NCBI GenBank assembly: GCA_963663165.1
Contig: OY760175.1
Location: forward strand, 4,896,001-4,960,000
Length of the DNA stretch: 64,000 nucleotides
Source of the DNA: an uncultured Desulfospira sp.
GTDB lineage: Bacteria > Desulfobacterota > Desulfobacteria > Desulfobacterales > Desulfobacteraceae
Reading direction: 5' to 3'
Shown here: positions 1 through 64,000 of the stretch, piece by piece
How positions within the stretch are numbered: position 1 is the stretch's first letter
Layout of the letters: every line of letters starts with the position of its first letter
The notes under the pieces: generated by a model
Told to the model about the DNA's origin: nothing
Database searches by the model: none
Seen by the model: the letters and a program-made list of their open reading frames with translations, nothing else
Translations under genes and position numbers: made by a program

Positions 1-1079
1 CCTTGGGTGAAGAATTCGGCCTTTCCCCAGGAATCAATGTAGAGGGCAAGCTCATCACCGCCCTTAAAGCCCTGGGCGCAGATCTGGTTCTGGACACCAA
101 CTTTGCAGCGGATCTGGTGATTATGGAAGAGGGCAGCGAACTTCTGAACCGCCTGGAAAAAAAGCGGGCCCTGCCCATGTTCACCTCCTGCTGTCCGGCC
201 TGGATTTCCTATGTGGAAAAAAATTATCCGGATTTTACCAGCCATGTATCCACCACCCGATCCCCCCAGCAGTGTTTCGGGGCCATTGCCAAAACCTTTC
301 TGGCCCAAAAGGCGGGCTGGTCCCCTGAGCAGATGCGGGTGGTCTCCATCATGCCCTGTACCGCCAAAAAAGGGGAGGCCCAGCGGCCTGAATTCAGCAA
401 GAACGGCCGGCCGGATGTGGATGTGGTCCTCACCACCCGGGAGTTGGCCCGGCTGCTTCGGCGGGAAGGCATTGCCCTGGGCGATCTGGAACCGGATGGC
501 TTTGACAACCCCTGGATGGGCACCTGGTCCGGCGCGGCCGTGATTTTCGGGTCCACCGGCGGGGTGATGGAGGCGGCGGTGCGGACGGTTCACCAGGTGG
601 TGACCGGCAAGGAGCTGGGCCAGGTGATATTTGACCAGGTCCGGGGCGATGACCGGGTCCGGGAAGCCACGGTAGACTTTGGGGACGGCAAGGGGTCTGT
701 CAAGGTGGCGGTGGTTCACACCCTGAAAGCCGCGGACAAGATCCTTAAACAGCTGGCGGCCGGCCAATGTGACTACCATTTTGTTGAGGTGATGGCCTGT
801 CCGGGCGGCTGTGCCGGCGGCGGGGGACAGCCGAGAAGCAAACATGCCTTCCAGGCCGGGGCACCCTTACGCCGGGAAGGCCTATACCAGATTGACGAGA
901 CATCGGCCGTGCGCCAGTCCCACAACAATCCCCAGATTGCCAAACTTTATAAGGAATTTCTCGGGGCGCCGTTGGGGCACAAGTCCCATGAACTGCTGCA
1001 CACCCGGTATATGAACCGCAGCCGGAAAGTCTCCCGCACCATGAGTGAAATCTGGCGGGAGATTGAAGAAAGAGCATAA
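1..1079 (+). CDS. hydA: [FeFe]-hydrogenase group A catalytic subunit, 3' part (5' end outside window)
   Basis: H-cluster motifs L1 MFTSCCPAW, L2 SIMPCTAKKGE, L3 EVMACPGGCAGGGGQP; C-terminal small-subunit-like SHNNP...HELLHT. Confidence 0.95.
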   Translation, partial: LGEEFGLSPGINVEGKLITALKALGADLVLDTNFAADLVIMEEGSELLNRLEKKRALPMFTSCCPAWISYVEKNYPDFTSHVSTTRSPQQCFGAIAKTFLAQKAGWSPEQMRVVSIMPCTAKKGEAQRPEFSKNGRPDVDVVLTTRELARLLRREGIALGDLEPDGFDNPWMGTWSGAAVIFGSTGGVMEAAVRTVHQVVTGKELGQVIFDQVRGDDRVREATVDFGDGKGSVKVAVVHTLKAADKILKQLAAGQCDYHFVEVMACPGGCAGGGGQPRSKHAFQAGAPLRREGLYQIDETSAVRQSHNNPQIAKLYKEFLGAPLGHKSHELLHTRYMNRSRKVSRTMSEIWREIEERA

Positions 1080-1093
1080 TAAGGAAGAATTTT

Positions 1094-3208
1094 ATGGCGA
1101 ACAGTCTGTATATTACCCCCACTGAAACCCGAAGCGGAAAATCCCTGGTTGTTCTTGGCATCATGCAGCTTTTGCTCAAAGATATCAGAATTGTAGGATT
1201 TTTCAGGCCCATTATCAACCCTGGTGAAAAGGGGGCAAGGGATCATGATATTGATCTGGTCCTTTCCCACTTTTACCTGGGGATCCAATATGAGGAAACC
1301 TACGCCTACACCCTGGAGGAGGCCAAGCAGATGGTCAACTCCGGGCGCCAGGCCCAGATGATGGAAACCATTTTAGACAAGTATAAAGCCCTGGAGGAAA
1401 AGTGCCGGTTTGTCCTGTGCGAGGGCACTGATTTTGCCGCCGGGTCCGAGGCCTTTGAATTTGATATCAATGCTGATATCATGGCTGACCTGGGATGTCC
1501 GGCCCTGGTGGTCTCCAACGGATTTGAAAAACAGATGGAACAGGTGGTCAGCTCCTGTCAGCTGGCCGTGGAAAGCCTGATCCACCGGGGGGTGGATGTG
1601 CTGGCCCTCATGGTCAACCGGGCGGCACCCGATGGCCTGGCCAGCCTTAAGATAGAGCTGGATATGGCCATCTCCCGGCCCGAGGTGCTGGTGTATACCA
1701 TTCCCGAAACCCCGGCCCTGAACCGGCCGTCGGTCAGGGATTTGATCCAGCCGGTGGATGCCCAGGTCATTTACGGCCGGAATGCCCTGGAAAACCAGAT
1801 TTCCGGGAGCCTGATCGCGGCCATGCTGTCCCCTAATTTTTTGGATCACATTAAAAAAGACAACCTGGTGGTGACCTCCGGGGACCGCTCCAGCATAGTC
1901 CTCACCTGTCTGGCCTCCCGGCACTCCATGGCCTATCCGGATATTGCGGGCATCCTGGTCACCGGAGGGATTCCCATCCCCGATTCCGTGATGCGGCTTA
2001 TCAATGGGTGGACAGAGCTGCCCGTGCCCATTCTCCAGACCCGGATGGACACCCATTCGGCCGTCAAGGCCGTTGACCAGGTCTATGGCCGGATCTGCGC
2101 CGATGACCCCCGGCGCATTGCCCTGGGGCTGGGGATCTTTGAATCCAGTGTGGATGCCGCATCTTTCAGGCAGCGGCTTTCCGCCAGGAAATCCGTGCGG
2201 ATCACCCCCCAGATGTTTGAGTACAGCCTTATTGAAAAGGCCAAGAAAGACCGCCAGCATATTGTGCTGCCCGAGGGCACCAGTGAGCGGATTCTAAAGG
2301 CTGCGGACATTCTGCTGCGCCGTTCGTTCTGCGATATTACCCTGCTGGGCAAAACCGATGATGTGTTGCGACGGATCAAGGAACTTGGTCTGAACCTGAC
2401 CCAGGCCCGGATCGTCCAGCCCGATGAAAGCCCGCTGCTGGATGATTATGCCAAGACTTATTTTGAATTGAGAAAACACAAAGGCGTTACCCTTGACATG
2501 GCCAGGGATACATTAACGGATCCCTCCTATTTTGGGACCATGATGGTCCACAAAGGGGATGCCGACGGCATGGTGTCCGGATCCGTGAATACCACGGCCC
2601 ATACCATCCTGCCGGCGTTTCAGATCATCAAAACCCAGCCGGGATGTACCATTGTGTCCTCAATATTTCTCATGTGCCTTAAAGACCGGGTCCTGGTTTT
2701 TGGCGATTGTGCCGTTAACCCCAACCCCACGGCCTCCCAGCTGGCGGAAATCGCCGTGGCATCGGCCAGGACAGCGGCTATTTTCGGCATTGAGCCCCGG
2801 GTGGCCATGCTGTCCTATTCCACAGGATCTTCGGGTTCCGGAGCCGATGTGGACAAGGTCATCCAGGCCACGGCCCAGGCTCGCAAGGCAGCCCCGGACC
2901 TTCCCATTGAAGGGCCCATTCAGTATGATGCCGCCATTGACCCCACGGTGGCCATGACCAAACTGCCCAACTCCCAGGTGGCCGGAAGGGCCACGGTATT
3001 TATCTTTCCGGACCTGAACACCGGGAACAATACCTACAAGGCCGTGCAGCGGGCTTCGGACAAAGCCGTGGCCATCGGCCCGGTCCTTCAGGGGTTGAAC
3101 CGGCCCATTAACGATTTAAGCCGGGGATGTACGGTACCGGATATTGTCAACACCGTGGCCATCACCGCCATCCAGGCCCAGGCCGGCAAGGCCCGGCGCG
3201 GGACCTGA
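1094..3208 (+). CDS. pta: phosphate acetyltransferase (long form with N-terminal P-loop/DRTGG domains)
   Basis: 704 aa; N-terminal SGKS, DRTGG-like middle, PTA motifs DGMVSG, GPIQYDAA, FPDLNTGNNTYK, DLSRGC. Confidence 0.95.
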   Translation: MANSLYITPTETRSGKSLVVLGIMQLLLKDIRIVGFFRPIINPGEKGARDHDIDLVLSHFYLGIQYEETYAYTLEEAKQMVNSGRQAQMMETILDKYKALEEKCRFVLCEGTDFAAGSEAFEFDINADIMADLGCPALVVSNGFEKQMEQVVSSCQLAVESLIHRGVDVLALMVNRAAPDGLASLKIELDMAISRPEVLVYTIPETPALNRPSVRDLIQPVDAQVIYGRNALENQISGSLIAAMLSPNFLDHIKKDNLVVTSGDRSSIVLTCLASRHSMAYPDIAGILVTGGIPIPDSVMRLINGWTELPVPILQTRMDTHSAVKAVDQVYGRICADDPRRIALGLGIFESSVDAASFRQRLSARKSVRITPQMFEYSLIEKAKKDRQHIVLPEGTSERILKAADILLRRSFCDITLLGKTDDVLRRIKELGLNLTQARIVQPDESPLLDDYAKTYFELRKHKGVTLDMARDTLTDPSYFGTMMVHKGDADGMVSGSVNTTAHTILPAFQIIKTQPGCTIVSSIFLMCLKDRVLVFGDCAVNPNPTASQLAEIAVASARTAAIFGIEPRVAMLSYSTGSSGSGADVDKVIQATAQARKAAPDLPIEGPIQYDAAIDPTVAMTKLPNSQVAGRATVFIFPDLNTGNNTYKAVQRASDKAVAIGPVLQGLNRPINDLSRGCTVPDIVNTVAITAIQAQAGKARRGT

Positions 3209-3372
3209 ACCGTTCCGGTCCTGGGGTCCGGTTCTTCAGGGGGCGGGACGCCGGGCCGGGATTAGAACGGTTAGACGTTGCTGGATGTTCACCATTGGCC
3301 GTCAGCTTCTGGTTTCACCAGATTGGCTGACGGCCAATTGCTTTTTATTTTTTTTGATCGTATAAATTATAC

Positions 3373-4563
3373 ATGGAAAAAATGACCAGAAGACAATGGT
3401 TAACCCTGGCCGGGTCCATGGCCCCGGCCGTGGCCGGGATTTGCCTGGGGTTTCCTTATGATGCCTGTGCCGGGTTGTTTTCCAAAGGAAAATCTTTGGG
3501 GTCCGTTAAAGGGAAAATTTTCAAGAACGACGCCCCGTCAAGCCCCTGGCAATGGTCAGCCCCGGCCAGATTTTATCAGACGCTTGGCCAGAAGCGGGTC
3601 ATGTGCAGCACCTGCCCGAACCGGTGTGTCCTTTCTCCCGGGGACAGAAGTGTCTGCCGGTCCCGGGTCAACATTGACGGGACCCTTTACAGCCTGGCCT
3701 ATGGAAATCCCTGTGCCGTGAACGTGGACCCCATGGAAAAAAAGCCCCTGTTCCATTTTAAGGCGGGCACCTCTGTATTTTCCATTGCCTGTACCGGATG
3801 CAGTTTCCGGTGCCTGAACTGCCAGAACTGGGAGATTTCCCAGGTAAAGCCCGAAGATGTCCGGGCCAGGACTTTGTTTCCCGATCAGGTGGTGGAAAAG
3901 GCAGTGGAGACCCAAAGCCCGTCCATCGCCTATACTTATTCGGAAGCCACCACGTTTTACGAGTACATGACGGACACGGCCCAAAAGGCAAAGGAAAAGG
4001 GCCTGTCCAACATCTATATTTCCAATGGGTATATCAACCCGGAGCCTTTGGATTATCTTTGCCGGGTCATTGACGCCGCCAACGTCAACCTCAAGGCCTT
4101 TTCAGATCCCGTATACCAGGCCCTTAACGGGGGCCGGCTCAAACCGGTGCTGAACACCTTTGAGACCCTCCACGAAAAAGGGGTCCACTTCGAAATCACC
4201 AACCTGGTGGTCCCGGGGTATACGGATGATCCCGCCATGATGGAGGCCATGTGCCAGTGGATTCTGGATCGCCTGGGACCGGATCATCCCCTTCATTTTT
4301 TACGGTTTTTTCCCCAGTACCGGCTCAACCGCCTGCCCCCCACACCGGTGGATACCTTGACCCGGTTCAGGCAAAAGGCCATGGACATGGGGATCCGGTA
4401 TGTTTATGCGGGCAATGTCCCGGGCCATGAGGGCAACCATACCTACTGCCATAATTGCGGGAAAAAAATCGTGGAACGGAAAGGGTATGCCGCGCCAGTG
4501 GTTCATATCCGGGATTCCCGATGTGAATTCTGCGCCACCAAGATTCCCGGTGTATGGGGATAA
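3373..4563 (+). CDS. AmmeMemoRadiSam-system radical SAM enzyme with twin-arginine signal
   Basis: CxxCxxxC N-terminal Cys motif, DPMEKKPL, radical SAM CSFRCLNCQNW, RFFPQY, YAGNVPG; N-terminus MTRRQWL plus hydrophobic stretch. Confidence 0.85.
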   Translation: MEKMTRRQWLTLAGSMAPAVAGICLGFPYDACAGLFSKGKSLGSVKGKIFKNDAPSSPWQWSAPARFYQTLGQKRVMCSTCPNRCVLSPGDRSVCRSRVNIDGTLYSLAYGNPCAVNVDPMEKKPLFHFKAGTSVFSIACTGCSFRCLNCQNWEISQVKPEDVRARTLFPDQVVEKAVETQSPSIAYTYSEATTFYEYMTDTAQKAKEKGLSNIYISNGYINPEPLDYLCRVIDAANVNLKAFSDPVYQALNGGRLKPVLNTFETLHEKGVHFEITNLVVPGYTDDPAMMEAMCQWILDRLGPDHPLHFLRFFPQYRLNRLPPTPVDTLTRFRQKAMDMGIRYVYAGNVPGHEGNHTYCHNCGKKIVERKGYAAPVVHIRDSRCEFCATKIPGVWG

Positions 4564-4665
4564 ATCGGGCAGGCGCGCGGGTTGCCCGGTTTCCGGTTCC
4601 GGATTTTGGGCGGCCGGCCTTACGGCAGCTTTTTTACCCCAACCCGGTCCACTGATTAACGGGAC

Positions 4666-6591
4666 TTATCGTTTCATTTTTCGCCACAATGTGGTCCTGC
4701 TGATCCCCAGCTCTTTTGCCAGTTGTGATTTGTTTCCGGAAAGCTGATTCAGCTTTTCACTCAAAACAACCTGTTCAAACAAGGTCGTCATTTCATTTAA
4801 ATTGCCGCCCGGAAGCGCTTCGGCATGGCCGGAAGCAACACGGCTGTCTGATGAAACCGTCAGGGCCTCTTGCAAGAGGATTTTCGCCTCTGCCATGAAT
4901 TCCTTGGGTCCCATTATCTCCAATGATGCAACCATCCGGCGCAGGAGGTTTTCCAGTTCACGCACATTGCCCGGCCATGTATGCGACTGCAGAGCCTCCT
5001 TGTGGTGCATCAGCAGGCTGTAAATTTTTTTGGTCAAAGATCGGTCCGGACAGATGCGGTACAGGATGGTTCTGGTTAAGGGCAGAATATCTTCTTTCCT
5101 TTGGGACAGCGGCGGAATTTCCATGTGCAGGATATTGAGCCGGTGATACAGGTCCAGACGGAATCGATCTTGTTTTATGGCCTCGTCAAGCTGTCTGTTG
5201 GTTGCGGTGATTATTCGGACATCCACCGGAATTATTTTGGCGTCGCCGATGCGCATGATTTCTTTTTCCTGCAGCACACGAAGCAGCAGGACCTGGGTTT
5301 CCAGGGATATTTCCCCGATCTCGTCAAGAAAGATGGTCCCGCCGTGAGCCAGTTCAAAAAGACCTTGTTTCCCCCCTCGTAAGGCGCCGGTAAAAGCGCC
5401 TTCAGCGTAGCCGAACAACTCGCTTTCCAGCAGATTGGCCGGGATGGTGGCACAGCTGACGGCAACAAAAGGGTGATCGCGCCGCGGGCTGGCATTGTGC
5501 AGGCTTTGTGCAAAAATTTCCTTTCCGGTGCCGGTCTCGCCGGTGATCAGTACGGTTTCGTCCGATTTGGCATAATGTCGTGCGCGCTTTACAATTTTTA
5601 TGGCCGCAGGGCTTTTGGCAATAATATCATCAAACGTCAGTTTGGCGTGAAGTGATTTTTGATGCGCCGCCCGCCGTATTTTTTCCTCTAATGACCGGAT
5701 ATGCGACAATTCCTGAAAGGTAATAATGGTGCCGACAAATCGTTTTCTGTCATGAATTGGTATGGTGTTGACCATCAGCTGATTCTTGCCAAAGGCCTTG
5801 ATTTCGGCAAGGCGGGGCACTGCCCGTGATTTGCTGGGACAGATGAGGCCGTTGGGCATTATATCACCGGCTTTCTTGCCAAGCACTTCGCTGCCCGACA
5901 GCATCAGCATACGCTCGGCTGCCGGATTGAAAACGGTTATGATGTTATGGTGGTCGGTTACGACAATTCCGGAAGAAGCAAACTGCACCGTATACTTAAA
6001 CTTCATGGCTTCATAGCGTTCTTTGCGCTGTACGGCGGAAATCTGCCTGGCCTGCTGATAAGCCTGTTCTATCATTTCAGGTCCGGGAAGCAGTGTCACG
6101 AAATTAAAACCGATATCACGGGCTATGCCTTCATTGATGCCGCCGCCGACACCGCACACACAGCCGTCCTGCCGGGCCTGTCGTATTTTTTCCGAGGCAT
6201 CCTCAGGCCCTACAAATACATAGGCCTTGACCGGGCATTCGAGCATGGCGCTGATGGCATCAAGGCGGGGGCTGCTTTCATGGGGTTCAAACATGGCAAC
6301 AGGTCCACCGAAAAGCCGTTTGGCTTCATTGACCGCAACGGCAATATCAAAGGTGCTCATGGGGATATGAACCACAGGAACGGAACAGGTTGACCGGAGC
6401 TTTCGTGAATGAAAAGCCGTGGTCACGATAACCTCACAACCGATCTTTTCGATTTTGCGCAATGTCGATTCGGCCCCGTCCATGACACTGTCTTCGAAAA
6501 TATGGGGAGGGGACTGGCTTTCTGCAAAATGGGAATACAGTCGTGAGGTGAGTTTTGGATATGGTGATATGAAACAAATTTTATAGCTCAT
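4666..6591 (-). CDS. PrpR-like sigma54-dependent activator (PrpR_N-PAS-AAA-HTH)
   Basis: GETGTGKE, ESELFG, GAFTGA, LFLDEIG-like, WPGNVREL, Fis-type HTH; start placed at MSYKICF. Confidence 0.9.
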   Translation of the reverse strand: MSYKICFISPYPKLTSRLYSHFAESQSPPHIFEDSVMDGAESTLRKIEKIGCEVIVTTAFHSRKLRSTCSVPVVHIPMSTFDIAVAVNEAKRLFGGPVAMFEPHESSPRLDAISAMLECPVKAYVFVGPEDASEKIRQARQDGCVCGVGGGINEGIARDIGFNFVTLLPGPEMIEQAYQQARQISAVQRKERYEAMKFKYTVQFASSGIVVTDHHNIITVFNPAAERMLMLSGSEVLGKKAGDIMPNGLICPSKSRAVPRLAEIKAFGKNQLMVNTIPIHDRKRFVGTIITFQELSHIRSLEEKIRRAAHQKSLHAKLTFDDIIAKSPAAIKIVKRARHYAKSDETVLITGETGTGKEIFAQSLHNASPRRDHPFVAVSCATIPANLLESELFGYAEGAFTGALRGGKQGLFELAHGGTIFLDEIGEISLETQVLLLRVLQEKEIMRIGDAKIIPVDVRIITATNRQLDEAIKQDRFRLDLYHRLNILHMEIPPLSQRKEDILPLTRTILYRICPDRSLTKKIYSLLMHHKEALQSHTWPGNVRELENLLRRMVASLEIMGPKEFMAEAKILLQEALTVSSDSRVASGHAEALPGGNLNEMTTLFEQVVLSEKLNQLSGNKSQLAKELGISRTTLWRKMKR

Positions 6592-6849
6592 TAAGGCAGT
6601 CTCCAAATGCTCAATTCTTTTAGTTCCAGTAGCAGAAGTGTGGCGCCAAAGCAACTGATTTTTCATAAATGAAACACTCATGTTGTAAAAATGAAACATC
6701 AGCCATTGGGCGGGCTCAATGTTTTTAAAAATGGAAGGACAGACCGGCAGTGAAAATGGTTTTTGCAGACGAGCCGTATTCCGCGGGCATGGCCTTTTGC
6801 ATGATGGGGGCATATTCTTTTAAACAATATCGTCCCAAGGATGTAATTA

Positions 6850-6865
6850 TGGCATTTTCTTTGCT
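6850..6865 (+). promoter_or_regulatory. sigma54 -24/-12 promoter for the TRAP operon
   Basis: TGGCATTTTCTTTGCT = GG-N10-GC, next to a divergent sigma54 activator. Confidence 0.8.
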
Positions 6866-7047
6866 TAATGTGGGGCTATGAGGTGTTAAGAAGTGGGTGG
6901 GCCTAACACCGGCCAGAATAGGCGCCACCATAACTGCCATGGGCAGGCCATCCGGTTTAAGGCCTGCCACAATGAAACATGAAAGCCGTTGGCCGTCTGC
7001 CAGGGCTTTCAGAAAATGAGCGTTGCATCAATCAAAAGGAGGGTACA

Positions 7048-8103
7048 ATGAAAAACAGAAAAATGCGTCGATGTACAGTCGGTTTTGCTTTTTTGGCAGC
7101 CATAACTTTTGCAGCGATAGTGACAGCGGTTCCGGCCAAGGCGGAGCCTGTAACGTTAAAGCTGGCCAGTTTTCAACCCAGCACCAGCAAAACCCATGAA
7201 CAGTTTGTGGCATGGACCCAGTTGATCGAAAAAGAAACCGCCGGAAAAGTCAAATTCGTCCTGTTTCCCGGTTCAACCCTTTCAAAACCGCGGGATACCT
7301 ATAATTCTGTTGTCAACGGACTTGCCGACCTTGGCTGGACATTAAGCGGTTACAGCAAAGGCCGGTTTACAGTATCGGAAGTCATTGCCCTGCCTCTCGG
7401 CTTCGAAAATTCCATGCATGCGTCCCAGGTTATGTATGATCTTTATGATAAATATGAAGCTATCCGTGAGGAATACAAAGACGTTCATCTGTTGTGGCTC
7501 AGCCCCGGCAATATGCGCCAGATTCACTCCAGCGTCCCTATCCGGACCCCGGAAGATCTTAAAGGGCTCAAGGTCCGTGTGCCGGGTTCGGAAGCCGACT
7601 ATGTGCTGGGGTTATCGGCCGTCCCGGTTTCCATCGGCGGTCCGGAAGTATACGAAGCACTGGAACGGGGTGTTCTTGACGCAGATTTCCATCCCTGGGA
7701 GGCCGTCGTCACTTATCGCTGGTATGAAATCATCCGGTACCACACTCAGGCGGATCTCTACGGCGGGGGCCTGTTTATTTTTGCCATGAACAAAAACGTA
7801 TGGAACAAACTTCCGGCCGACGTACAGCAGGTTTTTGACAAATACAGCGGCCGATACGGCTCTTTTGAAGTTTCTGCCAAAGGCATGTGGGACAATTGGG
7901 ACAGCCACTACAAAGATTTTATCAAATCAAATACCCAGAACGAGGTAATTGAATGGAGTGCTGAAGACAAAGAAAGAGCGCAAAAGATGATGGGTGACAA
8001 AGTTGAACCCAAATGGCTCAAAGCCGCTGCCGCCAAAAAAGCTCCGGCACAGGAAATTCTTAACGATTGTAAACAGTTATTGAAAAAATACATGAATAAA
8101 TAA
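7048..8103 (+). CDS. dctP: TRAP transporter substrate-binding protein
   Basis: signal peptide ending AKA, DLKGLKVR, EVYEALERGVLD; AGGAGG RBS. Confidence 0.9.
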   Translation: MKNRKMRRCTVGFAFLAAITFAAIVTAVPAKAEPVTLKLASFQPSTSKTHEQFVAWTQLIEKETAGKVKFVLFPGSTLSKPRDTYNSVVNGLADLGWTLSGYSKGRFTVSEVIALPLGFENSMHASQVMYDLYDKYEAIREEYKDVHLLWLSPGNMRQIHSSVPIRTPEDLKGLKVRVPGSEADYVLGLSAVPVSIGGPEVYEALERGVLDADFHPWEAVVTYRWYEIIRYHTQADLYGGGLFIFAMNKNVWNKLPADVQQVFDKYSGRYGSFEVSAKGMWDNWDSHYKDFIKSNTQNEVIEWSAEDKERAQKMMGDKVEPKWLKAAAAKKAPAQEILNDCKQLLKKYMNK

Positions 8104-8113
8104 AAGGCATGCC

Positions 8114-8632
8114 ATGAACGACGCAATGAAAGGCGGCACAGTAAACACGGTCTTGCAATACATCAACACCATTTCGCGGGGGTTCTGGTTTGTCAGCTTC
8201 GCCACACTGGTGCTCATGATGCTGCTCACGGCAACCGACGTATTCGGCAGATATTTTTTCAAACATCCGGTGCGTGATGCCCTGGAGCTGACCGAATTGC
8301 TGCAGGTAATAACGGTTGCTGCGGGGCTTGGCTACACCCAGAAGCTCAAAGGCCATATCGCGGTCGACTTGCTCACCAATCAACTGCCCCAAAGCTGGCA
8401 AAAGGGATGTGAGGCATTTGGCAATCTGATCTGTCTTATGCTGTTCGCCCTGTTTTCATGGCAGGCCTTTAATGGTGCCCTCATGGAGTGGAACAACGGT
8501 GTTACCGTCGGTTCATATGAAATACCGGTCTGGCCGTTTTACGGCTTTCTGGCCATGGGTTGCCTGGTTACATTCCTGTCGTTTCTGTCTGATTTGTTAA
8601 CATTATTTATCCCGGAGGAAATTACAAAATGA
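8114..8632 (+). CDS. dctQ: TRAP transporter small permease
   Basis: 4 TM segments, DVFGRY, HIAVD motif, between dctP and dctM. Confidence 0.9.
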   Translation: MNDAMKGGTVNTVLQYINTISRGFWFVSFATLVLMMLLTATDVFGRYFFKHPVRDALELTELLQVITVAAGLGYTQKLKGHIAVDLLTNQLPQSWQKGCEAFGNLICLMLFALFSWQAFNGALMEWNNGVTVGSYEIPVWPFYGFLAMGCLVTFLSFLSDLLTLFIPEEITK

Positions 8633-9927
8633 TTACCACCGGCATTCTTATCTGTCTGGTCCTCGTTATCCTGATCTTGCTGCAAGTTCCTGTCGGTGCG
8701 GCCCTGGCCTTTGTCGGATTTTTGGGAATGATCCTGATCACCAACTTGAATTCGGCATTGGGAGCGCTGTCAACAAGCGTGTATTCGTGTATCGCATCCT
8801 ATTCCATGAGCGTTGTGCCGCTGTTTGTTCTGATGGGGTATTTTGCCTTTCACGCCGGCCTCAGTCATGACATCTACCGGGCCGCCAATATCTGGCTGTC
8901 CAGGATCAAAGGCGGTATGGCCATCGCTACCATCATCGGATGCGGCGGATTTGCCGCATGCTGCGGGTCGAGTGTGGCCACCGGTGCCACCATGACGGCC
9001 ATTGCCCTGCCGGAAATGCGAAAATATGGTTATGATGAACGGTTGATCACAGGAAGCCTTGCCGCCGGCGGCGTTATCGGCATCCTAATCCCCCCAAGCA
9101 TTTGTTTTGTGGTGTACGGTATCATCACGGAGCTGTCCATCGGAAAATTGTTCATTGCGGGCATCCTGCCGGGAATTCTTGAGGTGGTCTCTTTTATTAT
9201 CACCATCCAGATTCTATGTAAGCTCAACCCCGACTTTGCGCCACAGGGTGCCGGCGAAACGCTGCCCCTTAAGGAAAAAATCGGAGCGCTTATCCGCACC
9301 TGGCCGATTCTGCTGCTTTTTGGCATTGTCATCGGCGGCATTTACGGGGGGATCTTCACCCCGACCGAAGCGGGCGGTATAGGCGCTTTCGGCGCTTTGG
9401 TGCTGATGGGTATCCGGGGCAGGCTGAACCGTGAAAATCTGGCCAAATCCCTGAATCAGACCGCGCGCACCACGGCAATGGTCTTTTTTATTTTGATCGG
9501 CGCCACGATCTTTGGCTATCTGCTGGCCGTAAGCCAGCTTCCCATGGAGGTGGCCGGCTGGATTGCCCCGCTGCCCGTAAACCGGTACGTTATTCTCACG
9601 GCCGTGCTGCTGCTGATTACCGCCTTGGGATTGTTAATGGATACACTGGCGATTCTGCTCCTTGTCATCCCCGTGATTTTTCCGACCATTCTGAACCTTG
9701 GTTTTGATCCCATCTGGTTCGGGGTGATCATGGTCAAGGTTTCGGAAATCGCACTGATCACCCCGCCGGTGGGCCTCAACGTTTATGTGGTTAAGGGCGC
9801 CGCATCGGATGTCAAATTAACGACCATATTCAAGGGGATCGTTCCATTCCTGATTGCAGATGTCCTTAATGTGGTTTTGCTGATCATGTTCCCCCAGATA
9901 GCCCTGTTTCTGCCGAATATGATGTAA
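8629..9927 (+). CDS. dctM: TRAP transporter large permease
   Basis: GSSVAT, LIPPS, TPTEAG, ITPPVGLN; ATGA overlap with dctQ. Confidence 0.95.
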   Translation: MITTGILICLVLVILILLQVPVGAALAFVGFLGMILITNLNSALGALSTSVYSCIASYSMSVVPLFVLMGYFAFHAGLSHDIYRAANIWLSRIKGGMAIATIIGCGGFAACCGSSVATGATMTAIALPEMRKYGYDERLITGSLAAGGVIGILIPPSICFVVYGIITELSIGKLFIAGILPGILEVVSFIITIQILCKLNPDFAPQGAGETLPLKEKIGALIRTWPILLLFGIVIGGIYGGIFTPTEAGGIGAFGALVLMGIRGRLNRENLAKSLNQTARTTAMVFFILIGATIFGYLLAVSQLPMEVAGWIAPLPVNRYVILTAVLLLITALGLLMDTLAILLLVIPVIFPTILNLGFDPIWFGVIMVKVSEIALITPPVGLNVYVVKGAASDVKLTTIFKGIVPFLIADVLNVVLLIMFPQIALFLPNMM

Positions 9928-9991
9928 AAAAGGAACCACATTTTATGTTGACCAATCTAAACTGACTCAATAAAAAAGGAAGTACGATACA

Positions 9992-11149
9992 ATGACTGCT
10001 CATCAAGGAATACCCCGGAGCGCTGTTATATCCATCAGCGACATGCTTGAACAATGCGCCGGGGTTAAAGCCGGGCAGGAAGTCTTGCTGTTGGCACAGC
10101 TTGATGGCCTGTATGGCGGGGACAACCTGGTGGATACAACGGCCATTTCATGGATACAGCAAGCTGTCCAGCACCGGGGGGCAAAGGCCTCAATACTGTG
10201 GATTGATGAACCGGCGCAGCCACATGCCTGGCGTGTGCCGCCTGTTGTCAAGGCAGCCCTGTCTGCCTGCGATGTGTTCATCAACACCTCATTTGATCTG
10301 GTTTTTGAAGAAATGGTGGAATTGAAACAGTTTTTATGGGAAAAGCAGATCATCATGGTGCGCAACTTCGCAACGACCGCACCGCTGCTTTGCAGCACAT
10401 GGGCACAAACCCCCTATGAACTGGTCAGTGAGATCAGATATCAGGCGGCTGTGCCGATCAAGGAAGGACTCCCCTGGCAGCTTTTCGATGCCAACGGCAC
10501 CCATCTTGAGGGAACGATAAGCCCCGCCTATCACAAGGATCACCCCTGGTTTAAAAAATATACCACCCGCCGGAGCGAAGCCGGTACCTATCGCCCGTGG
10601 CCCGAATGGGTCGTACCGCCGATCTATTTGGCAGACACGAACGGGGAATTCATTTTCGACATTATGCTGAGCTGGTGGGCCCGCTATATCGGCATCTCGC
10701 CCTATTTTGACAAACCGGTTCGGCTCACCATCGAAGACAACCGGATAAAAAAAGTTGAAGGTGGCAGCGAAGCCGAAGCCCTGCGCCGTTTCCTGGCCGC
10801 TATGAAAGACCGCGTCGGCGACGGTGTCTACAATTTCGACTGTCTGCATTTCGGCATCCATCCCCAGGCGGCCGTGTCTGAGGCCCAATGTCCCCACATT
10901 CTGTACCGGCGGCTGATTGAGCATTCTCACAGCTCGAACATCCACGTTCATATCGGCGCGCCGTCAGCCACCCCCGGCTATCCGTATTGGATGCATTGCA
11001 CCGGTGACATCAGAACGGCCACCTTTCAGATCGGAGATACGGTTATTCATGACCGCGGCCGCCTGATGGTGCTGGATCATCCCGAAATCCGCAAAATTGC
11101 CGAAAAGTATCCGGGAAGGCCGGGAGTTGGCGGGGTAATGGATGGTTAA
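9992..11149 (+). CDS. putative metalloenzyme, M29 aminopeptidase/NicX-like fold
   Basis: C-terminal pattern PVRLTIEDNRI...LHFGIHP...IHVHIG...MHCTGD...IHDRGRL; last gene of the TRAP operon. Confidence 0.55.
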   Translation: MTAHQGIPRSAVISISDMLEQCAGVKAGQEVLLLAQLDGLYGGDNLVDTTAISWIQQAVQHRGAKASILWIDEPAQPHAWRVPPVVKAALSACDVFINTSFDLVFEEMVELKQFLWEKQIIMVRNFATTAPLLCSTWAQTPYELVSEIRYQAAVPIKEGLPWQLFDANGTHLEGTISPAYHKDHPWFKKYTTRRSEAGTYRPWPEWVVPPIYLADTNGEFIFDIMLSWWARYIGISPYFDKPVRLTIEDNRIKKVEGGSEAEALRRFLAAMKDRVGDGVYNFDCLHFGIHPQAAVSEAQCPHILYRRLIEHSHSSNIHVHIGAPSATPGYPYWMHCTGDIRTATFQIGDTVIHDRGRLMVLDHPEIRKIAEKYPGRPGVGGVMDG

Positions 11150-11180
11150 GAAATGATCCCGGGATAACGTGTCCGATTTT

Positions 11181-11206
11181 CCCCCTCTCCGGTCGTGGAG
11201 AGGGGG
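11181..11206. terminator. putative bidirectional terminator hairpin
   Basis: CCCCCTCTCC-ggtcgt-GGAGAGGGGG between convergent genes. Confidence 0.55.
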
Positions 11207-11252
11207 GCTTCCGGGTTATAAAACTGACAGAAGAATTCGGTTTTTTACACGG

Positions 11253-12179
11253 TCATGTCGCGCCGGCCTCTTCGGCAAATCCCGTGTAAATGAATTTTTC
11301 CAGGTCTATTTTTTCGTAAATATTGCCCATTACATTGACGATGTAGTTTTGAATTTTTTCAAAATCATCAATGCTGGGCATGAGGCTGTCCGTTGTGATG
11401 CGATCTGCCGGCGAAGTTAAAATTTTCTCGACAACATTGATGTCCTGATTCAGGAAAAATACCCCGATTTTGGCGGCTTCACTGGTATTTTCCGTGATAA
11501 ATTTACCGGATTTGACAAGGCTGTTGGTAAATTCCTGAACCGCATTGGGAAAATACCGGATAATTTCGGTTTTGACCACCAGAACGCAGCAGGGGTGTCC
11601 CGGCCAGATGTTTTTGGACAATTCAAATTCGTCGCCTAACCCGGCCTTGATGACATTGGAGCCAAAGGGCTCGGCCACCAGAAATCCGCCAATGGTCCCT
11701 TTATCGTCAATTTCCACATAAGTGGGCATCTTGGACGGCGGCACCGTCTGCACCTCAACATCCTTGCCGATCCCTATTTCAAGGCCGTTATCGGCCAACA
11801 GTTTGTGCAGCAGCATGTTATGGGTGGACAAATGGAAGGGGATTAAAATATCTTTGCCCTTTAAGTCGCTGATCCGTTGTATGTTGGCGCTTTTGTTGGT
11901 GATCAGCACGCTTCCGTTTCGATGGCCCAAAAGGACCAGCCGGATGTCCTCTCCTTTTCTGAAGTGGTCCATGGACAGCGGTGCCAGCATAAATGCCGCA
12001 TTGATTTCCCCCCTTGAAAAGGCGTAGCTTAAAGTCTGCCAGTCGATGAACGGGCGGGGCTGAAGGTTGACGTATTTAAACTGTTCTTCTTTTCTGAGGA
12101 CCTTTCTTTCGGTTACGCCGAGAATAAGATGGTCTGCGATGTTTAAATAGCCGACCTTGATGGTGGGTTTGTTGTTCAT
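11253..12179 (-). CDS. NrtA/CmpA-family ABC-type binding protein without signal peptide
   Basis: IKVGYL..DH, AFMLAPL, HRNGS, STHNMLL, VAEPF, HPCCV motifs; no permease next to it. Confidence 0.8.
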   Translation of the reverse strand: MNNKPTIKVGYLNIADHLILGVTERKVLRKEEQFKYVNLQPRPFIDWQTLSYAFSRGEINAAFMLAPLSMDHFRKGEDIRLVLLGHRNGSVLITNKSANIQRISDLKGKDILIPFHLSTHNMLLHKLLADNGLEIGIGKDVEVQTVPPSKMPTYVEIDDKGTIGGFLVAEPFGSNVIKAGLGDEFELSKNIWPGHPCCVLVVKTEIIRYFPNAVQEFTNSLVKSGKFITENTSEAAKIGVFFLNQDINVVEKILTSPADRITTDSLMPSIDDFEKIQNYIVNVMGNIYEKIDLEKFIYTGFAEEAGAT

Positions 12180-12369
12180 TTTACCTCCGGGATAATGAAA
12201 AGGAAGTCCATATCTTCGCTTTCACAACAATTCAGGGGTGACAACCCAAGAATTAAATCGTATTAACAAGGTTTAATTGTTCATTCAGGGAGCCGTTAAA
12301 AATCGTATTTGAAAAGATTATGAAGAGTTTACACCAACAAACCGAATATTACAAATATCTTTGTTCAGA

Positions 12370-12446
12370 AAAAATTTTGATCAAATGATCAAAATTTTTC
12401 TTGACAGAGGGTTTGTCTGGCTTTATATTTTGGTCAAATGATCATA
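12370..12446 (+). promoter_or_regulatory. sigma70 promoter bracketed by two palindromic operators
   Basis: TTGACA 12401-12406, 17 bp, TATATT 12424-12429; AAAAATTTTGATCA-AA-TGATCAAAATTTTT at 12370-12399 and TGGTCA-AA-TGATCA at 12431-12444. Confidence 0.75.
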
Positions 12447-12459
12447 ACAAGGAGAGCCA

Positions 12460-12813
12460 ATGCCCAGACCCAAGCGCCCCCGATGCATCGCATCCAGACC
12501 AGCGATTAAAGGGTTTAAGCCCAGGGGAGCCATAGAAACCGGAGAGGTTGTCCTCTCATTAGAAGAATTTGAAGCCCTCAGGCTCATTGATTATGAGGGG
12601 CTGGACCAGTCAGGGGCAGCCGAAGTGATGGATGTGTCCCGGCAGACCGTGGGCCGGATACTGAAAACCGCCCGCTTCAAAATTGCAGAGTCCCTGGTGA
12701 CGGCCAAACGGCTTACGGTCCAGGGCGGCTGTTATGAAATGCGGGGCCGGGGACGAGGCAGGGGCAGGGGCTGTCGGCATGGCCGGGGCAACGGCCATGA
12801 TCAGAACAGATGA
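12460..12813 (+). CDS. DUF134 (UPF0251) DNA-binding protein
   Basis: MPRPK..R, FKPRG, EEFEALRLID, A..MDVSRQT..RIL; Gly/Arg tail. Confidence 0.9.
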   Translation: MPRPKRPRCIASRPAIKGFKPRGAIETGEVVLSLEEFEALRLIDYEGLDQSGAAEVMDVSRQTVGRILKTARFKIAESLVTAKRLTVQGGCYEMRGRGRGRGRGCRHGRGNGHDQNR

Positions 12814-12863
12814 GCTTATCCTTAAATTTATAAACCCAAAGGACGTTAAAGGAGGTGATAGCC

Positions 12864-13037
12864 ATGAGAAAAGGACAAGATAAGGCTGGCAGCCGGTTTA
12901 ACGGCCGGAACAGCAACTCAAACCAGGGCCAGGGCAGATGCCGGGGCGGCGGTCCCGGAAGATGCGGTGCCGGAACAGGCCAGGGCAAAGGCCGGTGCGG
13001 CAAGGGCCAGGGCCAGGGCCGCGGCCAAGGCAGATAA
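12864..13037 (+). CDS. small Gly/Arg/Cys-rich protein
   Basis: GGAGG RBS; three GRC repeats; operon position. Confidence 0.55.
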   Translation: MRKGQDKAGSRFNGRNSNSNQGQGRCRGGGPGRCGAGTGQGKGRCGKGQGQGRGQGR

Positions 13038-13137
13038 CCATAAAAACCAGAGGCTGAAGGCGCCTGGTTGAAAGATAATAAATATCGTTATTCCAGACAC
13101 CTTCAGCCAAGCATACATAATGCAAAGGAGAATTCAC

Positions 13138-13440
13138 ATGCCAGGATTAAACCAGAGAGGCCCGGAAAACATGGGGCCCATGACAGGAAGAAGAATGGGA
13201 AGATGCGTAACCGGTTCTCCCCAGGATCCGGCCGTTTATTCCGGCCAGGGATTTGGCTACGGACGGGGCCGGGGATGCGGCCGGGGATTCGGTCCCCGGG
13301 GCAGAGGGGCTGCCTTCTGGGGGGCGCCGGCAGGACCGGTAGCGCCGCAGACAAAAGAAGACCTGAATCTGAGGGCAAAGGCCCTGGAACAGGAACTTGA
13401 GGCCGTGAAAAACGAATTGAAAAATTTAAGTGGCGAATAA
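13138..13440 (+). CDS. DUF5320 family protein
   Basis: MPG...GP...GPMTGRRMGRC, Gly/Arg-rich core, C-terminal coiled coil. Confidence 0.85.
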   Translation: MPGLNQRGPENMGPMTGRRMGRCVTGSPQDPAVYSGQGFGYGRGRGCGRGFGPRGRGAAFWGAPAGPVAPQTKEDLNLRAKALEQELEAVKNELKNLSGE

Positions 13441-13615
13441 CGGTCCCGGACCGTCTTGGATTATCCAGCTAAGTCTCGGTCCACAATGAAAAATGAAAGT
13501 TTTTTCAGGTTGTTTGAGACTTTCATAAAACCGCCCCTTAAAGGGAAACGACCGGTCTTGCAGCACACAAGGCCGGCCGATTCCCTTTGCCGGGAAAAAT
13601 TACGGGAGATGAGAT

Positions 13616-14002
13616 ATGACAAAAGAATACAGCCTTACGGAAAGCCTTGAAGACTGCCTTGAAACCATATTGGAACTGCAGACCATGAATACGGTTGCCC
13701 GCTCAAAAGATATTGCCGCTAAACTGGACATTAAATGCGGTTCTGTCACCGGTACCCTTAAGAAGCTGGCCGACCGGGAACTGATCAATTATAAACCGTA
13801 CGGATACATCACCCTGACCCCTAAAGGCGACAAAATCGCCAAAGAGGTCACCACCCGCCATAATGTGTGCCGGCATTTTTTATTCAAATATCTTAATCTT
13901 GATGAACACGTTGCAGAGAAGACCGCATGCCGCATGGAACATGCCATGGACCAGGCGGCTTTTATGAAGTTCAAAGCGTTTGTTACCCGACTGGATGCCT
14001 GA
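13616..14002 (+). CDS. DtxR/MntR-family metal-dependent repressor
   Basis: SLEDCLETI, SVTGTLKKL, LTPKG, RH, ACRMEH. Confidence 0.9.
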   Translation: MTKEYSLTESLEDCLETILELQTMNTVARSKDIAAKLDIKCGSVTGTLKKLADRELINYKPYGYITLTPKGDKIAKEVTTRHNVCRHFLFKYLNLDEHVAEKTACRMEHAMDQAAFMKFKAFVTRLDA

Positions 14003-14634
14003 AAATCCGGATGGGCACATTTTTATGCCGTTGTCCATTCCCCTCTGTGTATTTGGGGAAAATTCCCGGCAATGGGACCATCCGTTGGGTTAAAATTTTT
14101 TTGCAGTAAAAAATTGAAGGAGATTGGTAAGATGCCAGTCTCCAACAATAGAACCGACTATTTTTATTCGGTGTTTATGGAAAAGAGAATTTTTTCACAG
14201 GCAGATTGTGGGCGCAGTGATCCGAATAAAATATTTGGTGCTGGTGTTGATTTTTAAGGGTTTGATGGTCAAAACTACTAATGATAGCCTGGAGATTGAA
14301 CTTCATATTTGGAGGATTTTGTTATTCGAAATAATCCTCAGTGAGAAATTTGAAATGATATCCCCACAATGCGTCTGATATTCAGCGCTGTTTTCGAAAA
14401 AACCTGGGCGGCAGCGAATAGGCATAGTCAGCACTATAGCATTTAACATCTACGGTTCATTTGTAGCCTGTTTCTTGTATTTTCTTAAAAGGTCTATTTC
14501 GGCACCAAAATGGGGCCGCTAAGAGCGGTCTCTGCAAGCTATAGCGGATTTTAATATTTAAAAACAACTGGTTGCAAGGATTTGCCTGGTCCAATTCCAT
14601 AGGCGGAATATCGGGTCGGACCAAGCTATATCCT

Positions 14635-15432
14635 TTATTCATAGGCATCTTGCTGCCAAATCACGGTGTTATTAGGGGCTATATTGCTGTTTTTGCCCTC
14701 AAAAAGAGGATTATAGGATTGTATTTCCTCTCGGATCTGTAATGTTTGCCCCTTTTCGATAATTTTACGACCTTTTGCCCTCAAACCCAATTGAGACAGA
14801 ATATCATTTATGAAATTGTTACTACCAACTGCCAGGCTTTCGGTCCATCTTTCCTTTCTCTTGATAATATCAGCTTTTAATGCACTATCAATCCAATTCC
14901 TGTGAGCTGTTTGAAAAGCATTAAAAGTATCAAAACCTGCTAAGGTTCTGACCTTTTCATAATCAATCAACACATTTTTTCGTCGTGGGTTTTGTACTTC
15001 ATTATAACCGCTCCAATGCCATTGGGACGGATGGTCTATAATTCCTGTCCTCACCATGTTCAAATCGATATAGGCAATGCATTTCCGGAGATGCTCGCCT
15101 GTTTCAACGGCCGTTGCATGATACCGGTCCTGCCGGAAAGCACCTTTCCTCTTCTTTCTGATATTATACTCTTGTCCAATCCTTCCAGCTAATAATTGAA
15201 CAGACTTTGGAATTACATCAGCGCTACCATTATCATATACCAATAGGTGTGTGTGGTTGGATGTTACAATATAATCAAGGACGACAAGGTGATATCTTTT
15301 CTTGGCCTGATAAAGCCACTGCATCCATCGGTGTCGATCCTTAGCGAATTTGAATAGAAATTCCATTTTATGACAACGATGGGTTAAGTGCCAGATGTGT
15401 CCTGGAATATAATGTCTATTCGCTCTTGCCAT
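14635..15432 (-). CDS. rayT: REP-associated tyrosine transposase (RAYT, Y1 HUH), copy 1
   Basis: MARANR..WHLTHRC, SNHTHLL (HUH), YIDLNMVR, WHWSGY; usual FWxxRY reads FRQDRY; inverted flanks TCGGGTCGGACCAAGCT (14611) and GCTCGGTCCCGACCCG (15531). Confidence 0.85.
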   Translation of the reverse strand: MARANRHYIPGHIWHLTHRCHKMEFLFKFAKDRHRWMQWLYQAKKRYHLVVLDYIVTSNHTHLLVYDNGSADVIPKSVQLLAGRIGQEYNIRKKRKGAFRQDRYHATAVETGEHLRKCIAYIDLNMVRTGIIDHPSQWHWSGYNEVQNPRRKNVLIDYEKVRTLAGFDTFNAFQTAHRNWIDSALKADIIKRKERWTESLAVGSNNFINDILSQLGLRAKGRKIIEKGQTLQIREEIQSYNPLFEGKNSNIAPNNTVIWQQDAYE

Positions 15433-16016
15433 TTTTATTCCTATATTGCTCTTTTGGGCCCCCAAAAATCAATTATAGACCCGTTTTAGAGGGTATTTAT
15501 TAAGCTATTTCCTTAATTGACAGCCTTCTTGCTCGGTCCCGACCCGCTTTGCATTTTTCCTTAAATCAGGAATTAATTTACCCAAATATTGGGGTTAACT
15601 TTCGGGCTATCCTTTGTTTTTGAGTGGTTTATAGCTGTTTTTAAACTATTTCTGTCTCATTGTATTTGTTTGTATTTCCTTTGATTTTAATAGATTACAA
15701 AATCTTAACGGTTTTTAACAGTGGTTTTTTCCCCAAAATGGGCGGATTGTGATTTATAAGACTTTGAATTGCCCATAATCTGAACCGCATATGTTGACGG
15801 CAGTGCAGCAGGGGCCAAAGCCGGTGCCTCATAGGACAAAGCTTATACGGATTTGCAGACCGTCATGTATAATAAGGAGAACCCATCATGAAAAAACCCT
15901 GGCCGTTTTTATTGCCCTATGGCTGGTGTTGCTCACTTTCGGGGCTGCGCCCCCCTGCCTTGCCAGCAACGTGACGATAACCAAATTAGTGGGTAATCCC
16001 CCACTATCGAATAATA

Positions 16017-17448
16017 CTGATTATATCGGATTTTGGGGAGGGCTTCGGTACCCACCCAAAGAAGCCGAAATGTAAAGGTTATGCAACCAGTTGTCGTGAT
16101 ATCTAAATTGATTCAGCCTTTCAGCTGGGCTTTTGAATCCGTTATGCCTTTTGACGGTTTCCGGGTTGTAAGGAGCAAAATTATGAATGAGTGTCCATCC
16201 TCGAATGCTCAGTTGCGCTGCATCCATTACTCCATGAAAATATTGAGTGCTGAACAGATGGCGATCCATTCTTTGCATCAATCTGTCAACCATGTTGCTC
16301 GTTCTGTGTGCCTTGGGATGATCATAGGCGTTTCTGTATGAAACAATATTTTTCCGTAATTTGTTTATGGGGTCTGATATAACATTCGGAGCATCTTGCT
16401 TTTTGCACCATTCGATCAACCTCCTGATTCGCTGTGAAAATGATATTTTGCTTTCAGCCCGATAACAATCCCATAGTTTTGATGCTGTTTCATCAAAAAT
16501 GTCTCTGTATTTCTTCTTTGCCCTATCACGAATTTTTATGAATACATGCAAAAAACAACAAACGATGGCTACCGATGGAAAAAGGCTTTTCCATGCCTGC
16601 CGGGTAGCTTTCCATCCGTCTATATTGACGGTCTCCGGAGAATATTCAGGCCGAAGGCATTGGGCTTCATCCCGGTAAAATTGATAAGCTCCAGTCAAGG
16701 CTTGTTTTCCAGCATTTTGAGCAACAGACGCTCCAAGAATGCAGCCATTTCCAACAGTTGTTGCCACATAAGTTTTTTCTCCCAGAATCCGGGTATGCTT
16801 CTCATCCGCCGCAAGATGTTGCGGGATGTCTTCCGGTTGTCGGATGGTTGTTCCAACGATACTATTGCGACCAAGTGACTGCTCAATCCGGTACCAATAC
16901 ATTGGATCCTTACCGAAAATGTGGCTCAGTGCCCAGAAGGGCACATTAAATTTTCGCATAAAAAGAGCTTTTTCAACCTCATCGACCAAGCCGGTGAGAT
17001 AGGGTGTCACAAAGGAAGGGCGGACTGTGTAAGCAATGCCGGACATCTCGATTCGCCGAATAGGGATCAACATTTTTTTTGAGTGATAGATATCTTTCAT
17101 TCGATATCCTTCTCTGGAAATTTCAGCTGGAAATAGTTCCGGGAAAAGCTCAATCCTTTCATTGAGACAGTTCCGAAATTTGTCAGGATTTTGAATGTTG
17201 TCATTATAATCATCTTGAGAAAAAGGCACACATATGGTTCTATGGTTTCGGATTGCGGATTCTGTATCTGTTTCCCACATATAGTTAGAGACCTCCTTGG
17301 CGGGTTTGGTCTCTAACTATATGAAATTATTGACAAAAAGTCTAGTCGGAATTCCCTTTGATTTCAATGGGTTACGAAAAAGTTTTTTACCCCCTTCCAA
17401 TGATTAGAGCGGTTTTGGCCTCTGTTCCCCTAAATCCGTTATAATCAG
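16017..17448 (-). mobile_element. unclassified DDE insertion sequence, 1432 bp
   Basis: IRs CTGATTATATCGGATTT / CTGATTATAACGGATTT; 8-bp TSD GAATAATA. Confidence 0.9.
16021..17280 (-). CDS. DDE transposase (IS6/IS256-like, unclassified)
   Basis: ADEKH, NIDGW, CFLH, TSNMVDR; fills the IS. Confidence 0.8.
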   Translation of the reverse strand: MWETDTESAIRNHRTICVPFSQDDYNDNIQNPDKFRNCLNERIELFPELFPAEISREGYRMKDIYHSKKMLIPIRRIEMSGIAYTVRPSFVTPYLTGLVDEVEKALFMRKFNVPFWALSHIFGKDPMYWYRIEQSLGRNSIVGTTIRQPEDIPQHLAADEKHTRILGEKTYVATTVGNGCILGASVAQNAGKQALTGAYQFYRDEAQCLRPEYSPETVNIDGWKATRQAWKSLFPSVAIVCCFLHVFIKIRDRAKKKYRDIFDETASKLWDCYRAESKISFSQRIRRLIEWCKKQDAPNVISDPINKLRKNIVSYRNAYDHPKAHRTSNMVDRLMQRMDRHLFSTQYFHGVMDAAQLSIRGWTLIHNFAPYNPETVKRHNGFKSPAERLNQFRYHDNWLHNLYISASLGGYRSPPQNPI

Positions 17449-17977
17449 GAATAATAAGATAGCCATTTCCGTCTCCATTGATCCTTGTGATACCCTCCTA
17501 TATGCATACAATTATTATTATGTCGATAAGGTCGAGGGCAAAGAAGTGTTACTTTATGAAAGCGCTATTGAATGCAAAGATCACGAATTGTCAATCAGCT
17601 TGCCCGAAAACTTTTTGCTGGGCAACCCTGTATACCTTAAGGTGGTTGTTCGGTCGGAATTTTCAGAGCTTGGCTCCGCGCAAATTGATCTCAGGGAGTG
17701 TGAACTTGCTGGTGAGTGGGTTAACGCCACGCTTTCCTATAACCCCCATGTCCTAGCGGACACAACGAAGCATGAAACACTTGCAAATTTTGAAAAAAGG
17801 TCATAGCCCGGATGGCCACCCAAAATCCCCCACTTATGGCCACCTCAAAATCCCCCACCTGAGCGTTTAAAAAATCAGGCGTAATCGCTGATAATCAGGA
17901 AATTCAGGAAAAACGGCGACAGAACGTTTAAATTCCCATGTATTACCCGATCAATCTAATCATGGGAGTTGGAAAGG

Positions 17978-20620
17978 ATGAACGTTTTGAAACCAGAAAA
18001 ACAGGCAGCAATCAGCACATTACTCAACAAGAATGTAAGCCAGCGAGAAATCAGCAGGAAAACTGGTATTGACCGGAAGACAGTACGCCGATACATACGT
18101 CAAAACGCTCCCGGATCAATCCAAATTCCCCCACCGGAGGCCACATCAAAATCCCCCACCCCGGCCACCGATCAGATTGGAAAGCCCCCACCCCGGCCAC
18201 CGGCTGATTCAGTGGATTCAGGCCCCATACCGTTTCACGCAAGATCCGCCTGTGAGCCTCACCGGAAATGGATTGAAGACCAGGTTCGACTGGGCAGAAA
18301 CGCCATGGCTATCTATCAGGATCTGGTGGAGCAGTTCAGTTTTGAACATAAGTACAACAGCGTTAAACGCTTTGTCCGCAAGTTAAAGCGCAAAGACCCC
18401 AAGCAGTTTGACCGACTGGAGTTTAGGCCTGGAGAAGAAGCCCAGGTGGATTATGGCCAAGGCGCCTTAACCAAGGGGCCGAATGGCAAATACAAACGTC
18501 CCCGGTTATTTGTGATGACCCTGAAATATTCCGGGCGCTCCTTTCGCAAGGTGGTCTGGAAATCCAGTCAAGAAACCTGGGCCAGGCTCCATGAAGAGGC
18601 GTTCCGGTATTTCGGTGGTTGCCCTGAATACGTGGTCTTAGACAATTTAAAAGAGGGTGTTATCAAGCCGGATATCTATGAGCCTGAGTTGAACCCGGTT
18701 TATGCAGCTGTACTGGCTCACTACGGTGTAGTAGCAGACCCGGCCAGGGTACGAGATCCCGACCGCAAGGGCACGGTGGAGAATGCCGTTCAGCATACCC
18801 AGAATACAGCCCTGAAAGGAAAGCAGTTCGACACCATTGAAGCCCAGAATGAATGGCTGATGCACTGGGAAGAAAGATGGGCATCAACCCGGATACACGG
18901 CCGGAAGAAACGGCAGGTGGAGGAGATGTTCCAGGAGGAAAAGCCCCATTTGTCCCTCCTGCCGTTGAAAGGGTTTGAATATTTTCGCCAGGAGACCCGC
19001 ACAGTGTATGATGACGGAACTATCCAGGTAGACTCATGCTATTATTCCGCCTTGCCGGCGCCGTTGCACCAGGAAATCATTGTCCGGATTTATGAAACAC
19101 AGATTGACATCATCAATCCCCGGACCATGGAAAAAATCCGCACCCATATCAAAGGCGACCGGCCCGGAGCGGTTAAGATGGAGGAGGAAGACCGGATCTT
19201 CAATCCATCCCGGCAAACAACCAGCCTTTTGAATAAAGCCGAAAGTATCGGTCCTGCGACGAGACAGCTATGCGAACTGATTTTCAAGGAAAAGGGACGC
19301 CCCGGACAGCGCCGGATGCAGGGCATTGTCAATCTTGCCCGGAAACATGAGGCCGGCAGTATTGAGGCGGCGGCCCAAACAGCCATAGAGAAGGGATTGC
19401 GCAGTTACAAATCCTTTTGCCGGCTGGTTGAACACCAGAAATCATTTACAGATACCAGACCACAAGAGGGTATCAGCCAGGAGCATGAACTGATCCGGCC
19501 GTCAAATGATTACGGTCAGTTTTTCGACACGTATGCTGCAGGTAATCAACCCGTTATCTCAAAACAGGACCTGCCAAAGGTATGGCAAAGTGCCGACTGG
19601 TTGAAGGTGATGGCCGTTTTCGGCCTTGAGCCCCAAAAGAACAAAAAAGACGAAATCTGGATTCAATCCCCTTTTACCGGAGAACAGAACGCCTCTTTGC
19701 ATGTGCATCTGGGGCAGAATGTCTACAAGGACTTCAGCAGCGGCAAAGGCGGTGGAATCCTCAATTTCTGCCAGGATCTGCTCGCCCGCAAAGGGCGGGT
19801 GATGAACTGCTACCAAGTGGCGGAATGGATGATCAGCGAAGGCATTTCAAGCCTGAACAAACCCGTGGCCGTTGAGCCCAAACCAACTCCAGAAAAGAAT
19901 CAGGCCAACCCGCCGGTGAGTATTGATCTGCAACCGTTTCTGGAAATCGTTCATCCGGAACTTGAAAACCGGGGGATTTCCAATAAGGCCTGCAGATACC
20001 TGGGATGCGGATATCTGCCCAAGAGAGCCACAGGCAAAAGTTCTCCATTAAACGGAAGAGTGGTCTTTCAGGTGCGAGGGATCAGTCCGGAACTAACCCC
20101 TGTCATTCTAAGCCATGTCGGCCGTGCATTGACAGACCATCAGGCTGACCTGGATGGCAGATACTGGGGCTTTCCTTTCTCCAAAAAGCTGGAAATCTAC
20201 AACCAGGACAAACTGCTGCTGGACCCAAACGCCAGGGATCAGGTGGAACGATATGGCTTGACCCTTGTGGAGGGCTTTTTTGATGTGGCAGCCCTGGTGT
20301 CCGCTGACTGTTTGAATGCAGGCGCTCTCATGGGAGCACATCTGGCAGTGGAACAGGTTCTCCAACTCAGGTTTCTGGCATCACATATGGATATAAACAA
20401 GGTCAACCTTTTCCTGGACCGGGATGAGGCTGGAAGTAAAGGGACCCGGGCTGCGGCATCACTACTTACGCACCATGGGTTTACTGTAAATGTGTTTGAC
20501 TGGAACCACCGGTTCAGCCGGCCTGGATGTCCACCTGCAGGGATCAAGTCCGATATAAAAGATCCGGCGGACATGTCTGAAACCCAGCTCAAATACTTAA
20601 GAAAACAAGGGATGATTTAA
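17978..20620 (+). CDS. istA: IstA transposase fused to DnaG-like (degenerate Zn-binding + Toprim) module
   Basis: HTH, PGEEAQVDYG, LDNLK, KGTVE; after ~aa 525: SPF..E..S....KDFSSGKGG, LVEGFFD, LDRDEAG, KDPAD. Confidence 0.85.
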   Translation: MNVLKPEKQAAISTLLNKNVSQREISRKTGIDRKTVRRYIRQNAPGSIQIPPPEATSKSPTPATDQIGKPPPRPPADSVDSGPIPFHARSACEPHRKWIEDQVRLGRNAMAIYQDLVEQFSFEHKYNSVKRFVRKLKRKDPKQFDRLEFRPGEEAQVDYGQGALTKGPNGKYKRPRLFVMTLKYSGRSFRKVVWKSSQETWARLHEEAFRYFGGCPEYVVLDNLKEGVIKPDIYEPELNPVYAAVLAHYGVVADPARVRDPDRKGTVENAVQHTQNTALKGKQFDTIEAQNEWLMHWEERWASTRIHGRKKRQVEEMFQEEKPHLSLLPLKGFEYFRQETRTVYDDGTIQVDSCYYSALPAPLHQEIIVRIYETQIDIINPRTMEKIRTHIKGDRPGAVKMEEEDRIFNPSRQTTSLLNKAESIGPATRQLCELIFKEKGRPGQRRMQGIVNLARKHEAGSIEAAAQTAIEKGLRSYKSFCRLVEHQKSFTDTRPQEGISQEHELIRPSNDYGQFFDTYAAGNQPVISKQDLPKVWQSADWLKVMAVFGLEPQKNKKDEIWIQSPFTGEQNASLHVHLGQNVYKDFSSGKGGGILNFCQDLLARKGRVMNCYQVAEWMISEGISSLNKPVAVEPKPTPEKNQANPPVSIDLQPFLEIVHPELENRGISNKACRYLGCGYLPKRATGKSSPLNGRVVFQVRGISPELTPVILSHVGRALTDHQADLDGRYWGFPFSKKLEIYNQDKLLLDPNARDQVERYGLTLVEGFFDVAALVSADCLNAGALMGAHLAVEQVLQLRFLASHMDINKVNLFLDRDEAGSKGTRAAASLLTHHGFTVNVFDWNHRFSRPGCPPAGIKSDIKDPADMSETQLKYLRKQGMI

Positions 20621-20649
20621 GGGATGAAAAAAGAAAAAAAGGAGGTATC

Positions 20650-21429
20650 ATGAGTATGACGACCACGGAACTTGAAAAACACTTAAAAGAACTCAGGCTG
20701 AGCGGTATGCAGGCTACCCTGGAAAGCCGGGCATTACAGGCCAATCAGTCCAATGCAAGCCTTGTCGAAGGGCTGTCATGGCTGGTTCAGGATGAACTGG
20801 ATCATCGTTCTTCAAATCTTAAACAACGCAGATTCAAGGCATCCGGCCTGGATGAACTCCAGACGCTGACGGATTTTGACTGGGGGTTCAATCCAAAACT
20901 TCCTAAAAAGGAAATTTATGAACTGGTGACCGCCAAGTTCATAAAAAATGGAGAGCATGCCCTTTTAATCGGTGCGCCGGGTACTGGAAAGAGCCGGATT
21001 GCCAAAACCATTGCCCACGCATCTGTTCAATTGTTCCAGAAAACCTTGTACCGGGAGGCCCATGTGTTTTTTGAAGACATGTTCGAAGCCGAACAAACCC
21101 ATAATCAGAAAAAGATCTTCAAACTGTTTACACAGGCGGATCTTTTGGTTATTGATGATTTGTTCCTTCGTAAAAGAATGCCCAACGATGCGGCCGATTA
21201 CCTGCTGGATATCATCATCAACCGATATTCAAAAAGGAAGAGTACGGTAATAACGTCAAACAGACCCCTTGAAGACTGGGGCTTGCTGCTCAAAGACAAT
21301 GCCGCATCATCGGCCATACTGGATCGGCTGCTCCACCATGGTCACCTGCTGAAGTTCGAAGGGAAAAGCTACCGTCTCAAGGAAGCCGCTAAACGGCTCT
21401 CTGCGCCACAAAATAAGAACGAGGGATGA
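20650..21429 (+). CDS. istB: IstB AAA+ ATPase
   Basis: GAPGTGKS, LLVIDD, ITSN, AILDRLLHH, GKSYR. Confidence 0.95.
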   Translation: MSMTTTELEKHLKELRLSGMQATLESRALQANQSNASLVEGLSWLVQDELDHRSSNLKQRRFKASGLDELQTLTDFDWGFNPKLPKKEIYELVTAKFIKNGEHALLIGAPGTGKSRIAKTIAHASVQLFQKTLYREAHVFFEDMFEAEQTHNQKKIFKLFTQADLLVIDDLFLRKRMPNDAADYLLDIIINRYSKRKSTVITSNRPLEDWGLLLKDNAASSAILDRLLHHGHLLKFEGKSYRLKEAAKRLSAPQNKNEG

Positions 21430-21569
21430 AAAAAGGAAAAAATCGCAGATTTTAAGAGCATAACTTAGATCTCAATATTCTGTCGCTGGGGGATTTTGAC
21501 CCGGCCACAGGTGGGGGATTTTAAAGTGGCCATCCGGGATAGCTATCAATTTTTTTTCGACCAAGAAAA

Positions 21570-21925
21570 ATATATGGAGTGCGACAGGTTTTTAAAACGT
21601 GATAAGCTGTCTGCAGAACCTCGGGGATACGGGGCCTTTTCGGCAGGGTATGAATATCCAGATATTTATCCAGAGTCTGGGTCCGCCGCCATCCATTTTG
21701 GTCTGGATAGACCCGCCATAATTGAGAATCCTCTGCCAGGGCTGCCTTTGTACGGCCGGTGGACTCCACCCAGTAATGAATGGCCCGGTTCATCAGATCA
21801 ACAATAAGTTCAGGCAGCGATGCAGAATCTCTTTTTTGAACAACCTGATTCCAGGCAGGGTCTGATTCAAAACAGGTGTCTTTGATTAAAGCTGTGGCAT
21901 CGTTGATATCCGCAGCTTTGAGTTA
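21570..21925 (-). pseudogene. fragment of a conserved C-terminal domain (LAEDS..W...RTQTLDKYL...LPKRPR)
   Basis: recognisable motif but no start codon or N-terminus; fused against unrelated DNA. Confidence 0.45.
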
Positions 21926-22452
21926 ACTGCTTTTTTGTGCAGCCGGTATGGTTAGACGGGGAATACCCCCCGTATGCTTCGAGCATGTTTACCATCCATA
22001 CTCTGCCGTTATTTTAAGCCAGTCGTTTTGATTGGACATCCGCCGGGCTCTTATAACCATAATTTTTTTGATCAGGTTCTGCTCCTCCCCCGATCCCGCA
22101 ACTAACTCTGGCATAATCTTTTTTATGACCAGGCCTGTTTTGAATAGGACGGCATGAGGGTACATTTTTGTTTCTATGACGCAGCAGAAATCAACATCAC
22201 TGCTGCAGCTGCCAGGCTTGGGCGTTTTTATCCTTTGCCATTGGCGGTTGATCCTCAATAAGTGTTTGGTGCAGACTTTTTCTGTCTCCGGATATGAAAC
22301 TCAAGCCAGGGCTAAATATCAAAAAAACGGAAATTTCTCTGAAATTAACAAAAAAAAGGCTTTGGGTGGGGCTTACGGGAGCATATTATTTATTGACAAG
22401 TGGGGACCTTCTAAGTGTTAGCTTTTTATTATATTTTCATATTGTTACATAC

Positions 22453-22748
22453 TTTAAGCAGAACGGTTTTCCCAATAATCTGGCTTACGTTTATGTGAGC
22501 AACCGCAATGATTCGAATATGATCAGGTTCAATTGAATAAATGAGGTAGTAAGGGAACCTTGGAACCAAATAACACCTAAATGGTGCTTGCAAAATCCGA
22601 TATACGAATGGTGAGTCTGAAATTTGCTTAGCGGCAGACTCAATGGCAACTCGAAACCGCGTCCCAGGCCATTTTGACACTCTTCATAATACAAGATGGC
22701 TTCTAAGAATTCTTCCTTGGCTTCAGGGTCAAATCGTACCGGATTCAC
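22453..22748 (-). pseudogene. ParE/RelE toxin with two 1-nt frameshifts
   Basis: VRFDPEAKEEFLEA..YY...GLG / RFRVAIE...RFPYYLIY...IAVAH / RKPDYW in three frames. Confidence 0.8.
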
Positions 22749-22978
22749 TTGGCGATTAATCTTTCATCGTCTGAAAAAACTTCATGCGCTGGTATTCCAG
22801 GACGTAGCCCTTTCTGATATTCTTGATACCTACGCTCCGCTTCATCAAGCCATGCAATATCAATATCACTCAATGGGCTTTCGTTAAGAGAACTTAATAG
22901 GCGATCAGCCAAAAAGGCCCTTTCCTGAACAGAGAGATCAAGGGCTTCGTTTTCTATTTTTTTTAGTAAGTCACTCAT
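22745..22978 (-). CDS. addiction-module antitoxin (TIGR02574-like)
   Basis: AL.LS..ERA.LA..LL.SL...AW..EAERR; overlaps toxin start. Confidence 0.85.
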   Translation of the reverse strand: MSDLLKKIENEALDLSVQERAFLADRLLSSLNESPLSDIDIAWLDEAERRYQEYQKGLRPGIPAHEVFSDDERLIAK

Positions 22979-23072
22979 ATTTTTCAAATCCTTGCATTTG
23001 TTTTTAATATCTCAACAATAATACCATACTTTGAAAAAAATTGAGAAGGGTTCTTCAGTTCATCGTTTCGGA

Positions 23073-23181
23073 AGCTAACGCCGGAGTGGTACCGGTCACT
23101 CCGGCGTTGATCAAGGCGCGCGGAGCGCGCCTTGATCAACGTTAAAATCACCGGTTTATCCGGTGATTTTTCTGGTTGGGG
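23073..23181 (-). repeat. tandem attC-like hairpins around an empty mini-cassette
   Basis: CCCCAAC..GTTGATC, GATCAAC..GTTAGCT; three adjacent hairpins 23077-23108, 23105-23141, 23144-23170. Confidence 0.55.
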
Positions 23182-23234
23182 TTAAGCATAGTACCCCGGA
23201 ATTCGATTGAAAAATATGCAGCCTTTGCTGTAAA

Positions 23235-23546
23235 TCAGGCAAAAGCACTTCTGAGGGGTCTGGCTTTTTCTATTCGCGCTTTTCTTTCCGGGTTATGCAA
23301 GACGTTCCATATGTCAATACGTCTTTGTAAATTCAACCAAAATTCCGGCGTGTTTTCAAATACTGTTCCAAGCATCAATGCGGTATCAACCGTGATGGCT
23401 CTTTTCCCGGTACACAGTTCATTAACTGTCCTGCGGCTTACTCCCATTGCCTGGCCAAGTTGCCCTTGAGTGATCCCTAATGGTTTAAGGTATTCCTCGG
23501 TGATTATTTCCCCCACGCTCACAGGCTTTCTTTTTGTAATAATCAT
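23235..23546 (-). CDS. higA: HigA/VapI antitoxin
   Basis: GEIITEEYLKPLGITQ..L..AMGVSR..VNE...GKRAIT...PEFWLNLQ. Confidence 0.92.
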   Translation of the reverse strand: MIITKRKPVSVGEIITEEYLKPLGITQGQLGQAMGVSRRTVNELCTGKRAITVDTALMLGTVFENTPEFWLNLQRRIDIWNVLHNPERKARIEKARPLRSAFA

Positions 23547-23557
23547 TTTGTACCTCA

Positions 23558-23854
23558 TCATCTGTAATCATGGTTGTCCAGATAAATATGTCCCGCCTCG
23601 CCCCGAACATCATCCCATGTAAAGATTAGTCGCCATTGTTTATTAACCCTTATAGAATGTTTCCCTTTTAATGTCCCTGTCAATTTTTCAAAATGATTAC
23701 TTGGAGGAGTACGCAGATCCAAATCACAAGTTGCATCATCAATGATTTGCAATTTTCTAAAAAGAACATCTCGAATTGAAGATGGTATTTTTTTATGATT
23801 GACATCGTCGATAAAAAAATCCTGGAGCCATTTATGGCGAAAAGTTGCAATCAT
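23558..23854 (-). CDS. higB: HigB toxin (plasmid-maintenance killer family)
   Basis: MI.TFRHK.L, DLR.PPSNHFEKL.G, HSIRVNKQWRLIF.W, DYR; GTTAC/GTAAC palindromes upstream (23856-23880). Confidence 0.92.
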   Translation of the reverse strand: MIATFRHKWLQDFFIDDVNHKKIPSSIRDVLFRKLQIIDDATCDLDLRTPPSNHFEKLTGTLKGKHSIRVNKQWRLIFTWDDVRGEAGHIYLDNHDYR

Positions 23855-24176
23855 GGTTACACAGTAACACTCATGGTTACATTAGTAAAGTTTTATATGA
23901 TTTTTTTCATCCGTGCCATGAAACCAAATTACACCGTTATTTAAAAACATGTAACGAAAAAACTGTATCATGTTTAAATGCATAAGATATTGTAAAGTAT
24001 AGACAATAAAACCTCCTTGCGGCATGATAGCTTTTATATATGCGGCTGGATTAACATCAGTTATCCAGAATCAATTACCACAAGGAGGTTTCAATGGAGA
24101 GTATGCACTACATCGGAATGGATATCCACAAAAAAATAATTGCATTTTGCATTAAAACCTTTAGCGGGACATTAAT

Positions 24177-26022
24177 CCCAAAATAAGTGTGAAATAAGTA
24201 ATAAAAATGAGAAAAAAGTCTCGAAACGCCTATCAATAAAGAGTATAATGAGTTTGGCAAAACGAACTATACCAAATTGAAAGGGCGTTTCGAGTGAATA
24301 AGAATATCATCAAAAAATTGGCAAAACGCAAGAAAAAAATAAGCAAAAAACTGAACAAAAGAGATTGGACTGAGCAGCCAACTCCCATGCTAAAGGCATC
24401 CAATATCCAGTATGAGATCGACGGTCGCCTTCAGGGAATATCACATGGAGGCATTGGCCTGATCCATATGTTGGCCAAAAAGACCGGCCTTTTGAAAGAA
24501 ATCGATAAAGAACTTGAGCTGCTCAAGCGCCATTTGCCATATCATGAATCTGATCATGTCGCCAATATGGCATACAATATTCTTGCAGGCGGAACCTGTC
24601 TTCAGGACATTGAATTGCAAAGAAACAATGATGCCTGGCTTAATGCTCTGGACGCAAAAATGATCCCTGATCCGACAACGGCAGGGGATTTTTTGCGCCG
24701 GTTTTCCCAGGAAAATATCATTACCCTGATGGATGTGAAAAATACCATACGGAAAAAAATATGGGAAAAGCAGCCTCAAAATTTCAAAGAATCAGCCATC
24801 ATCAATATTGACGGAACTATCAGTGAGACAAGCGGCAAGTGCAAACAGGGTATGGACATCTCCTACAATGGTAAGTGGGGGTATGCCCCGCTGGTTGTTT
24901 CTCTGGAGAGAACAAGGGAACCTCTTTATGTCATCAACCGCTCGGGCAATGCCCCGTCCCACCTTGACTCTGCCCGGTGGGTGGATAAGGCTCTTGATCT
25001 GACGGAAGGCACTTTTAAAAAATTATACGTTCGGGGAGATACGGATTTCAGCCTTACCACGCACTTTGACAAATGGGATCAACGTTGTTCCTTTATTTTT
25101 GGCATGGATGCCAGATCAAATCTAACAAAACGTGCAAATGCTCTTCCTGAAACCGACTGGGTCAGGCTTGAAAAACTGTCTGCGAAAATTAAAACTCAGC
25201 CCCGGAAACGTCCTGAGAATATCAAACTTCAAGTGGTGAAAAAGCGCAAATTCAAACGCATAGAGACTGCGTATGAACATATAGCCGAGTTTGAATACAA
25301 ACCGGGAAAATGTCAAAAACCATACAGAATGATCGTTTTGCGTAAAACAATAAACGAGTTCAAGGGAGAATTACTACTGTTCGATGATATCCGCTACTTT
25401 TTTTATATTACCAATGATTGGAAAAAACCGGCCAAACAACTGGTAGCCTTTTACCGGAAACGGGCTGACCACGAAAATGATATTGAACAGTTGAAACATG
25501 GCGTACGTGCTATGGATAATCCTTCAGACTCTTTGAATGCCAACTGGGCCTATATGGTTATTACCTCCATGGCATGGGATCTGAAAGCCTGGTATGGGCT
25601 GCTGATGCCATATCGTGCATTAGGGCTTTCCATCATCCGCATGGAATTCAAGCGTTTTATCCAGACATTTATAAACATCCCCTGTTTAATTTTGAAATCT
25701 GGCAGGGCTATAAAATATCGAATTATTGGCTATAACAACCGGCTCCAAAGCATGTTCAAATATTTTGATTTTATAAGGACCGTCCGGGTTACATGATGCC
25801 ATTGCTCTCCGGATAGTTATTGCAAACGGGTTGCAATGGCGAGTCCAAACCCTGCAGTCTCAAAAAAGGAATGACAAAAACATGAAACACAAGACAACTG
25901 GCAATACTCAAAAAAACTGGGGACTCGTGTTTCTACTGGATGGCAAGTTGGTGGCCAAAATAATACCTCAAACGGCGGGTTGCTCATGAGTATATCTTTT
26001 TTGAAAACGCGCTTGTTTTGGG
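24177..26022 (+). mobile_element. IS1380-family element copy A (1846 bp)
   Basis: CCCAAAA..TTTTGGG ends; TSD ATTAAT. Confidence 0.92.
24294..25796 (+). CDS. IS1380 transposase
   Basis: PDPTTAGDFLRRF, IDGT, YAPL, RGDTDF, RADHENDIEQLK, NWAY. Confidence 0.92.
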   Translation: MNKNIIKKLAKRKKKISKKLNKRDWTEQPTPMLKASNIQYEIDGRLQGISHGGIGLIHMLAKKTGLLKEIDKELELLKRHLPYHESDHVANMAYNILAGGTCLQDIELQRNNDAWLNALDAKMIPDPTTAGDFLRRFSQENIITLMDVKNTIRKKIWEKQPQNFKESAIINIDGTISETSGKCKQGMDISYNGKWGYAPLVVSLERTREPLYVINRSGNAPSHLDSARWVDKALDLTEGTFKKLYVRGDTDFSLTTHFDKWDQRCSFIFGMDARSNLTKRANALPETDWVRLEKLSAKIKTQPRKRPENIKLQVVKKRKFKRIETAYEHIAEFEYKPGKCQKPYRMIVLRKTINEFKGELLLFDDIRYFFYITNDWKKPAKQLVAFYRKRADHENDIEQLKHGVRAMDNPSDSLNANWAYMVITSMAWDLKAWYGLLMPYRALGLSIIRMEFKRFIQTFINIPCLILKSGRAIKYRIIGYNNRLQSMFKYFDFIRTVRVT

Positions 26023-26977
26023 ATTAATCAAACAAGGAAAACTTCCCGCAACACGCAAGGCTCTTAGCAATTGGCTGGAGGGTTTGCCCCAGCCATGGAC
26101 CGCTGCGATGGAAGCCACATTATTTACAGCTTGGATATACGATTTTCTAAAGCCACATGCCCAATCCATCAAGGTGGCGCATCCTGAAATGCTGAAGGCC
26201 ATTACAGCCGCAAAGAAAAAAAATGATGTATCAGACGCTGAAAAGATAACTGATCTGCTAAGGGTGGATATGTTGCCGGAATGCTATATGATGCCGCAAG
26301 AGCTTAGGGATCTTAGAAGGGTATTACGCTATCGCAACCATATTGTTAGGACGGCAACAAAAGAAAAAAATAAAATCTCAGGCTTATTGATGGAAGCCGG
26401 CGCCCAGTATAATAAAAAACGGCTACACGGGAAGAAATATTTTTCAGAGCTTCTGGACACCGTGGAACATGTCCCTGATTCAGTAATCAATATGCTCAAA
26501 TTGAGCCGCTCTAATCTTGAAATATTTACGGATACACAGAAAAGGCTGGTACATACCATGAAGGTGAACGATCTCATACGAGACCGTGTCGAGCGCCTTT
26601 TAACAATTAGAGGCGTCGGTGAAGTTACAGCGCTGACCTGGGTTCTTGAGGTAGGTGAGCCTGAGCGGTTTCATTCAATTCGCCAGGCCATCAGCTACTG
26701 CGGACTTTGCGCCGCCCAAAAAGAATCGGCGGGCAAGGAGTATCGCGGACCGATCTCTAAAAAGAGGAACAAACACATTCAAACGATATTGATTGAGGCA
26801 GCCAAACTGGCCCCTGTCTGGAACCCCCAATTGGCTGAAGTTCACCAAAAAGAACTGGCCAAAGGCAACAAGAATAGAGCGACTCTGGCCGTCGCCCGAA
26901 AGTTGGTTGCGTATATGCTTGCTGTGGATAAAAGTGGGCAGCCATTCCAGGTCAAGGAGTCAGAAATGGCAGCATAA

Positions 26978-27311
26978 TTGATCATGAAAAAGCATTCGCA
27001 TGTATGGTTCTTCCTGCCGTTTCATGCAGTCTGGGGACTGAGTGACTGGTTTTAAACCATGATACTCCAGTAACGTGTTTCATGACCGGCAGGTTCCCCA
27101 AATTTAAACTTCTGCGATAGTCATCAGACCAGATGACTTGATGCAGCAAATGGATGTCTGGTCAAAAGAACCGATTTTTAGAACCGATTCTTTTTGGCAC
27201 AAAATTGATTAAGTTCCAATGCATGGCGTTTGTTTTCAGTAGTTTAGGGTAGTAGTAGGGTTACCGCCAAGAATGGATGGCTTTGGGTTGGGCAGGGGAG
27301 TTTTATTTTTT
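26978..27311 (+). ncRNA. candidate bridge/seek RNA region of the IS110 element
   Basis: ORF-free, structured; AAATGGATGTC (27148-27158) equals the rejoined target site. Confidence 0.5.
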
Positions 27312-27331
27312 ACTTGACAATACTTATCATG

Positions 27332-28140
27332 GATGTCCCCGGAATTCTATACCTGTTTTAGGGGGTGTTTTTTAAGTTAATTCCTTAATTGACAAGCCTC
27401 TTGCTTGGTCCAACCCCAAATCAACCAAATCACCAAATCCCTCATGTCCCTGCATTAAGTAAAGTAAGTAAAGGGGTCATAAAGGGGTCAGGCTTGACAT
27501 TTACTTCAAGGGATCTGACATGGATGGTCAGTCCCCGGTCCTCCTCTTTTAATAAAGTCAATTGAGTATTGCGTTATAATGGCCAACCGACGGGAAATAA
27601 ACGATTTCATAACCGTCCCCTGGATAATTAATGCTGGAGGAAGGTCAAGGCTTTTTTATCTTCGGAAGCATGGCTTATGAATACATCCCAATTCGATTGT
27701 TTAACATCCATCAGTAAAACCCATTAAAGTTAACGCCAACATCTGCGGCTTGTCCGTCAGCATGTTTTTGTTAGTTTTCTTCTATGAAAAAGATCTTGAC
27801 AATTTAATTTTACTCTGACCCCAATTATCTGGTTGCCCCGGATGATGCCCTGGTTCCAGATGCCGATAAAACTGCCGGCAGTCAGGCCGCAGTGGATGGC
27901 TGTGATCAACGTCAGTTATAATACCCGCCGAACGACAATTAGAATTCCCGAAATTTAACACTCATAAAAAGGGGTCAAGTATAAAAAGGGGAAAAGGGGT
28001 CAAGTCTACCTTTGACCCTTAATTGCATTCTTCCTCACATAATCACATGAACTATGGCAGAGGGTTGAACATGGTTCCCCTTTGACCCAACTTTTTAAAC
28101 TATGGGTCAAAGGTAGACTTGACCCCTTTATGACCCAAAT
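27332..28140. repeat. cluster of mixed REP-like repeats
   Basis: GTCCCCGG, GGGGTCA, GGGTCAAGTCTACCTTTGACCC (both orientations), ATTTAATTTTACTCTGACCCCAATT (27802), RAYT leader copy (27347-27418). Confidence 0.7.
27728..27776 (-). other. attC site (49 bp)
   Basis: AACTAAC-aaaaa-CATGCTGA-CGG acaag CCG-CAGATG-ttggc-GTTAACT; core identical to 61757-61805. Confidence 0.7.
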
Positions 28141-28262
28141 GAGAAGTCTTTTACCCAACGTATTACTTTTTTTTCATAAAAGTGTTACCTTTTTTCTATA
28201 GAAAAATCTACCCAAAAATAGCATAAATCAAGGTAGTTGCACCTTTTCGCCCAAGGCGATGA

Positions 28263-28278
28263 CGGCATGTTTTTTGCT
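28263..28278 (+). promoter_or_regulatory. sigma54 promoter of the PEP-CTERM gene
   Basis: CGGCATGTTTTTTGCT = GG-N10-GC, ~180 bp before the start. Confidence 0.65.
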
Positions 28279-29055
28279 TCTTTGTCTAAAGCCATATGCT
28301 AAACCGAAATTGAATATCAATAAATGTAATACAACTGAAAGGAGGAAGTTAAAGAAGATTTACCTGCAAGTGGCGCTATGGTTTTTATTCGGTATAGCAT
28401 CTACAGTAATACTTTCATAATTTGGTATTTTATAATTCAAAAAAGGAGAAATAATAGTGAAGAAGATATTTTTAGCAGGATTGGCAACAAGTTTACTAAT
28501 TCTGGGTTTGCTTGGCCTCGCAAATGCAGCATCGATTTCTAATTTTGAAGCCGTTTATGATTCTAACCTTGAACAGCTAAACCCAAAACAAGCGTGAGAT
28601 AAGTAATAAAAATGAGATAAAATCCTCGAAACGCCTATCAATAAAAGGTATAATAAGTTTACCACAACGAAATATACCAAATTGAAAGGACGTTTCGAGT
28701 GAATAAAAATATCAACAAAAATTTGGCAAAACGCAAGAAAAAAATAAGCAAAAAGCTCAACAAAAGAGATTGGGATGAACAGCCAGCCCCTATGTTTAAA
28801 GCATCCAACATTCAATACGAGATTGACGGTCGCCTCCAAGGGGTTGCTCCCGGCGGCATAGGGTTAGAGCCTGGTTGAATCTATCATGAAGCCTGGTTGA
28901 ATGCTCTGGATGCAGAAATTATCCCCGATCCCACTACAGCCGGAGACTTTTTGCGCCGGTTTTCCAAGGAAGATATCATAACTCTGCAGGACGTCAAAAA
29001 TACCATCCGGAAAAAGGTATGGGAAAAGCCTATGACCGCAAATGACGGTTGGTAT

Positions 29056-30810
29056 TTATTTTGCATCTGCTGGACAAAACAGCGTTGAGATTTTTACCGT
29101 TAATTCAGTATCCCTTATCATTTTTTTGATCCCCGGGAATATTTTGCAATTGTTTTCAGCCGCCTTGGTCAGCTCTTTTTGTACCAGATCAGCATCAATT
29201 TGTGAAAACCTTTCTGCCAGGTTGGAACATCCATTGAGAATAATCTCCATATACTTGTCGTTTTTTAAATTTTGCACCAGCGGCGTGTCGGCAAGGACCG
29301 CTTTTAGCATTTTGTTCAGCGATCCCATGCCGGTTTTTTTCCGACCTCGTCGTTTTTCATCCCGGAAAAATCTCTCCAGAAGGTTATTCGTCCTCTGTGG
29401 TTGGACCGTAAAAATTCCGTCCGATGTGACGACTGGTATCGGGTCGGCAAAGAGCTTTTCCCAGTATTTGTCAATCTGTGCCACCATGTTAGCATAGGTT
29501 TTTTGTCTGTGTTTATTCTCAAGGAGCCAGTTCCTGAATTCAGTCACTTTTTCTTCAATACTTTTCATGTTCATGGAATCGCCATTATCATTAATGCCAT
29601 TTTTGCCATCAGGAAGGGCAATTCGCATAGCACAACGCAGCTTGTCAAATACGGCTGCCTTTGATTCCATGTTTTTGGCAAGATCATTAAGACGCTTATC
29701 TTCTACGACTTTTATGACTACTTTATATAATTGGGAAAAGGCTCTGTTTAAATTTGCTGCCTCACTGAGGTTCACGGTCATGATTTGTTCCAGCAACCGG
29801 AGAACATCTTGAAGACGTCGATAAAAATCAAGGTATGGACGGTCAAAAGGGAAACCATATCCGTTGGATTGATTTGGATAGTCAAATATCCAATGGATTA
29901 AAGCATATGCCATAATCGTGGGGATATGATCGAAATCAGTTGCCTGCCAATTCCCACTTTGAAGGCTCTCAATAATTTCATCAATATCCTTGCCGACCGG
30001 ATCAATTTTTTTCTCAAGATACTTGGCCTGCCTCCTCAATGCAGGTCGAACCTTGAGTTTCTTTAACCGTTTCTGCAAAAAACTATATTCATCAGCTAGC
30101 AGGTCTTTGCCAATGTCACGCAGGAAATGAAAATGACATATAAAATCGGGTGTCCCTGGGAAAACTTCCTCCACCGCACTGACAATCCCTTTACCCATAT
30201 CGTGTACGAGTGCCCTTGGTTCACCATACTGCTCTTTGATGCTACGGAAAAATGGGATGAGCTCATCTTTTTTCTCTGAAGAAATTTTTACCGTATCAAG
30301 GACCAGTTCTGAGAGTCCGTCAAGGCCGCAAAATAGATTGGGGCTATCACCTTCACAAGTTCCATCCACATGAAGGATATATCCTCCCCTGCTTGTGAAG
30401 AACTTTCGCAGAGCCGGCCGGCTCTGTCGGTGAGCCAGGGCAAGATAAATGATAAACTTACGGCCCAGAAAGCTGATCTCCCGTTCAGAGATGAATACAT
30501 TCTTGATCGCCAATTCAGCCATGACCTCCTGATTGCTGAGACAACGGACAAAAAGTGCAAACCCCACCTCCACAATGACATCAAACCCGAAAGTGCCGCC
30601 CCTGGGTACAAGGTTTCGAAGCTGTTCGGACCTGAACGTTCCGTGACCGTGGGGGCAATACAATACCGTTTCCTTGGCAAAATAGGCACCGATGTCCATG
30701 GTGACCCTGGTCTTCGTATCGGTTTTCTGAACATGGAGTGTAGAATTACAATCAGGGCATTTTAAAATTTCCGGGTAAAAATGCAAAGTCGGCTTTGCTG
30801 AGAATAGCAC
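29056..30810 (-). CDS. DDE transposase (MULE-like) with N-terminal CxxC
   Basis: HVDGT, HDMG, CHFHFLRD, RTNNLLERFF. Confidence 0.8.
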   Translation of the reverse strand: MLFSAKPTLHFYPEILKCPDCNSTLHVQKTDTKTRVTMDIGAYFAKETVLYCPHGHGTFRSEQLRNLVPRGGTFGFDVIVEVGFALFVRCLSNQEVMAELAIKNVFISEREISFLGRKFIIYLALAHRQSRPALRKFFTSRGGYILHVDGTCEGDSPNLFCGLDGLSELVLDTVKISSEKKDELIPFFRSIKEQYGEPRALVHDMGKGIVSAVEEVFPGTPDFICHFHFLRDIGKDLLADEYSFLQKRLKKLKVRPALRRQAKYLEKKIDPVGKDIDEIIESLQSGNWQATDFDHIPTIMAYALIHWIFDYPNQSNGYGFPFDRPYLDFYRRLQDVLRLLEQIMTVNLSEAANLNRAFSQLYKVVIKVVEDKRLNDLAKNMESKAAVFDKLRCAMRIALPDGKNGINDNGDSMNMKSIEEKVTEFRNWLLENKHRQKTYANMVAQIDKYWEKLFADPIPVVTSDGIFTVQPQRTNNLLERFFRDEKRRGRKKTGMGSLNKMLKAVLADTPLVQNLKNDKYMEIILNGCSNLAERFSQIDADLVQKELTKAAENNCKIFPGIKKMIRDTELTVKISTLFCPADAK

Positions 30811-30860
30811 ACTAGTTTGGACGGACCCAGTCAGCTTGGAGATAAAGCTTTTGAGCAGTT

Positions 30861-31526
30861 TTAATGCTTGGAATCCGGAATTTTTTTTAACAACTCATGA
30901 GACTCCATAAATCCTTGGATATTAGCCGGCTTTAGTTTGCTCTTTTTGATCTCCGGCAAGCCCAAAATGTCTTCTGCGGATATGCCATGATGCCTGATAA
31001 TAGCAACCAGAATCATGACTGCTTCCTGGTCAGAAATGGAAATAGCCGCTTGACGGAGGACAAGGGAACTCCTTTGTTTTACTTGATTTTTAAATATTGA
31101 AATGTTGTCAGAGAAGTAGACATAGACACCAGCGTGCTTTTCTCGACAGATACCCGGACAACTACGGAAATGATGCACAAAGGATTGTGGTGATAACCCA
31201 AGAAGTTCACCAAGTTGTCTGCCGGTAAGCCCTTCAGATGAGGAGTTCACTAAATGGATAATGGTTTTTTTTAGATTACCATACTTAGAGAACGCGGCAT
31301 TTTTAAATTGCCATATACCATAAACGTCAAATTGAGGGATTTCAGGCAAAGTATAATACTTCCCGTTTTGATTGTAACTTGTGTAGGTCTTCCACTGTTT
31401 AAGTTTTGTTTGGGCAGTTCTGGAGGAACAATCCAGAATTGAAACAAGCTTTTTGAGGGTAAAAATTTTTTGTTTTTTAAGCGTTGATCTGGCCGATTCA
31501 ATTTTTTGAACGTCGATAATAGGCAT
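30861..31526 (-). CDS. OrfA, putative HTH DNA-binding protein of the IS
   Basis: TSYNQNGKYYTL, GNLKKTI, GLT...LGELLG; identical in copy 2. Confidence 0.7.
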   Translation of the reverse strand: MPIIDVQKIESARSTLKKQKIFTLKKLVSILDCSSRTAQTKLKQWKTYTSYNQNGKYYTLPEIPQFDVYGIWQFKNAAFSKYGNLKKTIIHLVNSSSEGLTGRQLGELLGLSPQSFVHHFRSCPGICREKHAGVYVYFSDNISIFKNQVKQRSSLVLRQAAISISDQEAVMILVAIIRHHGISAEDILGLPEIKKSKLKPANIQGFMESHELLKKIPDSKH

Positions 31527-33468
31527 GACAACCTCTCTTCGTAGTATATGATATTTGTGCCAAATAATATCATATACTACGAAGCAATAACAGGAAAAAT
31601 AATCCATTTCGCCCAGAATCTTAGAGTTTTTCGATTCAACGACTAAAACATATACTTTGCAAATTGAAACAAGTTGTATTAATTGAATTAAAAATCAGTT
31701 GGTTGAAAAAATCCAACTGTCATTTGCGGTTATAGGGAAAAGCAGCCGCAAAACTTCAAGAAAGAAGCCATCATCAATATCGACGGCACTATCAGTGAAA
31801 CAACCGGCGAGTGCAAACAGGGTATGGACATCTCTTATAATGGTAAGTGGGGATATGCCCCTCTGATAGTCTCTCTGGAAAAAACAAGGGAGCCTCTTTA
31901 TATAATCAATCGATCCGGCAATGCTCCGTCCCACCTCAACTCTGCGGGTTGGGTGGATAAGTCCCTTGATCTGCTGGAAGGCACTTTTAAAAAATTATAC
32001 GTTCGGGGTGATACTGATTTCAGCCTTACTTCCAATTTTGACAAATGGGATCAACGCTGTACCTTTGTCTTTGGCATGGATGCCAGATCAAACCTGATAA
32101 AACTGGCCGGTGGTCTTTCAGATTCCGAATGGGAGATATTTGAAAAACAGCCGCAAGCCATCAAAACAATCCCCAGAAAACGTCCCGAAAATATCAAACT
32201 TCAAGTGGTCAAAAAACGCAATTTCAAACGTCTTGAGACCGCCTGTGAACATATAGCCGAATTTGAATATAAACCTGGTAAATGTCGGCAACCCTACCGG
32301 ATGATCGTGCTGCGCAAAACAATAAATGAGTATAAAGGCGAACGTCTATTGTTTGACGATATCCGTTACTTTTTTTACATCACAAACGATTGGAAAAAAT
32401 CAGCCAGGCACCTGGTGGATTTTTACCGGAAACGGGCGGATCACGAAAATGACATTGATCAGTTGAAACATGGCGTGCATGCAATGGCTAATCCTTCTGA
32501 TTCCCTAAATGCCAACTGGGCCTATATGGTTGTTGCATCTTTGGCATGGGATCTGAAAGCCTGGTATGGAATGATGATGCCGTATCGAGCTTTAGGTCTC
32601 TCCATCGTCCGTATGGAATTCAAACGCTTTATCCAGACATTTATAAATATCCCTTGCTTGATCATACGTTCCAGCAGGGCCATTAAATATCGAATCATTG
32701 GTTATAACAACAGGCTCACAAGCGTGTTCAAGTTTTTTAACTCTTTGAAGACTGCCTGGGTTACATGATGCCTTTGCTCCGGACAGTTATTGCAAACGGG
32801 CTGCAATGGCGAGTCTAAAACCTGTAGATTTCAAAAGGGAATTTAAGCAATGAACCACAACACAATCGGCAGTATTCCAAAAAACATCAGGACTCGTGCG
32901 TCTGTTTGATGGAAATTGGAGACACAAAATAATAGCTCGGGTCGACAATTGCTTATGAGAAATTCATTTTTTATAACACGCTTGTTTTGGGGCTAAACTA
33001 TAACTTTGATGTAACTACTCACCCCGGTCAAAATCGACACCGGGGATTTCACCTGCCAAAGTGAGAATGGTCACAAAAAATCATGGAAAAATTGAAGATA
33101 ATTTGCAAGATATGTCAGGTTTGAGGCAGAAGTTCCCCTGTTTATCTCGCAAATAATCGTGAAACTCCTGCCTCCCCACCCAATAACAGGGCAGGAGATA
33201 TGCTATCAGAAGTTCTGAAAAACGAAAGTTTTTTTTGGGATCTATACAAAATAGATCTGGCAACAGCCGAACGTTATAGACTTATGTTGCGAGTGGTCAT
33301 AACTCATTGATTTTTATGATAAATTCAAACACCCGCTGTGCAAATCAATATCGACTTTTAAATTCAATGAGTTACAGTGGATTATAAAATTTTTCATAAT
33401 CACTGGCAACATAATTTTTTGTTTTACTACATACCGCTTTAAAGATAGCAAAAGGCTACCTCAATGGA

Positions 33469-34488
33469 TCATAAACTGTCAAGCCAGGCAAGGATTTCAG
33501 CATTATTTTTCCAGTCGATCAGCTCATCAATCTTCTTGTCTTGATTTATTTTCGATTGCATATATTCAATGAGCTTATCCTGGATTTCCCGTTTTTTTGA
33601 CAAGTCCAGCTGCAAATAAGCCATTGTTGATTCAACGCTTTGATGGCCCAGGCGATTTTTGATATCCGATACGGGGGCCCCTGAAGTCACCATATTAACC
33701 GCACAAGAATGTCTGAAGCAATGGGCCGGACTCAGACCTTTCAACCGTTTTTCCGGCAATGCTTTTGTCAGATATCTTCGGCAAATTTTGTTGATACCAT
33801 GCCGGGTCATTCCCCGCCTCCGCTGATTAATGAACAGCCGGTGTGCAAATAATGGGATGGGGGCTACTCTATGATTGGTGATATAGTCTGAGATCAGTGA
33901 TGCGGTTTTGGACCACAGGTTGATCAACCTGTATCGGTTCCCCTTGCCCAGGACCGCAATGGTTTCGTTTTCAGGATCAAAATAATCAAATTCCAGTGTG
34001 GCAATCTCGCTGGCTCTGGCACCGGAGTCGTAAAGCAGATGGAGAATGGTAAAATCTCTCATCCCTTCCTTCTTTTTTAAATCGACGACACTGAAAATTT
34101 TCATTATTTCTTCTGGGTGTAAAAATCCCATCACCTTCTTTTGAGCCCTTTTCTGAGGGATGGTCAAAAGAGCTTCTGCGACTCGTTTTTTGTCCGGATG
34201 CATGAATCGGATCATCTTGGCCAGCGACTTGATCACGGCCAAGCGGTTGTTCCGGGTCTGGACGGTATTTTTTCGGTCTGTTTCCAAATGATTCAGGAAG
34301 CCCAGAACAGCGTCAGGTGTTAAATGGTCAATTTTCAAGGATTTGATTTTGATCGAATGATAATCCGCCAAAAAATGCAGAAACAAAGAAAAAGCCTGCT
34401 GGTAAGTTTTAATGCTTTGTTCGCTGGTCCCTTTTATATGGGGCAGGTATTCATAAAAATACTGATGCAGGCAGGTGGATAATCTCAT
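33469..34488 (-). CDS. tyrosine recombinase, RitC-like
   Basis: TRNNRLA, GARASE, GKG, HCFRHS, LGH, Y. Confidence 0.9.
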   Translation of the reverse strand: MRLSTCLHQYFYEYLPHIKGTSEQSIKTYQQAFSLFLHFLADYHSIKIKSLKIDHLTPDAVLGFLNHLETDRKNTVQTRNNRLAVIKSLAKMIRFMHPDKKRVAEALLTIPQKRAQKKVMGFLHPEEIMKIFSVVDLKKKEGMRDFTILHLLYDSGARASEIATLEFDYFDPENETIAVLGKGNRYRLINLWSKTASLISDYITNHRVAPIPLFAHRLFINQRRRGMTRHGINKICRRYLTKALPEKRLKGLSPAHCFRHSCAVNMVTSGAPVSDIKNRLGHQSVESTMAYLQLDLSKKREIQDKLIEYMQSKINQDKKIDELIDWKNNAEILAWLDSL

Positions 34489-35459
34489 ACATCCTCACTT
34501 CTCAACATCGAAAAATCAAGCATTTGGCGGCGATGCTCTGCATCCAGAACTCTCAGATATTTGGTCGTATACTTGTATTCGCTGTGTCCCATGTAAGCGG
34601 CCAGCACCGGCAACGCATTTTGGGCAGACTTGCCCTGTTGTTTAATTCGTTTCAGTGTATTTACAGCAAAGGAATGACGAAGTGAGTGCCGTGTCGGGTT
34701 GCTGAAATTTGTAGCACCAATAATTTTTTTGTGCTGATCAAGGTTAATGGCCGAAATCGCTTTTTTAAATTTTCGATCCATGAAATGGCGGGGTAACTTT
34801 CCGCCATCTCCTTTGATCAATAATAAAGGATGCACATCGGCAATAAGTAAAAGCCGTCGCACGTTCAAAAAATTGTCGATTTCACAAGAAACGGCCTTGG
34901 GTATTGGGATCAGTCGGTCTTTTTTAAATTTTGTTTTCTCAATATAGATTGTCCTTTCTTCAGACCTGTAGTTCTTTTGCAGCAAATTGAACGTCTCCGA
35001 TATTCTCAAGCCGCACCGGGCCATCAGCAGAAAAGAGATATAACCGCTAAAATCGGTGAGGTAATATTTTTTTGTTTTTCGCATCTGTTTTATGACAGTT
35101 TTCAATAAAAGATCCGTTTCTTTCGGAGAAAAAATAAAAGGGATAATCTGATTTTCCGGCAGCTCAGCAATCTCCTGTATGGGATTTGTCAAAATCAGGT
35201 CTCTGCGGATCAGATATTTGAAAAACATTTGAAACGTTCGAAAAAATGTATTGATGGAACGGTTTTCACAATTGAGGTCTGAACGGAGTCGGATGAAAAA
35301 CAACGGATCAAATGATGTCCAGGTCACATCCCTTTGGGCAACATACCGATCCAGCAACCGAAGGCTGCACAGCAGCATTTTATCTGAATATCCCAATTGA
35401 AGACGGTATTCGATAAAATCCTCTATATATTCGCTAAGAAAGCTTTTAAAGCGTTTCAC
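34485..35459 (-). CDS. tyrosine recombinase, RitB-like
   Basis: PFIFS, GLRISE, TKFKKDR, HSLRHSFAV, LAAYMGH, T..YL. Confidence 0.9.
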   Translation of the reverse strand: MKRFKSFLSEYIEDFIEYRLQLGYSDKMLLCSLRLLDRYVAQRDVTWTSFDPLFFIRLRSDLNCENRSINTFFRTFQMFFKYLIRRDLILTNPIQEIAELPENQIIPFIFSPKETDLLLKTVIKQMRKTKKYYLTDFSGYISFLLMARCGLRISETFNLLQKNYRSEERTIYIEKTKFKKDRLIPIPKAVSCEIDNFLNVRRLLLIADVHPLLLIKGDGGKLPRHFMDRKFKKAISAINLDQHKKIIGATNFSNPTRHSLRHSFAVNTLKRIKQQGKSAQNALPVLAAYMGHSEYKYTTKYLRVLDAEHRRQMLDFSMLRSEDV

Positions 35460-36405
35460 CGAGGATAACCTCCCGCATCAGGTTGATATGGATGCTCAGA
35501 TATTTTTGCGTTGCTCCGATGCTTTTATGGCCCATCATTTCTTTTATCTCATAAATGGAAGCACCGGACTCCAGCAAATTCTGGGCGTAAGAATGCCTCA
35601 GCCAATATGTGTTTGACTCAAGATTGCTATCAGCCATAAATTCTCTTATATGACGGGGGATGTCGCTCCTGCCAACCGGTTTATAAGGCGGCACTAACTG
35701 TAAAAATAAGGTTCGAGATTGGGTTTCTGGTCTCCCGCCGATAATATAAGCGGTGATGGCCTTGATCACATTGTCCGGCACAGGAAGATGAGCAGGGCTG
35801 TAATTTTTTCTCGAACGAATAAAAATCTCTTTTTGCCTGAAAGAGATGTCATCCAGGGTAAGTGAGCTGATTTCTCCGGGCCTCAATCCCAAAAAATATG
35901 CCAGGTGCATAGCCGCATAAATACGGAGATCTTTTGCTGTTGACAAATTCATGAGCTTAAACATTTTTTGCACTTCATGGGGGCGCAAGAATTTCGGTGG
36001 TTTTGACCGAGCAAACTCAGGAGGGCTCACCACCAGCACAGAGATGTCTTTTTTGATATACCCGCCTCGGTAGAGGTGCTTGAGAAACTGCCGAAGATGT
36101 GACCGGTTAGATCTGGCTGCCCCGGCAGAATAATTGGTGTTGTAACGGGCTAAAAATTGATCAACCTGATGAATGGATATTTCATTTAAAAGAATGCCTG
36201 ACGTTTGAAGAAAAAAATGAAAACTCATCAGTATTTGCCTCATTGCGCCGATATTGTTTTCGTTACGAAGCTGGTGTTTGTAATAATTCAGATACCCATG
36301 AAAAATTTCCGGCAACGGAAGGCCGAGTGGCGGCATTATTTCTGCCGGCACTCGACATCGACGATAAGACTGTATATTGAGTTCTGTTCCCAAATCAGAC
36401 GTCAT
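35446..36405 (-). CDS. tyrosine recombinase, RitA-like
   Basis: GLRPGEI, LRHSYA, MGH, TQKY. Confidence 0.88.
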   Translation of the reverse strand: MTSDLGTELNIQSYRRCRVPAEIMPPLGLPLPEIFHGYLNYYKHQLRNENNIGAMRQILMSFHFFLQTSGILLNEISIHQVDQFLARYNTNYSAGAARSNRSHLRQFLKHLYRGGYIKKDISVLVVSPPEFARSKPPKFLRPHEVQKMFKLMNLSTAKDLRIYAAMHLAYFLGLRPGEISSLTLDDISFRQKEIFIRSRKNYSPAHLPVPDNVIKAITAYIIGGRPETQSRTLFLQLVPPYKPVGRSDIPRHIREFMADSNLESNTYWLRHSYAQNLLESGASIYEIKEMMGHKSIGATQKYLSIHINLMREVILGETL

Positions 36406-36703
36406 GATCAGGTGCTCTTGTATTCAAAATAATCTGAAGATATTTGACACTGTCAACAAAACCAATGTGCCGACAGGCCATTACCAGATCTATGGTATTA
36501 AAATTCTTTTCGCATCGAAAACACCTGCTCAGGTTCGTCTTAGGATTAACTGCAGTCTGAAATTCATTGCACAAGGGACACAGAAAACGGAAAACCCCTT
36601 CACTTATTTTGGCTGGAATACCCAGTTCCGTTTCGATCAACACATGAATGGGTATTGAATTTCGTAATCTATAAAGTTCCTTTGAAGAAAATCGTTTGCC
36701 CAT
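36395..36703 (-). CDS. stand-alone CHC2-type (primase-like) zinc finger protein
   Basis: FLCPLC...NLSRCFRC..NFNTIDLV...F..SV..L. Confidence 0.8.
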   Translation of the reverse strand: MGKRFSSKELYRLRNSIPIHVLIETELGIPAKISEGVFRFLCPLCNEFQTAVNPKTNLSRCFRCEKNFNTIDLVMACRHIGFVDSVKYLQIILNTRAPDHDV

Positions 36704-37208
36704 GCTGACACCTCTTCTTTTTGGTTAGTTCCTTCATAATATCTGGTGTCAATTTTACCGTCTCCTGGTCCGTGGCATCAATAATCTCTTGTAACGCATT
36801 TTTGTTAAGGAGGGTGTCAAACCCAATAAAGACAAGGGTCTTGGCCGATATTAAATCTTGTAACGGTATTTGAATTAAATCCATCGAAGATCCTTTACCA
36901 GCAATGGTTTTGGCAGTTTTTATCTCTTGTAACGTATTTTCAGTTAAGGATGGCTTTCCCGGAGGCTTTGTTCGCTTCCAGTAACCAGGATTGCTTTGGC
37001 GCCATTCCTGAACACGGACCACATTCTCAGGCCCTGAAAAATAATCCTGATTCTTTGGCTTATTCAGCCATTTTTGCTGGCTGTGTTTTTTACTGGCAAT
37101 TTTGCATTCGGGTTCGTTACAAAATTTTTGCCGTTTCAAATGACGGGGATCTGGCTTGAATAAATTTTGGCAGTTTTTACACCTGCGCTGTCGGATTTGT
37201 TTTTTCAT
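36669..37208 (-). CDS. Zn-ribbon hypothetical protein
   Basis: CKNC..LF.PDPR...QKFC...C, RVQEWR..NPGYW. Confidence 0.7.
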   Translation of the reverse strand: MKKQIRQRRCKNCQNLFKPDPRHLKRQKFCNEPECKIASKKHSQQKWLNKPKNQDYFSGPENVVRVQEWRQSNPGYWKRTKPPGKPSLTENTLQEIKTAKTIAGKGSSMDLIQIPLQDLISAKTLVFIGFDTLLNKNALQEIIDATDQETVKLTPDIMKELTKKKRCQHGQTIFFKGTL

Positions 37209-37971
37209 AGACCTGATACCTCCTTAGATCTATGATCGGATGGATGGTGGCGGGGTAGTATTTTTTCAAAATATGGCGGGGTATAGCGGGGTCCAGCTGG
37301 GTCGGGCGGGGTAGAACACGCAACAAAAAAAACTCGCTACATAAATAGACAGATGAAGTGCCCCCACTGCCAGGGACCGTTGTATTATGCCAATTATCCG
37401 CGCAAACCCAGGGGGGAGCCTGAAGGGTTGTCTGAAGAATGTTTTTTACAATTCAGTTTATGTTGCGGAAGGGAAGGCTGTCGACGTCGTTTGATCCCGC
37501 CAACCTGCCGTTTCCTTGGTAAAAACATTTACTGGTATGCGGCCATTCTGACGATTGTGTCCGACTGGCAGAACCAATCTGTAGGTATCACGATGTCCAG
37601 GTTTGCTGAAACAATCGGTATCTCCCGCAACACCCTTAGCCGCTGGGTCAGCTTATTCAAAGAAATATTTCCAACAAGCTCTCAATGGAAGAAAATCCGG
37701 GGCCGAGTACCTGCAAGCGTAAAAAATGATCGTCTTCCAGCAAGTTTGGTCAACTTCTATCTGCATCAACAGGCGTCCATCAAAAAAACGTTGATCTCCT
37801 GTTTGTCATTCTTGTCTCAAGGCAGTGAAATATCACAAAAAATAAGGGCCGGGTAATCTCACGCAGAAGATGGGCGTGGCCTTGGGCGCTCAACTGTTCT
37901 ATCAAAGGGGCCGGGATTTTTATCAGCATTTCGCTGAAAATTTTAACTCAAAATTGAAAGGACCCCGGCCT

Positions 37972-39417
37972 ATGAACAGTAAAAACCAAAGTCCGGTTGA
38001 TAACTGGGCTTTGTTTCGCTTCTCAGTCGTTGGCGGTTTGCTGGCAAATCCGCCGGCCAAAGGTGAGCTGCGCAAGGAACTGGAAAAGCTTTCCTATCAG
38101 ATTTACACCCATCCCATCACGAACGAATCAACGGTATTTCATTTTTCAACTATTGAAAGCTGGTATTACAAGGCAAAAAATGCCCAGGACCCCATTATTG
38201 CTTTAGGGCGGAAAGTTCGTTCTGACTATGGCGGTTCAATTGTATTCACACCTGAACTGATCCGGATGCTGGGCAGACAATACCGGACTTATCCGAACTG
38301 GAGCTACAAACTGCACGCAGATAATTTCGCAGCAGAACTCCAGGAAAAGGAGGCTTCAGTATCGGTACCATCCTATGCCAGTGTCCGGCGGCGGATGATC
38401 GAAAGGGGGTGGACCAGGAAGCCCTCAGCAAAGAAAAAACAGACAGCGGGCATGAAAATTGCCGCAAAGCGGTTCGAAAGCCATGAAATCCGAGGATACG
38501 AAGCAGAATATGTTCACAGCCTGTGGCATCTGGATTTTCATGAAGGCAGTCTGCGGGTGGTGGATAACAACGGTAACTGGTATACGCCCAAAGCCTTATG
38601 TATTCTTGACGACCATTCCCGCCTGTGCTGCCACATCCAATGGTATTCAGGAGAAACCACCCAGGATTTGATTCATGGATTGACCCAGGCATTTTTCAAA
38701 AGGGGGCTTCCCAGGGCACTGATGACGGACAACGGATCTGCCATGACCTCCCATGAGTTTTGCAACGGTCTTAAAAAAACAGGGATACTTCATGAAACGA
38801 CACTGCCCTACAGCCCTTATCAAAACGGTAAGCAGGAAGCCTTTTGGGGAACCCTTGAAGGCAGATTGATGGCCATGCTGACCCGGGTGGACCCTCTGAC
38901 ACTGGAATATCTCAATCACAGCAGTCAGGCCTGGGTCGAGATGGAATATAACAAAACCAGGCATAGTGACATCGGCACATCTCCTGTTCAACGCATGCTT
39001 GAAGGCAAAGATGTTTCCCGGCCGGCACCGGATGAAGAGCAACTGAGGTTCGCCTTTACAGTCTGCGAATCCAGAAATCAGCGAAAATCTGACGGTACCG
39101 TGTCCATCAACGGGGTAAGATTTGAGATCCCTTCCCGGTTTCACCATATCCCTCGGTTACATGTCTGCTTTGCCAATTGGGATAAATCCATGGCCTGGCT
39201 CATGGACCAGAGAACCGGCAAACAGATTGCGCAGATCTACCCCCAGGACAAAATCAAAAATGCTTCAGGAAAACGAAAGATCAAGTCGAGACCTGAGCAT
39301 ACCATTCTACCGGATGAAACATTGAAAGAATCCGAGCCTGCATTATTAAGAAAACTGATGGCCGAGTATGCCCAAAGCGGCATGCCTCCAGCCTATCTTC
39401 CCAAAGGAGAATCATGA
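37972..39417 (+). CDS. DDE integrase/transposase (rve, Mu-like C-terminus)
   Basis: LWHLDFH, LDDHSR, MTDNGSA, QNGKQE, YN...HS. Confidence 0.9.
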   Translation: MNSKNQSPVDNWALFRFSVVGGLLANPPAKGELRKELEKLSYQIYTHPITNESTVFHFSTIESWYYKAKNAQDPIIALGRKVRSDYGGSIVFTPELIRMLGRQYRTYPNWSYKLHADNFAAELQEKEASVSVPSYASVRRRMIERGWTRKPSAKKKQTAGMKIAAKRFESHEIRGYEAEYVHSLWHLDFHEGSLRVVDNNGNWYTPKALCILDDHSRLCCHIQWYSGETTQDLIHGLTQAFFKRGLPRALMTDNGSAMTSHEFCNGLKKTGILHETTLPYSPYQNGKQEAFWGTLEGRLMAMLTRVDPLTLEYLNHSSQAWVEMEYNKTRHSDIGTSPVQRMLEGKDVSRPAPDEEQLRFAFTVCESRNQRKSDGTVSINGVRFEIPSRFHHIPRLHVCFANWDKSMAWLMDQRTGKQIAQIYPQDKIKNASGKRKIKSRPEHTILPDETLKESEPALLRKLMAEYAQSGMPPAYLPKGES

Positions 39418-40241
39418 ACAACAAACAGCTTCTGGCTTATTACGGCCTTAAATGGAACCCTTTTTTTCCTAATATCCCCGTGGAAGCCTTATGGCATCCG
39501 CCATTGATGAACAGTTTTATTTTTCGTCTTGAGAATATGACCCTGAACGGGGGCTTTGCTTTGATCAGCGGGGACCCCGGCCTTGGCAAATCCAAGGCGT
39601 TGCAGATGATTGCCCAAAAGTTCGGTAAACTTGACGAGGTAGTTGTCGGGGTAATGGAACGTCCCCAAAGCAGTGTCGGAGACTTTTACCGGGAAATGGG
39701 AGTTTTGTTTGGTGTCAATTTGAGCCCTGCCAACCGGTACGGCGGGTTCAAGGATCTTCGGGAGCGCTGGAAAAGTCATGTAAAAACCACCTTGTTCCGG
39801 CCCATCCTGCTCATAGATGAGGCCCAGGAGATGCTGACCGGATGCTTAAATGAACTGCGTTTGTTGAACAGCGCGGACTTTGACTCCCAAAACCTGTTGA
39901 CCACCGTGATTTGCGGCGATGACCGGCTCCCGGAACGGTTCAGATCAAGATCCCTGGTATCGCTGGGAAGCCGGATGCAGTTCCGGCTGACGCTGCTTCC
40001 CTATGTCCGGGATGACCTGCTGGATTACATGGATCACAGCCTGAACCAGGCCGGCGCCCCGCACTTAATGACGAAAACTCTGATCAGGACCCTTGCAGAC
40101 CATTGCGCCGGCAACCTGCGGGTTCTTAACAATATGGCCGCAGACCTGCTGACTGCGGGGATTGAAAAAGAACTCAATCAATTGGACGAAAAGCTTTTTA
40201 TGGAAGTCTATTCCAGACAGCCGCCCAATAAAAAATCATAG
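39414..40241 (+). CDS. ExeA-like AAA ATPase (transposition helper)
   Basis: GLKWNPF, GDPGLGKS, LLIDEAQ, GNLR; ATGA-coupled to the transposase. Confidence 0.9.
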   Translation: MNNKQLLAYYGLKWNPFFPNIPVEALWHPPLMNSFIFRLENMTLNGGFALISGDPGLGKSKALQMIAQKFGKLDEVVVGVMERPQSSVGDFYREMGVLFGVNLSPANRYGGFKDLRERWKSHVKTTLFRPILLIDEAQEMLTGCLNELRLLNSADFDSQNLLTTVICGDDRLPERFRSRSLVSLGSRMQFRLTLLPYVRDDLLDYMDHSLNQAGAPHLMTKTLIRTLADHCAGNLRVLNNMAADLLTAGIEKELNQLDEKLFMEVYSRQPPNKKS

Positions 40242-40250
40242 GAGAACAAT

Positions 40251-40433
40251 ATGGGTATTTATGATGATCCGGACATGAAACTGGAAGAAATCACACAGGA
40301 ATTGGAACATTTTATCCTGGATATGGTCCTTGCCGGACTTGAAAGCTTGAATATGGAATATCGGGCCTTCAGGCGATTCCAGAAACAAAGGCTCACGGAA
40401 AAGAACCGTCATAAAGAACACGAGCCGTTTTGA
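40251..40433 (+). CDS. small hypothetical protein
   Basis: AGGAG RBS, operon position. Confidence 0.5.
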   Translation: MGIYDDPDMKLEEITQELEHFILDMVLAGLESLNMEYRAFRRFQKQRLTEKNRHKEHEPF

Positions 40434-41121
40434 ACGTACGCCCGGACTCCAAAGGTCCGGGCCTGCCTCAATGGAAAAAATACTTTGGAAAATCGGCAAT
40501 TATTTTAAGCACCGCTTCAGCCTGGCAGTTCTTGATGAAATTAAGGGCCGGTGGCCCGTTCTCCCCTCTTGTAAAAACATCCCTTATCTTAAAGCTGAAA
40601 ATGCCGGAGGAAGGCACATCCTGATCAGACCTGATCCTGTTATTCAGCCTTATTATTTTCTTGCCGACGATTTAAACATTGACCTGCTTATCCGGCATCA
40701 TCAATCCATATCAAACCGCTTTAAACCAGGCAGGATGGTTATAGAAACATCTCCCGGCAATTATCAAATTTGGATTCACAGTGACCGTCCGTTAAGCCTT
40801 CCCGAAAAAAAGTATTGGTTGGAAAACATGCACAGTGATCCCGGCGCCGACCCGAAAAACAGGTGGGGCAGATGCCCCGGGTTCAGGAACAGAAAAGCAA
40901 AACACAGAACGCCTTCAGGACAATACCCTTTGGCAAAGCTATTATGGGTGGACTGGAAATGCCAGGCTATTGTCCCTGAAATAGAATTATCCTCCCAACC
41001 TCAAGAAGTCTTTTCCCATCAACCCCGGGGGGGAGTGTGCCATAACGGTAATATTTCCCGCTCCCTCTATGATAAGGGTGACGAATCTGCCACTGATTTT
41101 GCATATGCTCTGGCCCTCTAT

Positions 41122-43022
41122 CTTACTTTCCGCACCCATAAATAAAAAATGAGTGTGAATTTATTATTCTATAAATTCAGGTAGATAGAGTTAACTGAAT
41201 TCCATTCAGTAAATAAATTTTGTTCAGACTAGATTTTTTTCCTTCTAGGTGATATCGATTTCCCAGTAAAGCAAATCAACAGACACCTTGGAGGTTAAAT
41301 GGAAATCAAAGACTTCAGCAGTCTGACAATAACCGATGTGCAGTTCCTACCCATAGTCAAAGAATATGCCCGCCGGATAAATCTGGTAGAAACAATCAAC
41401 CAGATGGTGAATACCCAGATGGATCTTCAGCCGGGCCCTGTTGTTCTCGGCATGGTTCTGGACACCCTGTCCGGGAGATCTCCTCTTTACCGGTTAAAAA
41501 ATTTTCTCGACGAAAAAGACATCGAACTGCTGCTTGGTAAGGCAATATCTTTGGAACAGTTTACAGACCATAATATTGGCCGTGCATTGGACAAAATTTT
41601 TGAAACAGGAACCCAAAAGATATTCGGCCAATTGAGCCAGAACGCTGTCAATGGTTTCCAAATCAAGCCGACCGGAGCCCACTATGACACAACATCTGTC
41701 AGTGTTTACGGTGATTACGCCATGACAGATGAGCCGTTTGAAATCACTTACGGCCACAGCAAAGATAAGCGTCCGGATCTAAAGCAGTTCCTTGTTGAAA
41801 TGCTGTGTGTTGACAGAAACATTCCCTTATTTGGAGGGACTCGGGATGGCAATGCATCCGACAAGACCTTGAACAATGAAGTGCTGACTACGATCTCCAA
41901 ACACATGGCCAACCATGGACTTAAAGAAAATGCGTTCGTGTATGTTGCAGATTCTGCCTTTGTAACGGAAGATAACCTTGGGAAAGCTGGAAAAACAAAA
42001 TTTGTCAGTCGGCTGCCGGCCACTTATAATGAATGCAGCCGCGCTATCAAAGAAGCGGTTCAGGCCGATAATTGGGTTGATATCGGTGTCCTTGCTGAAA
42101 CAGAGGATACACAGAAACGACCGGCAGCACACTACAAAGCCTTTGAGACCACCGTGACCTTGTATGGGACCACTTATCGGGCGGTGGTCGTACATTCCAG
42201 CGCTCACGATAAGCGCCGACACAAAAAAATCGATCGTCAATTAGGCAAGAACAAAAAAGAGCTTGAACAGCAGGTCCAGAAACTACTCACAGAACCGTAT
42301 TACTGCAACGATGATGCCCAGGCTGCGGTTGAAAAAATATCCCGGTTGCCGAAAAAATCGGATCTTTTCACCGTATCGGCAACCATTGATAAGGCGCCCA
42401 AATATTCGAGGGGCCGCCCGAAAAAGGGAGAGACGCGCGTTCCGGATAGATTTGAATATCGCATAACCCTTTTCGTTGATGAGGATGAAGAAAAGGTCCA
42501 ATTTCTTCGGGAAGAAGCTGGATGTTTTGTACTTCTTTCCAACTTAACTTCTCATCAGGAAGAATCTGAATGGTCTGCTAAAGATCTTCTAAAATTGTAT
42601 AAGAACCAGAGCGGCATTGAACAAAACTTCGGCTTCCTAAAAGATCCCGTTATCATCAACAGCGTTTTTCTGAAAAAAAACTCAAGGATTGAAGTCCTCG
42701 GGATGATTTTGCTGATTTCATTGCTGATATGGCGCCTTATTGAAAGGGCTATGCGTTTGTATATCAAAGATAATCAGACAACAATGACAGGTTGGGTAAG
42801 AAGAAGGACCAAACGGCCCACTTCATTCATGATGTCAACCAAGTTCCATACGGTTCTTGTGGTTAAAAGCGGAAACCAAAGACAGCTTGCCAAACCCTTG
42901 AAATCTGTTCATCTGGAATATCTCAAAGCACTTGATGTCAAGCCGGAGGTTTTCATTACACCTTGACCTCTATAACCCTTAAAATTACTCACATCTTATC
43001 GGAGTGGGGTGCGGAAAGTAAG
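41122..43022 (+). mobile_element. IS1634-family element (1901 bp)
   Basis: IRs CTTACTTTCCGCACCC; 6-bp TSD CTCTAT. Confidence 0.92.
41299..42966 (+). CDS. IS1634 transposase
   Basis: HYDTTS, YGHSKDKRPDLKQ, GNASD, VADSA, YKNQSGIEQNFGFLK. Confidence 0.93.
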   Translation: MEIKDFSSLTITDVQFLPIVKEYARRINLVETINQMVNTQMDLQPGPVVLGMVLDTLSGRSPLYRLKNFLDEKDIELLLGKAISLEQFTDHNIGRALDKIFETGTQKIFGQLSQNAVNGFQIKPTGAHYDTTSVSVYGDYAMTDEPFEITYGHSKDKRPDLKQFLVEMLCVDRNIPLFGGTRDGNASDKTLNNEVLTTISKHMANHGLKENAFVYVADSAFVTEDNLGKAGKTKFVSRLPATYNECSRAIKEAVQADNWVDIGVLAETEDTQKRPAAHYKAFETTVTLYGTTYRAVVVHSSAHDKRRHKKIDRQLGKNKKELEQQVQKLLTEPYYCNDDAQAAVEKISRLPKKSDLFTVSATIDKAPKYSRGRPKKGETRVPDRFEYRITLFVDEDEEKVQFLREEAGCFVLLSNLTSHQEESEWSAKDLLKLYKNQSGIEQNFGFLKDPVIINSVFLKKNSRIEVLGMILLISLLIWRLIERAMRLYIKDNQTTMTGWVRRRTKRPTSFMMSTKFHTVLVVKSGNQRQLAKPLKSVHLEYLKALDVKPEVFITP

Positions 43023-45834
43023 CTCTATAGAAGAGGTTTCTCACGAATGGAAATTTACAATCGCATTATCAATGAAAGGCAGGATTGGATTAATCATGCG
43101 GGTGAACGAAAAAAAACACAGTATCTGATCAGGACATTACAGAAAGCTGAAAAAATTATCAGTTAAAATCGGGCTCTCTTGGCCTCCGGGAAAGCCCTTA
43201 TTTACCATGAAACGTTGTCCATGAATTATCGTGATTGCTCTCACAAAGCAAGCTGAATGGCAACAAGAGGATTCACGCCTTTGTTTGCCATGGTTTGCAG
43301 GTAGCTTGAAATTCGACAATAAGCATGAGCATATTGCTGACATCGAAAACAACCTGATATTTTCTGTTTTACCTTTGCCATCCGAAGATCGTTTATGACA
43401 AGTTTCCTGTAAAAGCTTTTTCATATTAGCAGCCCACCTGTACTGATTGGATTCAACAATAAATGTCAGTTCCCTCAATAGATGGGAACCACAAAGTCCA
43501 TGTCCACAATGATCGTACGACAGGTATGATGCCCAGCAATCGTGGATTATTACCCCGCCATAGCGGGGAATAATATTCAAATCGACTATCGCCTCCTTGC
43601 CTCGCTTTCGGTGAAGTAGCTTCAAGGTGGTGCCTCCGGAGGAATACACATGTATCCAGTGATTTTTTCGATCCACCCGAAAGGATGTCTCGTCAACATG
43701 AATTGATGGGGCCTGAAGAATGTCTTCTATCGATTTGACCTCCCACCTTTCAAGTGCTTGATAAAGTCGCCAGACAAACTTTAGAAGGGTTGCTTCTGAA
43801 ATTACCACACCGATCATTGCAGAAATCTGCTTTTGAACTCGGTTGAGTGCAACCATTTGGCTAAGGAAGATAGATAGTATCAATTCCACAACAAGGAGCA
43901 TGCTGTTCATCAGAGCCCGCATCTCAGGAGATACTTTGCCCTCAGCACAAAGATTTTCAAAATCCTTTTTTAGACGGGCTATTTCTTCCCGAACACTATT
44001 TTTATCTACCGTTGCCATGTCAGCATTATAACACGGGTTTTTGGCGGCTCGAGATTTGCTCTATAGCGGATTTTCTATGTATTCGGCATCATCTGTCATG
44101 ATTTTACGGTAAATTTCTGGATAAATAAGCGCCAGCATGCTTTAACAAAGGATTTGGTGACCATTTAAAAAATTTTAAAATTGACCTCAAAAAACCTGTC
44201 AAGTCTTTTTTTAAATTTTTACATTTTTTTATGGGGTGAGTAGTTACACTTTGATTTGATTTCCGTTGATAGTTCTTCGACTGCAGGCGTAAATCAGCTC
44301 TATTTTAACTACAATCCAGAGATTGATCCTTATACCTCATTAACTTCTATTATATCGGCGACTTCTACAAACAACTTGATTACTTGTCAAACTAACCCCA
44401 AAACAAGTGTGAAATAAGTAATAAAAATGAGAAAAAAATCTCGAAACGCCTATCAATAAAGAGTATAATGAGTTTGGCAAAACGAACTATACCAAATTGA
44501 AAGGGCGTTTCGAGTGAATAAGAATATCATCAAAAAATTGGCAAAACGCAAGAAAAAAATAAGCAAAAAACTGAACAAAAGAGATTGGACTGAGCAGCCA
44601 ACTCCCATGCTAAAGGCATCCAATATCCAGTATGAGATCGACGGTCGCCTTCAGGGAATATCACATGGAGGCATTGGCCTGATCCATATGTTGGCCAAAA
44701 AGACCGGCCTTTTGAAAGAAATCGATAAAGAACTTGAGCTGCTCAAGCGCCATTTGCCATATCATGAATCTGATCATGTCGCCAATATGGCATACAATAT
44801 TCTTGCAGGCGGAACCTGTCTTCAGGACATTGAATTGCAAAGAAACAATGATGCCTGGCTTAATGCTCTGGGCGCAAAAATGATCCCTGATCCGACAACG
44901 GCAGGGGATTTTTTGCGCCGGTTTTCCCAGGAAAATATCATTACCCTGATGGATGTGAAAAATACCATACGGAAAAAAATATGGGAAAAGCAGCCTCAAA
45001 ATTTCAAAGAATCAGCCATCATCAATATTGACGGAACTATCAGTGAGACAAGCGGCAAGTGCAAACAGGGTATGGACATCTCCTACAATGGTAAGTGGGG
45101 GTATGCCCCGCTGGTTGTTTCTCTGGAGAGAACAAGGGAACCTCTTTATGTCATCAACCGCTCGGGCAATGCCCCGTCCCACCTTGACTCTGCCCGGTGG
45201 GTGGATAAGGCTCTTGATCTGACGGAAGGCACTTTTAAAAAATTATACGTTCGGGGAGATACGGATTTCAGCCTTACCACGCACTTTGACAAATGGGATC
45301 AACGTTGTTCCTTTATTTTTGGCATGGATGCCAGATCAAATCTAACAAAACGTGCAAATGCTCTTCCTGAAACCGACTGGGTCAGGCTTGAAAAACTGTC
45401 TGCGAAAATTAAAACTCAGCCCCGGAAACGTCCTGAGAATATCAAACTTCAAGTGGTGAAAAAGCGCAAATTCAAACGCATAGAGACTGCGTATGAACAT
45501 ATAGCCGAGTTTGAATACAAACCGGGAAAATGTCAAAAACCATACAGAATGATCGTTTTGCGTAAAACAATAAACGAGTTCAAGGGAGAATTACTACTGT
45601 TCGATGATATCCGCTACTTTTTTTACTATAACCGCAAATGACAGTTGGATTTTTTCAACCAACTGATTTTTAATTCAATTAATACAACTTGTTTCAATTT
45701 GCAAAGTATATGTTTTAGTCGTTGAATCGAAAAACTCTAAGATTCTGGGCGAAATGGATTATTTTTCCTGTTATTGCTTCGTAGTATATGATATTATTTG
45801 GCACAAATATCATATACTACGAAGAGAGGTTGTC

Positions 45835-46500
45835 ATGCCTATTATCGACGTTCAAAAAATTGAATCGGCCAGATCAACGCTTAAAAAACAAAAAATTTTT
45901 ACCCTCAAAAAGCTTGTTTCAATTCTGGATTGTTCCTCCAGAACTGCCCAAACAAAACTTAAACAGTGGAAGACCTACACAAGTTACAATCAAAACGGGA
46001 AGTATTATACTTTGCCTGAAATCCCTCAATTTGACGTTTATGGTATATGGCAATTTAAAAATGCCGCGTTCTCTAAGTATGGTAATCTAAAAAAAACCAT
46101 TATCCATTTAGTGAACTCCTCATCTGAAGGGCTTACCGGCAGACAACTTGGTGAACTTCTTGGGTTATCACCACAATCCTTTGTGCATCATTTCCGTAGT
46201 TGTCCGGGTATCTGTCGAGAAAAGCACGCTGGTGTCTATGTCTACTTCTCTGACAACATTTCAATATTTAAAAATCAAGTAAAACAAAGGAGTTCCCTTG
46301 TCCTCCGTCAAGCGGCTATTTCCATTTCTGACCAGGAAGCAGTCATGATTCTGGTTGCTATTATCAGGCATCATGGCATATCCGCAGAAGACATTTTGGG
46401 CTTGCCGGAGATCAAAAAGAGCAAACTAAAGCCGGCTAATATCCAAGGATTTATGGAGTCTCATGAGTTGTTAAAAAAAATTCCGGATTCCAAGCATTAA
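45835..46500 (+). CDS. OrfA of two-ORF IS
   Basis: as copy 1; GAGG RBS. Confidence 0.7.
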   Translation: MPIIDVQKIESARSTLKKQKIFTLKKLVSILDCSSRTAQTKLKQWKTYTSYNQNGKYYTLPEIPQFDVYGIWQFKNAAFSKYGNLKKTIIHLVNSSSEGLTGRQLGELLGLSPQSFVHHFRSCPGICREKHAGVYVYFSDNISIFKNQVKQRSSLVLRQAAISISDQEAVMILVAIIRHHGISAEDILGLPEIKKSKLKPANIQGFMESHELLKKIPDSKH

Positions 46501-46550
46501 AACTGCTCAAAAGCTTTATCTCCAAGCTGACTGGGTCCGTCCAAACTAGT

Positions 46551-48305
46551 GTGCTATTCTCAGCAAAGCCGACTTTGCATTTTTACCCGGAAATTTTAAA
46601 ATGCCCTGATTGTAATTCTACACTCCATGTTCAGAAAACCGATACGAAGACCAGGGTCACCATGGACATCGGTGCCTATTTTGCCAAGGAAACGGTATTG
46701 TATTGCCCCCACGGTCACGGAACGTTCAGGTCCGAACAGCTTCGAAACCTTGTACCCAGGGGCGGCACTTTCGGGTTTGATGTCATTGTGGAGGTGGGGT
46801 TTGCACTTTTTGTCCGTTGTCTCAGCAATCAGGAGGTCATGGCTGAATTGGCGATCAAGAATGTATTCATCTCTGAACGGGAGATCAGCTTTCTGGGCCG
46901 TAAGTTTATCATTTATCTTGCCCTGGCTCACCGACAGAGCCGGCCGGCTCTGCGAAAGTTCTTCACAAGCAGGGGAGGATATATCCTTCATGTGGATGGA
47001 ACTTGTGAAGGTGATAGCCCCAATCTATTTTGCGGCCTTGACGGACTCTCAGAACTGGTCCTTGATACGGTAAAAATTTCTTCAGAGAAAAAAGATGAGC
47101 TCATCCCATTTTTCCGTAGCATCAAAGAGCAGTATGGTGAACCAAGGGCACTCGTACACGATATGGGTAAAGGGATTGTCAGTGCGGTGGAGGAAGTTTT
47201 CCCAGGGACACCCGATTTTATATGTCATTTTCATTTCCTGCGTGACATTGGCAAAGACCTGCTAGCTGATGAATATAGTTTTTTGCAGAAACGGTTAAAG
47301 AAACTCAAGGTTCGACCTGCATTGAGGAGGCAGGCCAAGTATCTTGAGAAAAAAATTGATCCGGTCGGCAAGGATATTGATGAAATTATTGAGAGCCTTC
47401 AAAGTGGGAATTGGCAGGCAACTGATTTCGTTCATATCCCCACGATTATGGCATATGCTTTAATCCATTGGATATTTGACTATCCAAATCAATCCAACGG
47501 ATATGGTTTCCCTTTTGACCGTCCATACCTTGATTTTTATCGACGTCTTCAAGATGTTCTCCGGTTGCTGGAACAAATCATGACCGTGAACCTCAGTGAG
47601 GCAGCAAATTTAAACAGAGCCTTTTCCCAATTATATAAAGTAGTCATAAAAGTCGTAGAAGATAAGCGTCTTAATGATCTTGCCAAAAACATGGAATCAA
47701 AGGCAGCCGTATTTGACAAGCTGCGTTGTGCTATGCGAATTGCCCTTCCTGATGGCAAAAATGGCATTAATGATAATGGCGATTCCATGAACATGAAAAG
47801 TATTGAAGAAAAAGTGACTGAATTCAGGAACTGGCTCCTTGAGAATAAACACAGACAAAAAACCTATGCTAACATGGTGGCACAGATTGACAAATACTGG
47901 GAAAAGCTCTTTGCCGACCCGATACCAGTCGTCACATCGGACGGAATTTTTACGGTCCAACCACAGAGGACGAATAACCTTCTGGAGAGATTTTTCCGGG
48001 ATGAAAAACGACGAGGTCGGAAAAAAACCGGCATGGGATCGCTGAACAAAATGCTAAAAGCGGTCCTTGCCGACACGCCGCTGGTGCAAAATTTAAAAAA
48101 CGACAAGTATATGGAGATTATTCTCAATGGATGTTCCAACCTGGCAGAAAGGTTTTCACAAATTGATGCTGATCTGGTACAAAAAGAGCTGACCAAGGCG
48201 GCTGAAAACAATTGCAAAATATTCCCGGGGATCAAAAAAATGATAAGGGATACTGAATTAACGGTAAAAATCTCAACGCTGTTTTGTCCAGCAGATGCAA
48301 AATAA
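46551..48305 (+). CDS. DDE transposase (MULE-like)
   Basis: as copy 1. Confidence 0.8.
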   Translation: MLFSAKPTLHFYPEILKCPDCNSTLHVQKTDTKTRVTMDIGAYFAKETVLYCPHGHGTFRSEQLRNLVPRGGTFGFDVIVEVGFALFVRCLSNQEVMAELAIKNVFISEREISFLGRKFIIYLALAHRQSRPALRKFFTSRGGYILHVDGTCEGDSPNLFCGLDGLSELVLDTVKISSEKKDELIPFFRSIKEQYGEPRALVHDMGKGIVSAVEEVFPGTPDFICHFHFLRDIGKDLLADEYSFLQKRLKKLKVRPALRRQAKYLEKKIDPVGKDIDEIIESLQSGNWQATDFVHIPTIMAYALIHWIFDYPNQSNGYGFPFDRPYLDFYRRLQDVLRLLEQIMTVNLSEAANLNRAFSQLYKVVIKVVEDKRLNDLAKNMESKAAVFDKLRCAMRIALPDGKNGINDNGDSMNMKSIEEKVTEFRNWLLENKHRQKTYANMVAQIDKYWEKLFADPIPVVTSDGIFTVQPQRTNNLLERFFRDEKRRGRKKTGMGSLNKMLKAVLADTPLVQNLKNDKYMEIILNGCSNLAERFSQIDADLVQKELTKAAENNCKIFPGIKKMIRDTELTVKISTLFCPADAK

Positions 48306-49295
48306 ATACCAACCGTCATTTGCGGTCATAGTTTTTTTATATTACCAATGATTGGAAAAAACCGGCCAAACAACTGGTAGCCTTTTACCGGAAACGGGCT
48401 GACCACGAAAATGATATTGAACAGTTGAAACATGGCGTACGTGCTATGGATAATCCTTCAGACTCTTTGAATGCCAACTGGGCCTATATGGTTATTACCT
48501 CCATGGCATGGGATCTGAAAGCCTGGTATGGGCTGCTGATGCCATATCGTGCATTAGGGCTTTCCATCATCCGCATGGAATTCAAGCGTTTTATCCAGAC
48601 ATTTATAAACATCCCCTGTTTAATTTTGAAATCTGGCAGGGCTATAAAATATCGAATTATTGGCTATAACAACCGGCTCCAAAGCATGTTCAAATATTTT
48701 GATTTTATAAGGACCGTCCGGGTTACATGATGCCATTGCTCTCCGGATAGTTATTGCAAACGGGTTGCAATGGCGAGTCCAAACCCTGCAGTCTCAAAAA
48801 AGGAATGACAAAAACATGAAACACAAGACAACTGGCAATACTCAAAAAAACTGGGGACTCGTGTTTCTACTGGATGGCAAGTTGGTGGCCAAAATAATAC
48901 CTCAAACGGCGGGTTGCTCATGAGTATATCTTTTTTGAAAACGCGCTTGTTTTGGGACTAACGACGAGTTCGCAATAATGTTTGATACACTGTCAAATAC
49001 GACAGTAATTAACTATAGTGTTATTTTTAATAATGTAACCACATCTGAATTGGCTGATTGGGATACATTTGAAATTTACATAAATCCCTCCTTCCTTGCT
49101 GATAGTTTGCCGGGTGAGTCATTTTATACTTACGGAACCCAAACTCATTCAGAGGGTAACCTTGCTCCAGTTCCAGTACCAACCACCATGCTTCTGTTTG
49201 GCACCGGTATAGCTGGTCTGTTAGGATTAAGAGGTAAAAGAAGATAGAGATAACAATCCAAGTAAGCGCTTTATGAATAATTCGGGCGCGATTCG

Positions 49296-49369
49296 ACGAT
49301 TCGAGGTCGGACCAAGCTAACGATTCGAGGTCACGATTCGAGGGTACGATTCGAGGTCGGACCAAGCTA
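49296..49369 (+). repeat. tandem REP-like repeats
   Basis: four ACGATTCGAGG units, two extended by TCGGACCAAGCTA (RAYT1 flank motif). Confidence 0.75.
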
Positions 49370-49467
49370 ATAAACTGAAATTTAAATAAATAGTCTTTAA
49401 AGATACCCTCAAAACTGTCTTAAATGAATGTTTTTTGGGGCAAAATGGTCATCTTAAAAAGACTAAT

Positions 49468-51313
49468 CCCAAAATAAGTGTGAAATAAGTAATAAAAATG
49501 AGAAAAAAGTCTCGAAACGCCTATCAATAAAGAGTATAATGAGTTTGGCAAAACGAACTATACCAAATTGAAAGGGCGTTTCGAGTGAATAAGAATATCA
49601 TCAAAAAATTGGCAAAACGCAAGAAAAAAATAAGCAAAAAACTGAACAAAAGAGATTGGACTGAGCAGCCAACTCCCATGCTAAAGGCATCCAATATCCA
49701 GTATGAGATCGACGGTCGCCTTCAGGGAATATCACATGGAGGCATTGGCCTGATCCATATGTTGGCCAAAAAGACCGGCCTTTTGAAAGAAATCGATAAA
49801 GAACTTGAGCTGCTCAAGCGCCATTTGCCATATCATGAATCTGATCATGTCGCCAATATGGCATACAATATTCTTGCAGGCGGAACCTGTCTTCAGGACA
49901 TTGAATTGCAAAGAAACAATGATGCCTGGCTTAATGCTCTGGACGCAAAAATGATCCCTGATCCGACAACGGCAGGGGATTTTTTGCGCCGGTTTTCCCA
50001 GGAAAATATCATTACCCTGATGGATGTGAAAAATACCATACGGAAAAAAATATGGGAAAAGCAGCCTCAAAATTTCAAAGAATCAGCCATCATCAATATT
50101 GACGGAACTATCAGTGAGACAAGCGGCAAGTGCAAACAGGGTATGGACATCTCCTACAATGGTAAGTGGGGGTATGCCCCGCTGGTTGTTTCACTGGAGA
50201 GAACAAGGGAACCTCTTTATGTCATCAACCGCTCGGGCAATGCCCCGTCCCACCTTGACTCTGCCCGGTGGGTGGATAAGGCTCTTGATCTGACGGAAGG
50301 CACTTTTAAAAAATTATACGTTCGGGGAGATACGGATTTCAGCCTTACCACGCACTTTGACAAATGGGATCAACGTTGTTCCTTTATTTTTGGCATGGAT
50401 GCCAGATCAAATCTAACAAAACGTGCAAATGCTCTTCCTGAAACCGACTGGGTCAGGCTTGAAAAACTGTCTGCGAAAATTAAAACTCAGCCCCGGAAAC
50501 GTCCTGAGAATATCAAACTTCAAGTGGTGAAAAAGCGCAAATTCAAACGCATAGAGACTGCGTATGAACATATAGCCGAGTTTGAATACAAACCGGGAAA
50601 ATGTCAAAAACCATACAGAATGATCGTTTTGCGTAAAACAATAAACGAGTTCAAGGGAGAATTACTACTGTTCGATGATATCCGCTACTTTTTTTATATT
50701 ACCAATGATTGGAAAAAACCGGCCAAACAACTGGTAGCCTTTTACCGGAAACGGGCTGACCACGAAAATGATATTGAACAGTTGAAACATGGCGTACGTG
50801 CTATGGATAATCCTTCAGACTCTTTGAATGCCAACTGGGCCTATATGGTTATTACCTCCATGGCATGGGATCTGAAAGCCTGGTATGGGCTGCTGATGCC
50901 ATATCGTGCATTAGGGCTTTCCATCATCCGCATGGAATTCAAGCGTTTTATCCAGACATTTATAAACATCCCCTGTTTAATTTTGAAATCTGGCAGGGCT
51001 ATAAAATATCGAATTATTGGCTATAACAACCGGCTCCAAAGCATGTTCAAATATTTTGATTTTATAAGGACCGTCCGGGTTACATGATGCCATTGCTCTC
51101 CGGATAGTTATTGCAAACGGGTTGCAATGGCGAGTCCAAACCCTGCAGTCTCAAAAAAGGAATGACAAAAACATGAAACACAAGACAACTGGCAATACTC
51201 AAAAAAACTGGGGACTCGTGTTTCTACTGGATGGCAAGTTGGTGGCCAAAATAATACCTCAAACGGCGGGTTGCTCATGAGTATATCTTTTTTGAAAACG
51301 CGCTTGTTTTGGG
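49468..51313 (+). mobile_element. IS1380 copy D (intact)
   Basis: TSD ACTAAT; 1846 bp. Confidence 0.93.
49585..51087 (+). CDS. IS1380 transposase
   Basis: identical protein to copy A. Confidence 0.92.
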   Translation: MNKNIIKKLAKRKKKISKKLNKRDWTEQPTPMLKASNIQYEIDGRLQGISHGGIGLIHMLAKKTGLLKEIDKELELLKRHLPYHESDHVANMAYNILAGGTCLQDIELQRNNDAWLNALDAKMIPDPTTAGDFLRRFSQENIITLMDVKNTIRKKIWEKQPQNFKESAIINIDGTISETSGKCKQGMDISYNGKWGYAPLVVSLERTREPLYVINRSGNAPSHLDSARWVDKALDLTEGTFKKLYVRGDTDFSLTTHFDKWDQRCSFIFGMDARSNLTKRANALPETDWVRLEKLSAKIKTQPRKRPENIKLQVVKKRKFKRIETAYEHIAEFEYKPGKCQKPYRMIVLRKTINEFKGELLLFDDIRYFFYITNDWKKPAKQLVAFYRKRADHENDIEQLKHGVRAMDNPSDSLNANWAYMVITSMAWDLKAWYGLLMPYRALGLSIIRMEFKRFIQTFINIPCLILKSGRAIKYRIIGYNNRLQSMFKYFDFIRTVRVT

Positions 51314-51575
51314 ACTAATAGCCAAAACGGGGATTCCGGGACATGATACTAACTTTAGAGATCATGTCCCGGCTAACCCGATGATCACCGAACAAGCCAA
51401 TGAACCCGACCGGGCTTACTGCGCGGCGTTTCTGAAGGGGAAAAAGGGTCAAGTCTACCTTTGACCCTTAATTGCATTCTTCCTCACATAATCACATGAA
51501 CTACATGAACTAAAAAATTGGGGTCAGAGTAAAATTAAATATTGAATTATTTCATTACAATGATAAGTTAAGCCC

Positions 51576-54160
51576 ATGGCACGATTACAACGAATAGCTC
51601 CAAAAAATATTCCAATTCATATCGTCAGAGGGGAAACAACCGACAGGTGTGTTTTGGGTCGGATGATAATCACGCGGCATATGCAGCGTGGTTAAAGGAA
51701 TACTCAAAGAAATATAAAGTTGATGTGCATGCCTGGGCAATGATGAGCAACCACGTTCACCTGTTGTGCACTCCCCGGCAGGAAAAAGCAATAAGCAGCA
51801 TGATGCAGGCTTTGGGCCGCCGGTATGTTCGTTATTTTAATTAGTGCCTGACCGGAAACCCCGATTTTGAAATTTTCAGGGGGTCGATGTTTGACAAAAC
51901 CTTAAATCTTTGTTGTTCCTGTCATCACAAACCGGGAGAAATGCTTCCATCTCTGCCGGTTTTCGGCAACTTTCTCCTTTTCCGGACGCAACTGTAGTGT
52001 TTGCCGTGTTTTTTTTAAGCAATGGCCTGTTTTAAGCTGCTTTGCGCTGTTCAGACCCTTGCAGCTTTTTTAATCCCTTTTGTTGTATGTGATGCCCGAT
52101 GATCTGGAGATTTCTTGCCAAAACCGACAGGCTCACATACCTCTTAAACCCTTGAATGCCATGATCCGGGCATCTGTCAAGACCATGATTTTCCAGTCCG
52201 TTTATGGCAGATTCCACCGCTGAATGTTTTCTTTTAAAACGAATGAAATCTTCCGCTGTTTCTTCTTCATATTCCGCCTTGTTGCATCTGCCTTTTTTCG
52301 GAAGCACCAAAATATCCAATCTGCCCTTCAGGTCCTTTTTGTTGCCTGGAGAGTAAAACCCTTTATCAAAACTGCATCCTTTGAGATCAGAAAATTTGCT
52401 TTGTGCCAATGTTACCATCGCAACGGCGACTTTATCATCGGTTTCTTTCTCCATCACCCGGTGGTGCAGGATAAAGCCATATTGGTCCTCCAGGATACAT
52501 ACCCGCAAGCCCAATTCCTGGGGAACACCGGCCTTGCCTTTTGAAATCCACTCCGTGTGGGGTTCGAAAATCGAAAAAATCTTGTCTTCATGGGGGATCT
52601 TTTCATCCTGTAACACCCGGCGTTTGATCAAATCAATTTGCCAAAGTGCGTAGTTGATATATGTTTGTAATTCTTCAGCTCGGGCTGCACATATAATATC
52701 GGATGCCGGTATCATTTCCACGGTCAATCGCGCCTTTTGAATATATTTTTCAGCAAGCTTGATATATGCTGTATGGGCATCCATAATTTGCTGGACTCTT
52801 TTGGCCTTTTTCTTTTCATCCTTTGATGTGGAATGTTTCAAACGCTGGACTATTCGATAAAGCTTTTTAAATGCTTTAATATTATACGCTGATTGCCGCC
52901 ACATACTCGTTCCAATGTCCTGGCTGATAATAGCGGCAATTTGAATCATTTTTCGGACTGCATCAAAAAGCAGGTTGATATCTGTGGGATAATGAACATT
53001 GGTTTCTACAACGAATGAATCACACCGCCCAATCAAGGCTCCATCGTCCGAAGTTTTTTTTTCATCAGAAGTTTATGGCCTTCTTGCACAACCAGAGTGT
53101 TGATTTTGTCAAGAATATCTGGGGTCATAAGCCTGACATTATCTTTCAGGGTCTGAAGGGGGTAGGCGATATCATTGTCCATCATGCCATGCCCCAGCAT
53201 CTGCCTTATTGTTTTGTGGTTGTTCACCATTTCCTGGAGTTTATCATAATCCCAATTGCAATTGAGCCGAATGACGCCCATTACAAGGATCTTCCACAGG
53301 TCCATACCGGGACGTCCATTTTTAGAATCGGTACTTTCTGGGATCATGTCCGTGAGGATATCAAAAACTTTTTGTCGAAGACTCTGGTCGCAATAGATAT
53401 GTTGGAGTCCCAAAAGAAGTTTGGGGATTTCATCCCTGGCTCTCATATCAATTTTAATTTGATCGATAGGGGTCTGCCCGAATGTCATCTGTAGTTCAAA
53501 AATTTTACGCAAAACGACCTCGAAGTTCTGATGGAATGTTGAAGTTTGAATTACTATTGGCTTGTCTCACAAAACATAAATCCTATATAATTTTATAGGG
53601 TTAGATTAACATAGTAATTAGTAAAAAGCAACAAGTAATTCATATCACAACAGAAACTTCAAACGAATTTCAGCCCAGATACCCCTGGAAAATATGATGG
53701 TTCCAATTTCCGGTCAGGCACTAATTATGAATACCAGCGAACCGGTACCCTTTGGGAAGGACGTTATAAATCATGCCTGATTGAATCGGAAACCTATCTT
53801 CTTACGGTCTATAGATATATTGAGCTTAATCCGGTGAGAGCCGGAATGGTTTTATCTCCAGGAGACTATCGCTGGTCCAGCTACCGAATTAATGCCTTGG
53901 GAAAAGCATCTGATTTGTGCGTACCCCACCCGGAGTATATGATGCTTGGAAGAAATTCCAGGGAACGTTGTGAAAAATACAATTTATTATTTGAACACGA
54001 TATTCATAAACAAGAAGTAGAGCTGATCAGAAAAGCTACCAATAAAGGCATGGTTGTGGGTAATGACCGATTCAGAAACGAAATTGAGACATTGACGGGC
54101 AGAAGGGTCAGGGAAAAAAGGAGGGGCAGGCCCCCTGGATGGCGAAAGTCTGATATTTAA
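51576..54160 (+). pseudogene. rayT: RAYT copy 2, frameshifted and IS-interrupted
   Basis: MARL.R...RGNNRQ, MSNHVHLL, YVRYFN|YEYQRTGTLWEGRY, YIELNPVRA, WSSY; perfect 25-bp inverted flanks at 51516-51540 and 54155-54179. Confidence 0.88.
51844..53721 (-). mobile_element. ISNCY (ISDol1-like) element copy 1, 1878 bp; ORFs 53033-53512 and 52032-53036 joined by -1 frameshift
   Basis: IRs GTGCCTGACCGGAAA; TSD TAATTA; A9 slippery run; CDSFVVET..HYPTD, FDKGF, AVESAIN. Confidence 0.88.
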
Positions 54161-54239
54161 TTTTACTCTGACCCCAATTTCTCTTCAGTTTCATGAGGAT
54201 GAAAATGTGCTGGTTCATCAGAATGAATAAAATGATTTA

Positions 54240-56117
54240 GTGCCTGACCGGAAACCCCGATTTTGAAATTTTCAGGGGGTCGATGTTTGACAAAACCTTA
54301 AATCTTTGTTGTTCCTGTCATCACAAACCGGGAGAAATGCTTCCATCTCTGCCGGTTTTCGGCAACTTTCTCCTTTTCCGGACGCAACTGTAGTGTTTGC
54401 CGTGTTTTTTTTAAGCAATGGCCTGTTTTAAGCTGCTTTGCGCTGTTCAGACCCTTGCAGCTTTTTTAATCCCTTTTGTTGTATGTGATGCCCGATGATC
54501 TGGAGATTTCTTGCCAAAACCGACAGGCTCACATACCTCTTAAACCCTTGAATGCCATGATCCGGGCATCTGTCAAGACCATGATTTTCCAGTCCGTTTA
54601 TGGCAGATTCCACCGCTGAATGTTTTCTTTTAAAACGAATGAAATCTTCCGCTGTTTCTTCTTCATATTCCGCCTTGTTGCATCTGCCTTTTTTCGGAAG
54701 CACCAAAATATCCAATCTGCCCTTCAGGTCCTTTTTGTTGCCTGGAGAGTAAAACCCTTTATCAAAACTGCATCCTTTGAGATCAGAAAATTTGCTTTGT
54801 GCCAATGTTACCATCGCAACGGCGACTTTATCATCGGTTTCTTTCTCCATCACCCGGTGGTGCAGGATAAAGCCATATTGGTCCTCCAGGATACATACCC
54901 GCAAGCCCAATTCCTGGGGAACACCGGCCTTGCCTTTTGAAATCCACTCCGTGTGGGGTTCGAAAATCGAAAAAATCTTGTCTTCATGGGGGATCTTTTC
55001 ATCCTGTAACACCCGGCGTTTGATCAAATCAATTTGCCAAAGTGCGTAGTTGATATATGTTTGTAATTCTTCAGCTCGGGCTGCACATATAATATCGGAT
55101 GCCGGTATCATTTCCACGGTCAATCGCGCCTTTTGAATATATTTTTCAGCAAGCTTGATATATGCTGTATGGGCATCCATAATTTGCTGGACTCTTTTGG
55201 CCTTTTTCTTTTCATCCTTTGATGTGGAATGTTTCAAACGCTGGACTATTCGATAAAGCTTTTTAAATGCTTTAATATTATACGCTGATTGCCGCCACAT
55301 ACTCGTTCCAATGTCCTGGCTGATAATAGCGGCAATTTGAATCATTTTTCGGACTGCATCAAAAAGCAGGTTGATATCTGTGGGATAATGAACATTGGTT
55401 TCTACAACGAATGAATCACACCGCCCAATCAAGGCTCCATCGTCCGAAGTTTTTTTTTCATCAGAAGTTTATGGCCTTCTTGCACAACCAGAGTGTTGAT
55501 TTTGTCAAGAATATCTGGGGTCATAAGCCTGACATTATCTTTCAGGGTCTGAAGGGGGTAGGCGATATCATTGTCCATCATGCCATGCCCCAGCATCTGC
55601 CTTATTGTTTTGTGGTTGTTCACCATTTCCTGGAGTTTATCATAATCCCAATTGCAATTGAGCCGAATGACGCCCATTACAAGGATCTTCCACAGGTCCA
55701 TACCGGGACGTCCATTTTTAGAATCGGTACTTTCTGGGATCATGTCCGTGAGGATATCAAAAACTTTTTGTCGAAGACTCTGGTCGCAATAGATATGTTG
55801 GAGTCCCAAAAGAAGTTTGGGGATTTCATCCCTGGCTCTCATATCAATTTTAATTTGATCGATAGGGGTCTGCCCGAATGTCATCTGTAGTTCAAAAATT
55901 TTACGCAAAACGACCTCGAAGTTCTGATGGAATGTTGAAGTTTGAATTACTATTGGCTTGTCTCACAAAACATAAATCCTATATAATTTTATAGGGTTAG
56001 ATTAACATAGTAATTAGTAAAAAGCAACAAGTAATTCATATCACAACAGAAACTTCAAACGAATTTCAGCCCAGATACCCCTGGAAAATATGATGGTTCC
56101 AATTTCCGGTCAGGCAC
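54240..56117 (-). mobile_element. ISNCY (ISDol1-like) element copy 2; ORFs 55429-55908 and 54428-55432
   Basis: same proteins as copy 1; TSD GATTTA. Confidence 0.88.
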
Positions 56118-56282
56118 GATTTAGGTGTTGCTGGAGTTCTTTTTTCTTCATTTTATCTTATTAATCCCAAAACAAGTGTGAAATAAGTAATAAAAATGAG
56201 AAAAAAATCTCGAAACGCCTATCAATAAAGAGTATAATGAGTTTGGCAAAACGAACTATACCAAATTGAAAGGGCGTTTCGA

Positions 56283-57785
56283 GTGAATAAGAATATCATC
56301 AAAAAATTGGCAAAACGCAAGAAAAAAATAAGCAAAAAACTGAACAAAAGAGATTGGACTGAGCAGCCAACTCCCATGCTAAAGGCATCCAATATCCAGT
56401 ATGAGATCGACGGTCGCCTTCAGGGAATATCACATGGAGGCATTGGCCTGATCCATATGTTGGCCAAAAAGACCGGCCTTTTGAAAGAAATCGATAAAGA
56501 ACTTGAGCTGCTCAAGCGCCATTTGCCATATCATGAATCTGATCATGTCGCCAATATGGCATACAATATTCTTGCAGGCGGAACCTGTCTTCAGGACATT
56601 GAATTGCAAAGAAACAATGATGCCTGGCTTAATGCTCTGGACGCAAAAATGATCCCTGATCCGACAACGGCAGGGGATTTTTTGCGCCGGTTTTCCCAGG
56701 AAAATATCATTACCCTGATGGATGTGAAAAATACCATACGGAAAAAAATATGGGAAAAGCAGCCTCAAAATTTCAAAGAATCAGCCATCATCAATATTGA
56801 CGGAACTATCAGTGAGACAAGCGGCAAGTGCAAACAGGGTATGGACATCTCCTACAATGGTAAGTGGGGGTATGCCCCGCTGGTTGTTTCTCTGGAGAGA
56901 ACAAGGGAACCTCTTTATGTCATCAACCGCTCGGGCAATGCCCCGTCCCACCTTGACTCTGCCCGGTGGGTGGATAAGGCTCTTGATCTGACGGAAGGCA
57001 CTTTTAAAAAATTATACGTTCGGGGAGATACGGATTTCAGCCTTACCACGCACTTTGACAAATGGGATCAACGTTGTTCCTTTATTTTTGGCATGGATGC
57101 CAGATCAAATCTAACAAAACGTGCAAATGCTCTTCCTGAAACCGACTGGGTCAGGCTTGAAAAACTGTCTGCGAAAATTAAAACTCAGCCCCGGAAACGT
57201 CCTGAGAATATCAAACTTCAAGTGGTGAAAAAGCGCAAATTCAAACGCATAGAGACTGCGTATGAACATATAGCCGAGTTTGAATACAAACCGGGAAAAT
57301 GTCAAAAACCATACAGAATGATCGTTTTGCGTAAAACAATAAACGAGTTCAAGGGAGAATTACTACTGTTCGATGATATCCGCTACTTTTTTTATATTAC
57401 CAATGATTGGAAAAAACCGGCCAAACAACTGGTAGCCTTTTACCGGAAACGGGCTGACCACGAAAATGATATTGAACAGTTGAAACATGGCGTACGTGCT
57501 ATGGATAATCCTTCAGACTCTTTGAATGCCAACTGGGCCTATATGGTTATTACCTCCATGGCATGGGATCTGAAAGCCTGGTATGGGCTGCTGATGCCAT
57601 ATCGTGCATTAGGGCTTTCCATCATCCGCATGGAATTCAAGCGTTTTATCCAGACATTTATAAACATCCCCTGTTTAATTTTGAAATCTGGCAGGGCTAT
57701 AAAATATCGAATTATTGGCTATAACAACCGGCTCCAAAGCATGTTCAAATATTTTGATTTTATAAGGACCGTCCGGGTTACATGA
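56283..57785 (+). CDS. IS1380 transposase
   Basis: identical protein to copy A. Confidence 0.92.
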   Translation: MNKNIIKKLAKRKKKISKKLNKRDWTEQPTPMLKASNIQYEIDGRLQGISHGGIGLIHMLAKKTGLLKEIDKELELLKRHLPYHESDHVANMAYNILAGGTCLQDIELQRNNDAWLNALDAKMIPDPTTAGDFLRRFSQENIITLMDVKNTIRKKIWEKQPQNFKESAIINIDGTISETSGKCKQGMDISYNGKWGYAPLVVSLERTREPLYVINRSGNAPSHLDSARWVDKALDLTEGTFKKLYVRGDTDFSLTTHFDKWDQRCSFIFGMDARSNLTKRANALPETDWVRLEKLSAKIKTQPRKRPENIKLQVVKKRKFKRIETAYEHIAEFEYKPGKCQKPYRMIVLRKTINEFKGELLLFDDIRYFFYITNDWKKPAKQLVAFYRKRADHENDIEQLKHGVRAMDNPSDSLNANWAYMVITSMAWDLKAWYGLLMPYRALGLSIIRMEFKRFIQTFINIPCLILKSGRAIKYRIIGYNNRLQSMFKYFDFIRTVRVT

Positions 57786-57977
57786 TGCCATTGCTCTCCG
57801 GATAGTTATTGCAAACGGGTTGCAATGGCGAGTCCAAACCCTGCAGTCTCAAAAAAGGAATGACAAAAACATGAAACACAAGACAACTGGCAATACTCAA
57901 AAAAACTGGGGACTCGTGTTTCTACTGGATGGCAAGTTGGTGGCCAAAATAATACCTCAAACGGGGTGCATTCCCAT

Positions 57978-59378
57978 TTAGTGGCCTAAGCAAAGTGACC
58001 GAATTTGTATGAAGATATTGTCAGTCAAGATGTTCCACCTCCCGGAAAGGAGCTGACTCCTTAAGAACAACATTGATTCGGATGTTTCCGGTTTCCAGAA
58101 TATACCCGGTGATTTCATTCTGAGATTTATAACCCGACGTATTGCACTTTCAACACAGCCGCTGCCAGTAGGTATTTTCAGGCTGCGGAACTGGCGATAC
58201 TGCATTCTGTTTCGATTTTTCACGAAGTAACTTTTAAATTTGGATAGTGCTTCTATGCGCCTTTTAGGGTACGTAATGTGTTTTACAATTTCTTTTCTAA
58301 GGTCTTTGAATCTGCCATCCCAAAGGAGGTTCTTCCAAGATTCTGCTATCCGGTTTCTTTCTTTTATAGGGATTCTCTTTGGCAATTTGTCCACGATTTC
58401 ATGTAAATTCTGTTTTGCATGGGTGTAGTCGATTACCTCATAATAGGATTCGATTTCAAGCCGTTTGGCCAGCGGGCCTGTTCGCTTCCAATAGCTACGT
58501 GCACCGTCACAGCAGAAAACAACACGCTTGGCTTTGGGAATATCTAATTCACGCAAGTAGATCTCAAGAATATCAAAAGCGGCATCAATACCGCCCATTG
58601 TGGCATCATAAACCGGCAAGTGTTTTTTGGATATTGTGCCGTCCGGATCGACAATATGTATGACAAACTGAATGGGTTCTTTCCATTCAGCATGATATCC
58701 CTGCCGCTTTTGGCCTTTTGATTTACGTCCCCGTTTTGGCCTCCGTTCTCGAAGGCGACCGCCGTCGATACAAACCAGAACCGTTTTGCCACCAACGCGA
58801 TCAGTATCTCCAAAAGATACCCGGCCACGCAGGGGCATAGCTTCCTGTGCAAGATTCATTGTTATGCGGCGTATGGTTTTGACATTTAAGTTGATTGCAT
58901 GGTTTTCCAGGGATCTTCGGGCAATTTCAAAAGAGGGACAGAGCAATGCTGCATGGACCACCGACGAAGCGAACAGCGTTGAACACCTGCCGATAAAACC
59001 AAGGTAATCAAGCCCAAAATGGCGGCCTGTCCCCTTTTGTCGTTTTTTTGTTTTAGGGCCTGGCCGTTGTTTGGAAACAACTTTTGAAAAGTAAGGGGAT
59101 CGGATGCTCAGGGTAGTTCCTGTCAATAATCGAATGCTGCTGGGGCGGTATCCGTTGAAACGCAGTCCCTTTTTACCGGCACCAATTTTCAGTTCAGATA
59201 AAAGATCCGGGTCAGACAGTGCCTTTTCAATGACGGGAACCAGAAATGCTTCCACAATAATGAAGAGGCCGTTCCGTACCTGCTCACAAAGGATATTAGC
59301 ATTTTGATGGTTTTGGAAATCAGCTACGGCTTTTGTTAGAAGGGTTCGAATATCCCTTATAGTGGAAGCAAGTTTCAT
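57978..59378 (-). CDS. ISKra4/ISLre2-like DDE transposase
   Basis: IDGG, CDGA..YW, IDYTHA, MQY, GSGCVESA, RMK..G..W. Confidence 0.85.
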   Translation of the reverse strand: MKLASTIRDIRTLLTKAVADFQNHQNANILCEQVRNGLFIIVEAFLVPVIEKALSDPDLLSELKIGAGKKGLRFNGYRPSSIRLLTGTTLSIRSPYFSKVVSKQRPGPKTKKRQKGTGRHFGLDYLGFIGRCSTLFASSVVHAALLCPSFEIARRSLENHAINLNVKTIRRITMNLAQEAMPLRGRVSFGDTDRVGGKTVLVCIDGGRLRERRPKRGRKSKGQKRQGYHAEWKEPIQFVIHIVDPDGTISKKHLPVYDATMGGIDAAFDILEIYLRELDIPKAKRVVFCCDGARSYWKRTGPLAKRLEIESYYEVIDYTHAKQNLHEIVDKLPKRIPIKERNRIAESWKNLLWDGRFKDLRKEIVKHITYPKRRIEALSKFKSYFVKNRNRMQYRQFRSLKIPTGSGCVESAIRRVINLRMKSPGIFWKPETSESMLFLRSQLLSGRWNILTDNIFIQIRSLCLGH

Positions 59379-59435
59379 GATCAGTCCTCGAATTGCAGGT
59401 TGAAAAATTACCTGTCATTTCGATGACTGAAACCC

Positions 59436-60308
59436 TCAAGTTTGTGTGCATAGCTGCTTTTTATAATTGGAAGTCAACGGGTATACATAGATGTCTTTTA
59501 TCGGCACCTGAAGTCTGTGGTGCCTGTCTTGACGGCTTCGCCCTTTGCTTTGACCAATTTTTTGCCAATTTGCCGCCTGGTAGCAAGTTCCGGCAAAGCG
59601 TGATCGATCCACGAAAGTTTCTACCAGACAGATATCGTGACCATATTTAGCTGTCCAGTCCCGGCTCAGCCGCCTAAGACATGAACCCAGAATATGACTG
59701 GCAAGATGGGGAATTCGAATCCATGGCAAAATCAAAAATCGGGTATTGTTGGTCGTCATATGCAGGTTCCTGCGACGAGCCGACCTATCCCAACCGATGA
59801 ATCGGTCACGAGGGGCCGTTTTCCATGCTGCTGAGCCAAAAAGCAGGCAGGCAACCGGACGAGAATTGCGATCAAAAGCCATATACTTCATATGTTCTCC
59901 GACATACCCTTTACACCCAAGGTAATGATATCGATCCATAAGGCAATGGAATAAATCATCAATATCTCCACGGCCCGATACCGGTATCAATTGTATCGGG
60001 CGGATCTTACGCAAAGTGGTTTCTATCGGCTTACAATCATGGGGGACATCGGGAATACGCCGCTGACGGTTACCGCTATGACGGGCAACGGGAAGTGTGA
60101 CCATCCCTTTTTGCTCAAGTTTTCTCAGCATGCTTCGACAGGCCATGTCCTTGAGCAGACCTTTTTCCGTGCGCCAATCCCAGCGAGCACACAATTCTTT
60201 GGATAAACGAGTGCGGTGCCAGGCGGGATTGTCGTTAATCAAATGGCGTATCGTTTGTATATCAACTTCTGAAAATTCACGTCCTTGAATGGTTAAAGTC
60301 CTGCTCAT
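59436..60308 (-). CDS. DUF4338 (Druantia DruA-like) protein
   Basis: HYLG, GE.MKY, AAWK..PRD.FIGW, NNTRFLILPW, LASHIL, ETFVD, GTCY.AANW..IG. Confidence 0.85.
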   Translation of the reverse strand: MSRTLTIQGREFSEVDIQTIRHLINDNPAWHRTRLSKELCARWDWRTEKGLLKDMACRSMLRKLEQKGMVTLPVARHSGNRQRRIPDVPHDCKPIETTLRKIRPIQLIPVSGRGDIDDLFHCLMDRYHYLGCKGYVGEHMKYMAFDRNSRPVACLLFGSAAWKTAPRDRFIGWDRSARRRNLHMTTNNTRFLILPWIRIPHLASHILGSCLRRLSRDWTAKYGHDICLVETFVDRSRFAGTCYQAANWQKIGQSKGRSRQDRHHRLQVPIKDIYVYPLTSNYKKQLCTQT

Positions 60309-60505
60309 GCAAATCTATATAACCTTTCATGAGCCAGGAGTCCAGCTTTTTTTGGGAGGGCAGAGTATTCAATGCAGCATGAAAAACGGAAAAATTGGAT
60401 ACATGTCAGTTCATGCCACTAAATGGGATTGCACCCCCTCAAACGGCGGGTTGCTCATGAGTATATCTTTTTTGAAAACGCGCTTGTTTTGGGATTAATC
60501 CAAGT

Positions 60506-60556
60506 AGTGAACGTTTCCAAATAAGCGGCTTGACCGGTTCATTTGGTTTGTTGAAA
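60506..60556 (-). other. attC-like site (51 bp)
   Basis: TTTCAAC-aaacc-AAATGAAC-CGG tcaag CCG-CTTATTT-ggaaac-GTTCACT; extra G in L''. Confidence 0.55.
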
Positions 60557-60709
60557 TATTCGATCTGATTTTCTTATAACACTCTTTGGGGCCCCGAAAA
60601 AGCAATTATAGCCCCCTTTAGGGAGGTCGTTTTTAAGCTACTTCCTTAATTGACAACCTTCTTGTTTGGTCCGACCCCATCTGTCCATCTGTTTCTGTTC
60701 ACTATATTA

Positions 60710-61321
60710 TTACTGTTCATACACAGTGAGCAACTTGTCAGAAACAAATATAGCCGCTGGCGAAATAACAGTTTCATTTTTTGGAATACTTTTCCCAAAT
60801 CTTTCATGGAGTTTTTTTTGTACAATTGGATCTGACAAATTAAATTCTTTCATTTTTTGAAGTTTTCCAAGCTCAATATCAAGAGCTCTTTTATATATTT
60901 TCCAGACAAGTTCTGAGCAATAGATATTTTTATCTGACCACTCAAAATATAAATCGTAGTGTTTCCCTTCAAAGACTTTCCCTACTGCAAGCATTTTTTC
61001 AAGTGCCTTTGGCGTCAAAACAGTATTAGCGTTTGAAAGACGTTTCACGGAAAAATGGCTTCCTGTACCACGTTTGATCCATGTATCGAGTGAAGTAAGC
61101 TTAACCGGCTCAATAGCTTCATAAACATATGGTGTGTTGTTTTTCAGATAAACAATACCCATATGAGAGAATTTGGAATTTGTTGCTTTTTGGATCGCCA
61201 AGCTTTGTGGTGATTTCGATGTTTGAAAAATAATATCACCGTTTTGAGGTTCATAATTCTCTGAACACCCTATCTCAACCAAAATTAGAAATAAAAACAA
61301 TGTAATGAATATTTTTTTCAT
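60710..61321 (-). CDS. YiiX-family permuted papain-like enzyme, secreted (cassette gene)
   Basis: signal peptide, GDIIFQTS, SHMGI, YEA, YD..F.W...YCSELVWK. Confidence 0.88.
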   Translation of the reverse strand: MKKIFITLFLFLILVEIGCSENYEPQNGDIIFQTSKSPQSLAIQKATNSKFSHMGIVYLKNNTPYVYEAIEPVKLTSLDTWIKRGTGSHFSVKRLSNANTVLTPKALEKMLAVGKVFEGKHYDLYFEWSDKNIYCSELVWKIYKRALDIELGKLQKMKEFNLSDPIVQKKLHERFGKSIPKNETVISPAAIFVSDKLLTVYEQ

Positions 61322-61338
61322 GGCGGTTGCTTTCAAAA

Positions 61339-61406
61339 GTATACAAATAACCGGTGCAAATGGAACGCAACGGAATTTGCATCCGAGTTAATTTGCTTTG
61401 TTATGC
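61339..61406 (-). other. attC with damaged R' end
   Basis: GCATAAC overlapping the stop codon; AATTAACTCGGATGCAAA...TTTGCACCGGTTATT arms; ends TTTG|TATAC. Confidence 0.65.
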
Positions 61407-61760
61407 ATTTCCCGTTTCTTTTGCCGATAAGAATACCTCAAACGATTCTTTGAGAGCATATATTTCTTCTGTTTCATGATTAAAAATGAACAAAGTTTTT
61501 GTCACATCCTCTGATTCTAAAACTGGAAACACAAAAAGGTAATCCCCTGACCAGTTGTGCGCCAATGGCAGTCCATTCACGGGGAATCCTGAAGAGTCAG
61601 AGGCCTGCTGAAGGTAAACATCCAACTCGACAGGAGCTATGATATCCCATGTGTCCTCCAAGAGGCTTAGCTGCATTTGCCGCCCTGCAACTGCTTTGTA
61701 TTCAGTGGGTAAAAGAATCTTATATTTTTCTTCAAATGGAGTCATTTTTTCTACATGCAT
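61401..61760 (-). CDS. SMI1/KNR4-like protein (cassette gene)
   Basis: FEEKYKILLPTEYK, PLA...GDYL, F.HET...L.ESFE.FL; bounded by complementary GTTATGC / GCATAAC. Confidence 0.75.
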   Translation of the reverse strand: MHVEKMTPFEEKYKILLPTEYKAVAGRQMQLSLLEDTWDIIAPVELDVYLQQASDSSGFPVNGLPLAHNWSGDYLFVFPVLESEDVTKTLFIFNHETEEIYALKESFEVFLSAKETGNA

Positions 61761-61805
61761 AACGCCAACATCTGCGGCTTGTCCGTCAGCATGTTTTTGT
61801 TAGGG
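61757..61805 (-). other. attC site (49 bp)
   Basis: CCCTAAC...GTTATGC; R' complements the next R''. Confidence 0.75.
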
Positions 61806-61952
61806 AATTCTCAATTCTTATTCATTTTTATGTTTAGTTAATTCAACAACTGTTGTATGATTTCAGCAACAACCAGTAGTTGCCCTCATCCTGAACAATT
61901 CTAAGCCCCACCCTGATACACCTGGAAAACCTAATTAACATATAAGCGCGTA

Positions 61953-63293
61953 ATGGCCCCACAGGCAACAAACAACCTTGACGTTTACAAACCGCGTACT
62001 CCCAAAGAAAGCGCATATTATAAGTGTGTTGAGAATCATTTTGAAGAGTTGGAACGGGTATGGGATGATATGTATAAATCCCGATACGGCTATTGGCGAA
62101 CATACATCATGACCGTGATTTACAGATATCTCGACTGTGGCGATCTTCATATGGGGTTTGCCAGGGTCCGTTGTGAAGAATGTGGCCATGAGTATCTCCT
62201 GGCATTTTCTTGCAAACGTCGGCATTTTTGCCCATCCTGTCATCAGAAAAGGGTTGTCGAATATGGAGAATGGCTGCTGACAAATGTCTTAAAAAATGTC
62301 CCATACCGGCAATGGGTTTTCAGCATTCCTAAACGGTTACGAATTTATTTTCTTTATGACCGCACTTTACTGGCAAAACTTTCCAAATGTGCATGGAGTG
62401 TTATTACAGCTTACCTGAAATCTACGGTCCCGGATGGAGAAGCTGTTCCCGGTGCCAGTATTGCAGTGCAGACCTATGGCGACTTTCTAAATTTCAATCC
62501 CCATCTTCACGCCATAGTTTCAGATGGTTGCTTCTTAAAAGACGGCAGCTTTCAGACTGCTCCGATATTTATGCTTAAAGACCTGGAAGAAGCATTTCAG
62601 TATGAGGTGCTGAAAATGCTCAAGAAAGAGGGGAAAATCAATGATGCCATCATTGAAAACATGCTTTCCTGGCATCATTCCGGGTTTAATGTTTATATCG
62701 GAGGCAGAATCGAGCCTGATGATAAAGTCGGGCTTGGCAACCTGGCAAGATATATCATTCGAGCCTGTTTCTCCCAGGAAAGACTGGTCTATTTTCCGGC
62801 CGAAAAATCTGATGATGGCGTCGCTAAAATCATTTATACCGCCAAAGACGGAAAATCCCAAAAGAGGTTTAATGCTTTGGATTGGCTGGCCAGGTTGGTG
62901 ACACATATTCCAGGAAGATACGAGCATACCGTTCGTTACTATGGTCACTTTTCTAACAAGTCCAGGGGGATGAGAAAGAAGGCGGAAACTGATAACACAA
63001 TCCCGACAATTATGCAAAATAAGATGTCTTCAAAAGAAGCAAGGCAGAATTGGGCCAGGTTAATCCAAAAAATTTATGAAGTTGATCCTTTGGTTTGCCC
63101 AAAATGTCAGGGTCAAATGAAACTGATTTCTTTTGTGGAAAATCTCGATGTTATAGAAAAAATTCTGCGTCACCTGGGCTTATGGGATATTCACAACCAT
63201 GATCCACCGCAGGCGGTTATTTCTGAGCCCATTCCTGAGTTGGTTTATGACTTTTCAGACTCTCAAATTCCGGCGGTTGAGTATTGGAATTGA
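61953..63293 (+). CDS. IS91/ISCR-like rolling-circle (HUH) transposase
   Basis: Zn domain CGD...C..C...SCK.R..CPSC, NPHLH, HSGFNV, RYIIR, VRYYG, C-terminal CPKC. Confidence 0.9.
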   Translation: MAPQATNNLDVYKPRTPKESAYYKCVENHFEELERVWDDMYKSRYGYWRTYIMTVIYRYLDCGDLHMGFARVRCEECGHEYLLAFSCKRRHFCPSCHQKRVVEYGEWLLTNVLKNVPYRQWVFSIPKRLRIYFLYDRTLLAKLSKCAWSVITAYLKSTVPDGEAVPGASIAVQTYGDFLNFNPHLHAIVSDGCFLKDGSFQTAPIFMLKDLEEAFQYEVLKMLKKEGKINDAIIENMLSWHHSGFNVYIGGRIEPDDKVGLGNLARYIIRACFSQERLVYFPAEKSDDGVAKIIYTAKDGKSQKRFNALDWLARLVTHIPGRYEHTVRYYGHFSNKSRGMRKKAETDNTIPTIMQNKMSSKEARQNWARLIQKIYEVDPLVCPKCQGQMKLISFVENLDVIEKILRHLGLWDIHNHDPPQAVISEPIPELVYDFSDSQIPAVEYWN

Positions 63294-63429
63294 TTTTCAC
63301 TGTACGCGGGGTTTCTGGTGAGGTGCGCTTAAAATCAGCTTAAATTTTGGAATTTTCATATTTGCTTTGGAAATTTCTGATACAGACTGTTCTTTTACCT
63401 CTGTCCTGCGACATCCCTTTTTTCGGCGA

Positions 63430-63485
63430 ATGCCCCCGCCGGGCCACAGGCACAACATGTTGTGCCTGTGGCCCGGCGGGGGCAT
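63430..63485. repeat. perfect 56-bp palindrome
   Basis: ATGCCCCCGCCGGGCCACAGGCACAACA followed directly by its reverse complement. Confidence 0.9.
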
Positions 63486-63507
63486 ATTTCAAGCTTCCAA
63501 TATTTTT

Positions 63508-64000
63508 CTATACTTCTTGAGTCAATAAGCAAGTTCTTATCTGTAAAGACTGATTGGGTTTCATAGTGCCAATCTTGCCGGCATAAAAGATATTGATAAA
63601 CAATGTCTCAATCAGATCATCTTTGTTATGACCTAACGCCACCTTTTTGCAGTTGTTCTCTTTTGCCAGCTCAAACAGCCGTTTACGCCTGAGGCGGCTG
63701 CAGAGAAAACAGGGATTTTCTCTGTTTTTCTCTGCATGGGCCTGATAACCGAAATCTGTTTTTTCAATGACCAGGCCTGAATGGGCGTCCCGGTATCTGT
63801 CATTGATATAGCAGGCCAGGTCTTCGGCAAAAGAATTTTCAAATCCTGCATCAATATGAACAGGAATAAGATCAAATGTGACAGGGGCTTTTTTTTTAAG
63901 GCTTACGAGCAGGTGGAAGAGAGCCAGGCTGTCCAAACCGCCGGAAACACCTACAAGTATCCGGTCGCAGTCCGATATCATCCGCCATTCGTCAATCGCC
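63508..64000 (-). pseudogene. ttcA: tRNA 2-thiocytidine synthase, 3'-truncated
   Basis: SGGLDS PP-loop, CFLC, GHNKDD, TM.P, then unrelated QIRTCLLTQEV*; no IRPL/C-terminal part. Confidence 0.8.

What the first reader, a model, noticed from the sequence alone, without database searches (positions are those of the whole stretch)
33061..43244. Compact transposon encoding DDE transposase, ExeA-like ATPase and a RepB'-type primase
Seen: after removing RIT and IS1634, a ~4.2-kb five-gene operon (Zn/HTH, DDE, AAA, 60-aa ORF, ~263-aa primase) bounded by GTGAGA..TCAC..TCATGG IRs and a 3-bp TSD. Known: RepB' primases prime at ssi hairpins of RSF1010-type plasmids. Inference: a transposon supplying its own priming for replicative transposition or circle replication. 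With the IS21-Toprim fusion, this is a second independent primase capture by a DDE+AAA element in one island.
Basis: partly seen in the sequence, partly recalled or inferred. Interest (0 to 1): 0.76.

Follow-up and report, generated by a model that had tools for sequence, protein, structure and literature searches.

The report
Transposon with primase and priming site
This is a real, recently active jumping gene that carries its own DNA primase and, hidden inside the primase gene, a plasmid-type site where such an enzyme starts copying single-stranded DNA, which suggests that the element helps to copy itself when it moves.

Summary
Confirmed, with corrected ends. The window holds one of 11 copies of a 4,206-bp Tn6049-family transposon (Zn/HTH, DDE, ExeA-like AAA, 60-aa ORF, RepB' primase). 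This copy is interrupted by a RIT and an IS1634. The ends are TGAGA…TCTCA and the duplication here is 5 bp (3–6 bp across copies), not 3 bp. The primase lies inside the ends, keeps the RSF1010 RepB' catalytic residues and is under purifying selection. The main new result: the primase gene's linker codons (41010–41040) hold one RSF1010-type single-strand initiation (ssi) site. A profile trained on primase genes alone ranks the two oriV sites first in 2 of 2 IncQ plasmids. Synonymous conservation peaks at the site, and a gene-less 373-bp MITE with family ends keeps it. In relatives the same slot holds a DnaG-like primase, a RepA-like helicase with or without a CHC2 finger, or no replication gene, and primase-less members still reach 12–13 copies. 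So the primase is a functional-looking but replaceable accessory. Most likely it primes the second strand of the displaced top strand during copy-out transposition; this is inferred, and no circle was seen. I found no paper describing it.

The parts
33057..33061 (.). left target-site duplication, 5 bp (CAAAG)
   Evidence: repeated at 43244-43248
33062..33088 (+). left end (TGAGA...), imperfect inverted repeat of the family
33282..37350 (-). nested RIT element (three tyrosine recombinases 33469-36405, CHC2 finger 36395-36703, 179-aa ORF 36669-37208); 6-bp core duplicated at 33276-33281 and 37345-37350; separates the left end from the first gene
   Evidence: 4 copies in the genome
37353..37856 (+). 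167-aa Cys-rich/HTH protein, core gene of the family, homologue of the first Tn6049 gene
   Evidence: 36% identity over 120 aa
37859..37874 (+). conserved box resembling the subterminal part of the ends, upstream of the transposase gene; role unknown
   Evidence: (seen in 11 of 11 aligned relatives)
37972..39417 (+). 481-aa DDE transposase (rve; D188, D253, E289), 47% identical to the Tn6049 transposase
   Evidence: triad in 38 of 38
39414..40241 (+). 275-aa ExeA/GspA-like AAA ATPase, 50% identical to the Tn6049 ATPase
40251..40433 (+). 60-aa acidic ORF, no Pfam family; homologues in primase-carrying and some primase-less relatives
40471..41121 (+). RepB'-type primase, codons 1-217 (catalytic domain, linker, start of helix bundle)
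41010..41040 (+). RSF1010-type ssi-like site inside the primase linker codons; would prime synthesis from near the right end towards the left end on the top strand
41122..43022 (+). nested IS1634 (transposase 41299-42966) with a 6-bp duplication; breaks the primase gene of this copy
43023..43166 (+). 3' part of the primase gene (helix bundle)
43217..43243 (-). right end (...TCTCA)
43244..43248 (.). right target-site duplication, 5 bp
33010..44248 (-). IS66-type element into whose transposase gene the transposon inserted (16-bp inverted repeats)
   Evidence: uninterrupted site in 5 other places

Best explanation
A Tn6049-family DDE+AAA transposon that has captured a self-contained priming cassette: a RepB' primase with its own ssi site inside the gene. 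Shown by sequence: the element moves as a 4,206-bp unit, the primase looks intact and selected, and the site is of the ssiA/ssiB type, single, on the top strand, 326 bp inside the right end. Inferred: the transposase joins the two ends on the top strand (copy-out), replication from the donor flank displaces that strand, and the primase primes it at the ssi to make the double-stranded circle, which transposase and ATPase then insert. The cassette would spare the element from waiting for host priming. It is an accessory: relatives fill the slot with a DnaG-like primase, a RepA-like helicase, another structured motif or nothing.
For: Primase: only PDB matches are RSF1010 RepB'; D77/D78/D134/R145/D238/R285 align with D66/D67/D123/R134/D204/R252; dN/dS 0.09-0.18 in 4 of 5 pairs (one saturated) against 0.07-0.17 for the DDE. 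Site: present in 21 of 23 primase genes, in a different reading frame in one; synonymous identity 0.93 against a median of 0.55, the top of 252 windows; the blind scan ranks two opposite-strand sites first in 2 of 2 IncQ plasmids (24.2/22.0 against next 10.8; 26.9/20.0 against 9.1), and the top hit matches every ssiA position given in PMC8567376 and PMC13037366. Cis need: a 373-bp gene-less MITE with family ends, 3 copies with 5-bp duplications, keeps the site in the same orientation; a 78%-identical relative keeps it; two other non-coding mini-elements with other end types keep it. Slot: DnaG-like primase in 2, AAA_25 helicase in 26 of 54 segments (18 confirmed by Pfam; only PDB match RSF1010 RepA). 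Copy-out rather than cointegrate: 11 of 11 copies and 3 of 3 MITEs have matched duplications of variable length; the transposase is IS481/IS3-like; the cassette also occurs in IS21-type elements, a family listed as circle-forming in bioRxiv 2023.06.07.543989.
Against: No right-left junction in the contigs of 4 runs (contigs drop rare forms) or in 235 loci plus the genome. The site's hairpin is weak: -3.3 kcal/mol, with 183 of 200 shuffles folding as well, against about -8.5 for the IncQ sites. 13 of 54 segments have no replication gene; a primase-less subclade is nested in the RepB clade and reached 13 ends in one genome; Tn6049 has 12 copies without a primase (PMC2864759). The D238 equivalent is Asn in 6 of 23 genes and D281 is not kept. 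Three helicase-type copies in one genome have cyclically swapped duplications, which fits cointegrate-type movement, later recombination or mis-assembly. No activity was measured.
Confidence: 0.5

Rival explanations
1. Same primase and site, but acting in Mu/Shapiro-type replicative transposition: synthesis from the left end displaces the top strand, which the primase then primes near the right end.
For: DDE plus AAA is the Mu/Tn7-like layout; the site's place and direction fit equally; helicases fill the same slot; swapped duplications in three copies of a helicase-type relative.
Against: No resolvase gene; 14 of 14 insertions in this genome and 11 of 12 in another have matched duplications; the length varies from 3 to 7 bp, whereas Mu, Tn3 and Tn7 give a fixed 5 bp (recalled).
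Confidence: 0.2
2. The cassette acts after conjugation: it converts the single strand of a carrier plasmid or ICE in the recipient and so helps the element arrive in new hosts, with no part in the transposition reaction.
For: The closest plasmid homologue (44%) lies in a Dot/Icm-type transfer operon; other homologues lie beside ssb, ardC or parA genes; the family is spread over several phyla.
Against: All 11 copies and 3 MITEs here are on the single 6.7-Mb contig; a MITE would gain little by keeping the site; the site keeps a fixed place 282-374 bp inside the right end.
Confidence: 0.12
3. Passenger or selfish cassette: primase and site travel together but do nothing for the transposon, or the site is only a binding site that controls primase expression.
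For: Repeated loss and replacement; primase-less members thrive; weak hairpin; broken primase genes in one relative genome.
Against: Purifying selection equal to the transposase; retention of the bare site in MITEs; the slot was filled several times by unrelated replication proteins.
Confidence: 0.12
4. The excised circle replicates as a mini-plasmid, as TnGBS-type elements are recalled to do.
For: Family members carry RepB'- and RepA-like proteins, two of the three IncQ replication proteins.
Against: One ssi only, whereas RSF1010 needs two on opposite strands plus RepA and RepC (PMC8567376); no element examined has both primase and helicase; the element is fully accounted for by its five genes.
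Confidence: 0.06

Closest known systems
Tn6049 of Cupriavidus metallidurans CH34 (also on Pseudomonas aeruginosa plasmid pHS87a)
   Same: Same gene order (Cys-rich/HTH, DDE, GspA/ExeA-like ATPase, small ORF); 36%, 47% and 50% identity; its right end fits the family profile (20.2) and it has a 5-bp duplication on pMOL28, 4 bp on pHS87a (PMC4739549); multi-copy; falls inside the family tree.
   Different: 3.5 kb, no primase, no ssi (score 4.9); left end does not fit the profile (-7.6); small ORF not detectably homologous. In the passages I saw, no mechanism is given.
RepB' primase and ssiA/ssiB of IncQ plasmid RSF1010
   Same: Catalytic and helix-bundle domains and key residues; site with pyrimidine run, hairpin, G run and GTG.
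   Different: One site rather than two, inside the primase gene rather than in oriV; weaker hairpin; no RepA or RepC in the element; about 27-29% identity.
IS21 family (IstA + IstB) and other copy-out/paste-in elements (IS3, IS30, IS256)
   Same: TG..CA ends, DDE plus AAA helper, variable duplication; the same primase cassette sits in IS21-type elements.
   Different: The ATPase is AAA_22/ExeA-like, not IstB; all IS21 and IS481 model scores are below cut-off; known members rely on host priming (recalled).
IEE PrimPol-helicase acting on copy-out IS (bioRxiv 2023.06.07.543989)
   Same: An AEP primase tied to circle-forming IS transposition.
   Different: IEE is encoded outside the IS and promotes excision through microhomologies; it is a different AEP family, with no cognate site in the IS.

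Membership tests
Tn6049-like transposons | DDE transposase followed by GspA/ExeA-like ATPase, homologous over full length | tested here: met
   47% over 461 aa and 50% over 267 aa
Tn6049-like transposons | upstream Cys-rich/HTH gene and same gene order | tested here: met
Tn6049-like transposons | TG..CA imperfect ends of the family type and short duplication | tested here: inconclusive
   Tn6049 right end scores 20.2, left end -7.6 on the family profile; duplication 4-5 bp there, 3-6 bp here
Tn6049 itself | 3.5 kb, no primase | tested here: not met
   4,206 bp with primase; a relative, not a copy
RepB' family AEP primase | catalytic domain plus helix bundle | tested here: met
   PF16793 and PF22448 above cut-off; profile match to 3H20 E 1.9e-27; Foldseek top hit 3H20, E 9.5e-9, TM 0.36 on a pLDDT-68 model
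RepB' family AEP primase | D77, D78, D134, R145, D238, R285 | tested here: met
   D66, D67, D123, R134, D204, R252; D281 not kept, W50 is Tyr
RepB' family AEP primase | site-specific DNA primer synthesis | not testable with these tools
   needs an in vitro assay
RSF1010-type ssi | pyrimidine-rich 5' hexamer, hairpin, GTG start triplet 3' of it | tested here: met
   reciprocal profile test on 2 IncQ plasmids; layout
RSF1010-type ssi | stable hairpin over nt 7-27 | tested here: inconclusive
   weak in this element (z +1.3); ssiA-like fold predicted for 5 of the 12 other sites folded
IncQ-type replicon | two opposed ssi, RepA helicase and RepC initiator | tested here: not met
   one site; five genes only
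IS21 family | IstA and IstB models above cut-off | tested here: not met
   NF033546 37 bits against cut-off 160; no IstB match
IS481 family | single-gene IS with transposase above cut-off | tested here: not met
   NF033577 105 bits against cut-off 224; five genes
copy-out/paste-in elements | circle with abutted ends | tested here: inconclusive
   none in contigs of 4 runs or in 235 loci plus the genome; raw reads were not available

The most novel reading that the evidence does not exclude
Several unrelated DDE transposon families (Tn6049-like, a second ExeA-type family, IS21-type) share an exchangeable 3' slot that supplies the replication step of transposition itself. In this element it is a primase plus its own single-strand initiation site, and MITEs keep the bare site to borrow the primase in trans. 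These would be IS-sized elements that prime their own transposition intermediate instead of hiring the host primosome.
Probability: 0.6. Interest if true: 0.88.

Novelty: new variant of a known kind. Interest (0 to 1): 0.78.

Why it matters
How the replicative step of DDE transposition is primed is still described as poorly explored (bioRxiv 2026.05.30.728999, Introduction), and the known answers use host machinery. Here a defined enzyme and a 30-nt site lie on a 4.2-kb element with a natural 373-bp mini version. That makes the question directly testable: which strand goes single-stranded, which end attacks first, and whether priming limits transposition. It would also give a reason for primase, helicase and CHC2-finger genes in many IS-sized elements of these bacteria, and a possible aid to broad host range.

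Tried and rejected
The RIT as an integral part: rejected, it is absent from 10 of 11 copies. A second, opposite-strand ssi: none. Circle junctions: none; only contigs were offered, and no abutted ends were found in 235 loci plus the genome. No RNA holder listed. Orientation bias: 10 of 11 copies lie on the + strand, but against the replichores inferred from GC skew the split is 6 to 5, so no bias. A single-sequence fold failed (pLDDT 40). A blastn of the site against plasmids gave two short chance hits. Rfam gave no real match in 10 loci. A RepB homologue was not found in 5 of 5 genomes with primase-less elements nor in 2 of 4 genomes with ssi-bearing mini-elements, with only a fragment in a third (three of these four assemblies have 110-950 contigs), so trans supply is not shown there. 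The careful DDE tree did not finish; the quick tree is used. The RSF1010 record and the 2009 structure paper were not held. Ten paper searches found no report of a primase with an ssi inside a DDE transposon; subscription journals and ISfinder were not searched.
Full report
1. The element. The window lies at C1:4896001-4960000 of a 6.74-Mb single-contig genome. Three window segments (33062-33281, 37345-41121, 43023-43243) are contiguous at 10 other places, giving 11 copies. Nine measure 4,206 bp, one 4,217 bp across the contig start, and the window copy 10,182 bp. Among the nine, five are identical, three differ by 112 nt and one by 38 nt, so spread is recent. The ends are TGAGA..TCTCA. The window copy sits in an IS66-type transposase gene, has a 4.07-kb RIT between its left end and first gene, and an IS1634 in its primase gene. 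It is probably inactive itself.

2. Proteins. The DDE protein has rve domains and an invariant D188/D253/E289 triad in 38 of 38 relatives. The ATPase is AAA_22. The intact primase (262 aa) has both RepB Pfam domains and matches only RSF1010 RepB' in the PDB, by sequence and by fold (modest model, pLDDT 68). The residues that PMC8567376 shows to matter (parts 1-4 of 5 read; supplements not seen) align with D66, D67, D123, R134, D204 and R252. D204 is Asn in 6 of 23 genes. Its dN/dS is 0.09-0.18 in the 4 of 5 pairs that were not saturated, like the transposase.

3. Family. The best plasmid matches to the transposase are in Cupriavidus metallidurans CH34 and on pHS87a. The ends, size and ATPase identify these as Tn6049 (passages of PMC2864759 and PMC4739549). 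An earlier scan note on another copy gave me this lead; I tested it here. A genome scan kept 78 loci (best 80 of 130 stretches) and a metagenome scan 8, from Desulfobacterota, Planctomycetota, Acidobacteriota, Spirochaetota and others. L051 shares flanks with a copy in this genome and is not independent. After dropping loci without an ATPase gene or a mapped right end, and identical segments, 54 distinct 3' segments remained: 12 close RepB, 1 divergent RepB, 2 CHC2+Toprim primases, 26 AAA_25 helicases (5 with a CHC2 finger gene) and 13 with no replication gene. Pfam confirmed 18 of the helicases; the other 8 were assigned by eye. The one helicase searched matches only RSF1010 RepA in the PDB. 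Copies from one genome are not independent. On a quick tree of 39 transposases (duplicates and fragments left out) the close-RepB elements form one clade (100) that contains a primase-less subclade (98 with its RepB sister); the two DnaG-like cases lie apart; Tn6049 groups with helicase carriers (93). The slot has been refilled several times.

4. The initiation site. Aligning 23 primase genes showed a DNA motif in the linker codons of 21, in a shifted frame in one. Among 14 genes, synonymous identity reaches 0.93 there against a median of 0.55 over 252 windows; the ten best windows all overlap it. I built a two-block profile from 16 unique motifs (4 were mis-registered in the first block) and scanned sequences not used in training. 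In IncQ plasmid NZ_CP116476.1 the two best hits are on opposite strands between aph(6) and mobC, scoring 24.2 and 22.0 against a next best of 10.8. The top one has the CCGAAGG loop (passages of PMC13037366) and C7, G27, C28, C30 and GTG at 31-33 as in PMC8567376. A second IncQ plasmid gave 26.9 and 20.0 against 9.1. The element has one site, at 3881 of 4206; its next best score is 7.4. In the genome the 11 copies score 34.9, three further sites 29.1, and the rest 23.4 or less. The 12 close-RepB segments score 32-37, partly by construction; the 42 others score at most 15.2. The hairpin is weak in this element.

5. MITEs. The three further sites lie in a 373-bp element without genes, with family ends and 5-bp duplications. 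The site is about 105 bp inside the end that matches the right end, in the same orientation, with no primase sequence around it. A relative in G160, 78% identical over 290 nt, keeps the site, but its right end is missing; a second relative there is only a 169-nt left piece. A strict pattern found the site in 14 of 301 genomes of the order, against 3 hits for the reversed control. Of 18 sites outside this genome, 10 are in primase linkers, 2 lie upstream of a primase beside a DUF5906/VapE-type gene, 3 are in non-coding mini-elements, 1 is non-coding and unresolved, and 2 look like chance. The mini-elements are a 235-bp unit with IS21-like ends (label recalled) in two genomes with different flanks and a 4-copy unit in G059 whose ends I did not define. 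On a quick primase tree the transposon-borne primases of three element types form one clade (86), next to replicon and plasmid homologues from the same order. This fits one capture followed by shuttling; the direction was not tested.

6. Mechanism. By PMC8567376, RepB' primes at the GTG and synthesis runs back through the hairpin. Here that means from near the right end leftwards on the top strand. One site suits a single-stranded circle, where one start is enough. In copy-out/paste-in a single-strand bridge is replicated into a double-stranded circle (passages of PMC7780238 and bioRxiv 2023.06.07.543989). That IS911 needs host DnaG for this step, and that IS21 makes duplications of variable length, I recall; search did not find a source. 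Matched and variable duplications favour copy-out. Against it, no junction was seen, and 21 of 51 elements in other genomes have no exact duplication. Many of these are short contigs where repeats may be collapsed, and three form a swapped cycle in one genome. I give 0.5 to copy-out priming, 0.2 to priming in cointegrate-type transposition, 0.12 to a role after conjugation, 0.12 to passenger and 0.06 to mini-replicon.

7. The IstA-like protein at 17969-20620 ends in a Toprim domain and is followed by IstB; a second, interrupted copy exists. It is an independent primase capture.

8. Novelty. The core is a member of the Tn6049 kind. In ten searches I found no report of a RepB' primase or an ssi in such an element. 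The RepB' passages of PMC5862659 mention plasmid and relaxase-fused forms only. The primase passages of PMC8649781 concern defence genes. Of bioRxiv 2026.05.30.728999 I read the abstract and Introduction; of PMC13192273 one passage; PMC3942029 I saw only in a listing. The original Tn6049 paper and ISfinder were not available. Verdict: a new variant of a known kind, with a testable new mechanism; interest 0.78.

Noticed in passing
L056:3329-3524, L057:9447-9643, L066, L073, L080, L085, L121, L122, L104; G000 C1:5657286-5657479: A conserved, covarying ~200-nt structured motif (14 of 27 predicted pairs with two-sided changes) fills the same slot in 8 distinct primase-less members. It has no Rfam match, is found in 23 of 121 genomes of the order, and also lies behind the ATPase of other DDE+AAA families and behind IS110 transposases. 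It may be a host-primed single-strand origin or an RNA; untested.
   Followed up: partly
G000 C1:2726987-2727359, 5266572-5266944, 4409221-4409593: 373-bp MITE of this family, three copies, keeping the ssi-like site.
   Followed up: yes
window 17969-21429: IS21-type IstA fused to a DnaG-like C-terminal part with Toprim domain, followed by IstB; second, interrupted copy at C1:5549206.
   Followed up: partly
window 33282-37350: RIT element with two extra genes (CHC2 finger, 179-aa ORF), 4 copies; CHC2 finger genes 66-74% identical occur at 12 more places in the genome, and the two examined lie in other multi-gene elements.
   Followed up: partly
window 37859-37874: Box resembling the subterminal part of the ends, conserved upstream of the transposase gene in 11 of 11 relatives; possibly a regulatory binding site.
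   Followed up: no
L091, L092, L095: Three copies of a helicase-type member in one genome have cyclically swapped 5-bp duplications: recombination between copies, cointegrate-type movement or mis-assembly.
   Followed up: partly
L012, L048, L154, L158, L168, L145: The primase with its internal site also sits in IS21+ParB-like elements, in a second ExeA-type family and beside an integrase gene.
   Followed up: partly
L152, L153: Primase with the site upstream on the opposite strand, short direct repeats and a DUF5906/VapE-type gene: looks like a small replicon, a possible source of the cassette.
   Followed up: partly
L139:6695-8143: RepB-domain protein (482 aa) inside a Dot/Icm-type transfer operon of a Desulfosarcina ovata plasmid; its linker has a degenerate form of the site.
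   Followed up: no
G000 C1:6437232-6443585: Many copies of a regularly spaced repeat, probably a CRISPR array, score 18.1 on the ssi profile; taken as chance.
   Followed up: no
L149 (G234), L133: Internally deleted members that still keep the primase region and the site.
   Followed up: no
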